A DNA stretch of 62,515 nucleotides, filler included, from Rhabdomonas costata (taxonomy: Eukaryota), in NCBI GenBank assembly GCA_019059605.1. It is 16 parts of 16 records of this genome, joined end to end, with 100 filler letters (N's around TTAATTAATTAA, not from the genome) between each part and the next. Parts side by side here need not be neighbours in the genome. Positions count along the whole stretch, not along the records: positions 19,744 to 23,552 come from JAHMHO010000509.1; 15 more parts are not named here. One strand, given 5' to 3'. The position numbers and the translations under genes were made by a program. The notes beneath the pieces are model-generated. The model was not told where the DNA came from and did not search any database. It saw nothing but the letters and a program-made list of their open reading frames with translations. Shown in pieces: positions 1 to 62,515 of this stretch; positions within the stretch are counted from its first letter, which is position 1; the number at the start of each line of letters is the position of its first letter.

Positions 1-2289
1 TTTTGGGGGGAAACAGAAATCTTTCGAGTTTGAGCGCATGGTGTCAGAACACCACACACATAGACCACCTCGATTTCTGTTTCCCCCATAAATAGGGTTT
101 ACAGCATTTAACACTGGTTTTACAACCAAGTAGTGTGAAGCCATGAGGCCAAGTTGGATGAAGGAAGTGATATGCCAAATGCCGAAAAGTATGACACTCA
201 CGCAGCCAGGAAGAGGCGAGGATACCTCGCTCGCTTCCGCTTCACGGCAAGCGTGGAGTGAGTTCTGGTCAGACCGCGCCCCATTTTATTTCTGCCGCAA
301 AAAAAAAACGAGGCCTGGTGAAGACAAAGGCAGTATTTAGGAAAAACGTGACTATCAAGGTGATATTAACATCAATCTTACAAGAAAGTGAAGGGCACCG
401 ATCAGCTATCTAAGCAAATTAGGCGGGGAACAGAGACTGTCAACAGCCTGCGTGCCTCTCTCTTTGCATGATGAAACGTGTCGGTGGCGCTATATCTCCA
501 CACTTAGATGGGTTTAACAATGAGCTAAAGTCCAAACAATTTTCACGAAAAAGCTGAACCACTGCAGATTTGCTTCTGCTTAACCACAACGTTTCTCCTG
601 GAAACGCAAGCTGCTGCATTAATGTATAAAAAGCAACCCCTCGCCACGATCTATCCCTTTGTGGCCCTTCAGAATCATTCAGAAATGTGTAAAGAATTGG
701 CGAATCGGCTTGTCGAATGGGCGGTGAAAGGACACTACTATGTGAATATGAGATTCGCATAAGGATTCGGCACCAACCACGGAGATGATTGTCTGCCGAA
801 CGCTAAGTCTCTTTTCCCATAGATGGCAGAGTTGAAAGGAAAATACTACGTCACATAACTCTCCAGTTCTAACACCAAAGATTCACATGATGCGGGCTTG
901 TCCCAGCAGGCAAAGGCAAGGTCCTTTTTCTCGTCTTATGTGCACGTTGGGGATGGCTAAATAGCAGCCGCCACAGGCACAACACCGGCAACGGTTTCAC
1001 CAAAGGGACGTTTCGGGCTCACTGGTGTGTGGTGAAGAACCGTATCCCAAGAGACAAGCGCATTCGATTAAAAAACTGAAAGGTGCCAGAGTGTTGTAAC
1101 GTAACCATCATCGAAATCGTCGTCACGCTGATCGGGGCAGTCACTGTCGTGTGCACTAGCTTGCAAATGCCAATTGCTCTCAACGTGAATAAGAGGAACG
1201 CTGGAGTTGTACGGCCAAAGGCAAGCATGCCACCACAAGAGTGACACTCGAAGATCGGATGACCATCAATCAAAAGAGGCAAGACAAGTATATAATGCAA
1301 TGGCATATTGGCTCGCCGCCCTCGGCCATTTGCAACCTTCGGCGGAAAAAGCCAAAACAACTGGGGGGGGGGAGAGATCCTACTCACAAGGCCACATTCG
1401 ATTTCGAGGGATACAGTATTCAAACGCCCATGTAAAAAGGTGCAGCCCCAGTACGAACGGTAATGCCAGGGGTCAACGAAGAATCAAAGCGCCCACATCA
1501 GGGACTAGCTAGCTCGCAGAGGCAGTCGCGGAACGCTTGGTCACCTGACAAACAACCAAAAAGCGAACAAAAATTATCATGCGCACGCGACAATTCCAGT
1601 GCACAAAAACGCACCCTGAGGCAACAAGAGCTCAGGTGTCAGACCAGTGACAGTCAATGGCAACTGTATGCTCAACTGGCACATACCTCCGCAGGAGGAG
1701 CAAAACATAACATCTCAATCCACACAAGCGAAGAAGAGGCAGGGCTCATAGCCGTACTCAAGTGCGCGCACCAAAGCACACCTTTCTGCGTGCAGTCACC
1801 CTTGTGCGCCTTTGCTGGTACTCCACACTGCGGAACTCGCTGTGCCGAGCCACCTGAACCTGCACGGAATGAGCAACTAGGGTAATGTACTACCAAACAA
1901 AACCAGTAACCTGTGCAGTCAAGACGTGTTTACATTTAGAGAAGAAACAACGAAAGTACTGAACACTTTAACCAAAGGAATGGCCAAATCAAGAAGCAAT
2001 GCGAAAAGAGCACGCCGCCAAAACCGCATTAACATACTTCAGCTGCCTGTTCTTTCCCCTTACTGCTGGACGCCTGAGGAAAGGTGGAGATAATGCAAAA
2101 TCAAAAAACAGCGGTAATATCGGGCACGGTGCTGGTTAATGGCTGAGAGCTCCCTAAATGAAGTCTGTCCAAACTGGTTACGCGGATGTCCTCAAGCTCA
2201 GTAGGCCGTGACGGTTTTCATGCAACGCTAGGTTGCATCTTTCCCAGGCCGGCGTGCCTCTTCATCAATGATCGCTCTGGTCTTAAAGA

Positions 2290-3060
2290 CCTTCGGCTGA
2301 AGGTGCAAGTGATTGTCTTGCGCGTCGTACCTGTGCAAGAACCTCGCCAGAGGAGCTCTGAGCTCCCAGCAACTCCCGAGGTGACTGTACGAGAGCGAAA
2401 AAAAAGAAAGAGGCGTCGGACACAGTCCTGCTCACTGTCCCGCCCTCAACAACCATGCTATTCAACCTCAGGCTATTTTCGGCGTGGCGCAATCATTTTT
2501 ACCACCAAACCATAAGTTCTACGTTTACACTGTCACCAACAATGCCACCTAGAAAGTGATTCATTTCACTCCCGACAACACCTGCGGCTGGATGAAACCA
2601 TAAAAAAAGCTGAAATGGTCTTGATGACTGCCTGGAGCACGGCTTTAGTCCTTTCCTTCTGTCCCCACAAAGCATCCCTTCCAAACCCCCAATTCTTCGT
2701 GTGTTCTGCATATGCTCCTCTTTATTCCAATGAATCACTGCGTTTGTCAGCTTGCTGCTTTAAATAGAAGAAGGTTGTTTGGGAGACAAGCAAAGTCATG
2801 CACTTACCTCACGATAATCTTCTGCCCTGTCTGCCCGGGTTCCAGCGGCCTGCACCTGCACCGCAATACAAAAGATAAAAGCTGCACAGGGATTCATCGC
2901 CTTCTGACGGCTTCTCCAGAGCACCAATAATCAATGGACAGTTCCCAGACAGTTTCGTGCAAGGTTACAGTCCATATGGGTCGGGTGGAAACCCTTTTCA
3001 AGGTTACAAAAGCGGTAAAAGCTGATGAATGAAGTCGGCTCGAAAAATTTCTGAACGCTG

Positions 3061-3098
<38 letters not shown>

Positions 3099-3165
3099 GC
3101 GGGAGGACAGCAGTAGCAGCAGCAGTCTCGCAGCCTTGCACACAGCGTTTTCTTGGGCCGACCCT
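2290..3165 (-). CDS. Small exons of an unidentified multi-exon protein gene
   Basis: Short GC-rich segments flanked by YAG acceptors and GT donors can be read as GRPKKTLCARLRDCCCYCCPPAR / VQAAGTRADRAEDYRE / VRRARQSLAPSAE. No recognisable family; frame uncertain. Confidence 0.3.
3063..3094. repeat. (AC)n microsatellite
   Basis: Perfect AC run. Similar tracts at about 4119-4148, 26200-26223 and 43696-43730. Confidence 0.95.
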
Positions 3166-3855
3166 GTGAAATACAAACAACGATCGAATCAAAATTCGCA
3201 ACCAAGGTCAGCGCGTTCCGGTGAAAGGGAAAAAGGGAAATGTCCCCCCCCCCAAATAGGCAGTTTACATCTCCGAACCCGTGATCGTCTGCAAAGCAGA
3301 ACAAATGAGAAATCAGAGGCAAAACTGTATATAAAACTTTGCAGTCCACAAAAAAAGAACGCCACTGGTTCAGAGAAAATCTCGATACCATATGTGAAGC
3401 TCGTAATAAGATAATCAAAAACACTATTTTTGGAAAAGAATTTCCAGTCCCAAAAACCACCAAACCAAAAACCACCAAATGGGGCATTCCGGGCCAACCT
3501 TTACTAAGCAACCACCTATCCTTTGCGTCGACGGTCCGGATTAATGGGCATGCAAAAACTTTATGAAACTTCGACTATTTCATCAAAAAAGCCCAGCTCA
3601 ATTTTTCCGCATACACATGTATGCTGAGAGTTTGTTCATTATTTAAGCGTTGCCCAAGTGCGCACCCTGCGTTGCATTCCACGCCTTAGCTGAGTGCATT
3701 GTACCACAAGTCCTCCCTTTCTATGCTGCCGGAAATCAGTTCATTTCATCTAAACTGTGAACACACGTGCGTATGTATACATCACACCCCACTTTTCAGT
3801 ACGTTCGTTCCTCACTTCGTTTCGTTTTTCGTTTCGATTCGTTTCGGGAACAGAA

Positions 3856-3856
3856 A

Positions 3857-3887
<31 letters not shown>

Positions 3888-3899
3888 GCACACACACAC
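3856..3899. repeat. (ACGC)n/(AC)n compound microsatellite at contig end
   Basis: Visible directly. The reverse-complement version (GCGT)n(GT)n is at about 8336-8372. Confidence 0.95.
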
Positions 3900-3999
3900 N
3901 NNNNNNNNNNNNNNNNNNNNNNNNNNNNNNNNNNNNNNNNNNNTTAATTAATTAANNNNNNNNNNNNNNNNNNNNNNNNNNNNNNNNNNNNNNNNNNNN
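3900..3999. other. Artificial contig spacer (first of 15)
   Basis: 44 N + TTAATTAATTAA (stops in all six frames) + 44 N. Identical 100-nt spacers start at 3900, 7879, 11804, 15719, 19644, 23553, 27459, 31364, 35259, 39162, 43058, 46962, 50851, 54741 and 58628. Contigs are 3787-3899 nt, roughly sorted by size. Confidence 0.99.
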
Positions 4000-4116
4000 T
4001 TTGTGGGGCTCGGCGATGTGGTGTTTCAGCGCAAGCACCTGATTGTTTTTTTTTTCGGCCGGGAGGTGGTAAGCGGCGCGAAGGGTTGTTAAGCTGGGCC
4101 CCGCCCGCTACCTCTG

Positions 4117-4150
<34 letters not shown>

Positions 4151-7100
4151 AGGGTGGATACTGTCAGGCACTCAAGTCGGATCGAATCCATGTCACGGTC
4201 TCGATTAGGCGTTTGACTGAAGACAAATCTGACTCCACCCCAACCAGACCTTCCCCTGTGGAACATGGGGGTCAGCAGGTGCCTAGTTGGGGATGTAGGT
4301 TGCCTCGGCGCGCCTGAATGGCTGGAGTCTCGTTCCGCGGCGAAACTTTGGATGGCTGTTAGAAAGTGTCACACACACACGCACACAGAAACACATCGTG
4401 TTTATGAGGAAGGGGGATATCTGAGGGCAAAACCGAGGCCGGGTATTTTCTATGTAAAATCCGAAACGCCCCAGGAGGATCCTTTCACTACCAGGGCGGT
4501 ACCCACCCGTCCCTTGACGTCTCTTTCTTCCATTACAGCGTACAGCCCTCTGACGATCTAGGCCATTTATGACCCCCCCCCCCTTTTTTTTTTTGAAAAA
4601 TTTAGTTGTTTGTTTCCCCAGCGCTGCTGAGGGTTATCGGCGGAACCCGCAACGTACACCAGGTGCCTTTTGACTTGGCGTCGTCCCGGTCTGCGGGTTT
4701 TTATGTTTGGGTTGGTTCTCGAAGACGCGGGATTCGAAAGATGAACAGCGCCGACAGAGAAATTGACGAATGTTTCTTGCACAGCCCCGGGCGTTCTGCA
4801 GTTCAGAAGTTCAGGAGTTCAGGAGAAAGCGTAATGAGCAGACAACAATGTTGGGGAATGGGGACAGAGTGGTGAGAAATATAAATGACCTATATACTCA
4901 ACAAAAACCTTTTGGCTGTAAAGTGCCGGATTGGCGCGAAGGGCGGCAATCTCCTTGATAACCTGTGGTGAAAAGAAGAAAATCTTTTACGGAGGTTGAG
5001 CCATGACGCTCCCAGGAAACCGGGGAAACCAGCGATGAAGCGCATTCGCATTCGCCGGGAGAAGTGCGCGGTATGCATTAAGAGAAAATTTCCCAGAGGC
5101 CATGGGAATCACGACACTGGATGCGCAGCCGCCGCGAAAAAGCACAAGGTCTTTCTGGCATTGAAGCTCAAGTCTACCACGCAGCTCCACACAAGCTCCG
5201 AAGAAAACTTTCAATTCATTGTCGGTATGCCGCACAAGTGAAGCAGCACGGAAAAAATACATTTACGGTACAGGAACACAGCATACAGAATCAAACCATG
5301 TACTAAACGGATGATTAGGTGGGGAACTACTTGAAGTATTCTAGTGATTTGGAATTTGCTGTGCGTCCCAGATGAATGCTCCTGATTTTATTTATTTCTT
5401 TGGAGAATGGGGCGTGGTTAATGCTATCCAAAAGTAGCTCATTGTTCTAGCCTTGGAGCCGAGCGTTGATCTGTTTCGGCGGGCTTCGGCGACGAGCGGG
5501 ACAGCAGTACTGTATGGAAGGAGCATTTTGTTGAGGTGGGCATTCGCCCCTGGTGGCGTTCGTAATGCAGTAACTTTAATCTCTCTAGCATGACCCTCCC
5601 CCCTTACCCGAGAAAAGCCCCGTCCCCATGACTCGAGACACGGTTACACTGAAGCCGGGGCGTTCGGAGGTGCAAAATGATGTGGTGTGGTGCACCACGA
5701 CATATGCTCCCCTCTCTCACCATCCACTAGAAAGGCTAATCCACCAAACCCCGGCTTCTTCAGCTTTGCTTCACAGTGGAGACAAGGCTCCCAGAACCAC
5801 AATCATTTTTAATAAACTCGCGAAAATGTTAAGATCTAAAACTGAGGGCTTGCTGACACACTTAACCCCAACCTCTTCTTTTTGAAGCAACCAAAGCTCC
5901 CTGAACATCTTCAGTTACCATTCCTGGCAAAGGTGAGTACTGGTTCTTCCTCCACCCCTAAGTTCAATTGGGCCGACGCAGGGGACACAAGACAAGAAAA
6001 AAGTAGGGGCGTGACCGCGTGCTCGGTTTCCAGGAGTTCGGCGGAAAAGGCCATCAGCTCCGCACGGGTGAACCCCTGAACGAGCTCCTTCCCCATCCCT
6101 GTGGTGCGGAGAATTCGTTGGAGTTGAAGGGAGGAGGGCCACAAACCACAAGGCACACCTAGAGTCGTTTCAAAGAAAGCCCAATGACACCCAGAACAAA
6201 CATATAAATCGCTGCTGGCACACCGACGTGCAGGTGGGCGGATGGTGTGTCCGATGAAAAGCCAGTGCAAAAATAAGGTCCTTCCAAGCCTCTCTACAGG
6301 CAGGAATGGCCCAAAAACATCCCAAAATGGCCCTTAAAGGGCCTCTAGTGGCTCTAAACCGAAGCATTCCTGCCCACTCCGGTGCCAGCATGAAGTACTC
6401 CAGGGCATGCTAAGCAGGCCCGGCTCAAAGCTTAGGCTCAGTGTGTCCTTAAAACGGCCAAAATGGGACCTTGAAGGGGATATATCTCGGCGTAGAGAAG
6501 GACTCCGAGGCCGGGAAGCGGCCAACCAACTCATCTCAAGAGTACTACCGTACCACCAAATATGAGCACCAACCCGTCACTCTAGCTCGTCAATGAAGTC
6601 AATGTTAAGTCTCTGGTTCGGTCCGGTCAGGTCCGGGAGTGACCATGGAGGATGTCACAATACAGATAGGGCGAGGTTTGAGCCGAATTAAGTGGTCCTA
6701 CCCCCCATTTTCGATGAGGCCCCGATTGGTGAGGTTCCGGAGGTCGGCTGAAGAGGCTAAATAAGCTCACCTGGAAGAACCCCCAGAACAGCGATAGGAG
6801 AAAGAACTGTACATCCAGAAGGGCAAGCGGCTCGGACATAAATCAGCCTCCCTCACGATCCCTCATGGCTGATGCGCAGGCAAACATCGCCACTATGCTG
6901 CGAAGCGCACTGACAGACGGCGCAGAGGACTCTCCGGCAGAAACAATGGACGGGAGAACAGCTGAACCTTGAGCGGCAGCACCCTGCTGAGTGGACCGAG
7001 GGAGAGTCGCCACCTCTTCCTGCGCACGCGCGCGCCCCTCATGACTCGCAAGCGGCGTCGTTGCGGCGCAGACAAAGGAATGCACGTTGCCAAAGGAAAG

Positions 7101-8559
7101 GCAAACAAACAGTCAGTATGCTTTGGCAAGCCATCAGATCAGGAGCGCATGAAGCAGTTGTTTTCTGAACCGGCCCTCTGGGGTGCCAAGATCGTTCACG
7201 CGACTCTCAAAGACTGTGCCACCGGAGCGGAGAAGACTGAGTGTCAAGCAGCTGGACACACAAACAAAATGCATGCCCCTTCTCGAATTTCCGGGAGGTT
7301 TACCTGACCAGAAACAATTCGATAGACGTGGACGTCCTTCACTTCGTTCTCGTCCGGAAGATCCTCCACGCCTGCCATCAAATTGGGGAAAGAGCCAAGG
7401 AAGACAGAAAGCCCATTGAGAAAGGTTCGACGCAACTCCAAACTCCAAAAAATTTGCAGCTCTTCATTACATCGCAAAATCATAAAGCACTCGCTGGCAA
7501 AGAAATAAGGGCTGCTTTCCCGTGAATCAAGTTTAGAACATAGTGATCGGTGCTCGAGGTGGGAACATAAAAAACGCGGAGAAGGATTCGCCCACCCCCC
7601 TCACACACACCTGTCACATGCATCTTTGCCTGCGAAGAAAAAGAAATCAGAAAGGTGCTCCGAGAAACGCCAAACGGAAAGGATCAACATGACAATTTCT
7701 TTCAATGCCACGGAACATGACCTTCAATAGCGAAAAATCCAACGTGCTTGCACTCCCTATCTAAAAGCTCTAATTGGAAAACAGAAAGAGGAGCCGAAGC
7801 AAAATGACGGCAGGCGACGGCCGATACTGGTCGCAAACCCAAACCGTTGAGTAACCACACAACCAAACACACCCCACANNNNNNNNNNNNNNNNNNNNNN
7901 NNNNNNNNNNNNNNNNNNNNNNTTAATTAATTAANNNNNNNNNNNNNNNNNNNNNNNNNNNNNNNNNNNNNNNNNNNNGTGTTGGGTGTGGTTGGGTTGT
8001 GGGGGCATGGCGGTGGCTGAGGCAACGCACAATGTAATGTGAAGGGGCGGACTGGAGGAGAAGGTATGTGGCATTGGAGGAGGTGGTGCGGTGTACGTCA
8101 GTTCATCCTACGTACGCTCCCATCCAGACACACCACGGCGGGGAAATACGGGCACACCTCAACGGTGCAAAACACTGCCGCACCAATCGCTGCTCCAGCC
8201 GCAGCTCCTGAGAAAACCACCGCGGCAGACAGGTGTGCAGAAAGGAAACGAAAATCCGTGTATGTCTGTGTATGTCTGTGTGTGTTGTTGTTTCTTTGTT
8301 GTTCCCCTTGTTTTCTTCTTGGGAAGACAAGAGCAGTGCGTGCGTGCGTGCGTGCGTGCGTGTGTGTGTGTGTAGCTGGTGCGTGCCGGCGAGAGGAGTA
8401 CATAAACAATTGGCACGGATCCAGTCTTAAGTGGCTCCTAAGACTGAATCACCTCACAAGACCCGAAACGGCAACTTCTGAGAGCACCCCGCTGGGAAGT
8501 AAGGCACAGCGGAACACCATGGACGTCACGGTAAAACCCGTGCTGACTTGCTGACGAGC

Positions 8560-9462
8560 TCACACACTGGTCCCAGTCAAATTCACGGGGCAGGACACCA
8601 GCAAGTGGAGGCAAAACGAGAGGTGATGGTGGGAAGCTACACAAATAATACCCGCAACAGCCACCACTAACAGCCTCATGGTGTTCGTAGTGCAGGACTC
8701 CCAAATCGCCAACCCATGGCGGGAAAATGCCCCTTCCTTCCGACCGCGGGCCACCACCCATGTCTGCAACAGCAGCCGCGCCAGAGTGACCGTGGGCCCC
8801 AGGAAAGTCAGGGAGGATTCCCCACCTCCCGTTGCCACCGAGCAGCACACGAGGGAGCTCAGTCCTGCCCAGCTCAGGGTGCACGTGTGCTGCAAAAGGT
8901 GCAGCACGGGGCTCCACCGGCGAATAGCCACGGCGTGCTTACTGCGGCATGAGAGAGAAATGGTCGTCGTTTGGGTCCCAAACCCCCAACCCACCCACTC
9001 CGTGAATCACGGTTTTGATGTCTAAGAAACATCTCTCCCTGAGGCTTTCTCATACAAGGAAAGGCGCGTTCAGAAAAGAAAAGTGCAGCGGCCCTTCTTC
9101 AACATGACACGGAATCAGCGACGATGGAGATACGGAGATGAAGCATGCATGCAACCAAGAGATGAGTTGGACGTCTGCTGGCGAACCAGTCAACCACAAA
9201 CCCATGCCCATGGTGCCAAAGTGAAGCAGGGCTGAAACAAAAAGGGTTGCACAAGGAAAGCAGCGGAAGCAGGGAGAGGCCAGACAACCCGGCCGCGTCA
9301 ATCAGAGTCCCGCCCAGGAGCAATAGAACCCCGCCAAGAACCAGTCGAGTGAGCCCCAGCGGGCTCGCATGACTCCCGCAGCACCCCTGCGCGATTCCTA
9401 CGCCGCAAAGCACGGCCAGCGTGGAGATCACTGCAGGGGCCACCGTAGGCGGCAGGGCTTGG
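8560..9462 (-). CDS. Exons of a multi-pass membrane protein, weakly reminiscent of the HGSNAT-like acyltransferase C-terminal half
   Basis: Hydrophobic exon (PAVISTLAVLCGVGIAQG...RLVLGGVLLLLGGTLIDAAG) joins by GT-AG in frame to KHAVAIRRWSPVLHLL...SWAGLSSLVCC. Family resemblance is weak. Confidence 0.3.
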
Positions 9463-11903
9463 GCCTGAAACGTGTGAGGGGACCCCATGACACATCCCCC
9501 AATCATCACAAATCAAAATCGAAAGGCAAAACCCTGTGCTGTGGCAACACCGTGCTGCACCCTCACCGCACGCGACAACCCTGAATCCTGCCTTGATTTG
9601 TCGCCGTTATTGCTCTGTTCGAGCTCACAATCCACTTTACTTTCGGTTTTCAGTTCAGATGTCAAGTTGTGTCTCCCGCTGAAACATTGGGGAAAGAGAA
9701 AGGTTTTTTTACTCTGTTTCACCATCTCATTCTTCTAGAGCTTGAACGTCTGAACAAACACAGCATCTTGGGACCCACAGTTGCTGTGAGGAACTGCAAA
9801 TTCCCACCGCCGAGTGTCGGGCTCTCAGGTGAGCTCTCATTGTCTTGGGCAGGTAAAAACAACACAAAAAAGATATTTTGCGATTTGGACAACGGTCTAC
9901 ACCGACAGGGGGAACGGAGTGGGGGGTAGGGTAGCTGAGACACCAGACAATTTGAGATCCAGCCAAGACAGGTCGGCCGGGTGTCGGGCTGGGGCTGTGG
10001 AAACTGCGAGAGGCTCAGCGCATCGGCCTCCGTGACCAAAACAGGGCCCATTCCAAAAACAGTTGCGGTACGTGTCGTCCGCTGCAGCGATTGCAAAGCT
10101 CGTGAGGCACAGAAGAAACAAAAATTACAGAAAAGAACAAGAAATGCAAAAGTCTCTTGCTAGGCTTTGCGATGTGACACGAAAGGTAGACGTGTACGCG
10201 TACCAGCAATTCGGGTCGATGCAAGCTGTCATGCCGAAACCCCCTCTTCTAGATACGAACACATTCATTTTGTTATACAGTTTTATTATTTCCCTTTGTG
10301 TGATCTTTGACACCTCAGGGAACCAACCACTAGAGGGCAAAGCCGAAGCAGGCCCGGGGTTTATTCTAAGGCAATGGGCTTCCCTAGAGGCTGCGTGCTT
10401 TTGCTGAACTTCACGCGAGATGCCACAACTGGCCTAAGACCTAAGGCAGCTAAAGTTCCTCCTGCTCAGAAGCGAGAACCTCTTGATCAAGGTTTTCACA
10501 TCAAACAGTGAAAAAAAAACATATGAAAAACTTACGAGAACAACACAGTTGCGGAGTCATACGAGAGTAACAAATTGAAGAACCCGTTTCCCCATCGGGC
10601 TCCCAAGACCAGATAGATGCAGGATCACTCACAAAGGCTTCAATGTGGCAAACTGCAAGTCGAAAAAGCATGCCAGCCGTCCATCATCCAGCACCGCAGC
10701 ATCCTAATCACCCATCAGAGAGAGAAGTTAAATCCAGGAAGGGGATGGGCTGCAATTACAAAGGACACACGGCAATACACAAGACATTGTCAACGCTGGC
10801 CACACTACTAAATACCAGTCCCCCCTTCTCTGGTTCCACAACCATCCCGCCAAAGTAAAAGTAAAAAGTAATGACAAGACAAAATGAAGAGCTCAGAAGC
10901 CCCGGAGTGCATCGCAAAAGAAGACCTTGTGTGTGTGAGGAAAGAATGCTCAACTGAAGAAAAGAAAATAGAGGCAATGTGATGAGATATATGGAAGAAA
11001 ATGATGCAAGCAATGAAGAGTGCAGCGATGGAGTGTATACAAGAGCAGCTGGGACCAAGATGGATAAGGCATCGGATGAGATCAAACGATGTGGTGGCAG
11101 TGGAGCATTGCATGGAGCAATGTTAGAGAGGAGAGGTTTGTCATAGTAGGATACGGAGAAAATCGACGGCAGACCAGAGAGAAGAAGAAGACCATCAAGA
11201 ACAAGGCAGCTGACAAGCAATGACATGAAAAGAAAGAAAAAAGATGGTGACCTTTTCTTTTTTTCTTATACCAAATAAGTATTTGGTGTGGTTTGGTGTG
11301 TTGTGCTGATTTTGGGACAAGCTGTGGACGTGTGTGGTTGGGATGTTTTGATTGTGCCGCCGCTCCATTTGAAAGCCAAAGAGAAAGGAGGTAAGTGGGT
11401 TTGGAGGTAGAGTGCATTTGAATTGCTACCTGACCGTAGGTTTCCCATTTCACCACAAGTCACCCTACAACGTTGGCAACGCGGTGCTGCATAAGATCCC
11501 ATCCAGACAAATTAGTCACAGAACGTGACAGGGAGCTTTTGCCTTGCCACCATTTATGGAGGCTTTGGATCCTCCTGCAACCCAAGCCCAAGCTCCCGGC
11601 TTCGTTTTTTGCGGCTATTTGTTGTGATTGTGTCTTTCGATATAATTAAATACATCCTCTGCGAGCCGCCATCACGCATCTCCAGCATCTCCCCCATCTC
11701 CCCCCATCCCCAACACCCGGGCTTCCCATCGGGATCGTCAAGCCAGAGAGCGGCACGCCACCCGAGGTCACTTGTGCACACACAACCCAAACACACCCAC
11801 CACNNNNNNNNNNNNNNNNNNNNNNNNNNNNNNNNNNNNNNNNNNNNTTAATTAATTAANNNNNNNNNNNNNNNNNNNNNNNNNNNNNNNNNNNNNNNNN
11901 NNN

Positions 11904-11920
11904 GTGGTGGGTGTGTTTGG
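11904..11920 (+). other. Whole-genome-amplification primer remnant GTGGTGGGTGTGTTTGG
   Basis: The same 17-mer starts contigs at 11904 and 15819 and ends one, reverse-complemented, at 11787-11803. Most other contigs start G/T-rich and end C/A-rich. Confidence 0.8.
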
Positions 11921-13421
11921 GTTTTTGGGGGAAGAACCGATGTGCGATGGAAGGGAGAGAATCGGTTGTTTGCCTCATCTCATCGAATGCGGAGGGGGCA
12001 TCCGCATGTCTTATTTCTTTTTGGATTGTGATGGCGATCTGGGATGAAAGAAAGGTGAGGGGCTTTGCGTGGTGTTTGGGTGTGTGGTTGGTGCGTTCAG
12101 GACATGTGCTGAGGACTTATGAAATGCAGCGTAGATTTAGGACTGCCTGAAAACGGGGGGCGGTGATTAATTCCTGTGAGTCGAGCAAGAGGTCTCCAGT
12201 AAACTTACATAAAGCTCGCAGTCTCTGTCAATACCAAAACCATAATAATTGGCGAGAGGAGGTTATAGCTATTCCAAAATTCGGTCCGAGGATTTCAGGA
12301 TTATAAATTTGGCCTAAATAATCCGATTTTTGGGGATCCCTGGGTTGGTGTGTCTGCCATTGCGAGGAAAGGTCCTGCCATGGTAGCGCATCCACTGCCT
12401 CTCCTTTGGGAAGGTTTTGGGTTTCTAAACAGCGGATGATGAATTATTCCTGATTCTCCTATTGTTCGAGGTCCCCAGGCAGTCACCCGAGTTTGATGGT
12501 GGTGTCTTTAATTTGTGGTGTCCCCATCAGCCTTTTATGATTTGATACGTTTTATGGTAATCGCCTGTGGGGATTAGTCTCCTCGTTTCATCTCCGGATA
12601 TGCCAAAAGTCAGGAGAGAGAGGTTCTTCTCTCTGTGATACTGGTTGCCTGCTGGAGTCAAGAGTTCTGTGCCTCGTTGCCCCTCAGGCTGACCCGATTG
12701 GCGTCCTTTGCATTGTGCTCTGCTTCACTTCGACTAATGTGTGTATGAGGGCGTTGTTGCAGGTGTGCTGTGCTGTGCTGTGCGTTGTGCTTTGCGTGTG
12801 CTTTTCTGCTTTGTAGTGGCGATTCTGCCGACCGCCGGGGATAACGGCGTAAGGGATTGTGCGTGTGTGCGCGTGAAATGGTTCCTCGCCCCTTTGGTGG
12901 CGTTCACCCCTTCTCCCGCCCCGCACACAGCCACAGCTGTCGGGGTGTGTACGGACTGCTCGTTGTGATTGCTCCAGGCACAAACTCTCTGCAGTGAGGA
13001 GAAGGCTTCTTCTTTGACCGCTGTGAAATACAAGAAGCAATTTGCTGGAAAAATCCTGGGAAGAGCACTGTTGTAGAATGATAATGTTACCAAATGTTTT
13101 ATTAATAGCTGTGATGCCACCAGCAAAACGTTTTACTCACTGACCCATTCGTCTTTACCCCAACCCCTGTTGTCCCGGGTATCCAGACACGGGGTACTCC
13201 GACGTGTTGTATACCTCGGCAACGAGATCCATTACCACGAGCGCTTTCAATTCTCTTCAATTTGACGCACATGTACATTTTTTTGTCTTTTCGTCTTTTT
13301 CTGCGCTCCCTTCCTCCTTTGTATTTGCCGATGTAGATGTGCGTCCGACATTTTCCTTTTCTTCTCTTTTATACCTTTTCTGTTAACGGTCTTCAAACTC
13401 GCTTGCTATTCGGACTGCGGC

Positions 13422-15718
13422 ATGGCTGGGGTGCTGCGGCGGGTGGTCTACCGCGCTGCCACGACAGGGCTGCAGTTCCTTGAGCGGCACGTCTGTGTCC
13501 CCGGGGACACCCCGACCCGGCGGCGGCAGAAGATCACTCTGGGGTGCATCCTGGGCTTGGGCTGGCTGACCCCTCTGGCGATGGGATTGCTGGCGTGGTG
13601 GGCCCAGGGCTTCGCTTACTCCGCGGCTGCCCTGCTCTCCGTGGTTTACTACCTCATCGCCGCCGCGGCGGGCCCGGTGCTGCTGCCCGTGTTCGTCCGC
13701 ACGAAATCCATGCGCGGGCTTCGCGCGGCGATCATGGTGCTGTGCTGGGGTCATATCCCGGTCGCCCTGCTGTCCTTGGGTGGACTGCAGTACAACTCCT
13801 ACGTGGGGCTGCAAATCGTGTTCACCTACGTGGTCATCGTCTTTTCATTTTTTGTTTTGTTTTCCTTTTTCACGCCAGGCTAAGTCTTTGCATGATCGGT
13901 TGGTGTCTCCCACCCTCTGGCGGTTGTTTGATTCCTTGCGTAATGCCCTTGACCAGCAGCTTTTTACTCTGGGGATCGGGGATCAGGATTGCCGTGAGGT
14001 TTCGAGTTATTTGAGGAGTTGAAGAACAGTAGCTTTGGAAAAGGCTTCTGACTTAATCGTTGAGTTTGGTGAGCAGGAGAGGAGATTCGGTGATCGGGTG
14101 GTTCTGCCGTGCTGCTTGGCTTTTTTTTTGTTTTTAGTTCTGCCTTTTCCTTCCATCCAATATGCATCCAGCATTGTGAGCATTGCTGTGACAACTTTGA
14201 TACATGCGTATTTGCTTTTTAACTATGGAGTGTTTCCCCGGAAGAGCACCACTGCGGTGCCCGCAGTCCTTTATTTTGAGATGTTCATAGGATGGGAAGT
14301 TGAATATCTTTTTGCGCTCTAGAGCTGGAACGACTGCGACGGAAGCAGTCCCCGTTCTTTATGCCTTTTTGTTAGCTGGGGCTGATTCTCTACGAGAGCT
14401 TCTCTGCGGCTGTGCTCTCCCTGGTGATGTCGTGTGCCCTTCTGGTGGTGTGGGCGATTGTGGAGGGGGAGCTGGGGCTGCCCCTGCCCTATGTCTACAA
14501 CCGCCGCACCCTTGTGGCCTTCCACGCCACGGAGTGCGTGACGATCTCCGGGGCCCTCCTCCTTGGGCTGTGGTACATGCTGCGGGCGATGCGGGAGGAG
14601 CTCGTGGAGCGCAGCCTGGGCGAGGCCCGCGCGGTGGCCATGGCGGAGGCCCGAGCCGCGTTCGTCGCCAGGATGTCCCACGAGATTCGCTCCCCCGTAT
14701 GTGTGAGAACGTCCACGTCCACGTTTACATTTGGATGTGTGTATTGAGTGCTGGAGATGCACTGACAGAAGGAGGACACCGTTTCCTACTCTCGCCACCC
14801 TCCACTCTCGTTGAAGTAAGTGGGCTCCCCCGTTTCATGCGTTATATTTCTTTTCTCTTTCCTCTTCTGGCATGCGAACATTGTCTCTCCAGACAAACAG
14901 GAGCACTTTCTTCCTTTTTTCCAGCTGACTGGGATCATCGGGCTGACTGAACTGCTGTCCCTGACCCCCTTGACGGGAGTACAGAGGCAATACAACGCCT
15001 CCATTGGGCATTGTGGTAAGGCCCTTCTTAACGTCGTCAACGATGTGTTGACCTTCGCGAAGCTGGAGGCCAGCAAGCTCAGCCTGGAGAGCCGGTGGTT
15101 TGACCTCCGGGAGTGCATCGAGGGCGCTCTGGCGGTGCTTCGGGGAGCGCTAAGCTCGCGGGGTGTGGAGATGGTGGTGGACATTCCGCGCTCCATCCCG
15201 CGGTCCGTGCTGGGGGACGACACAAGGCTCGCCCAAGTGCTGATCAAGTATGCACCACGATACGGGAGGAGGGTGGAAGAACTTGGCCGAGTCAGCTTGG
15301 GTGGGGTTGAAGCAGAGGCTTTTTGTTTGGAAAACAGCCGAAAAGGTTTAGGGTTTACGATTTTAGTTTGGTTTTCACACTCTTTCGTGCCGGTGGCAGC
15401 GAAGTGTGGTGCAACTGAATGCCTGGATTCCCCTCCTTATTTTTAATGGGGGATTTGAATTATGCATTGGAATGAGATTCTGCTTTCCCCAGAGTTCCGT
15501 TGGTTTTGCTGTTGCCAATGAAGGTTGAATTATCAGGAGGCCTTCTGAATGAACAGGAGAACTTCCTTAATTTTGGACTTATTTTATGGTAGCTCATCTT
15601 GCCCCTTGCCTCTCCTCTCCATAGCTTGCTGAACAACGCCAAAAAGTTCACCGCTGCCGGAGTCATCACCCTTCAGCTAGAGCTACGGGATAACCGCCTT
15701 GGGTTTCCCCCCAACACA
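13422..15718 (+). CDS. Membrane-bound sensor histidine kinase (TM region + HisKA + start of HATPase), 3'-truncated
   Basis: Exons 13422-13838, 14376-14696, 14925-15247 and 15625->15718 join in frame via GT-AG introns. H-box FVARMSHEIRSP|LTGIIG, N-box RLAQVLIN|LLNNAKKFT and several N-terminal TM helices. Confidence 0.92.
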
Positions 15719-16528
15719 NNNNNNNNNNNNNNNNNNNNNNNNNNNNNNNNNNNNNNNNNNNNTTAATTAATTAANNNNNNNNNNNNNNNNNNNNNNNNNN
15801 NNNNNNNNNNNNNNNNNNGTGGTGGGTGTGTTTGGTGTTGTGGTGCAGATGCGTGCTTTGGCGTTTGCAAGGCATTGTGTCGACGTTATGTAATTCGTTT
15901 GTAGAATTCCTTGTTGTCCAGGGGTGGGGGGCAGGTGCAGCGAGGTATCTTCTGAAACGAGTAAGAGGAACAGAAACACTCTTAATTGGCGTTCTGGTGT
16001 GTTGAATGCCGAGGTGGATAGCTGATCCCAGGGCGATTTATTACGAAGGGTGTTGGGAAAGGGGATCCTCCTAAAGTTGGAATTGTTTCCTAAGGGACCG
16101 CGCGCACCCTTCCGTACGTGCAATCCCACATTGCGAATTTAAGAATGGCTGAATTGGGACGAATACGGGAAGCGACCGACGGAAGCTCCACGGGAGGGAG
16201 GAAGCAAAACCAAGTGAGGTCGCATTGAACCTGACTCATTTTTTCATGAGTACGACCGCAAACGAAACACAGAGGTCAGGAGCTCCAAACGCAGTGACAC
16301 ATGGGGTGCTGAGACGTGAGCACACAAGCCTCAAAGACCAGAGAGGGGGGTGCCTAAGCTAACGACACCGCACACAATCACATCATCTCTTGGTTCTAGC
16401 ATTCACTAATACTCTTTGACTCCTTAGTGTGACCGCTTTGGTACTGTTTTTTTTGTGTAAACGTGCTTTTGCGCTTTTTGTTCTGCTGACCCCTTCGCCT
16501 TTGAGTTTCATTTGAGGGAGGAGTGAGA

Positions 16529-18414
16529 ATGTCGGGCCTGCCAACATCCCCCACGGGTCCTCCAGGGTCTTCTGTGACAGCCGCGACGCGGGACGAGAAG
16601 ATTACCCTTAGCGATGACGCTTTTACCGAGGCATTTGTCTGCTACCTTTTTTCGTGAGGCTGGGTGATTCCGGGCACGTGGTGGTGGTGCTCCCGTCAAG
16701 ATGTCTCTATCCCCTGATCTATGTCTTGAGTGACTTTACTCCCTCTTCTTTTCGTCCGCCCTTGCCCCTTCTTTTCCTCTGCCCCACCCCCTCACTTTTG
16801 TCATTCCCGGTTCCCGGTTCTACTTTGAAAGACCTCATTGGGTGTTTCTGTCCGTATTCTGTGTCTCGGAAGCAACGCTGACCGCCGGATGCACGCACGC
16901 ATTGCACCCCACAGCCTTTGTTGTGTGCGGGTTTAGTCTGCTGAGGCCCTGATCCACCGGGACTTCTTCCCCGACCTTCCCAAGCTGAAGGCCCATCTGA
17001 TGCTGCTGGACGTCGTGGACGGGGGCACGGCACAGCAGGCTGCCGCCCTGGACGCCGTCAAAGCCCTGGCACAGGAGGAGCACCGCAAGGCTTCCATGGT
17101 CGAAGGTATGCGCGCGGAATCCCACACGAACGAAAAGGGACCTTCAAAGACAGTTGCAGACAACAGCAGAGGAGAAGAGTGCAGGTGAATACGGGAAAGT
17201 GCGCGGAGCGCAGAAACAATGCAATCGACTTTTGAGGACTGTCTGCCATGGAGCTTTTGCCACAGATCTTTTTTCGTGGAGGTTGCTTATCAGTGCCTCT
17301 TCTTCCCAATGGTCGACCAAAGCGAAAATTAGAAAGGACATCGTTTGAAGAAAAAAGCCAGCACCCTGCCCACCGCAGGACATTTTTCACCCGAAGTATT
17401 CCAGGCAGTACAAGAAAGTTGCAAGTGTATGCCATTCGGGGTTGCCGCAACACAGACCCTCGTGATCATGATTGGTCCCTTGACATGCTGACACTGCGGT
17501 CGCCATGGTTTGTTTCTTGATCAGGAATGAACCTGGATGAGTTTCTCGGAAAGTACACCAACGAGGACGCTGTCTCCTTTGCTCAGCTGCAGGAGAAGCA
17601 CCGCAGGCTGCACCGCAAGAAGTACGGGTGGGTGTTTGCCCCGGACGAGGCCTTCAAGAAGCGCCTTCTGCTCTCTGGGGGCGAGCAAGCTCTGCTGGTC
17701 GTTGCACTTGTTTAGTTGATGCGATGTTTCGATGACGGTTCATGCATGCACATGTTACATATGTTGTCCTCGGGGTTAAGCACCTGTCAGTAGGATTAGC
17801 TTTTGGGCTGGTGTAATTTGGGGTTGGTTCGATTAGTGTGTGTCCGTGTCTCTTGGTTCCAGGATCGATCCTGAACATATTGGATGTTGAACACATTGGC
17901 GACTGGTGGCCCCGACAGCGACAGCTGCTGTGAATGAAGGTGCATTACTAAATGACACACGTGTATCAGGGATGCCGCCCTGGTAAGGTCAGTGCGTAAA
18001 AGAGACGGCATGCATATGGCAGTGGTAGGGCACGTTCCCTGTGAGAAGAAAGTAATGGTGCGGTGGAGGACTGAGTGCTAAGTTGCGTAGAGTAATGATT
18101 AGAGACAGAGTCTGCGTGGAATACCACGTTATTTCAGACCCCAAGAAACGCAAGCTGTCAGGTTGTGAGGTTTTCCTTGGCCTTGCTCTGCTTTTTTCTT
18201 GGGTGGTGTGAATGCGGTCTTAGAAAAAAGAAACATGTCTCTCAATTCTCCTCTTCGCAGGAGTACCAGAAGGAGGAAGAGCGCAAGCGGGAGGAGCTGC
18301 AGGAGCTGCGCACCCTGATGCTTCCACCCCCGCCGCGGGGCCCCTCGGAGGAGGGAGGTAGCAGCAGCACCTCGGCGTACCAGGCCGCCCATCCCCGGCA
18401 GATCAATCACGCTG
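16529..18414 (+). CDS. ESS2: Splicing factor ESS-2/DGCR14 (ES2) homolog, partial
   Basis: Exons 16529-16630, 16937-17105, 17525-~17697 and 18261-~18414. ES2-type motifs LSDDAFTE|SAEALIHRDFFPDLPKL and LDEFLGKYTNEDAVSF...KYGW. Confidence 0.85.
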
Positions 18415-21298
18415 GTGGCACCACCTCACGAATCACCACCCCTTCCTCTCAACTACTCAACTACTATCTTGCACTTCTGTGGCAGTGCACCGTTTTGGAT
18501 CATCACATCCTTGACTTTGATTTGGGAGTTGGGGAAACGATTCACCGGTTCCTTCGGTCAAGCTAATTGACCTGGCATGGGATTGTGGAGCAGTTGGCGT
18601 GTCCTCGCCGGGATTCAGGTTTCGGTGCACACGAGATGCACTGAAGATGTGCCATCGACAAACTATTTGGTTTCGAAAAACCTGGAGCTCAAAAAGCAGC
18701 TAAATTACTCATCCTGGCTTCGTTGTCGGCACTGCGCACCTGAACATGCCTGCGTATTGATTTTGAGTTGAAAAAACTCATCCTTCAGGACACAGAAAAA
18801 AGTGAGCGAGGAAATACGGTCATTGGGGTAAATCGTGACTACAGTGTGTCTTATCCATCTCCCCATGTAAGGTGGTTAGGTAAGGTCCAGTTAGGTTAGG
18901 AGAAGGATGTGGTTGTGGGTTGGGGAATGGGATTACAGGCACCCACCTCTCTGCAATGGTGACGGTTGCCAAGGACAAGGACCTGAGCTCCTTCGCAGCT
19001 CGTCCGCTGGAGAAGTGTGCCCACACTAAGCACGACACAAGCCACCCACTCTTAGCATTTTCCATGTGTGACCTGAGTGGGAGGGTAACTATTGTCCCCC
19101 CTCCCCTTCTGGGGGGGACTTCCTAAGAAATTTTCAGAGCTTGACGATGCAGTGCTTGCAGCCGTTTTTTCAGTGGGATAAAGACATGCATTTCTTTAGT
19201 GGTTTTGGAGGGGCATCCTAATGAACCCTTTTTTCCGTTATCAAATCGGATGGTGGATTGCAATTACGGTACCAGCCACTAGTCGTAAGTTGGTCTGTGC
19301 CATTGGTTGTTTGTGCTACCTTTGACTTAGTTTTTGGCTCCCAACTCCACCGATTATTTCCCCCTCCGTTGCAGGACGGTGTGGGAAGAGATCACTTCAG
19401 ACCTGTCTCTGATCGCCCAGAAGAAGCTGGAGAAGGAGCAGGTTTGTCTGTGTGTTTAGCGGCTTCCAGTCGCACATGATTCAGAAGGGTCATTGGATAG
19501 AGTGATAGGGTGTACGAATTTTTCCTTTTGAAATTCTCTGAGGTGATTGCCAATCATCTGACCCCACACGAGCCTGCTTGGTCGATTGTCTTGGAAAAAA
19601 TGTGAGCGAGTGCAATGGGCATTATCCCGTTGACCACCAAACCNNNNNNNNNNNNNNNNNNNNNNNNNNNNNNNNNNNNNNNNNNNNTTAATTAATTAAN
19701 NNNNNNNNNNNNNNNNNNNNNNNNNNNNNNNNNNNNNNNNNNNCTCTCCAACTCTTCTGATTGCTCCTTTCTCCTGGTACGGTGAGATCTCCCTTTAGTA
19801 AAGCGTTCCGCGGGTTGCAGCAATGCCAACGCGATGGAGCCTCATAGAGCAAGCAGAAAGAAGTTTTTCATTCTTTGAAGCCTGTATAAAAATGCCGCTA
19901 ACGGTGACATGTTTTGCAGTAGAGTTTTTTTGTTGGTAGAATTAAAATTTTACCTTTTTTTAAACCGTTCTAGGGCAATCAAATTCAGCCAAAAACAGCG
20001 CTGGACCTTTCCAGCGTTGCGAAAGAGACTGTTGTCACTCAAGTTGAGGTTTAGCAGCGGTAATACCCGGCGTGCTTTCACACCGTCAGCAAATGGAATC
20101 GAGTCAAAACCTATCACTTATTCTCAGTGGTGTTCAGTGAAGCTTCTCCTCCGCCGCCGCCGAGAGAAGTGCCTGCAGTTCTGGGCAATGCCCTGCATGG
20201 TGTGCACTGCATGCTGGTGACCTCCGGGCTGAGCTCAGAGGAGGCGGTGACATTGCTGCTGCGACGCCTGCAAAGGAAGTGAGGCGGTTGGGCATGCATA
20301 CTTTGGGATGGGAGGGCTTCCTTCTTTCCACGTTGTTTTTCTCTACGCGATGTCTACTCCTTTTCGCTGGGATCGGAATGGGTTTCTCCGTCTTCATTGA
20401 ATCTATTTTTTTGTGAGAGTTTGCTTACGATGCTCGAGATGCAGGGACAGCGGCCACTGCCCTTTGCCTCGAGGTTTCGCCTGCTTCTGGAGCCAGCGAT
20501 TGAAGGGACTTAAATTTTGGCCACCTCCTCTCGCTTCACTGGATATCGCTGTTGTTAGCCGCCCCACAGGGCGTCTCGTAGAGCTCCTCTGAGACAGTGC
20601 CTCCAACAGTCCTTCAAACTCACCCGACTGTCTCAAGGGCGCCCACTTCACACGCTCTTCAAGCGTAAGCTCAGCTGTTCACCAGGGCCTCTCCTGTTTT
20701 CGGCTCTTGTGTTGTGCTCTTTGCGTGGCATGTTTTTTCTTCCATTTCCCTTCCACACCTCCAACACACCCCCTGCCCCCATTCTTTTTGTTCTTTTGAT
20801 AGAGAGGGAGGCAGGCATGAGGCGGAAGCCTTTCAGGGAGAGTTTCATTTATCGTGCCCGTTTCCGCACAGTTCCCAGCGCTCTTGTGATTACAAGAGCT
20901 CAAGCTCAAATGGGCTTGGGCTTAATTTTTGATCTTGGGTTGGCAATGCTAGAAGGAGCATCGTTTTGGCCCGTTTTATTTCCTGTTTTTGTTTTTAGAA
21001 TCACACATACGCAGAAAATAAACAGCTAAAAGAAATACTAAATTTGTCCCTGATGCACCCCAAGAGGGCCGATTCGTCATTGCGGTGTTTGGCAGAAGCG
21101 GGGGAAGGTCCTCGAAAGTTGAGGTTGTTTGTTCTTGCTCTGCTGCTCTACTTGTCTCACACAGCTATTTTGCTCGCAAAAGGCAACCTTTCTTTCCAAG
21201 GCACCTTGATTTTTTGGGGCACCGTCCCCTTTCTCTGTAACCCTTCCCCTCATCTACCCCCATCCTTTCCTTTCCACTCTCACGACGCCTGCACTTAC

Positions 21299-22917
21299 AT
21301 GGAAACTGGAAGCAGGGGCTCCGTTTGGTGCCTTTGGACCGACGCGCAACAGTGGGGCCATGGAACAAAGCCGCTGCGGATGCTGGAGACCCACGTTCAA
21401 GGTCTGAGGCTCTCCGCTGCTGTGCATGCCCATTGCCCGATTATTCTCCCGCTACAGACCAGCCTGCATTTCTTCCGCGATGGGTTTTGCCCGCCTTCGA
21501 AGGACTTAGACACCGAGACCTCCTACAAGGTGACCAACTGTTCGGAGGCGGTGGTGGTCCGCATGTGGGGAGGCAGTGTGGATGCCATGGTGAGGGGCCT
21601 GTTCCCGGGGGGCCCAGATGCCGTTCATGGGGTGACGGCACACCGCAAAGGCGCCAGCAGCTTCACGGTGAAGATCTGGTCCAAGCATCTCCGGAATCCC
21701 AGCTATGCTGCGGCTATTCCGACGTTCCTGGCGGCAGTGCTGGGTGACCAGGGACGGAGGATCGCACAGAACCCATTCATGGCGTCCACTGGGAGTTTTG
21801 GGCTATTTGAGGAGATGGCCCCAAGTGGAGAGGAACCCCTTTGTTCCTCTATGCCGCCCCTGGTGATGCCCTCCGCTGAGCCTGCGGAGGTTGCCCTTCA
21901 GCAGCCTTCTGAGAAGGTTTGCAAAAGAAGAACTTGCAACTGTTTGTTTTTCAACGCAGCGTGGTTTGGCCCTGCGTAAGTCATCCCCCAACTCAGCATA
22001 TGCCTTTTACAGTGATGCTTTCGTGTAGTTTTCGTGGTAACGCTTGTTGCGGATGCGGATGCCAAAACTTAAGGTGTCCCCCATGGTATCCATTGACGCG
22101 AACCGGACCAGTTGGAGATGTGATGTTCTAGGGCCTGAAATTGAGCACCCTACCTACCTGCGCTGAGAGTTGGGTTCTGGTGGACAAGGTCACCATTCTG
22201 AGTTGGGTTGCACAGCTCAAGTCGCCTGGGTTTTCCCGGCCATTCATTCCCTCCGTCCTTTTTGCATAATGTCTTTCCAACAGCTTTGTCCCACAGCACC
22301 TCTCCACCTCTCTCGCCTTCTAGATTGCTTCCGCACTCTGCGGCCAGGAGGCTCTCTGTGCAACTCTGCGAGCCAAAAACAGCAGCGCCCCGCTGTGGAG
22401 CTTTTGGACGGACATCACGGAGGATGGGGCACTGCTGGTGGCTACTGGCGGCGGGTGCCGGAAGCTGGCAACCCTTCCCTTTGGGTCTCCCACCTTCTCG
22501 GAGACTATGCTCACTCTGTGTCCCGCTGTGCTCCCGCCGAAGGGCAGCGTTCATATCCTTCGCGAGGGGGTAAGTGTGGCAGACTCTGCGACTCACTCCA
22601 CGGATGGCTCGGCGATCAGGATGACGTTTGTGTGGGCGCGCCTTGCGGCTGTGCTGGTGGAGGGTCTGATCCCGGGCTGGCCGGAGGGTGTGGAAGGGGT
22701 TACCCTGACACACACCAGGGCAGATCTTTTCACTGTGAAGATTTACGCTTGCCCTTCCGGGAAAAAGGTCTTCCCCGATCTAATCCGGAAGGTTCTGGGT
22801 GCGATCTTCAGTCGCCGAGGGCTGTGGACGGCCTTGGCGAGGTTCTTGGGACCTGGTGGCAGCGTTGGGCCCCTGCACCTGGGCCCCCAAACCCTATCAG
22901 AGGCCGGGCCCTCGCAG
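21299..22917 (+). CDS. Protein with two tandem divergent eIF4E-like domains
   Basis: An exon ending at 21916 joins exon 22324-22917 in frame (GT-AG). Each exon carries WxxW...L-P-x3-S-x-H-x2-R-(D/E)-G...W...V-x-G-V...F-T-V-K-I-(W/Y), which aligns by eye with the eIF4E core. Start position uncertain. Confidence 0.62.
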
Positions 22918-23652
22918 GTTCCTGCTCGTCAGAACGTCGTCGTCGCCTCGTTTCTTTCCGCTGAGTTGTCATATGCCGCAGTTCAGGGTTTTGCTTCTGC
23001 TGACTAGGAATGGATGGAGGTGCTGTAGGGAGGCCCCTCCCGGTGTCTTGGGCTTGGATTGGGACTCTGACCGAGTAGGGGCTTGGAGTCATTCCCAAGC
23101 TTATGTGCGTGGGCTACGTGTCGTTGTGAGCGCGTTTGATCGTTCCTTCCCTCTCTACCAGGGTGCCCAAGGGTTTCTGGACCGCGGGGATCTTGGAGGC
23201 ATATCAGGCGTGTTGGCCAAAGTATAGGTGCACCTTCTTGTCGTAGTCTCTTGGTGAGCACATGGCCCCCTCATTACATGGTGCCCGCCAGGAATGCAGT
23301 GCCATCAGTGAAATCTCTGACACTCTGGGTGGAAATAGACGTTGGAGAGAAGGATCTTGGAAATGGTTCAGTCCAAAGCGGCCGGTTTCGCCTCAAGCAT
23401 CGAATTCAAAGGTGCGGGAAAAACGAACACACGGGGACAAAGTAGGGGCATGGCAATGGGGAGAGCTATGGAAATTGGTAACAACCCCGTCCACGAGTCC
23501 AGCAGACTCACTCCAACGCGCCAAAGGGTAACCCCTGTCCCCACACCAAAACNNNNNNNNNNNNNNNNNNNNNNNNNNNNNNNNNNNNNNNNNNNNTTAA
23601 TTAATTAANNNNNNNNNNNNNNNNNNNNNNNNNNNNNNNNNNNNNNNNNNNN

Positions 23653-25427
23653 TGGTTGGCTCGCCAGAGCACTACGCTGTCCGGGCTGAGGTAGATTCGG
23701 GTGCCCAGCTGTCCAATAATGTCGTTGACATCCGCCACCCCGTCCGCCTCCTGCTCTGGCGAGCCCACCACCAGCCCGCGGACGGCCCGAGACTCCAGCG
23801 CCTCGGCCAGAGTGGGGACATCCGTGCGACCACCAGGCTCACTGCACACAAGGAGCGGAGGGGGCACAGGGTCGGGAGTGTAAGCATTACGCTCTTTGCC
23901 CTGTATTTTTGTTATCTTCACTGCTCAAGCCGGGGGGGGGGAGCTTTCCTCGCCTTTTGCGCGGTGAGGTGACTGCCTTTCAACAAAGCTTGGGTTGCCT
24001 TGGCTTTCTGTTGACTCAGGATTTGCTTTCGCTGCTGCTGCTGCTGCTGCATTGAGATGCTCTGCCAAATAAGTGCCGCAAACCCTGCGAGGCTGCCCTT
24101 GCCAATGGCTGCAGTTACTGGCCAGGAAGAGGTTGAAAAACTGCACTCCCTTGAGAGCAGCTTCTCGGGCTTGTGATTCCATTAATCTCCGCAGTTCGCT
24201 CCTGCTCAACAGCATCCCTCTCCGCATGCACCATCACGAAGTAACTGTCTCAGGCTGCGGGGAGCAGTTGCCATGTGCAGTTTTTTTGAAGTTTCCTTCA
24301 GGTTCGGTTCCAATTTCTACCCTTCAGCCACACCGATCCGTCAAGCGGCTGAACAGGAACAGCAGGTCAGCCTCAGGGCAGGCGGATCCCACCAGCTTGG
24401 ACAGCGCCTTCACGAACGGGCCCTCGGCGACTTCCCCGGGCCCGACGGGCAGGCCACGGGCTTCAAGGGCGGCCCTGATGTACCCTGAGTAAGATCCCGA
24501 GAACCCATCCAATATTACCTGTGTGTCAAGGCATGATAGATGTGTAGAGATGAAAAGCCAGAAAAGGTACTTGTATGGGCATGCAAGGTGCAAAAGGAGG
24601 GGTAAAAAATAATTAGGTTACTGGCGCTTCTAACAAATGCACCCATATCCAAGTTCGATCATTTTTGTTGGCCTTCAAGACAAAAGCAAAATCTTAAATA
24701 CAGTCAGGATGTGTGCGCGCGTCGGAATTGCACTTTCCGAGCGAAAGAAAATGGTCAAACGTTCCTGCCAGCGGTAGAACCCCAGCGTTGCGCAGCCCGC
24801 GCTGCACATTCTGGATCACCCGCTCTGTTTCGCTGTCCTCCACGCGAAGCGCGTACCTCAGCTTCACCTGCACAGTAAAACAGCAAGTGAGGGGAATGCG
24901 ATACACGACAGCGAGTCTGTCTAAGCGGAAACTTCACAGAAAATAGGCAATGATACCAAGAAGTCAGCGAGGTTAAGCACTCCCTTTCCGTCAGCATCAT
25001 AGTAGCGGAACAGCGCCTCGAAGTCCTCTTCGGAGAGGGACACATCAGCTCCAGATCTCTTCATCAACTGAAAAATTGTCAATAGAGTCTCATGAAGAGC
25101 ACCTACAAGTACCAAATCTTCAAAGAAGGATTCTCCAAAACCGACCTGGGTGAAAGCCGCAAGAGAAAGGCTGGGTTGGCCCTTCTCCAGTATCTGGAAC
25201 TTGTCTTGGACCAGGGCAAGGGACTCCGTGTCGCGGACCTTCCTGGTAAGATGCTTCTGCAGATGGGTGTGGATCCTGTCTATCCTTTCCCGCATCACCC
25301 AGGGCGCAGGAGCTCGGCGCTGAGCATCAAACTGGGATGGAGCGACTCCAACGTCAATCTTGGAGTACGCGGGCTGGTATTGGGTAACTAAGCCTCTCAG
25401 CTGATCTTGAACTGTGATGCGAGACAT
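23653..25427 (-). CDS. EF-hand-containing protein, 3'-truncated
   Basis: Exons 25427-25146, 25067-24957, 24867-24781, 24518-24334 and 23841->23653 join in frame via GT-AG introns. EF-hand EEDFEALFRYYDADGKGVLNLADFL. Confidence 0.8.
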
Positions 25428-26199
25428 CCCAGTTGAGAAAAGGCGAGTAGAGTGTGGAGATGGGAGAGGAAGAGAGCCGAAAGAGCAGGTGCAAGGTGGA
25501 GCAAACTGTTTGAAGCAAAACAATTAGGAGCGAACAATTTGCTCAAAAACAGACATGCGTCGAACAACCAGTACACCGTAAGCAAGTGTCAGGGTAAAGT
25601 GCGGAATCTTTCCCAACCTGTGATAATGTGTCACCCTGAGGAAGGTTCAGTACAAAATATGAATGAAAGGATCAGGGTCAAAGTGGATCCATTTTTTCAT
25701 CATCCGTCAGCCATGAAAGATAATGAAAGGGGACGGCCCCTTCTTTAGGAAATGGCCATGTATCTTTCGATGATTCATAAGTGTTCTTCACGAAAAAAAA
25801 ATCCGGAGTTGATCCGATCTATTATTAATGCCAAAAGAAATAATGCCTTTACGGCAAGAACAAATGTTGAAGTATTGCCCACGATAGTCGCATTTTGGGT
25901 TCCCAGTTGGAAGGAAGTTAGGCATGGTCCTTGCCTTCGACAGAAAACGGGAACGGGCTGTGTTTAAGAAGAGACAGACTCCAACCGGATCCAGATGACT
26001 TAGCAGCGGTTCAAGCTGTGAACTCTCGCGGAAAAACGATTGCTCAATGAAGAGTTAAAAACTCCTCCTGCTTCCTACCGCCCTATATACCACTGCCTGG
26101 GTATCTGGGTATCTTTGAAAACTCGAGATCGTCATTTTCGACCAGCTTTGCTGAGTGACCGTTTCCAATTTGAAAGAATTATCATTCTCCTGAAGTGTA

Positions 26200-26231
<32 letters not shown>

Positions 26232-27812
26232 CGAGTTTCCACACGCGTGAAGACAAGAAAACAAGGGGGACTTCTTCAGCCATGATGGTGAAATAGCAGT
26301 CACCCTTCAAGGGCACCACATAGAGCAGAAGACTTGCCTTGTGCCCTTCAACCCGGTGCCGAACTCACCATGCGAGCCCTTTTGCTAAAGAGAGAGAGAG
26401 AGAGAGTCGTTTCAGATAGGTGCAAAATACACTCCACAGTGACGAACGCTGGCACCACGCACTGCAATTCAGGCACTGCAGGCACCACTGACAGAACACT
26501 CTGCTACGTCCTTGGCTGAAAACTAGGTCGAGACGGGGACAGTGCTTTTTGACTGGTAAGAACCTTGCAATGCGCTTTGGAGCTTTTCGGCGCTTTGGAG
26601 GCAAGCGCCGAATGACATGACAGGTACGTTTCAAGTTTTTTTCTCTCTGGTCTGGCCGCCCCTTTTGAACCACAGCTTGCCACTTGGTACGACTCGCCAC
26701 TGGGATTGAATGTCCGCATTCTGGAATATCTTTCCCCCTGCCCGCCGCTCAACGGAGAGGATTCTGCGAGAGTTGGCACTGCCGCTGCCGACGAGGGGGA
26801 CAAGAACATGGGAACTTCAACCTCTCTCACGCCTCTCTCCTGACCGCGAATGCGACCCAGTGTGGGCGGAGCAGGAGACCCACAGCGGGTCTGCCGCGTC
26901 GCGAGGAACAGGCGAATCCTCTGCACCGTCCGTGTCGTCGAAGGCCATCTTCGAAGGGTAGCTCAGCTGAGCCCCCGAAGCGGCCGGGCCGGCCTGCTGC
27001 TGGCGCTCTGTCACAAAACACAGCCCATAAAATTAGCAATGTGGGTAAAGGACGACGAGAAAGTGGAAAGAGAAGGCTAGCTTGAAACCACCCGAAGACA
27101 GTCTCTTTGCAGACGACTTCCTGATTCTCTTCACCCTTCACTCAAAAAAGCTGAAGAATCCCGCACCACAAAATAAATAGTGACATGAATTGCAGAACAA
27201 AAAAAAAGGCGGAATTCCTACCTATACACACGTGTATTTTGAGTGCGGGTGCGTCAGAGCAGTTACCGGTTAGGGGTTGCCGGGCCGAAGTGGCCGGTTG
27301 TGCCTTGCGTTGCCCCACAGCCTGCTTCATGTCGCCCTTCTCCTGGGCATCAATACGCATGCGGACGAGGGAGAGAGGGGAGGAGGAGGAAGCAAAGCAA
27401 GGGCGATAGTGAGGGAAACAGGTCAGCGGGAGAGAAGGGAGGCTGGGGAAGTCACCAANNNNNNNNNNNNNNNNNNNNNNNNNNNNNNNNNNNNNNNNNN
27501 NNTTAATTAATTAANNNNNNNNNNNNNNNNNNNNNNNNNNNNNNNNNNNNNNNNNNNNGGGGGTGCGACAGGGGCGGGTGGTCGTAAATCCCCTCCCGAA
27601 GCTCCGAATTCGGCCGGCAGGATATGATTCGGAACTGGTTTTCTCCACCAACACGAAACCAGAAAGCGAAGTCTTGGGCGCTCAGCTTTAACATTGGCCC
27701 TCGCAGTGATGCAGACCTTGAAAATTCTGGAAACAAGGCAAAACGCGCGGGCACATATGAAAAGACTGGAGCAGAGGAAGAGGAAGATGACCCGCAGGAT
27801 GACTGTGCAGTT

Positions 27813-30800
27813 TTAGAGCCGGGTGGAAACGCCCGCGAAGGCAAAGTAGACCAGGACGAAAGTGAGGAACCCAAGCACGATAAATCCCGCGAGGAACCGG
27901 TCGACAAGCACCCACAGAGGGGGCCACGGCTTCGTCACGGGCACCAAGTTGGCCGTGGAGCTGATCGTCACTGTTACCGCATCGCTGGGCTTGAGCGCCC
28001 TGAAAAGGCAGAACAGGTGCCGATGAAATGCGCTTCTGATTTTGAGCTATTGTGGGTCATGAATTATCGTCCAGTGCAAAAAAATAATGGTTTGGGAGGG
28101 TCGGCCTCCCCTCCTCCCATGCTGTGCATTGGAAACCCGTCGTTGAGAGCAACTAGCAACTGAAAGAATACAATGAATTCGACGGAAAAGGAAATACAAA
28201 ATCCTCAACCTCAAAACTCTCAGTGACCCGATTGCTTAAGCCACCCACGGTTTCGTTAGCACTTGCCCCGGGGCAATTCAATACAGCCCGGGTATGGGGC
28301 GCTTGGGGGTCAGCATCATTTCCAAGTGTTTGCGTTTGAGTCCCACTGTGTGAATGTCCCGGTTTCCCCGGCGATATTTCGCTGTTCGTCCCAGCAGTGC
28401 TCCCAGGATTGTCCATAACAAAGCTATTCACGAGAAAAAGCGATGTGTGAGAAAATAAACCAATTATCTTTCGCCATCTCACACATTTTTATAAACTCCT
28501 ATTCTTCGTTCCTCTTTCGGCAGGCAGCCAAGGTCTGAATCCAAACCAAAATTAACGTGCACTTGAACTGAGACTTGCTTGCGAAGAGGGAGCTCACAAA
28601 CTGGGACACCAGCAGCGATCAGATGCTGCGCTTGGGCAGACGCTGATGTTCGCTTATTCTGGTGTGGAACTGGAATCTACGCCAGTCACTTCGGAGCTGG
28701 AAGCCGATTCGATTGTCGATTGTCGGTTGTCGGTTGTCGGGTTTTGTTCGTCAGCTGGCTATACCAATATAAGATCTGGCAGAGATGTTCAGCCGGACGT
28801 CACCATCACGGGCGTCCCAGAAATAACATCCGCAAAGGGAAACCTTGCTCCCGTTCCCTGAATATGGGGAGGCACCTAAACGGCATCACCGATACGGCAG
28901 ACCTCTGGCCTGATAATGTCCATGACAACCAAAAAGTGTGAATGTCGAAAAGAACAGTCTTGCTAAAAAAATTCCGTCGGATGTGATTGGGTTTAGAGAA
29001 AGAGCAAAAAGTCGTCTTTAGTAAACCACGTCAGCATGGTTGTTTCTTGTGCATTGCAAGGTCCTAAATTCATAAATTCAGGCCACCGGATTAAGCGAAG
29101 CTTAGTGCGCCCTCACACACAGCTACATTCATTCATATTAACACGCACATCACATCCGAAATTTGCTTCACCACAGGCATATCATGAAAACCAAACCTCA
29201 GAGAGACGAGCGGAACCGCATCATGGAACCCAAGACAAAGATGTTTGTGGTGGCACTGGGACACGACACCGGCCGCGGGTTAGGTGCTGCTCAGAAGAGC
29301 AGATCATAAGAAGCCCAAGCATGAACGTGCGCCAGATCACCAGAAGACAAGGGGCACTATCTTTGGGCTTATTGTGATGTGATAGACCACTACTTGTGTC
29401 GGCAGCTTGCCCAAATGAAAACCTGTGCACACACCCTACCTGACACGGCCTGAACACAAAACATACTGTGGGGTCTTTGGCTTGGCGTCGTGGAACTTCT
29501 TCAGCATGTGCACAACGACGAAGGACGGGATGGTGCTGAAGACAAAGACCAAGCAGATCAGGTTGTACATAGTGAGGAAGTTCTCGTAGGGCGCATCGGG
29601 AAGGCCGCTGGTGAATGCGAAGTTGAGTGCGACCAGGGACAGCATGCTGGTGACGCTCAGGCCCACCCGCGCGGGGGGAACCGTGACGTCGACGAACAGG
29701 GAGCACAGCCCGCAGAAGGTGATCAGCGACAGCGGCAGGAACACCAGGACCACGTAGTGGGCTTCCCCAGACAAGACCCACAAATCACAGTCAAAGGGGC
29801 GAACACACTTTGCCCCGGCGGATTGGGCATAATAATCATTGAATCGAATGGGAAAGGCGGAAAAGAAGGGGGTGGGAGGCGGGAAAGGAACTTCCCGCCC
29901 ATGGCAGCCCGGATGTTCCCCACTGGGTGAATACCAGAATGAAGGCGCAGGCATTTAGACATGACCAGCTACCACTTAAGAAGACAGCCACTTCAGACAT
30001 CTCGAGAAAGGTGGAAGGCGCGGGAGACTGAATGGATACGTGGTGATGTATCTCAATTGGTGGGGACTCTGGTGCATACGTAATTGTGGGATAATACGGA
30101 TATCACATGCGACCGAAGGACTGGATTTGTAAACCATCTAGATCACGGCGAAAAGATCCACGTCTATCAGAAGAAAACGTCTATAACACCCATGTATTTC
30201 ACGTACTTTCATCCCCTCACCCCAAAACGCACTAAACCAGGGCAGCCCGGATACCACTTGCACCAGGCGGAATCCCGCAACCACAGCTCTATCGTGGCCG
30301 GTGGCCTGGGAAGGGGAGCCTTTGCCCCCGACATCGCATTCAGCTAAGCCTCAGCACATTGCATTTTCCAAATAAAATATACCCCTTTGGGCAATGGGGC
30401 AATGGGACCGACCTGCAAAGAGCAGGAGGATGGGGAGGGGGTGTGTATATGCTTGCAGCGCTTGAGCTGTCCCTGCTAACCAATAGTATGGAGCTCACTG
30501 AGGGTAAAAGTAAGCGTACCGCCATCCCGCTTTAGATCAACCGTGACAACCATCGCGTTGAAGGCCTGCGGGCCGAAGGCTTGGGAGGAATTGCTTGGGT
30601 TGTACTGGACATGCGAGTAGTTGACCCGGGGCTGGAAGCTATAGCTCGTCGCAAACGTCGAAAGGTAGCCCGGCGCGGGCGCCTGAAGGAAGGACTTCAT
30701 AACGACCTTGGCTCCCATTCCCGCTTCATACACCACAATCGGAATGGTGCAGCTTTGCGCATCAAAGGGGTACTGCCTGAAGTTCATCGAGCAGGTTACA

Positions 30801-30924
30801 GTTCCCGTGATCCTCCGGTAGAGCACACTTGTCGGCAGGTACTGGTTTCCGTTGGTCATCAGAACGAACATCTCGTTCACCCCAGCAGACGTCTCATCGC
30901 TCTGCAGTGCCCACAAGCAGCGCC
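27813..30924 (-). CDS. Pentameric ligand-gated ion channel subunit (Cys-loop receptor), 5'-incomplete
   Basis: Exon 30924-30520 has C-x13-C (CSMNFRQYPFDAQSC) and pre-M1 DLKRDG. Exon 29761-29467 has M1-M3 including PPARVGLSVTSML and LP..PY. Last exon 27999-27813 has M4 (LVDRFLAGFIVLGFLTFVLVYF) and the stop. M3-M4 loop exons not fully resolved. Confidence 0.9.
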
Positions 30925-31930
30925 CTACATACATATAGTGCGCCCTACCGGAGGATATAAGTTGGGTAATGAAATTCCCATGTATCACTCTCCTCTTCGA
31001 ACATTTCCGGGCACTTCTAGTGGGAAATATGGAGAAAGGTGTGAAACAGAAGGAGGGATCCTTTACCGTCACAAATGAAAATCAAGGCCTGCTGAATCCG
31101 CTGCTGAATCTTTCTATTGGGAACCGAAACGGTTCATTTTTGTCCTGAAAAGAGGGTCCGAAAATCTCGTGAGCACTTGCAACATTGCATTCAGAAACCG
31201 AGACCCAAAACAGAAAATCTGTGATCTGTGTGGGGTAAGCCAAGACAGCCGCAGAACAGCACCGATGAAAATGCACTTGCAACATGGGAACGGCTTTGGA
31301 TGCGAAGTTGCTGCACTCGCAACTTGCAAGCAGTCAAAAAAGAAGATGGCGCAACAACACCACNNNNNNNNNNNNNNNNNNNNNNNNNNNNNNNNNNNNN
31401 NNNNNNNTTAATTAATTAANNNNNNNNNNNNNNNNNNNNNNNNNNNNNNNNNNNNNNNNNNNNACCCATTACACAACTTGAAGTGCGAGAGGGAGAAGGA
31501 ACTGTATGTGATCGTGTGTGCGGGTCAGGTAGTTTTCCCACCCTCCACCATCTATGCATCTTTTCACATTTATTGATTGTTGATCCGGACTTTTTCAAGT
31601 CGACAGGGGTTGCCATGGAAGTGGATTAGAGGTTGTGGGTTAGAGGTTAGGAATAATAAATTTTGATTGAAACTCCCGGGGTGACCTGCGTCATCGCCCC
31701 CGACAACTGAACTCGAGGTTCAAGTTGGATCCTGTTGAACTTGGTGGCTTTTTTGTCGTCCTCATTTGGGCATTGAACTTCGCCGCATTTTCTGGGACAG
31801 GAGGGGCCATTCTTGGGCCTTTGCTGATCTTCCTTCCGCGTCTGAACTTTCAACTCCGCACGGGCTGCGCTGGCACCGATTTTTCCTCTTGTGCCTATTG
31901 CGTTGCATTGCGATGTTATTGCACCCGCAG

Positions 31931-33529
31931 GTACGGCATGCCACCTTTTGGAATGATGCCCCCGTTCGGGTTCCCACCATTCGGGATGCCCAGCAGGTGT
32001 GTCTGTGTGTATGTGCGTGCGTGCGTGCCTTTGTGTGCATGTCTGTGCGCGCGGACATGCGGGGGGTGGTGTCGAAAGGCGAGTGCCCCTCCTGTGACTA
32101 CATCTCCTGCCCTCATGGTGCCACTTTCCGCTGTCGTTCCGTGGTAATTCTGATGTGTCCTCACGGAGAGTGCTGCACCCTCCCCTTTTCCCCTTGTCGC
32201 TTGTTTTCAAGCTCGCCACCTTTTCCCTTCCCCCCTCGCTTTATATGCCCAATGTCATGGCTTTCACCATGATGCGAGCATTATTGCCTTCTCTTTCCCT
32301 TTCGCTCTCTCAGGTACGATGACAGGGACAGGGACCGCGACCGTGACCGCCGCCCGGCCAGCCGCAGGTCCCGAACGCCCTCGTCCAGGTACTCTCAGTA
32401 AGCACGGGTCAGTACACACATCGGTAGGGGCGAGGGGGGGGGGACCATTCTCATTACAGCCTGCGAGGAAAGCCCATAAGTGAAGTGGCAATTTATTGAG
32501 ATTGAAAACTAGGTTTTGCTTGAGGAGATTTTTCCTTTCGCTATGTTATGTTTTGACTGTCGGGAAGGGGGGCAGGGGAAGGCTTTCTTTCCTTCTAACG
32601 TACGCACCTTCACACAGCGCGGCTTGCGCCCACCGCACCTTTACACACACACTCACATGCGTGCACAGCCCGAGGCGGCGCCGCAGCCGCGACGATCGCT
32701 CGTACTCTGGCTCCCCTGCCCCTGCTGCCCGGTATGCGTGCTTGTGTCTCTAATGGTATCCACTTTGTGTGCTGTGCTGCATTTTCGGCCTCGGTGACAA
32801 GCGAACACTCTGCAAATCCTTCGTGTTGGCTATGTTTCGTGGACGCTTGGAGGGATTATGTGTTTAGAATTACTTTACCTATGGCAGAACAGAATCTAGC
32901 AAAACCCCCCGTCTTTTTTCAGGAGGAGGGGGTGCCGAGTCTTGTTTTATGCGGCTTGCCGACGACATAACTCGACTACATAGAGAGCACTGCACGACAA
33001 CCTTTGGCAGGCAGATTTCCCGGATTGATTTTGCCGAAGAACAAAAGAAGCACTCAATCGCGTTCGCGTGAGAAAGGAATGCCCCATTTCCCCAATGCGA
33101 CTTATACGCTGCCGCCGCTACTGAGGGTGTTGTGCCAGTCATAACTTCCCATTCGCGCTTCCTGCAGCCTACTGCCCAATCCCTCGCTAAAGATGGCACA
33201 GTAGAGCTTTTCGGAAAACCTCCATGTGCGTTTGTGTATATGTACGTTATCTCCCGTTCAATGCAACAACATGATGTACTCTGACGCCTTCCTGGGATCA
33301 TGCGCTGAAAGGTGGCTTGCAGCTGTGTTATTGCTATTTTATTCGCAAGCATTCCACGGAAACCCATTGGATATGGGCTTGTGGGATTACTGGATATTTC
33401 TGCAGTACCTCACGGGGTCGGGACGACTACGGCGGTGGCCGAGCGAAGGCGGGCCGCGGAGATGGCGGGAGGCGCTCGTCATCCGGGTCTAACCGAAGCT
33501 CCCGCTCGCCGCCCCGCCGTCGGCGCTAG
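31931..33529 (+). CDS. C-terminal exons of an RS/RD-rich (SR-like) RNA-processing protein
   Basis: Exons 31931-31996, 32314-32388, 32669-32731 and 33406-33529 join in phase 2: YGMPPFGMMPPF / YDDRDRDRDRDRRPASRRSRTPSS / PRRRRSRDDRSYSGSP / ...SRSPPRRRR*. Confidence 0.75.
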
Positions 33530-34139
33530 TGCACACCACTGTTACCTCCTCCCTTGCCTCCGCACCCACCACACTCCTCGCCCTCCCTTGCTTCCCAACA
33601 AAACAACGCACCCGTAGCCGTGGGTCGTTCCCTTTCCTCCCCTTGCTCCTCCCTTCAGTGGCAATGGACACTGAGGTTTAGTGTGACCTTGACCATCTCA
33701 CCACATCTGTGCTCACGGCACAAATGGGTGTCTGCCTTGGGGGAGGACTCGAGGAGCCTGCTGTTCTGTGGCGTGTGTTTGCAGTTCTTCGGGAGGGTGT
33801 CGGGAAATTATAATTGATGAGCTTCCTCTCCTCATTTTCCATCACCAATCTTGCACGTGTTTCACTCCTGGAAAGAAATCACCCAGAGGCCCTTGGGGAA
33901 TCAAACCGCGGAAGTTATCCTTCCTCCTGAAGTGATCACTTTATCTTGGCCTAGTTGAGTATGTGTGGCTGTGAACCTGTCAACGTGGTAATTGAGCGTA
34001 TGCAACCCGCCAGTTGTACACCCGTCTGCACATCTTGTGTGCACTCAGTTTTGCCTTGATGCGCACTCTGCGTGTGTGTGTGTGTGTCTTCTATGTCCCA
34101 AAAGCTTCCCTCAATTAACTCCAGTATAGCTTTCTTCTA

Positions 34140-35258
34140 ATGATGATGCGGGTTCGAGCTGTGGCCGCTGCCTTTGAGCAGTTGCCCGCGCCGCAGGCGC
34201 TGTGGTTCAGCAGTGGACGGCTTTTGTGTGGTAACCCCTCCTTTATCACCGCGACGGAGGCGGCGGCGTACTTCCGGAAGTTCTCCCGCCATCCCACGGG
34301 AGATGTCAGTACATGGGCGGCCCGGATCGAGGCGGTTTTCCACATGTTCAACGACACCGGGCAGGTAATTGAGGCCCGGGATGTCGCCAACCTCTGCGTG
34401 GGGCTTCGCCGCAAACCCCGGCAGCTCTTTGCTTGAGGAGACAGCCCTCATGAGTGTGCTTGGCTGGGACGGTGGAAGAGGGGGGGGGGATATTCAACCT
34501 GAACCCCCAACCCAACCCCCTTGCCCATATATGCTTTCGGTTTTTTCCTGCAATGCCAGGAAAAGCATAAACCGAACCGAAACTTCTGCAAAAAGGCAGT
34601 TGTTAACGTAAACAGGAAGATGAAAAAAGTCGTACAAGACACAGGACACAGGACACAGGACCAGAAATGAATTGGAAGGGATGACGAATGTAATGAATGA
34701 CTGTCGAGCTTTGAAGGAAAGTATGGCAACGGGGACCAATGCCAGGTATGTCGAACCCAGTAAAACCATCCTGGGACCACCCCGCATTCCGTAACATTCC
34801 CAGGCACTGAGATCGCTTAAGTTCAGCAGACGCATTGAAAAGGCTACCTCGCGTCGGCTGGTACATAGAGCTTTGTTGTTGGAATTTTTTTATACAACGC
34901 TTTTCATCCGAGGTAGCTGCATGCATAGATCTTTCGCCTTATTCTGACATCGTGCACGACTGCGTTAAGCAACTTGCGCAGCAGGAAGGAAATTTCACGT
35001 CCATGCTATGGGTTGAATTTCTTGCCCGGTCTCCAGAAGGTCTGTCGACTGTGTGCCTGAAGTGAGCCCACCTTCTTCCTATTCCTACCCATGAGGCTGT
35101 GTTCCCTCTTTGCTCCCCTGGAGCGGCCTCTGTGGTTGGTCCTTGCCCACCGCATCTTGGAGCTGCAAGCAGAGCTGGGCCCCCGAGAGGTCTCGATCTG
35201 TGTGGACACCTTCGCCACCATCGACGCGGAGGATTACGAGGAGAGACTCTGACCACAA
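34140..35258 (+). CDS. Helical-repeat (OPR/FAST-RAP-like) protein with a possible organellar targeting N-terminus, partial
   Basis: Arg/Ala-rich N-terminus. Repeat-like segments IEARDVANLCVGLRR and LWLVLAHRILELQAELGPREVSICVDTFA. First exons are 34140-34418 and from 34925. Confidence 0.5.
34419..34924 (+). other. Candidate euglenid-type non-conventional intron (CG...GC ends)
   Basis: CAG at +4..+6 (34422-34424) and CTG at -8..-6 (34917-34919). GCAGCT/AGCTGC stem extendable with G-U pairs. Excision joins ORF 34140 to ORF 34835 in frame (RRKP|IDLSPYS). Confidence 0.62.
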
Positions 35259-36639
35259 NNNNNNNNNNNNNNNNNNNNNNNNNNNNNNNNNNNNNNNNNN
35301 NNTTAATTAATTAANNNNNNNNNNNNNNNNNNNNNNNNNNNNNNNNNNNNNNNNNNNNTGATCCCTTCCCGCACGCTTCCGGGCACCCCCAGACGGTGTT
35401 TTCCCATTAGAAAGACAAGACGTGAACATCGCCCCGCCCTACCCGGTTACGCTCGTGCAGTTGGCTAGAACTCACAAACACGTCTTCTCCGCTGCAGTTC
35501 CTGGGCGCCGTTCCTCCTCTCAAGGGTCGTCGTCGCTGCGCTCCTCCTCCTCCTTTCTGTCGGTCGCGTTCGCTCAGCCCATGTTGCTCCTAGAATCACC
35601 GCGATCATCACCCCCCGAAATTCACCTTATATGGGCGGCTTGTCCGCCGACGTATGCGCATCTCTGGTCCCTCTTCGGCGGCGCCCCCCAAAACAAAGAG
35701 CCCCGTTTATGTCGAGTTTTTCATATTAAATGATGGCGCCTTTTGACACCCCGAAACTGAGAAATAAGGTCTGTACATTTTCCACAGAAATTGTCCCAGT
35801 ATTGATTTTCGGCGGTCCCGAAAAAACGCGCGCTTTGCCACGGAACCCTGAAAGGTCAGGGAAGTTAGGGTCACCAGGCGCCGCGCAGGAAGGTGATGAC
35901 ATTTATGCCGGGGAGGCACAGATCATTATGTTTTTCCATCTCGGGCGCCCGGGGCTAAAACCCAGTATGAAAGATGTATTGACAGGGCGGGATGGGTTGC
36001 AGCGAGAGTGTGTGTCGAGCCGGTGACCGTATTCTGCTGGTGGAGCCGGAATTTGGAAAGAAAAAGGGTTTGCGCAAGTTTCATTTAACATGGATATGAA
36101 TTGGATTTTGCAGGATGCCGAAACGCATAAAGTAGTGCGCTCGTTATTGGATAGATTATTACTGGGTGGATTAATAGTCGAGAGGCCAAAGACAAGGTAA
36201 GGCAAGGCGGCCACTAAGCCATCGCAGGGAAGCAACGGTACACAAAGACAGTAGTGCTCAGGGCACTGAAACTGTCATAAAAAAACAGACGAAGGGAACC
36301 AATTTACATCGCATCATCGAGAGAGCACACAAGGGCAACAGAAAGCTAGCAAATGCCAAGAACGAAACAGAACTCACAGAAAACTTTCGAAGCAGTCTAA
36401 AACTGCTCTGACCTCAGGGCGGGTACAGTATTGACAAAAGAGAGGGCACCAACAGAAACACGAAAATAGAGACAAACCATGCGAGCACACACACAGAGGA
36501 TATAAAAGTATCAAGCAGGAAATAACAGCAGCGCACAGAGCCGGAGAAGTGATGAAGATAAGCCTCTCCTCGAAACGAAAGGCGACGCAGAAAACGGGGA
36601 CCCTCCATTAACACGGTGTAGGGACTCCGCCGTCGCCCG

Positions 36640-38052
36640 TGCCTCGGCGGCTCAGCTTGCGAGTTCGCTTGGAGATCGGGGAGTACGCCATCGGCGCAGA
36701 GCAGTCGCAGGGTTCGTCCCCGGTTCGACACACCCTCGCCACTGCACCACAGCGTGTGCACATGAAAAACACTCCGCGAAAATCAGTGGGAGTTGGGGTG
36801 CCCTACCACTGTGCTACACCAGCTCAGCACATATGGCACTGCTCTCTTTTCGGTTGCACATGGAATAAAATGGACTTCTATAATACAAGGGACTGAATGA
36901 CAGAATACTGTTTATGACAGAATAAATGAAGCATCGTATGTTTCTGAAAGGGGGTTAGGAGTTTGCATAACTACATTTGCTATCAAGAGCTGGCTTCTCG
37001 TCCTACAGAACGATGGGGGGAGGCACGTCTCCTTGGGAAGAGGTTGATAACACCATCGAAAGTGTGCCTGGTCCCAAATCCCTCTTATCTACAAACCGCT
37101 TCCCATTGGTTTTGTGCTTTTTTTTTGCATATTTATTCTGGTTCCAGCGCTCGCACAGACTCGGGTGCCCACCGGTGGGACACACCGCAGCGCGTAACGT
37201 GCTCGAGGTCAGCTTCGAAGTGGTCACTGCCGCGCTTCCGAAGCCTTCGTGGGGCGGGGCCCCCACCGGGGCTCGGCGACGAACCCAACCCCGCTGGCGA
37301 ACCCACCGGTCCCGTAGGGCTCTGATAACGCAAACACAACCCGCTCCCGCGTCTCCAAAGAACCATGTTCACAGACGCCTAAAAGGTCATTTCCTGGCGA
37401 TTCCAGCAAAATATTAAGGTTACACACAAACAAACTCTAGTTCTCCAAAAAAAAACTACAGTGAAAACTTTTGCTACTGAGATCAGCGAAAGAAGACGCT
37501 TGGCAATTTTTGGTTTTGCAGATGTAGGGGGCCAACACTAAAAAAAAAAAACGGTGAGTGTTCAGCTGCCCCCTCGCTCCCAAGTCCAGGCTCCATCGAC
37601 TCCATCGACCCCTCCTGCTCAATGCTCGCTGGTGTCCCGCCCTTCCCCTCGACCTCCCCTCACAGACACAGAGTCTCACACCCACACTCTTGGTCAGTCA
37701 AAGGTTCCCTCCTGGGTTCCGCGGCACCATACACAAACAGGAAGTATGGCGGGAATCTAAAAGGGCGGCGGAGGGGAAAAAAGAGGGCACTGACTGTGGC
37801 TGAGGCATGTGCCCGGTCCCGTCTCGCGGAGAGCTCCGCGCGAGCCTTGGCCAGCGGGGAGTACCCCGACGCGAACAGCAGCTTCGCCTTTTGCAGAATG
37901 GTGCTGCCCAGGGCGTGGCCCGAGGAGGTCGCCGTCTGGTGAGGCGACGAGTGCTGCGAGGGGGAGCGGTCGCGGCGGAGGGACAACCCAAGGCCTCGGC
38001 TGCTACCCAGGGGTTGCCCAGGGGAGCCAACCCCTGTGCTACCCGGCACCTT
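36640..38052 (-). CDS. Exons of an unidentified low-complexity S/G/P-rich protein
   Basis: GC-rich blocks at about 38052-37810, 37320-37172 and 36741-36643 preceded by YAG acceptors. No domain recognised. Confidence 0.35.
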
Positions 38053-39785
38053 CTGAGCGGAACAAAGTCCACACACACACTGTACACTTCACTTCCATTG
38101 ACCACGGAGTGTCTGAAGGTCCATCCCCCATAACGGGCTTTGCGACCGGCCCCAGCAGTGTGCAGATTTCCGAACTCGCATGAGCAGCACACACACGTAC
38201 ACATTGGATTGAGGACACATCACAGTGAATTTGAAACACACAACAAGTACACAACCAGTGTGACTGTTTCCCAAACACGCCGGGGACATCTTGACAAGAC
38301 AAGGCGTAAGCACACACGCAAGCACACACACAAATGCACACCTCAGGGGTTTTGGGGCTTCGGGAAGGAACAGAAGGGCTCGCAGTCCTGTGGCCCATGC
38401 CGCCCGCCAATGAGAATATTCGGAGGGGGTGGGGTGTACAGGCACAAAAGAGTATGAATATCGGCAAACGACCCCCATCCCCAGGGGGCCCAGGTCAAAG
38501 AACTACCTGGAAGGACCAAAACGACATTATAGCACTGCAGCCATTTCCAAAAAAAGGGACCTATAGTCGGGAGAAACGGGAAGAAAGCAGAATCCTCCTG
38601 GGACAATGCAGCAACGCTGCTGCTGTACCCCCGTTCTCAAATTAGTGCCGGAGCCATTCGGACGCCAGGCAGAAGACAAGAGAAGTGCTCCCAGGGATTA
38701 CCCATAAGCGGAATCCCCCAAGCCTTGACATTTTCTCTCTCACTCGCTCGCACCGGTGAGCGGCTGCATAGCTGCCCACGCGGCTGGCGGCACTGCGTGG
38801 ATCGCCGTGGCGCAGCTGCGGAGGCGACCTATCACCCCCACCGAACAGAACACATAGAACGCAGTGACCGCGATCTGCAATTCAGGTTGCCGCCTTAGAA
38901 GCCGTTTGTTGTGTAGCCCTTCTTTCAGGAATTAACCCTGTGAAATACTGTTTCACACACTAACGGCCGGTGTCTGGAAAATAGTGGGAGCTTAAAATCG
39001 AACAGCCAAGGCCACACACATGCACACAAGAAAAGTGTCTGCAAGTTGCTACAAAAGGACGATGGCTCTACAAAGCACTAAAGAAGCGGGCCCGAGCACT
39101 ATACCGAGACGATTATCCGAGTGCAGGTATCCATCTCTACCACTTTTTTCTACCACCCACCNNNNNNNNNNNNNNNNNNNNNNNNNNNNNNNNNNNNNNN
39201 NNNNNTTAATTAATTAANNNNNNNNNNNNNNNNNNNNNNNNNNNNNNNNNNNNNNNNNNNNGGTGGTTGTTTTTCCATCTGGTGTTTGTGAAATGAATGG
39301 GAATCCAGAATAAAGAGTGCGAACCATAAAGTGGTTATCTCATCTTTTTGATGCAAGAAGTTCACGGCAGCAATGCAGGGTGTCAGGGTATCTCTTCTTT
39401 TTTTTCCTTCATGAGTGCATTGGTATTCGTCCCCACCACCCTTCCGCTTCTCTTCTTTTCACAGGCCAACACAGCTGGGAAGAAGAGCCCACTCTTCCGT
39501 GCCAGGTCGTTGGCATTGTTTGCTCTTTGGAAAGGATACACGGCATCTGCATTGTATGATGGCTTTGCACACGAAGAGAACTGCCGCTGCACCTGTTCTT
39601 GATTGGATGCAAACATGAAGCCGACCCGCCTCAATTCTCTGCCCTTTAGTTAGGTGAGGATCTGGCAGTTCGTCATGAAGGCCTGACTTCATTCACTTTG
39701 GTTCGCGAAAGGGTTGGTTTTGTTTCGCTGCGTGGGGCCTTCTGTCTCCCACCCTCTTCCCCAATTTCGCCTCGCCATTGTGCAG

Positions 39786-42700
39786 GGAAGGGGTGGTGCC
39801 CTCGAAGCGACGGCGGGTGGACCTCAGCGGGTGCTCTCCAGGACCTTCCTCGGAGCTCTCTCAGGTCTCCCGAGATCTGCGCCGGCAGGATGCCGCGCTG
39901 GCCGCTCGAGTGGATGCCAGGGCAAAGCCCCGAGGTGGCACCCTCGTCCCCACCCCTGCCGCCTCCGCATCGCCGCCACCGCAGGATCCAGGCGCTCAGC
40001 AGCAGTCCCCCGCGCAGCCACCCGAAGGAACGGAGGTCATGGTGTGGGCAAGGAGTGTCGCTGTCTGCGTGTTGTGGGCTGTAGATTGGGGTGAAGCTGA
40101 GAGAGGACTTCTGAGGCCTTGCTTGATGCTTCTTCCATCCCCAAGCCCACCTTTAGCTTTCCAACCTGTGCTCTGCTTCTCGAGACTTGTGCAAGTATCT
40201 TGGTCTGAAGGTTCTGTCATTATGTATGCGCCACTGGAAGTAGGTTATATTATGCATTTCACAGGGGGGTTGGAAGAATGTAACCACTTGAAGAGGTTCA
40301 AGATATCCACTGTGAACCCTTTTTTGAACCAGCCAGGGAGTGGCGCTGACGACGGCGGGCACCTTTTTTCATTGTTCACTCTCTCTCCCTCTCCCGCTCC
40401 CAATTCCCCTCTGTTTTTTGCGACTATTTTTTTTCGTTTGGTCGAGCTCACCTGTGGACGTGATTCAATAATTTTCAACAGTTCTGCGGTGCACTCATTA
40501 TCGCTCTCGGTTGAATGACGGCGGGTAACCCGTTGCTATGAAAGTAAACGTTCCTTCGTTGCTCAATTTGAGTGATTTGAGTGATGGCAATAGGGATCAG
40601 CTCTTCTGCACAAGCAGTGGCACACAAACAGAAGCATTTTGGAGACGTCGTCCTTTTGTCCTTTTGGGGAGGATGGGATGTTCGGCATGACAAGGATGGT
40701 GGGGTGTTTGGGCAGAACGATCTTCGTAGCCGCGTTCTTCGGGCCCTGAATGGAATGCCTCACCTCTGGTCTCCCCCGAAGCTCGCCAGCTCTGCGCGCA
40801 AAGTTCGTCTCCCTTCCCTTCCCGTTCCCTTTCCTTTCTTTCAACACTATTCAATGATAATCGGTGTCCCAATGATAAAGTCGTATCAACGTCAATAATG
40901 CTTTAGTTGAGTGTTGCTTCTGTATGCTTCTTCTCAGCATGTGAACTGCTATCTGTTGGGTTGAGTTGTCGAAGGAGGGGAGGACAAGAAGCAGAAGCCG
41001 CCCGTGCATGTCGCTACTTTACTTCAAGTGCAGATTAGTTGTTTGGCTGGGTACGTTTCTTTTGCAGTTTGAGGCCTTTGCTGGAGGAAAAGTGAAAGGC
41101 TGGAACCGCAACTACTGCAATACAAGGGGGGCGAAACAAGGCTTCCACGGGTGGTAATCTCAGTCCTGAGATTTCCTGACTGGAGGGGGTGTTGCCATGT
41201 TGCTCGGTCGTGGGGGTAGTGTCAACTTTAGATACCACGGGTCGGCTGTCATGCGTGACATCTCTCTTTACAGGCTCTGTCATGTAGCTCCAGCTCGCTT
41301 TGGGGGACTGCGGCCCTGGGGGACGTCGCGGGCCCCTCCCAGGCCCTGTTTGTGCTGCCCGCCTTCCGTAGCTCTGCCGATCATCACCCTTCACCGCCCC
41401 TTTGCCCTGGCATGTCATTGATTCGTCTCACCCTTCGGCAAGACAGACTTATTGAAACACCTTTATGACACCCATTCTCACACGCACACATACCTTTTTG
41501 AAACACACGGAAGTGAGCGGGTAAGCCACGGACACCTTTGATAGTGCCTCTCGCGAGAACCTGTGGCCAACAGCTAGCTAGGTAACAGCCAGCGCGCTAA
41601 GCACGCAATACACCTTCTTCGGCCCGCTCCTCACACAGAGTCGTAGTGCAAGTGCTCATCTCATTTGCGATGGTTGTATGGGTGGATCCACTCCTTTCTT
41701 TTGCACCTTCGTAGAGCCTGCGGCTGGGGGAATTGACCTCTCGTCCCCTCCAACGCCGGAGACCACGGCGCCTCTTTGCACCACGCGGGCTCCTGAGGCC
41801 GCCTCTCTAAATTCTGAACCTGCTGGTGACAGTGACTGTGTGGCTCCTATCACTTCTGACTGCTGCGCTGTGGCTGGAGGCTCCAACGCCTTGTCCATTT
41901 TATGTGCGGGCGAGGAGAAGGAAGACCAGCTTCAGCCGTGTGTGGCAGCGGAGGGCGGGGTTGCCTTCGGGACAGGTTCCTCACCGCTGGGCTGCTACGC
42001 CTCCTTTGCCGTGATCGCCCCTCCCGAAGGTGGGTGGGTGTATATCTGCTTGTACATCCAACCCGTACGGGCGGGTATGCGAGCGCGGGCTAAGGAGAGG
42101 GTTAGAGTTCCGTCAAATCGCGGTTAAACGCGCCTTTTACCTGTGTATCTGCCCTTTTTCTGACTTATCCGCCTCTGGTTTGGGTGCAACATCGGGGTTA
42201 GCCGTAGCTTCCCTTTGCTTGCTGTTGCCCTTGCACAGCTGGTGACGTTGAAGGCGAGGAGCCCGACGCCGTTCCCATCTCCAGCTGCTCGCCCAAGGGC
42301 AAACCACCACCGCGATCCTCAAGCCCCTCAAAGGCTAATGCCAACCCTCACGCTTCCCCTCAGAGGGCCTCATGCCCACCGCTATCACCTTTCCGAGTGA
42401 GTGAAGGCCTGCCCCATTGCCTGGGAGGACCCTCCTTCCCTGTGGGTTCAGCGATTACAGTTTGTTCGTCGACGCCGGGCACCTGCCCGCGGGTCACGCT
42501 CACCCCCGTAGAGGCCTCGCTATCCCCGCGCGTCCTGCGTTTCGGTGCACTCCACGCGTGTTTTCTTTGTGGGTGGGCGTACACTGCGCTGTACGTCTCA
42601 TGTCAGTTTTACTCGAATAAGCATGCGGTTGCGTAGGAATGACAGGACTTCCTGCCAGGAATAATTCATTCACCCTTACCAAGTGCACATAATATGCGTG

Positions 42701-43057
42701 ACCGTGAATGGAAGCAGTATATTAATGTTTAAGGGAAGTAGGGAATACCTTCAGCCCCTCTTATGCTCCATCCGGTGCCCCTGCGTTGTATGCTACATTG
42801 TCTGCTTTAGCCAGATCTGACCTCGCTGTTGACTTCCTGTGATTTGGACATCATCAGGAGAACAAATGACTATCAGCAAGAGTTGATGATTCATTATTAA
42901 TTTGTATTGCCCTTTGTTCTAGCCTGATTTATGTTCCCATTCCATACTATGTGTACGCTCGCACGCACAGAGGACTCTCCTCAACCAGAGGACGCTGCGC
43001 CCAGCGCCGAAACTGCCCAAGTGATGATGGCTGAGCCAGAAGCTGAAGCAAAATGTA
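39786..43057 (+). CDS. Exons of an unidentified low-complexity P/S/A/E-rich protein
   Basis: GC-rich blocks at about 39786-40035 (PSKRRRVDL...), 41715-42029 and 42971-43057 with YAG/GT borders. No domain recognised. Confidence 0.35.
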
Positions 43058-43249
43058 NNNNNNNNNNNNNNNNNNNNNNNNNNNNNNNNNNNNNNNNNNN
43101 NTTAATTAATTAANNNNNNNNNNNNNNNNNNNNNNNNNNNNNNNNNNNNNNNNNNNNTTTTTTTGTTCTTTTTTTTTTTACAACTGATGACTTCAGTTGG
43201 GTGGTAGCATTGAGACCACTCATTCAGTCAGTCGGTCAAGGGGAAGCAT

Positions 43250-45051
43250 AGTGCACAGAACAAGCGACAGCGAGGTGCCCACCGACTTCCCAGGTGTAGT
43301 TCGCGCTAAGTCCGTAGTCAGGTCGGAGCAGCTTGAGCATGAAGGGGTCCATGATGTCGCAGTCCATAACGAATGGCGACGAGTGGGACAGCACACCCTC
43401 CAAGCACTGCCTGCCCTGAGGGCACCTGGACCCCAAAGGAGACTGAAAATAGCGGTAATGGCATCATACTGGTGGAGTTTACGCAAAATCGGGCGAGGGG
43501 GCAGACACATCCAAAAATGATCCACTTCAACAAAATGCGGACCAATCTCAAAGAGGTCGTAAGCAAAACATTGCTGCACCTGAGTGCAATGCGAGCGCAA
43601 ATGTGATCCTTTATACAGTACAGGAACCGAGCATGCGCAAACCCATCGAAATGGCGGCACCCCTGCAACTTCGCTTTCATGGATTGAGGTGAGTCTGTGT
43701 GTGTGTGTGTGTGCGCGCGCACACACACACAACCCCAAACTAGAGGTGCAAAACTCGCATCTGCGACCATCATGACCCATGGGGCAGCAGTTGGAGTTGC
43801 TGTCGTTCAGCCCAGGGGCGCACCCGCAGGTTCCGTACGTTCCTGAAACCCACGACAAAAATAGCAACGGAGATCAGCAACAAACCAGTGAGACAAAGGA
43901 GCGAAAGGGTACGGAAGCAAGTCTGTGTGTGTGTGTGTGGATGTGTCGAGTGCATGGTGCGCTGCTCCTTCGACCTCTGTGCCCGTATGTGTACAGGCGC
44001 TGTACCCACATGACTATGCATATGGTGTGGCGATGTGTGTTGAAACAGTGAAATATCGTCACTGCAATTCATCAAACTCCGTTCCAAACGCCAGAGCCAA
44101 GCGAGCAGGATCATTTCATTTCAAATAAAAATCCAGTTTCACCTCAACGCGGCGACACACGACATTTGTTGGTACCACGATACGCCGAAGTAAAAACTTA
44201 TCAAAATGCGTACACTTAGAGAGACGCATGTCAACTTTCCAGAATTGCGCGCACTCTCTCTCAGCACACTGTTGTCCTTAGGATTGAACCAGGTCTCGTT
44301 CAGCCGGCAGTAAGGGCACGGTGAAGGCGCGGTGATGCACGTCCCCCCGCTCCATTGCTTCCACCCGCAACACCGCTCTGCCGCGGAAGGAGCCAACCCT
44401 GATGCAAGCTGCCCTGCGGCACTACGGCCCTCCTCCCCGCCATCCCACAATGCAGGGTGAACTCCCCACGGAAAGCCGCACAGCACACAGAGAAGAAACT
44501 CCAGTCCCAACCACAGCGGGAGCCCTCTGCACTGCATTTAACCAAGCAACTAATCAAGATCCTCCAAAGAAAAAAAAAGCGAAGTGAGGAAGCGCGCTGA
44601 CAGCCTTGGTGTCCGCAGAAAGGCGTGGTAGTTTGGTGATGAGTAAATCCACGGCACAGAAGGCCACTCATTCAACTCGCCGTAAAAAAAAATCCATAAG
44701 AAAATCAGCTGATAGACAGCGAGTCGGTTTCACAGCCAGGGAGAAGATGGTTCGGTTTGAATGCTCTGACTTGCTGTTTTTTTTTTCAGCGAAAGAAGGG
44801 TGAGAAAATGACTTCATAGCAGTTGGCATATCAAGCACCCACCCACCCCGTCGGTAATATGGTAGCAGCGGCGAAAAGCGGGCTCCAAAGTACTGGCTGC
44901 GCGCAGCGAAGTCTCTACGGCGGTGCCAAGCTGTCCCGTTGCAGTCTGCAACAACGCACAGGGAAGCTGTGGTGAACGGGGCGTACAGGAGGAAGAGGGG
45001 AACGACGAAGTGCGCAACACGCCTTGCGCCACTCAGCCCCAGCGCGGACAT
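43250..45051 (-). CDS. Secreted/membrane protein with Cys-rich EGF-like N-terminus (resembles the N-terminal region of ADP1-type ABCG transporters), partial
   Basis: Signal-like start (HFVVPLFLLYAPF). Exons GTCGCAPG...CCPMGHDGRRCEFCTSSLG|CPQGRQC...MDCDIMDPFMLKLL...LAVAC. No ABC domain lies inside the contig. Confidence 0.5.
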
Positions 45052-45377
45052 TGCCCTGACCTACTATACTCTCGCGGGAATGGTAGGGCAACGCGCGCAG
45101 AGTGTCCACAAAATAAAGAAGCAATCGGTACACATCGGTATGCACACAACCAAGCAAGAAACAGACGCGCAGAGCAAGAAGGCATTTTGGATGAAAAAAA
45201 GCGCCACTCATGCGTTGGGTGGCACATGACCATTGGCATAAGGGTGCACGGGTGTGTGATTGAGAGGGTTTGTCTTTGAACTGAAGTAAGCCCATCCAAA
45301 CGCATACCCCACGGATGCCCCTTCCCCTCAAGCGGCCTTCCGCTGGCACTCGCCCTCAAGTAGCTGACGGGAAAAAG

Positions 45378-46795
45378 TCAAAGTTTTGCGCGGATAAGCC
45401 TCGGATACAACCACACCCATACTTACACTCACCTCGCTTCCACTCCTCTCCCCTGCCCTGCTCTTTCCCGGCTTCCTCCTCTCCGGCCAGAGACTGCTCA
45501 TGGCTTTGGAAAGGACGGCTGCGGGGCCATCGGTGCAGGGGCCTTGAAGAAGGAGATCACATTGCCCAGGACGTCCCCCATACTCAGCACTGCCTCAGGG
45601 CGGCCATCGCCCTGGACGACGTAAACCCGATGGATCCGCTGTTGAACCTGAAAGAAGGGCAGCGGGGAATGTAAACAGATTTATCTAACATCCAAAGGAC
45701 TTTGATGTCGTGAAGGTGGTTGCCATCCTCATGCTGGACTGGCTAAGACCGTGTGTCATCAGCCTCTTTTTTTCTCGCCAGTATCACTGTTGTTGTGCGC
45801 AGGTCACCAGGTCTTCAACGGCATTGGGTCTCCATCATGGACTTCAAGAAGTAACTCCTCCCCTCTCCCACCGGATCATTCAAAAGGGGTCTGCGTTTCT
45901 TTTTGCCTTCCATTCAACAAACGATCATAACAAAACCCAAGGATCTTATTCTTGACCTTCATATGTTTTGGGACGAGAAGCGTTCTTCGGCACTGCACCA
46001 CATGGTATCAGTGCTTTAATCCTTAACATTATGCTTTGGGAACGATAGGACCGGATTCAAGATTTTGGATCCAAGCACACAAGGGGATTGATATTGGCAA
46101 GAAAACACACGAGTATCAGGGATCAGAAAAAAAAGGGGGGGATGTGCAGGAGAAGGGAAGGGCCGGTGAGGGGGAGGAAAGAGGAATCCAAGCACAGCAG
46201 AGGATCAGGGTGGGAGGTGGGGTCACGACCAGCGTGCGGATGACGTCGCCCAGGGTGTCGTTGGAGGTCAGGCCGATCGGGGCGCGGCGGTTCCCGAGCT
46301 GCAGGTACTCATCCACAGAGAGGCTGGAGCGGGCGATGAGATCCATGTCAAAGTGGACATTCTTCAGGTCAGAGACGCTGATGTTGCCCCCTGCAAAGCA
46401 GCACGCAAGGGAACAACGCAAAATGCGAAGGGGCGTTCACGGGTATGCATTCCCAAACCAAAGTACAGCCACTACTACGCTGGTCAATGCCCCAAGGGCT
46501 TCAAGAGCTATGACATCCACATCTACAGAATGTCAGAAGAGCTATCGATGGATTGCACTTTGCAAGGTACACTGTCGCATCCCCCACAATAACTCCTTTG
46601 AGTTTTGTTCAACTGCAAGAGGTTGTGTAACAACAACAAAGGATGGCCAAACATCTGTCGCTCTGTGGTTTTCTGGGAGTGATCTGCCTCAAAAGGGGAG
46701 CTAAAATGAAATGCAATGCCACACAGACCCAGGGTCCCATCCTCATTGACCACAGCCAGTCCACTGAGCTTCTCCTTCACCATCGTCCCGAATGC
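45378..46795 (-). CDS. CBS-domain protein (AMPK-gamma/SDS23-like), C-terminal exons
   Basis: Exons 46795-46729, 46390-46230 and from 45647 give AFGTMVKEKLSGLAVVNEDGTLGGNISVSDLK...DTLGDVIRTLVQQRIHRVYVV...VLSMGDVL, a CBS pair. The 3' end is uncertain. Confidence 0.85.
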
Positions 46796-47061
46796 CTACC
46801 AGGGAAAGATACCTGAATATACTCCTTGTTAGGAGGTTCACACAAGCGGTCCACAAGCAGATACCAAATCATTTTGATTTGAATTTGTGCAACCAGTCCA
46901 ATCTCGCTCATTTGCAACGGTGCGAATACGGCAATAAACTAACGCTTTTCACGGGAAATGGNNNNNNNNNNNNNNNNNNNNNNNNNNNNNNNNNNNNNNN
47001 NNNNNTTAATTAATTAANNNNNNNNNNNNNNNNNNNNNNNNNNNNNNNNNNNNNNNNNNNN

Positions 47062-47709
47062 GTGTTTTGTTATGTTGTATATCTTGTTTTATTTGTATAT
47101 ATGTCGTTATATCATTATGAAATATTTTTTCTTTTCATCTTCCTTTTCTTTTTCTTTTTTTTCTAGATTTTGTTCAGTTACTACTTTTGATACTTTTTCT
47201 GACAATTGACTACTTTTATTTTTTATTTCTTCATCCATTTTATTAATTTTGTCTATTTTTTGTTCTTTTATATTTTCCATCTCTTTTATTTGTTTATGTA
47301 TATCATCAAAATTAATATCATTGTAATCAATTGCAAAATCTAATTTTGGTGGAATAATACATTGTTTTTTTGATTTTTGTATATTATTACTTTTCGTATT
47401 TTTAAATTCAATAATTTTTTGAACAAGTTGATTTATACAATATATATTCGGTATTACATATTCATGATGTACTCCATATAATATATTTTTATTTTCGTCA
47501 TATCGTATTACATCATATAATAAATTATCACAAATACAATTTATATATAAATGATTTGTTGATAATGATGGTGAAAGTTTTTTAACATATAATATTTGTA
47601 AAAATAAACGGTGTATAACTACATTTAAATCTATGAGATATTCAGATATATTAAATTCATTTTGTATCATTTCATTTATTAAAACATAATAAGTTGATGA
47701 TGTATTCAT
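47062..47709 (-). CDS. Hypothetical viral protein with K/E-rich coiled coil; apparent frameshift near 47125
   Basis: 200-aa ORF 47709-47107. Adding one A in the A6 run extends it as KIFHNDITTYIQIKQDIQHNKT, open to the contig end. Confidence 0.7.
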
Positions 47710-47751
47710 TGTTGTATTAAATTATATTTTTTTCTTTAAATAGTATAAATT

Positions 47752-48099
47752 ATGTTACATTACATTGTATTAGGACTATTTGTTATATTAATATTTATTT
47801 TATATATTGATAACAGTATGATCTTGTTAAATACGAAAAAAATACAAGAAACAGAAAATATTTATATACTTAATGAAACAACAAATATAATCAAAAAACA
47901 AAAAATACCAAATATTACAGATATTTTAATGAAACAAAGAATACCAAACTCAAAAGATAAATGTTTAAAATTAAAAATATTTAAAGCTCCAAAATCAGAC
48001 GATCAAAAATACTATGAATATGTAAATACAGATGATATGAACACGGATGAAATAGAAGAACTATGTAAAAGAGAAAATGGGATACTAATAAAAAATTGA
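47752..48099 (+). CDS. Small viral protein with N-terminal transmembrane anchor
   Basis: 115-aa ORF beginning MLHYIVLGLFVILIFILYI. Confidence 0.75.
   Translation: MLHYIVLGLFVILIFILYIDNSMILLNTKKIQETENIYILNETTNIIKKQKIPNITDILMKQRIPNSKDKCLKLKIFKAPKSDDQKYYEYVNTDDMNTDEIEELCKRENGILIKN
48092..48099 (+). promoter_or_regulatory. Mimiviridae early promoter motif AAAATTGA
   Basis: Exact octamer 86 nt upstream of the ATG at 48178. It overlaps the stop of the preceding ORF. Confidence 0.7.
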
Positions 48100-48177
48100 A
48101 AAATAAAATGTATGTATATAAATACATATAAAACAAAAAATCTATTAACAAATATAGTTAAAACAAAATAAATAAAA

Positions 48178-49271
48178 ATGACGTCTATTTTTGGTGAATT
48201 GAATGAGATCCTGAAGAAGGAGACATCGATTTTAAGTACAAGTGATATCGAACAAATTATTAATAATTTATTTAAATTTACAAATAAAGTAAATATAGAT
48301 GAAAATTTTGATTTTGATAAAATTGATTTGAATACATTAAAAATACCGGATTATGATTTTGTGTATTACAATTTATTTGTAAAATTCATACTTACAACAC
48401 AACAAATTATATCACTTGATAATACACGAGATAAAATTATAACATCTATTCGTGAAACACAAAAATCACTACACAAAAAAATAGGAAGTCTAAAAGAAGA
48501 TACAAAAGTTGGATCTTCTGAACATGATATAAATAAAGAAGATGATTCACGAGATAAAAAAGGTAAACGTGTTGTTGTTGGAAAAAATAAAAAGTAAATG
48601 AAGAAGAAAGTGAAGATCAAACAGCAAAACAATCTATGGATCAAATGATTAGTGAAAATGACAATATTTACATTAAACGAAATGATGACAATGATGAAGA
48701 ACATGAAAAGAACAAACATAAAGTGGATATTATATCAAGTGAAATTGATCAAAATGATATGTTTTGTTCAGATGTAAGTGATTCTGAAAAAGGAAAAGAA
48801 CGTGACATGTTTGAAGATTGTGATGAACATATGATAACAGTAACGGAAGAACAAACAGTTAGTGAAAAACAAAAAGTAAAGAAAACGACAACAAAACCAA
48901 GAAAAACAAAAACAGATAGTGCAACCGAAAAGAAATCAAGAAAAAAGTCAGATACAACTGAAAGTGAAACAATAACAAATACAACACAACAAAAAGAAAA
49001 TGATTCTGAAGAAATAAAAAAACCGACAAGACGTACAAAAACAACTGAAAAAACATCAGAAGAAAATGTAGAGAAAAAACCAACAAGACGAACAAAGAAA
49101 ACAACAGAAGAATCATCAGAGAAAAAACCAACAAGACGAACAAAGAAAACAACAGAAGAATCATCTGAAAAAAAACCAAGAACGAAAAAAACAGTTGAAA
49201 AAGTAGAAGAATCAATTAAAGATATTCAAATTGAAGATTCTGACAATTCTGACAATGATGATATTGAATAA
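48178..49271 (+). CDS. Acidic/basic low-complexity viral protein, split by a 1-nt indel at about 48589-48593
   Basis: ORF 48178-48597 ends GKNKK*. The -1 frame is open from 48591 (KVNEEESEDQTAKQS) into ORF 48636-49271. Confidence 0.7.
49071..49166 (+). repeat. 48-bp coding tandem repeat (EKKPTRRTKKTTEESS x2, with degenerate flanking copies)
   Basis: Units start at 49071 and 49119, with partial copies at about 49017 and 49167. Confidence 0.92.
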
Positions 49272-49305
49272 TTAAATAATTTTAATTAAAATTAAAATTA
49301 TTTAA
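49272..49305 (+). terminator. Perfect AT-rich palindrome directly after a stop codon (mimivirus-type polyadenylation hairpin)
   Basis: TTAAATAATTTTAATT (49272-49287), AA, AATTAAAATTATTTAA (49290-49305). It begins at the base immediately after the TAA. Confidence 0.78.
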
Positions 49306-49308
49306 ATA

Positions 49309-49316
49309 AAAATTGA
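49309..49316 (+). promoter_or_regulatory. Mimiviridae early promoter motif AAAATTGA
   Basis: Exact octamer 63 nt upstream of the ligase ATG at 49372. Confidence 0.78.
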
Positions 49317-49371
49317 ATTTTTAAATTATTAAACATATATTAAAAAACAAACTTTTAAATTGAAGTTAAAA

Positions 49372-50850
49372 ATGACAAGTGTTTTGAATATTTTAAATGA
49401 TGAAAATTCAATTATTAAAAAAGCTTCAAATATGTCTATTGAAAATTTGATTGATCTAATTAAATATTTAAATTATCATTATTATGAAAAAGAACCATTG
49501 GTTACAGATGAAATATATGACATGTTAATCAATATATTAAAAGATAAAGCACCTGAGATCGACGTTCAACAAAGTATCATTCAAGATAATAAAAAAGATA
49601 AATATGACAAATTAAATTATTATATTTCAAGTATGAATAAAATCAAACCAGATACAAATGAATTAAAAAAATGGACATTGCAATATCATGGACCTTACGT
49701 TATTAGTAATAAATTAGACGGTGTTGGTGGTGTTTTAATTTCAAAAAATAATGTAATTACACTATATAAAGGTCGAATTGCTGGTTTTTGTTATATGGCA
49801 AAGAATATATCACATCTAGTTCCGTATATAATTGGAAAGATAAAATTACCTGATCTTGTTGTTCGTGGCGAATTTATAATAAATAGAACAAATTTTGAAA
49901 AAATAAAACATATTTTTAAAACACCAAGAAGTGCTGTAACATCCTTAATAAATTCAAAAGAAGTTGATGTAAATGTTGCGATATTAACAGAATTTATTAC
50001 ATATAATATATTGGAACCATCTATGACACAAACAAATCAATTAAATAAATTAGAAAGTACAAAATTAAAAGTTGTAAGTTATATAGTAACAACAAAAATT
50101 TCAAATGAAATATTAAGTGAACATTTACTTCTACAAAGACAAAAAAATGATTATGATATAGACGGTATTATTGTATCCGATAGTTCAAAAATATATAAAA
50201 TAGAAGAAGAAAATCCTAAATATGCATTTGCTTTTAAGATGGTATTATCTGATCAAATTGCGGAGACAATTGTTAAAGATGTATTTTGGAATATATCAAA
50301 AGATAATTATTTGATTCCAAGAATATATTTTGAAGCTGTTGTATTAGGAAATACAAATATACAATATGCAACAGGTAATAATGCACGATTTATTCTAGAT
50401 AATAATATAGGTATTGGTTCCATTATACAAATTATAAAAAGTGGCGATATAATACCAAAAGTACATAAAATTATCAAAGCTACAACAGCAAAATTACCAT
50501 CAATACCTTATAAATGGACAACAACAAATATTCATATTGTATGTACAAATGAATCAGACGATTTAAAAGTTCAAAAACTTGTACATTTTTTTAAAACAAT
50601 GAAAATAAAAAATATAAGTGATGAAACAATTAGAAAATTAGTTCCATATGGTATTACATCTATACATAAATTTTTAAAAATAGATAGAAGTTTACTTACT
50701 GAAATAGAAGGAATTGGTGACACAAATATAAATAAGATATACACGAATACAATAACAGCATTACAAACAACAACATTATCAACATTAATGGCATCATCTG
50801 GAATTTTTGGAAGGAACTTTGGACCTCTAAAATTAGATTTGATTGTAAAA
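49372..50850 (+). CDS. ligA: NAD+-dependent DNA ligase, giant-virus type, 3'-truncated
   Basis: Domain Ia YYEKEPLVTDEIYD, motif I KLDG, VRGEF, DIDGIIV, PKYAFAFK, OB fold ending KSGDIIPKV and HhH IEGIG. No tetracysteine Zn finger after the OB fold. Confidence 0.95.
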
Positions 50851-50950
50851 NNNNNNNNNNNNNNNNNNNNNNNNNNNNNNNNNNNNNNNNNNNNTTAATT
50901 AATTAANNNNNNNNNNNNNNNNNNNNNNNNNNNNNNNNNNNNNNNNNNNN

Positions 50951-52346
50951 GGGGGTGGTAAGGATAAGCTTTTAGTGTCGTCACCTTCGCCCTCAGTTTC
51001 AGGTGGGTTCAAGAGCTTCCCCTGACCAATTCGGAGATGACGGAGAAATATTTCACGAACCACGCTCATCACTTGGTGGCTCGTCCGTAGCGAGCACAGC
51101 AACAGCGCAAGCTCCTGACAGGCATGCAGCATTATTGCAAAAAGCGACGAACCGGAAGACGAAGGCTCGCTAATGACATGATCTTGCATCAGCACTAGGC
51201 GGAAGACTTCGCCGCGAGTGAGGGCCTGGAAGCGCTGAGCTTCAAGCTTCGCCAGCACATTCTCGCCCGCGCCGCACAGCATCATAGCAAGAACCGGGGT
51301 TGCAACTAGGTCTCGAAGCTCGGGAATAGCCCGCACTCGTCTCACCAGGGCCTCGCTTTTTTTCCGGCCCTCCTCAACAGCGATGAGCTCCACCTCCTCA
51401 TCATGTTTGTGGACAACCTCTCGGCGGGCATCCAACATAGATTTCAAGAAAACCACGCACCCTGCACAGGGGTTCTTCGCATGAGCAGCAAACCCAGCGG
51501 CAATCATCTCACTGCCCTCCGCCTCTTGGCGAGGCTTCAGTTTCTCCTTCGCCAGCTCAGGATCCGTCGAGCTCTCAAGGGCGGAAAAGCTGAGAGTTTT
51601 AATCGCAAGTGCCTCAAAGTCGCTCTCTGTGAAGGGCAACACCCAGTGCTCCGTGACTTCCACGTGAAGTCCGAGCATTTTATCAGGACTGGGGTTTGAC
51701 ACCGCGTCAGGGCGGGAGGTCACCACGACCTGACGGAGCGATTGCCCAACCAACTCACGAAACAGCTCCACTAGGCCACCACAATGATGCTCCACGGCAT
51801 CTCGTACCGAGGGCAGAACCTCATCCCAGGAATCCAGGACAAGAACCACGCTGCCTTTCTCCGCAATTGAGAAGTCGGCCTTGCTCACTCCCATCGAGAC
51901 CTCGAAGAACCTAGCAAGGGCCGTGGCGTCCGCCAGACCTTCGCCAATCATGGGGAGGGACACGAATATACCACAAACGCCTTTCTCGACATCCAGTAGC
52001 CTATGCTGCACGAGTAGCCCAGTACTTGTCTTCCCCATTCCCCCGGAGGACAGCACGAGATCCACGGGAACCTTTCCTTCTGCAACGGTGGCGTTGCCCA
52101 GTGCGCTAGCACAAAGCTTGTCAAGCAGCTCGTACGGCGGCTGCTGGTGCTCACGGTCGGGCGTGGCCTGAACGGGGATGTACTTTTGGTGCAGAGGACC
52201 GAACAGAAAATCCAGCTTGCGCTGCAGAAAGAGCTTCGAAGCTAGCCCGGGCTGGGTGGCAGCCGCTTGGGCGGCTCCGGGATCCTCCAAAAGCATCACT
52301 GAGCCCTGCACCCCCATCCCGAGCAGTGTCCAATTTCCCCTCTTCA
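50951..52346 (-). CDS. NACHT-type STAND NTPase domain protein (large internal exon)
   Basis: Walker A GGMGKTS, Walker B VLVLDSWDEV, sensor VVVTSRP and ATPVLAMMLC motif. TGCAG acceptor at 52347; open to the contig end. Confidence 0.82.
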
Positions 52347-55300
52347 CTGCACAGAGCTCCTTCAAATCAAACAAAGAAAACATTATATGTAGAAAAGGTA
52401 GCAGATAACAGGAAAGAAAACCGGAACTTGCATGAAGGAACACGCAGTTTCGAAAACCAAATGTAAAATAAATCCAAAAGCGTAAAACCTGAAAACAGGA
52501 ACAATAAGCAAAAAACACACAGCGGTTTTCTTAGGTTCATTGTTCACCGGTGAAAGGGACGATATGACATTGGAACTGTGTTGTGGGCCTTCCTGTCTGT
52601 GACCCCCTGGCTCACACTCAGGAGAGGAGAACGTTCAGGATGGCCTGAAGATGATCCGCGGTATCGTCGGCCTGCAGACGGAGCGGTTTGGCCTGGTCCA
52701 CCCTGCCACGGGAAGGGCAGAGCTCATTCTGGGTGCCTCTGCGTGGAGCACTCCCCTTGTCTGCATTTTTGTGTTCATCATACTGCGCTCCTCCCTTCAC
52801 GTTTACTGGATGTGTGGTGGTGGGTAACCTGCTTGTTTGGTTCTTGACTCGGTGGTTTCTTCCTGTCCGTGCCGTGGATAAAGCTGGGATTATGATGGGA
52901 TGGTGTCGCACAGCATAAGAGCTGCTTGTATGGGCAACAATCTTGTTGAAGAAGTTCTGTTCTCTTCCACCTGAGATTGCATTCATTCTCCTCACTCGTA
53001 TTGCATTCAATCATCGCCATTCACCCACTCAGCTCTGTACTTCCGGTGGATCGATGACAACGAGCACGCTCAGGAGTGCCTGGAGCGCGCCCTGGAGATC
53101 CACAAGGTTTCTCTCCGGCTGCGATGAGCTTTGAAAGGAAACTCTCTGGGGGCTTTGTATATGCAGATTCGATGGGATTGATAGGGGTGGTATAATGTGG
53201 ATCTCCAATGATCTTTCCACACTTTCCACACTGTATTGTTCGCGAAACGCAGCCTTGCACACTTCATTTCCCTTTTTAGCCACCAGTATTTGCCCCATTG
53301 CTTCCCATCATTGTCCTTCAGAGGGTTTATGGGCCTCAGCACCAGACTACGTCGCGAATTCGCGCATACGCCGCGGACTTTGGGCTCACTCTCCCTGCGG
53401 ACACCTCCCACGTTCTGGACGCTTTGGAGAAGGTCAGAGGGGGACCTTTGTGTTTGTTTGAACAGCGCTTGAACATACCTCGAAGGTAGTGAGAGTCTCA
53501 GGTTATATCCAAACACTTAACGAAAAAGCGAGCATTTGCACAACATTTACACACATCCAGCGTACCCACAAATATCTGCTGCACCCCATCCAATGAAGAA
53601 ATGAAATGTGCCTACTTTGCTTCGAATGTGTATCGCAGGCCATGCGGCCCACCACTGTAGAGGGGGCTACTCCCCTTTCCGCGGAGGCTACCGCGGCTGC
53701 CGAGGCAGCGGCCATCACCTCTTCCGTTCCTGATCCCGCGGTGCAGGGCTTGCAAATCACACCAGAACAGTAACGATATCAGCGCCACTGAGCATGGTTG
53801 TACAGTGATGTATACAATCGCGGCATGTGTGGCACAACTGTTTGTGCATGTGGACTCGTGTTGCATGTGGACGTGTGCTGAAACAGTGGAAGCAGCACTC
53901 TCAGCTGATTGTCCAGTGTTTGCCGTCCATGGGAATCTGGGTACGGAAAAAAGACAGCAGACCTGCGCCATGGGCGCTGATGGTTTGCATCGCCCCCCTA
54001 ACTCATACGAAAATTTTTGCTGGATGCATCCACGAACGTTTCGGCGGTTTGTTTCGTCCTCTGACATTTAAAGTCACGGGGTCAGGGCCAGGGCCACAAA
54101 CGGCAATTTTAGGCTTTTTTGTGGACACAAGAACATGCGATGAAATGGTGGAAGGCAACCACCCAGAGAAGGAGAGCAGGGATGAAAGGAAAGCCCCTTA
54201 CCAAAGAAGCGCGCAGCCTGTTCTTGTGCTCGTACACCGAGTGTCCCGTAGCACTGTTGTCAAGTTGACGTGGGGCGTCGGCGGAGACCGTTCCTCCCCC
54301 TGCCCCTCTCGGAGCATCGTTGCTATCCCTGGCTTCCTCGCTCTTTTTTTTTTTGCGCGCCTTTTATAGATTTGTCTGGATTTGTCTGATTCTTCCCCAA
54401 AATGGACCATGACGATGATCAGGAGCTGCCCTGTCCTCCTGTACTGCGGATTCCCACCTTTGCCTTCGGGTACTGTGCGATGCCGCCTACTTTCTTCTCC
54501 CCACGGGGGGAGACTCCCTCCCCTGCCCAACTTGCCTTTGACCGGGTCGTCTCTCATGACAGCACGTGGTACGCGAACATTGGGGCCCTTTCTTGCAGAG
54601 ATCCTCCTCTGACTGCCTCTTCCCAAAAAAACTCATCAGCAGGCAGCAGCAGCAGCAGCAGCGCAGCTCTCCAGAGCCCCTTGGATTTCATCAGTGTCTC
54701 CAATGGGGCAGCGGAGCACCAGCCGAGCCTCACCCACAACNNNNNNNNNNNNNNNNNNNNNNNNNNNNNNNNNNNNNNNNNNNNTTAATTAATTAANNNN
54801 NNNNNNNNNNNNNNNNNNNNNNNNNNNNNNNNNNNNNNNNGTTGTTGGGTGGGCAAGCGCAACGGACTACCGCCACGGCCGCTTTGCCGTGCAGAAGGTC
54901 TTCGGGGACCAGCCCGTGGCGTGAGGCCCGCCTGTCGTAGCGTGCATGTATTGCCCCACGACAGGGAAGTTTCCAATAGGCAAGAAGGTTGGGTTCCAAC
55001 ATGGCCGTGACTATTTGGCTGTTTTTATGGTGCCCTGACCTCCTCTTTCTCATTTGCACTCGTGGGTTTGAGCCAATGTGGGCCCTGCTTCAGGGTTCAG
55101 CAATGGTTTCGGTGCGGAGAGCAGGCTGTTTCTGTCACGGGTTCCGCTTTGCGTGCATTTCGGCAACTCTTTCGCGCGCTGAGAAGAGCAAGTTTTGGAT
55201 AAGGTCCGCGACACGAAACGATGCAAAATCAAAAGAGAGAGTAGAGTCTGATTTAACAGAACCCTGCTTCAGGGAAGACTGTTGTCTGCCTTTGCTGTCT

Positions 55301-55813
55301 TGCAGTAAAGCAGGATGTGCTCACATCTCGGCATGTATGAGATGGCAGATGGCATCTGTTTGTCTGCACGCCAGTTTTACATGGACAACAGCTTGAGTGC
55401 CCGAAAACCTTTATTTTTCCATCGGACTAACTTCAGTTTCTTCCAGCAAAGGACCGGAGTATCCAGAGGAAACAGAAGCAAGAGGGATGGCTTCAGAGAA
55501 TCATGAGACAGGATTCATGAATCATGGGTGGAAGGACCTCCAGCTCAATGCGATGTAGCGCAGAGAGAGACCCAGATGGTTTCATCTGAGACGAATGAGG
55601 CGAGTGGCCCACATTTTGTGTCGCAGCTACCTCGGTCCTGTAGTGCCGGGGAACGCTGCAATCCGGAAACCGGTTTAAGCTCCTGCATCACCCACAGTCC
55701 ATTTGAAGACATGTGCTTGCTCAGCTCCTCTCATCCTGCGGTAACATGATTTTAGCCCGTTCTTCATTATGTTTTGTTTGTGTTGACGGGAAGATTTCTC
55801 GCAGCCTGTTCTG

Positions 55814-57672
55814 ATGGCGCAGCTTATTGACGCTGCGTCGAGAGGTGATACTAGGTTTATTCAGCAGTTTCTAGTGGCTAGGCCTGACATGCTCGATGCC
55901 GTGGCTACGACTAACTTAAGCCCAGGAGGTGTGGTTGTGGGCGGCAGTGCCCTTACCTGGGCCGCCCGTTGGGGCCACCCTGACGCGGTGCGGCTGCTTC
56001 TGCAAAAGAAGGCGGATGTGGAGCTCCAGGACGTTTTTGGGCGCACGCCACTCCGACACGCTGCAACGATGGGCCATGTTCCTGTGGTGCGACTGCTCCT
56101 TGAAGCGGGTTGTGACCCCAACAATGCCGATCAGAAAGGGTGGTGCGTGCTTGCGAAGTGTGTGGCGAAAGGCCAGGTAGGCTGCATGAGAGCCCTGCTA
56201 AGCTGCGAGAGGACCAGTGCGGAGAGCGTATCCGCGGCGTTGGCTGTGGCGAAGAGGTCCGGCCGCCAGGACATGGTCCGAGAGCTGGAGCGTTGCCAGA
56301 GAAGCTTGCTGGCGTCTTCGCAAGATGCAAAACCATTGCCATCTGCTGGTGTCAACCCCACCAGGGAAACTGGACGACGTCGTTCCACTTCAATTCGCAG
56401 CGGAGGTTTGGCAGGAGCGGATCTTCAGCGCTGCGGTAGTGAAAGCGCTGGGCTGCCGAGTAGTCGTGCTGGGCAAGAGAAGGTGTTGGTGCTTGGCAAG
56501 GGAGCCAATAATGGGACCAGTGTGACGAGCGTTCCGGGGAACCCTGCACTTGCCATCAAGCGATTTGTACCCTCGTCGGAGATGGAGGTGCTTGGGCTTG
56601 TCCTCGAACTTCAGCAGCTTCACGATACTGGTGGCGCCTGTTGTGTAGTTCGCGTTCACGAGCTGCGCAGTGAGGTCGCCGAAGCGGTGTTTGAAAGAAT
56701 GGACTGGGATTTGCAGAAGGGGCTGGTTTCCTGTCCGGCTAGCAGCTTTGAGCTGGGGTTTGTGGTTTTGTCCAGCCTGGAAAACGTGGCTTTTTGCAAT
56801 CCAGACTCTAGAACGCTAAAATGATATTCGTGTCACCTGATGCAATCACTTTTCAACTTGGCACTTATCAACTTTTCATTCAGATTAAGTACTGGACTGT
56901 CATAACATCGCTTTTCGAGACCATGCTTCTTCTGCAATAACCCGTTGATATGCCGCATTTTTTTGACTGGTGGTGAATGCCTTCAAGGCGCGAAACGAAT
57001 CAACAGATCATAAAGATCAACAGGATAGATCAACAAGATCATAAATTTTGGTTAGCGAGGCCAACAATATTCATGAAAGCCACGATATTCTCGCTGGAAT
57101 CGCCAAACCCGAACGTCCGCTTTGGTGCCGGCACCCGGCGCCGGATCCTCCGCCAACTGCTGTCTGCCTTGGCCTTTCTACATGACACCGCTGGACTGAT
57201 CCACCGGGATGTCAAACCGGCCAACATTCTTGCCGACAAGCCCCTGCGCACGGTGCGGCTGTGTGACCTGGGCTCCGCCGTGAGGGGTCCTTCGCACTCG
57301 CGTCCAGCAGGGACTGTGTGGTACCGTGCTCCAGAGATGCTTTCTCGTCAGCCCTTCGGGTACTCCGCTGACGTTTGGGCTGCGGGATGTGTACACGGGG
57401 AACTTCTGGTCCGGGCGCCGGTGTTTCCCGGGCATGATGTCGCAATGACTCAACACATGATTGAGGATGCGTTGGGAGAGCCGCGAGGCTCCACGCGAAC
57501 GCGAGGTCGGGGCCCATGCCAGCTAGCGTCCCGGGCGTTGGAGGTGGCATCTAATACGGAGCACGAGGTGGAGCTGCTGAGGCAAATGCTGTGTGTGGAC
57601 TCACAGCGTAGCCGAGCCTCGGAGCTGCTCTCCTATTCCTTCTTTCATCGTGATGTAGTGCCGTTAAGCTGA
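55814..57672 (+). CDS. Ankyrin-repeat + Ser/Thr protein kinase, two exons
   Basis: Ankyrin repeats (SALTWAARWGH, GRTPLRHAATMGH). Kinase motifs LGKG, AIK, IHRDVKPANIL, DLG, GTVWYRAPE and ADVWAAGC. N- and C-lobes are separated by one intron. Confidence 0.92.
56770..57101 (+). other. Candidate euglenid-type intermediate/non-conventional intron (GT...TC) with terminal inverted repeats
   Basis: 5' G-TCCAGC-N8-CGTGGCTTT pairs with 3' AAAGCCACG-N8-GCTGGA-ATC. CAG at +4..+6 and CTG at -8..-6. Excision gives in-frame TT|G joining the two kinase ORFs. No pyrimidine-rich AG acceptor nearby. Confidence 0.68.
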
Positions 57673-57980
57673 CCGTCCGTTTCACTGCTGCTGGGCATTG
57701 GCTATGTAGTATGATTTGTTTGGTCAGGTTTTTTTTCGCTTTTTTGCGACAATAGGCGATGTTTGTGGCAATTCCGGCATGAATTGGTTCGATTACGTTG
57801 TGGGCTGACCAGCACATGAGATTTATGCCAAAGCCGATTGCCTGCATGCCTGCCCAAACCCAAAGCGAGCTTAACTTGATGAAGGTGTTGAAATATTTGC
57901 GGGGTGCAATGCGTGAGTTTTACCGAACGCTTTGTTCTTACTGTTTCTTGTGATTTATATCAGCTTTAGCCCACAAAATA

Positions 57981-58110
57981 ATGTTGCTATGGCTGATCAC
58001 GGTGGTCTTGGCAATCTTTGGGGGCCTCAGCCTGGCGACCTATCTTATCCCCGTCCTTCTTCAGCTTCTGAATAAGGAGCAGAACCTTAAGGAGAAGTAC
58101 GGCAGCTGGG
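57981..58110 (+). CDS. First exon of an SDR-family very-long-chain 3-oxoacyl-CoA reductase (KCR/HSD17B12-like)
   Basis: N-terminal TM followed by QNLKEKYGSW and a GT donor, matching the pattern that precedes the TGxxxGIG motif. The rest was not found in the contig. Confidence 0.6.
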
Positions 58111-59316
58111 GTATCGTTGGGCTGTTGGGCTGTTTCGGATTTGTTTGTTTTATGATACCACAGGTAATCGTTTCCATTATCTCCACCCCATTCCCTCCCA
58201 CCAAGATTAGAGGCACTTGATTTACGAGAAAATTTGGGATCCCTGGCAATGGAGTAAAAATGAATTAGAAAATATGCCCGGCATAGTCGCAACTGGATTC
58301 TTGAGACCCAAGGAGCGTTTTTTCCTTACTACTAGCCAGTCTTCGGAGTACAGTTGACATTTCCAGGCGTTTTGGTTTTCTCGAGAGTGTGCCCCCTTGT
58401 GCGTAAGCCTCATTTTCTCCTTCCAGCACCGGAGAACCCATACGGCTGAAAATCTGAGGATGTGGGCCAGCATTTTTAACGGCAATCGTTGGGTGTGCGA
58501 CGGGGGGGGGCTTCGCTTGTCGAACACTGATGTGGGGGTTGCCCTGATTCCGATGCTGGTGTGGTTCTTTCGCACAAGGGGGCACACTCTCGAGAAAACC
58601 AAAACGCCTGGAAATGTCAACCCAACCNNNNNNNNNNNNNNNNNNNNNNNNNNNNNNNNNNNNNNNNNNNNTTAATTAATTAANNNNNNNNNNNNNNNNN
58701 NNNNNNNNNNNNNNNNNNNNNNNNNNNGGGTGGGGGGGGGACGAGCTAAATTGCTGCACGTCGGGTGCGTGCGATGTCAAGCTGGAATTGGAAAGCTCGC
58801 GACGCTCCTGTTATAGGCACAATCAAGTGTGCAAGTCAAGGGCTACTTGACTTGCAGAAGCTTGTGGAAGTGTACCACGTTCAAAGAAATACTTCGCTGC
58901 CTATCCTGAACGACACATGTCTAGTGCTCCTGGTAGTCCACTCTCTTCTATGCGGAACCTTTGTGTTCTCAGTCACATGGTGTCCCCAATGTATGACATC
59001 GAAGCCCACTTGCACTTTTTGTTCATATGCACCTCAGCGCCACAGAGTTCGACATGCTCCGAAAGCATTCGAAGAATTTCTCTTTCTACAGTTCTTGGCT
59101 TTATGGAAATGCACCAAGCGTTAGGGATCACCGGGATACCAAATCTTTACCCTATTCCGATATGGGACGCACATACGCGGATTATGGACCTTGCAGATCT
59201 GCGCACTGAGCCCGAGATTGGCAGCTTAGCATACCAAGAGGTAGAGTACTTCAAGCTGGACCGGAAAGCTTCGGCGAGACTTTGCAAGGGCCCCACCAAA
59301 AACAAGAAATGCGCAC

Positions 59317-61513
59317 CTGCTCGGAGTCGGGGTTGGCGCTGAAGGCCTCACCAAGAATCGCGCGAGCAGCAGCGATGTCGTTCTGCAGCCACTTCTCCTT
59401 AGCGGCCATGAGCCACAATATTTCCGCCTGCGAGAGAAAAGCGAGCGAAATGCTTGGACCTCGCTCGAAAGCCACCAATTCTGATGTACTCACGAATCAA
59501 AAGGAAAGTATGGAATGCCTGATTGTTAAAAAAAACTCACACGCGGTAGGCGCACAGGTACCTGAGGACAGTACTTCACAGCGCGCTTCAGCAGCTGGTC
59601 TAAGGTCTCGTGGCTGCCGTGTGCCTTCTCCAGCTGCGCCGCCCGTAACCACACTCCCTTCTTCGCGGGAAACTCTGAAAGCGATGCAGAGAAGAAACCA
59701 AAAAGGAGAGAAGAGACCTTTGCACAAGTGCATAGTACCATATTCAAACCCTAACACTACCTCAATTTTCGGTGTTAGTGCTCTTAAAAAAGAACTGTAT
59801 AAAGATTCCCATATCGTGTTGTTCACAGAAACCTGATGCTTAGTGGCGCAGTGCGAATGCGACTATTACCAATATAAATGACAGCCAAAGAAACATGAAA
59901 TGAAGTAGGACAATGGTGAAACCGCACATCAGGTGCACCTTCTACTCGTACTATTTCACCCTGGACGTAGCTACAACCCATAGCCGACCCATCTCTTGAT
60001 CCCCATAAGCATCCTCTATACACACCGGTGAGAGCGTGGGCATAGATGGCACGAGCCGTCGCAACGGACCCCGCGGCCAGAGCTCTCTCGGCGTCGGCGA
60101 TCCATGTGTGCTTGCGGTCTGCTTCATCCAGGTCCAATCCCACTGCACACCGCACAATGGCCTGCGTGCCGAGTTGTTAAAAAGAAATGGCGCAAATGAG
60201 AACCCACAACGCATACGCACCTGAGCCCTGCACATTCCTCTCTCCAGGACGGATCTCGGTCAAGAAGCTCTCACAGCTCATCTCGCATTCGACACGGACA
60301 CGAACACGCGCGGTGGGCGCGACGTACTTACCTGGCATGTTCCCAAGTGCCCGGCCTTTTCCGCGACTTCGGCATAGGACAGCCATTGCTCGCGGGTGGT
60401 CTGCACCACAGAGATCGTCTTCACAGCCTTGCGAATAATGTTCTCCATCACGGTCGGGTGCTCGTTGGCCTCTTCCAGCTCTGCCGCGACGATCCAGATC
60501 AGCGGCTCCGTGGGGTTGGCTTCGCGAGCTTTGTTGAGCACCGCCTAGCACACCGAAACCCCACACCCCGCAAAATCGAGGCGCCACGCACAACGGCTCA
60601 ACTGCGCGATTCTACCCATACGCCGATTCTACCCAGATGCGCTGGGATTGGTTAGGGTGAGCAGATGGTCACCTTGGCGTTTTCGTAGGTCTCCAGGCGA
60701 GCCAGGGCCAGCCACAGGTCAACGTTGTTGACGCACTCCACGGCACGCCCCAGCAGCACCCGCGCGTCCTCTGGGGTCTCGAGCTCAATTAGCTCCTTCC
60801 ACAGCCTCACCGAGTTGGGGATCATTTCCAGCGCCTGCCAATTCCAAATGAGAACGAGGAGAAGAGAATACGAACCAGGCACGGCATGCTTGTCAGCTAT
60901 TGAAATCAGGCAAAACATTGCCCTCCCAAAAATGTTAATCCCGAATAAACGGAACCACTTGCCGTTGCTCCAAACAGAGCTCTTTGTTTTGCAATTATCG
61001 ATGGTCTGGTCGTGATGTACGCATCCAAAAAATAAACCAGCGAAAGAAATTGCAGTCACACACTCTCGGCATCCGTGGGGACCAGTTATGTCTCCCCCTC
61101 CCCAAAAAGGTCACAGACTCGGTCGAAAGACCCCCAACATTTCAAAAGTAAGCGCGTGGGTAAGCGAAGAAACCTTGCGAAGGACAGCCTTCTTTTTCGA
61201 GTCCTCGTTCTCAAGCTGAGCGGCCTGAGTGAGTGTGTAAACGAGGGTCTGGGTCTGAGTGATCTGGAACCCTACTCTACTCGACTAATATACTGCTCCT
61301 GTCATGAAGCGGATAATAGGATTTTAGTGGATAGGATTTTATATGCCTGAATGAAGAGCTTCACGCTGTGCGGGATCTTCTCAACAGCCTTGGCCAGCAC
61401 TAGCTTGGCATTCTGCGGGGTCTGCAGACGGATGGCCTCCAGCCACACGTCCTCGCTGGTAGGGCACGCCTCGGTGCCATCCGCGATAATCTTGCGGGCG
61501 GCTGCAACCCGGC
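59317..61513 (-). CDS. PRP6: Pre-mRNA splicing factor PRP6 (U5-102K), internal exons
   Basis: Seven in-frame exons: 61513-61347, 61224-61174, 60834-60673, 60544-60332, 60161-60026, 59674-59562 and 59427-59317. HAT repeats [34 protein letters not shown] and [13 protein letters not shown]. Confidence 0.96.
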
Positions 61514-62515
61514 CTGCATCCCAGAGGAAGCCAGAAAGGAAAAGAGACGCCACTTCGTGGGAGGAGAGATAGCACCCTCCACTGGTATGTTGCTGTGTTT
61601 AGTGGTGGGTGGTTGAAAACAACTCTGATGGGGACAAAGAGAGCAAGAGCAGCAAGAAAGAGAGCGAACAGAGCGAGAAACCCACCAGGGTGTCGCTGTG
61701 GACCCAGTCCCCAAGGATCGGCAAGCATGGGAACCACGAGCCTGCCCACCTATGGCTCAACCCGTCACACCAGCCCACTTTTCGAGATGAAGGAGGTGCT
61801 GCGCAACATCCCCTCAGTTGAAGTTACTCCCCCTTTTGCTGGAGCCAGCTCCCCCAATCAGCCAACACCAACGCCCACTGCCACATTCCTGAGCATTGCG
61901 TGGGAAACGCTCATGACGGCTCACGCCTGAAACCGCGGTTTCCACCAAGTGGGCCCCAGAGGACTCCACCTCCAGGGCGCGCGAGCACCAGCCCACGTCC
62001 ACCTCAGCGAGATCCCCTCCACGCAGCTACGCCGACGCCGTGCTCCGTAGCCCATACCAACCACCACCGCGCAATTCTCGTGGCGCCATCCGGACCCCGT
62101 GTGTGTGGATGGGTACGGCGCACACTCATTACAATTCCCGTAGTGATGTCCAGCACAGTAAACGCGCCAAAAAAACCAACAGGTGTGCAGAACAATCAGC
62201 ACAAGGACACGCCACAGCACACCAAGCCAAGGTTCCCTGTGAGTGTCATTGATTCAGCCTGATTTATCCTGAAACCGAGTTGCTGAATTTGATTGCTAAC
62301 CCAAATGGTCTTATTATCCCGGAGAACCTATCATCATTGCTTTGCCGGTCTCCATAAGCCTTTGTAATAGTTTAATTGCATTAATGCAAGATTTCATATA
62401 CTGCGTAGTTGTATAGTGCTACCTCTCATTTTGTCGCAGCAACACTTATTTGAATGCCAATATGAAAATAAAGATCGTTTGTGGTTTTTATTATAACACA
62501 CCTGTTTGGAACTAT

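Follow-up and report, generated by a model that had tools for sequence, protein, structure and literature searches.

From our analysis of a 62,515-nt stretch of Rhabdomonas costata DNA (hereafter, the window), a candidate gene of two exons was identified within a single contig piece. Its predicted product of ~433 residues comprises two eIF4E-like domains, a ~75-residue acidic linker between them, and a ~50-residue tail after the second. The features of the locus are as follows.

19744..23552, no strand assigned: contig piece holding the whole gene, 3809 nt, with the artificial linker N44-TTAATTAATTAA-N44 on both sides
21299..21916, plus strand: exon 1, an ATG and 205 further codons (206 in total), no internal stop; carries repeat 1 and the initial part of the inter-domain linker
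21323..21748, plus strand: repeat 1, the first eIF4E-fold domain, spanning residues 9-150 in the product of exon 1
21749..21916, plus strand: first part of the acidic inter-domain linker, no family-profile match, codon score +0.212
21917..22323, plus strand: putative intron, 407 nt, conventional GT-AG
22324..23004, plus strand: exon 2, 227 codons, no internal stop; carries the remainder of the linker, then repeat 2 and the C-terminal tail
22390..22851, plus strand: repeat 2, the more degenerate of the two eIF4E-fold domains, spanning residues 23-176 in the product of exon 2
23005..23007, plus strand: stop codon TAG, where the coding signal ends

The putative splice junction is phase 0 on both sides, with the donor AAG/GTTTGC at 21917 and an acceptor that consists of a pyrimidine-rich tract with the terminal CTTCTAG at 22323. 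Splicing would thus join exon 1 in frame to exon 2, and the earlier note, which had proposed two repeats spliced in frame, is borne out to the extent that each exon holds one ~150-aa domain in an open frame and that the sequence itself offers a phase-0 GT-AG junction. The peptide strings that it had quoted were all recovered in the frames it had assigned to them. The end of the gene, which it had placed at 22917, has to be moved, as that position is merely a CAG/GT within exon 2 and the frame stays open to the TAG. An alternative in-frame donor (GAG/GT) is present at 21890, and a further ATG, also in frame, is found at 21053, upstream of the one at 21299. The linker, which extends ~22 codons into exon 2, is acidic (pI 4.26) and probably disordered.

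In our codon-usage analyses, exon 1 scored a log-likelihood of +0.164 per codon in the proposed frame and negative values in the five other frames, and exon 2 scored +0.160 per codon in its proposed frame; the yardstick was a set of nine Pfam-supported exons from the same window, which scored 0.09-0.35 per codon. All intron frames, the open stretch upstream, and the downstream sequence scored negative. Third-position GC drops from 0.69 to 0.49 in the intron, and the coding signal changes frame by 2 across it, matching the length of 407 nt. The codon-usage signal remains positive until ~22980 and falls past the stop. A Pfam-supported intron in a different contig piece is also of the GT...AG form.

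The window is made up of 16 pieces of 3787-3899 nt each, all joined by the one linker given above. These pieces are unrelated contigs of ~3.8 kb each, and therefore apparent neighbours outside 19744-23552 are not true neighbours. For the same reason, the use of neighbouring genes as genomic context and the reading of an AT-rich block as a viral insertion were both rejected. Of the 97 ORFs with 55 aa or more on both strands between 15.4 and 24.9 kb, a Pfam scan covered 93; the remaining four were the two exon ORFs and a HisKA ORF (scanned separately) and the ORF antisense to the latter at 14789-15436. The 93 ORFs returned only two Es2 exons, which lie in another contig piece, and two sub-threshold chance matches. 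No antisense ORF within the gene carried a Pfam family, and Rfam and tRNA scans of the window gave no match.

When the two exon products were aligned by BLASTP, 47 of 174 positions were identical (27%, E 3e-14). In tblastn searches of each exon product against the whole window, the sole match was the other copy (E ~1e-11), the next having an E of at least 0.035. On these grounds, the repeat is far beyond chance and exists in exactly two copies in the window. The duplication shows solely at the protein level, since DNA-level repeats within 20500-23550 are limited to short chance-level pairs. Both repeats carry the signatures C-P...L-P and F-T-V-K-I, shared sequence which suggests an internal duplication; the tree gives no support for a clade of both repeats and does not reject one either (p-AU 0.385). 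The two domains have basic pI values of 8.8 and 9.0.

Repeat 1 matched Pfam IF4E (PF01652) with 25.3 bits (E 1.4e-5, profile positions 5-148 of 158), which is below the cut-off of 28.7, and repeat 2 alone gave no match to this profile. A profile built from both repeats, searched against 1.84 billion representatives at E<=0.001, returned 10 matches. In six of them the match was a single full-length stretch (E 9.3e-15 to 3.8e-5), and each of these proteins exceeded the Pfam IF4E cut-off (44.9-70.3 bits vs 28.7); four of the 10 were repetitive PKD, CBM_14, and CHU_C proteins. Seven relatives were used for comparison, of which the five closest are RCo034283, RCo034279, RCo050222, P0003, and P0005, with P0009 and P0011 completing the set; the first three are proteins of the euglenid R. 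costata, which accords with the euglenid origin that the earlier note had presumed. Aligned to these relatives by hhalign, repeat 1 alone gave a probability of 99.2% (E 3.4e-19) and repeat 2 alone one of 97.4% (E 1e-11). The family HMM scored repeat 1 at 93.5 bits and repeat 2 at 41.6, with respective maxima of 4.9 and 6.6 over 1000 shuffles each, and tblastn with the seven relatives matched repeat 1 by six and repeat 2 by five. Among solved structures, the best sequence match of the family profile was 4EHP (2jgb, E 7.9e-14), while PDB sequences searched with each repeat alone and with the two-repeat profile gave no eIF4E match. In the ESM Atlas, the best cluster for repeat 1 was an IF4E cluster (0.76, taken as a lead only), and repeat 2 had no usable match. 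From these comparisons, both domains are diverged eIF4E homologues. Word-indexed searches with exon 1 found no close homologue in a 5.8-billion-protein collection at near and longer lengths, the closest relative in the exhaustive profile search of the 1.84 billion representatives has ~35% identity, and no confirmed locus came from scans of metagenome contigs that used either the alignment of both repeats or four close relatives.

Structure prediction points to the same family. The AF2 model of repeat 1 has a pLDDT of 82.2 and a pTM of 0.79. Its listed Foldseek matches are all eIF4E or 4EHP, the top one being eIF4E 6gkj_C (E 4.7e-9, TM 0.74, rmsd 2.9). In VIA, ranks 1-10 are all of the eIF4E family (Z 9.8-16.4, next 7.2), and the best match has Z 16.4 and an rmsd of 3.0 over 144 residues. 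The model of repeat 2 is moderate, with a mean pLDDT of 60.1, core blocks at 66-87, and the loop 87-101 below 50. Foldseek placed 4EHP 5nvk_C at the top for this repeat (E 3.8e-5), and VIA ranks 1-10 are again all of the eIF4E family (Z 8.8-13.1, next 4.9; best match Z 13.1, rmsd 3.3 over 144 residues). Each repeat is thus predicted to adopt the cupped-hand alpha/beta fold (curved antiparallel sheet and three helices), although the fold may be partly inherited in the AF2 models because the input alignments included true eIF4E-family proteins. The eIF4E fold that the earlier note had proposed for each repeat was found by profile searches as well as by structure predictions.

We then read the ligand-site residues by alignment through the relatives to 4EHP, with the roles of W56, W102, E103, W166, and W73 as assigned in passages of PMC5750579. 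The structural tryptophans W43, W46, W130, and W166 (or Tyr) are retained in the repeats. At W166, the residue that contacts the N7-methyl group, repeat 1 has Trp (VKIW) and repeat 2 has Tyr (VKIY). In place of the cap-stacking W102, repeat 1 has Ser and repeat 2 has Asp, and E103, the Glu hydrogen-bonding the base, is replaced by Lys and Ser, respectively; the alignment of W102/E103 as S/K (PPSKD) and D/S (VADS) agrees with the replacement proposed in the earlier note. At the W56 position, repeat 1 has Thr, with a Trp four residues earlier in the strand 1-2 loop, and the same loop of repeat 2 holds no aromatic residue at all. The aromatic pair W56/W102 that stacks on the methylated guanine is consequently absent from both repeats. 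Among 51 columns conserved in at least six of the seven relatives, repeat 1 retains 27 and repeat 2 retains 24. Of the 11 such residues in the W102-W113 loop (P-x-Y-x-D...NR-GGHFKL), only 3 remain in repeat 1 and 1 in repeat 2. At W73, the eIF4G/4E-BP docking residue of the VEDFW motif, both repeats have Ser. The loss of this motif claimed in the earlier note thus stands as a substitution, but it is not peculiar to this gene: six of the seven single-domain relatives also lack the Trp (the five closest have Leu and P0011 has Asp), which is found in P0009 only.

Comparison with the five closest relatives shows what was lost in this gene. These single-domain eIF4E homologues are 31-36% identical to repeat 1 and 24-30% identical to repeat 2, and they pass Pfam IF4E. 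Shared with both repeats are the initial W-x-F-W-T-D, the segment G-x-F-P-G...G-V-T, and the strand S/T-V-K-V/I-W. In the tree, both repeats group with them with a support of 100/99 against P0009 and P0011. The five keep P-x-Y-E-D (an aromatic residue and Glu at W102/E103) and N-R-x-G-G-H-F, whereas both window repeats have lost these. The window protein is tandem, and in none of the seven relatives does the repeat profile match a second time. The repeats have branch lengths of 1.66 and 2.83, the median being 0.5; such very long branches would also fit relaxed constraint.

Among characterized systems, 4EHP/eIF4E2 (class II) is a top fold match for both models. It retains the PMWED motif and binds m7GTP (2jgb title), whereas S-K-D and D-S-A occupy this place in the repeats of the window. 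Trypanosoma cruzi EIF4E5 (6o7y) and EIF4E6 (9q78) also rank among the top structural matches for both models, with VIA Z of 14.3 and 13.4 for repeat 1 and 11.5 and 11.4 for repeat 2. According to portions of PMC5750579, trypanosomatid EIF4E5 and EIF4E6 are small, highly diverged euglenozoan eIF4Es with Tyr or Phe for W102 that, unlike the repeats, retain aromatic W56 and W102 positions and basic phosphate-binding residues. Both are single-domain, in contrast to the tandem window protein; EIF4E5 was crystallised with cap-4 (6o7y title) and EIF4E6 with an EIF4G5 peptide (9q78 title). A precedent for a cap-free eIF4E fold that binds protein is the C-terminal eIF4E-like domain of SHLD3, whose beta-sheet face binds the RIF1 HEAT repeats (PMC10398656, in part). 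The likeness of the window protein to SHLD3 may be one of analogy. SHLD3 acts in DNA repair in animals and has one such domain, recognised by structure only; its structure is absent among the VIA matches listed for either repeat. An eIF4E domain within a multi-domain chain, as here, is described for the protist (dinoflagellate) eIF4E-3b in sections of bioRxiv 10.1101/2024.02.20.581179, the partner domain there being a 2OG-Fe(II) oxygenase instead of a second eIF4E domain; those sections make no mention of a lost cap site. In the literature on tandem or double eIF4E domains, eIF4E-like folds, and pseudo-eIF4E, we found no tandem eIF4E protein described, and PMC7052976 does not mention eIF4E.

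Several alternative explanations were weighed. The two repeats could belong to two adjacent genes or be alternative products, each a single-domain degenerate eIF4E. Tandem gene duplicates occur often, euglenid mRNAs undergo trans-splicing, and the AG at 22323 is conceivably a spliced-leader acceptor. Yet exon 2 has an open frame only from 22324 onward, with no ATG upstream of its domain, and exon 2 would therefore be unable to start a protein alone; its first ATG is inside the domain, past the WSFWTD strand, so that a separate product would be without strand 1. Exon 1 has no stop ahead of the donor, the join is in frame, and the coding signal runs through both exons to the splice sites, and we regard separate genes as very unlikely. 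Alternatively, the locus could be a decaying or never-expressed, functionless relic of an old internal duplication in an eIF4E gene. The very long branches, the loss of all ligand and partner sites, the lack of any identical or closely similar entry in a protein collection with euglenid transcriptome proteins among its contents, and the lack of an orthologue in the profile search or metagenome scans would all be expected of such a relic. Against it, the frames of 206 and 227 codons are open despite 27% identity, the intron sites are canonical and phase-matched, codon usage and third-position GC are coding-like and fall exactly at the exon borders, and fold-building residues were selectively kept while one loop was lost. 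Decay is thus an improbable account of the locus.

It is also conceivable, though unlikely, that the protein still functions as a reader of caps or nucleotides, one or both domains recognising a modified 5' end (e.g., the trimethyl-G spliced-leader cap) via a rebuilt pocket, in which case the two domains could bind bivalently or cooperatively. Repeat 1 retains W166 and the Trp of the strand 1-2 loop, has Tyr where W113 would be, and carries basic residues ahead of its VKIW strand; with the loop Trp, W166, and these nearby basic residues in place, some ligand binding may therefore persist. The basic pI of both domains fits such a role. Class III eIF4E has a novel way of recognising the cap (4b6v title) and C or Y for W56 (PMC5750579, in part), and the spliced leader gives Euglena mRNAs a TMG cap, as stated in part of PMC3388326. 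However, in the portions of PMC5750579 concerned, all reviewed trypanosomatid homologues are aromatic at both W56 and W102. Here W102 is Ser or Asp and E103 is Lys or Ser, the strand 1-2 loop of repeat 2 is without aromatics, and the W102-W113 loop has lost most of its conserved residues, with a pLDDT below 50 in repeat 2. A more novel version, to which we give quite a low probability, is a new 5'-end or mRNP reader whose two rebuilt pockets bind a non-m7G target, for example a hypermethylated spliced-leader cap with the first nucleotides or a pair of partner proteins. If true, this reader would be a euglenid bivalent regulator of trans-spliced mRNAs with no counterpart among the known eIF4E classes.

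On balance, we hold with slightly better than even confidence that the locus is a real two-exon gene, presumably expressed, that encodes a tandem, non-cap-binding pseudo-eIF4E adaptor. Both domains would derive from a euglenid-type eIF4E branch in which Tyr replaces W102; they have evolved fast and retain the residues that build the cupped-hand fold. They have shed the aromatic sandwich W56/W102, the cap-contacting E103, and the docking W73. With these residues lost, canonical holding of an m7G or trimethyl-G cap and canonical docking of eIF4G would therefore most likely be impossible. In mRNA metabolism, the two former cap-binding surfaces may now serve to bind protein or RNA, and a role as a pseudo-eIF4E adaptor, argued by analogy with the binding of RIF1 by human SHLD3, is the most likely one. 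That both frames are intact in repeats just 27% identical is a sign of long-term constraint.

eIF4E is regarded as having a single domain and as being defined by the tryptophans that bind the cap, and the Euglenozoa are the lineage with the greatest diversification of eIF4E paralogues, in which mRNA control is largely post-transcriptional. If our favoured reading of a pseudo-eIF4E adaptor is true, this gene would be a clear case of a pseudo-factor, i.e., a ligand-dead paralogue reused for another role. Two eIF4E folds would be present in one chain, with the cap and eIF4G sites gone, and would have remained fold-competent and open over a long divergence. In essence, this would provide a concrete protein for asking what the eIF4E fold does beyond cap binding.

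The window (62.5 kb) is built from 16 pieces, each 3787-3899 nt long, ordered roughly by decreasing length and separated by an identical, artificial spacer of 44 N, TTAATTAATTAA and 44 N, which places a stop in all six frames. As the window is made of separate contigs joined by spacers, genes in the other pieces are not genomic neighbours of the tandem gene, and they were used solely for codon-usage training and as examples of introns. The features concerned are as follows.

3900-3999, 7879-7978 and so on to 58628-58727: spacers (N44-TTAATTAATTAA-N44)
14820-15446, + strand: HisKA histidine-kinase segment
16937-17185 and 17521-17712, + strand, piece 5: two exons matching Pfam PF09751 (E 1.8e-4 and 4.1e-10) and encoding an Es2 (nuclear protein) homologue, with a conventional GT-AG intron between them
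19744-23552: piece 6 (3809 nt, GC 0.545), holding the entire tandem gene
21299-21916, + strand: exon 1, with repeat 1 at 21323-21748
21917-22323, + strand: intron
22324-23004, + strand: exon 2, with repeat 2 at 22390-22851
24921-25523: EF-hand ORF, outside piece 6
29436-31081, - strand: exons of a Cys-loop ligand-gated channel
48591-49271: Lys/Glu/Thr-rich repetitive ORF, in the low-GC piece
49333-50850: ORF encoding the adenylation and OB domains of an NAD-dependent DNA ligase, cut by a spacer, in the low-GC piece
50953-52530, - strand: open frame of 526 aa with no Pfam family
55787-57672, + strand: ankyrin-repeat ORF, then protein-kinase ORF

The piece at 47062-50850 has a GC content of 0.227 against 0.48-0.55 in the remaining 15 pieces, and probably comes from another organism, a virus or an organelle within the same assembly; its DNA ligase had no close relatives among the viral contigs scanned.

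In our analysis of piece 6, the predicted exon 1 opens with the ATG at 21299 and continues as a 206-codon frame up to an AAG/GTTTGC donor at 21917, and a pyrimidine-rich tract ending in CTTCTAG at 22323 leads into exon 2, a frame of 227 codons. Both junctions are in phase 0, and the exons would therefore join in frame. The intron has the same conventional form as the Pfam-anchored Es2 intron of the other piece (CAG/GTGAAT...TCAG/G); from the sequence, an alternative in-frame donor (GAG/GT at 21890) is possible. The earlier note had ended the gene at 22917, which is a CAG/GT within exon 2, and the frame continues to the TAG at 23005-23007; the peptide strings quoted there are all present in the gene. 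Using a codon table trained on nine Pfam-supported ORFs from the window (2036 codons), exon 1 scored +0.164 and exon 2 +0.160 bits per codon, inside the range of the training ORFs (0.09-0.35), while scores were negative for the remaining two sense frames and every antisense frame, as well as for the intron, the upstream open stretch (20999-21298) and the downstream flank. In a sliding scan, the signal was positive from about 21300, ended at the donor, and was positive again from 22324 to the stop codon in a frame shifted by 2, as the 407-nt intron requires. GC at third codon positions was 0.69 and 0.67 in the exons vs 0.49 in the intron, and no antisense ORF within the gene had a Pfam family. 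Starting instead from an in-frame ATG at 21053, the protein would gain 82 residues, about 20 of them forming a hydrophobic stretch. Codon usage in 21053-21298 is not coding-like (-0.09 per codon), but among the three frames that of the gene has the least negative score in 21124-21244; a longer N-terminus starting at this ATG may exist.

Repeat 1 matched Pfam IF4E over model positions 5-148 of 158 (E 1.4e-5) with 25.3 bits, under the curated threshold of 28.7, and repeat 2 alone had no Pfam match. Neither repeat, nor the two-repeat profile, matched the eIF4E sequences in PDB, and word-indexed protein searches with exon 1 gave no homologue. Searching exhaustively with the two-repeat profile, HMMER found 10 proteins at E<=0.001. 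In six of them the match is a single stretch of about 150 positions (E 9.3e-15 to 3.8e-5), and all of these six pass Pfam IF4E with 44.9-70.3 bits. The remaining four were counted false: they are long, repetitive proteins (PKD/REJ, chitin-binding and CHU_C) in which the match is split into 5-13 short stretches. A further search added P0013 (RCo034279), completing the seven relatives (P0003, P0004, P0005, P0006, P0009, P0011 and P0013); P0004 is RCo050222 and P0006 is RCo034283, and the RCo prefix denotes Rhabdomonas costata proteins (PMC8219788). Against a profile of these seven, with window sequences excluded, hhalign gave 99.2% (E 3.4e-19) for repeat 1 and 97.4% (E 1e-11) for repeat 2, which supports the earlier proposal of an eIF4E fold for each repeat. 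The HMM of the relatives scored 93.5 and 41.6 bits, respectively, against a best of 4.9 and 6.6 bits among 1000 shuffles per repeat. By tblastn, six of the seven relatives matched repeat 1, five matched repeat 2, and none matched elsewhere in the window.

Structure prediction also points to this fold, with the caveat that the AlphaFold2 input alignments contained genuine eIF4E-family proteins. With the relatives as alignment, repeat 1 was modelled at mean pLDDT 82.2 and pTM 0.79; the exon 2 product reached a mean of 60.1, with core blocks of 66-87 and values below 50 at the ends (1-9, 14-16, 168-227) and in a loop (87-101). All Foldseek matches listed among solved structures were eIF4E or 4EHP for each predicted repeat, the best being 6gkj_C for repeat 1 (E 4.7e-9, TM 0.74, rmsd 2.9 over 149 columns) and E 3.8e-5 for repeat 2. 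In a Foldseek-independent aligner, the first ten chains were of the eIF4E family for both repeat 1 (Z 9.8-16.4; next 7.2) and repeat 2 (Z 8.8-13.1; next 4.9), and included Leishmania IF4E-1 and T. cruzi EIF4E5 and EIF4E6. Rank 11 for both models was 1ztp, the human Hs.433573 product. We take this to be BLES03, described as eIF4E-like; if so, the fold would have one more cap-free relative.

Eight aromatics are described as conserved in eIF4E (W43, W46, W56, W73, W102, W112/113, W130, W166), among which W56 and W102 stack on the cap, W166 touches its methyl group and W73 of VEDFW docks eIF4G, with a hydrogen bond to the cap from E103 (PMC5750579). We mapped these positions by aligning the repeats with the relatives (MAFFT) and then aligning that profile to 4EHP (HMMER). 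W43, W46 and W130 are kept in both repeats; W166 is Trp in repeat 1 and Tyr in repeat 2, and W113 is Tyr and Ile. The replacement of W102/E103 and the loss of VEDFW that the earlier note had proposed hold in this alignment, W102 being Ser and Asp, E103 Lys and Ser, and W73 Ser in both repeats. At the aligned W56 position repeat 1 has Thr, with a Trp four residues before, and the loop of repeat 2 is entirely without an aromatic. At least six of the seven relatives agree on 51 columns, of which 27 are retained in repeat 1, 24 in repeat 2 and 16 in both. The W102-W113 loop (P-x-Y-x-D...N-R-x-G-G-H-F-K-L) is poorly kept compared with the other conserved columns (3/11 and 1/11), which is indicative of a selective pattern, with the scaffold retained and the sites for ligand and partner lost. 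Among the relatives, too, W102 is replaced, by Tyr, as it is in EIF4E5 (PMC5750579). Trp is absent at W73 from six of the seven: the five closest have Leu and P0011 has Asp, with Trp present in P0009 only. The loss of W73 therefore predates the tandem protein.

A maximum-likelihood tree placed both repeats with P0003-P0006 and P0013, against P0009 and P0011 (support 100/99), on end branches of 1.66 and 2.83 vs a median of 0.5. These five, a euglenid eIF4E group, are the closest relatives; they share an invariant start (W-x-F-W-T-D-x-W-K), Tyr at W102, Leu at W73 and an aligned W56 position without an aromatic. The data neither support nor reject a grouping of the two repeats as a clade (p-AU 0.385). 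The relatives are single-domain, with a second domain in 0/7 by a repeat-profile scan and a single matched stretch in all six true HMMER matches. The exon products align with each other (47/174 identities, E 3e-14), and each product found only the other in a whole-window search (next E 0.035 or worse). Features common to both repeats and absent in the relatives (C-P...L-P, G-L-F/I-P-G-x-P, F-T-V-K-I) suggest that a copy which had already diverged was duplicated internally. DNA-level repetition in 20500-23550 was absent beyond short chance pairs, and the duplication is therefore old.

By its sequence, then, the predicted gene carries two basic eIF4E-type domains (pI 8.8 and 9.0), an acidic linker (pI 4.3) between them and an acidic tail after the second, and lacks canonical cap or eIF4G contacts. 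That these are two separate genes instead of one chain is quite improbable. Exon 2 has no in-frame ATG upstream of its domain, and so cannot alone encode a complete domain. An unexpressed relic would fit the long end branches in the tree, but is an unlikely reading in view of the coding signal in both exons. We also doubt a rebuilt pocket reading another 5' structure such as a trimethyl-G cap, which Euglena mRNAs are said to receive from the spliced leader (PMC3388326); both repeats have lost most of the conserved residues of the W102-W113 loop.

Our literature search found no protein with tandem, double or pseudo-eIF4E domains; the multi-domain eIF4E that it did find is a dinoflagellate oxygenase fusion (bioRxiv 10.1101/2024.02.20.581179). 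Excavate eIF4E architectures are reported as divergent, including N-terminal extensions and members in which no eIF4E domain is recognisable, and Euglena gracilis as having two proteins orthologous to kinetoplastid eIF4E1 (PMC5862402). On balance, we lean towards the tandem protein being an adaptor that does not bind caps or eIF4G canonically. A precedent for such use of an eIF4E-like domain is SHLD3, whose eIF4E-like sheet is reported to bind RIF1 (PMC10398656). In essence, the tandem protein would bind neither cap nor eIF4G in the known way, and the eIF4E surfaces thus freed may have been put to use in an adaptor.
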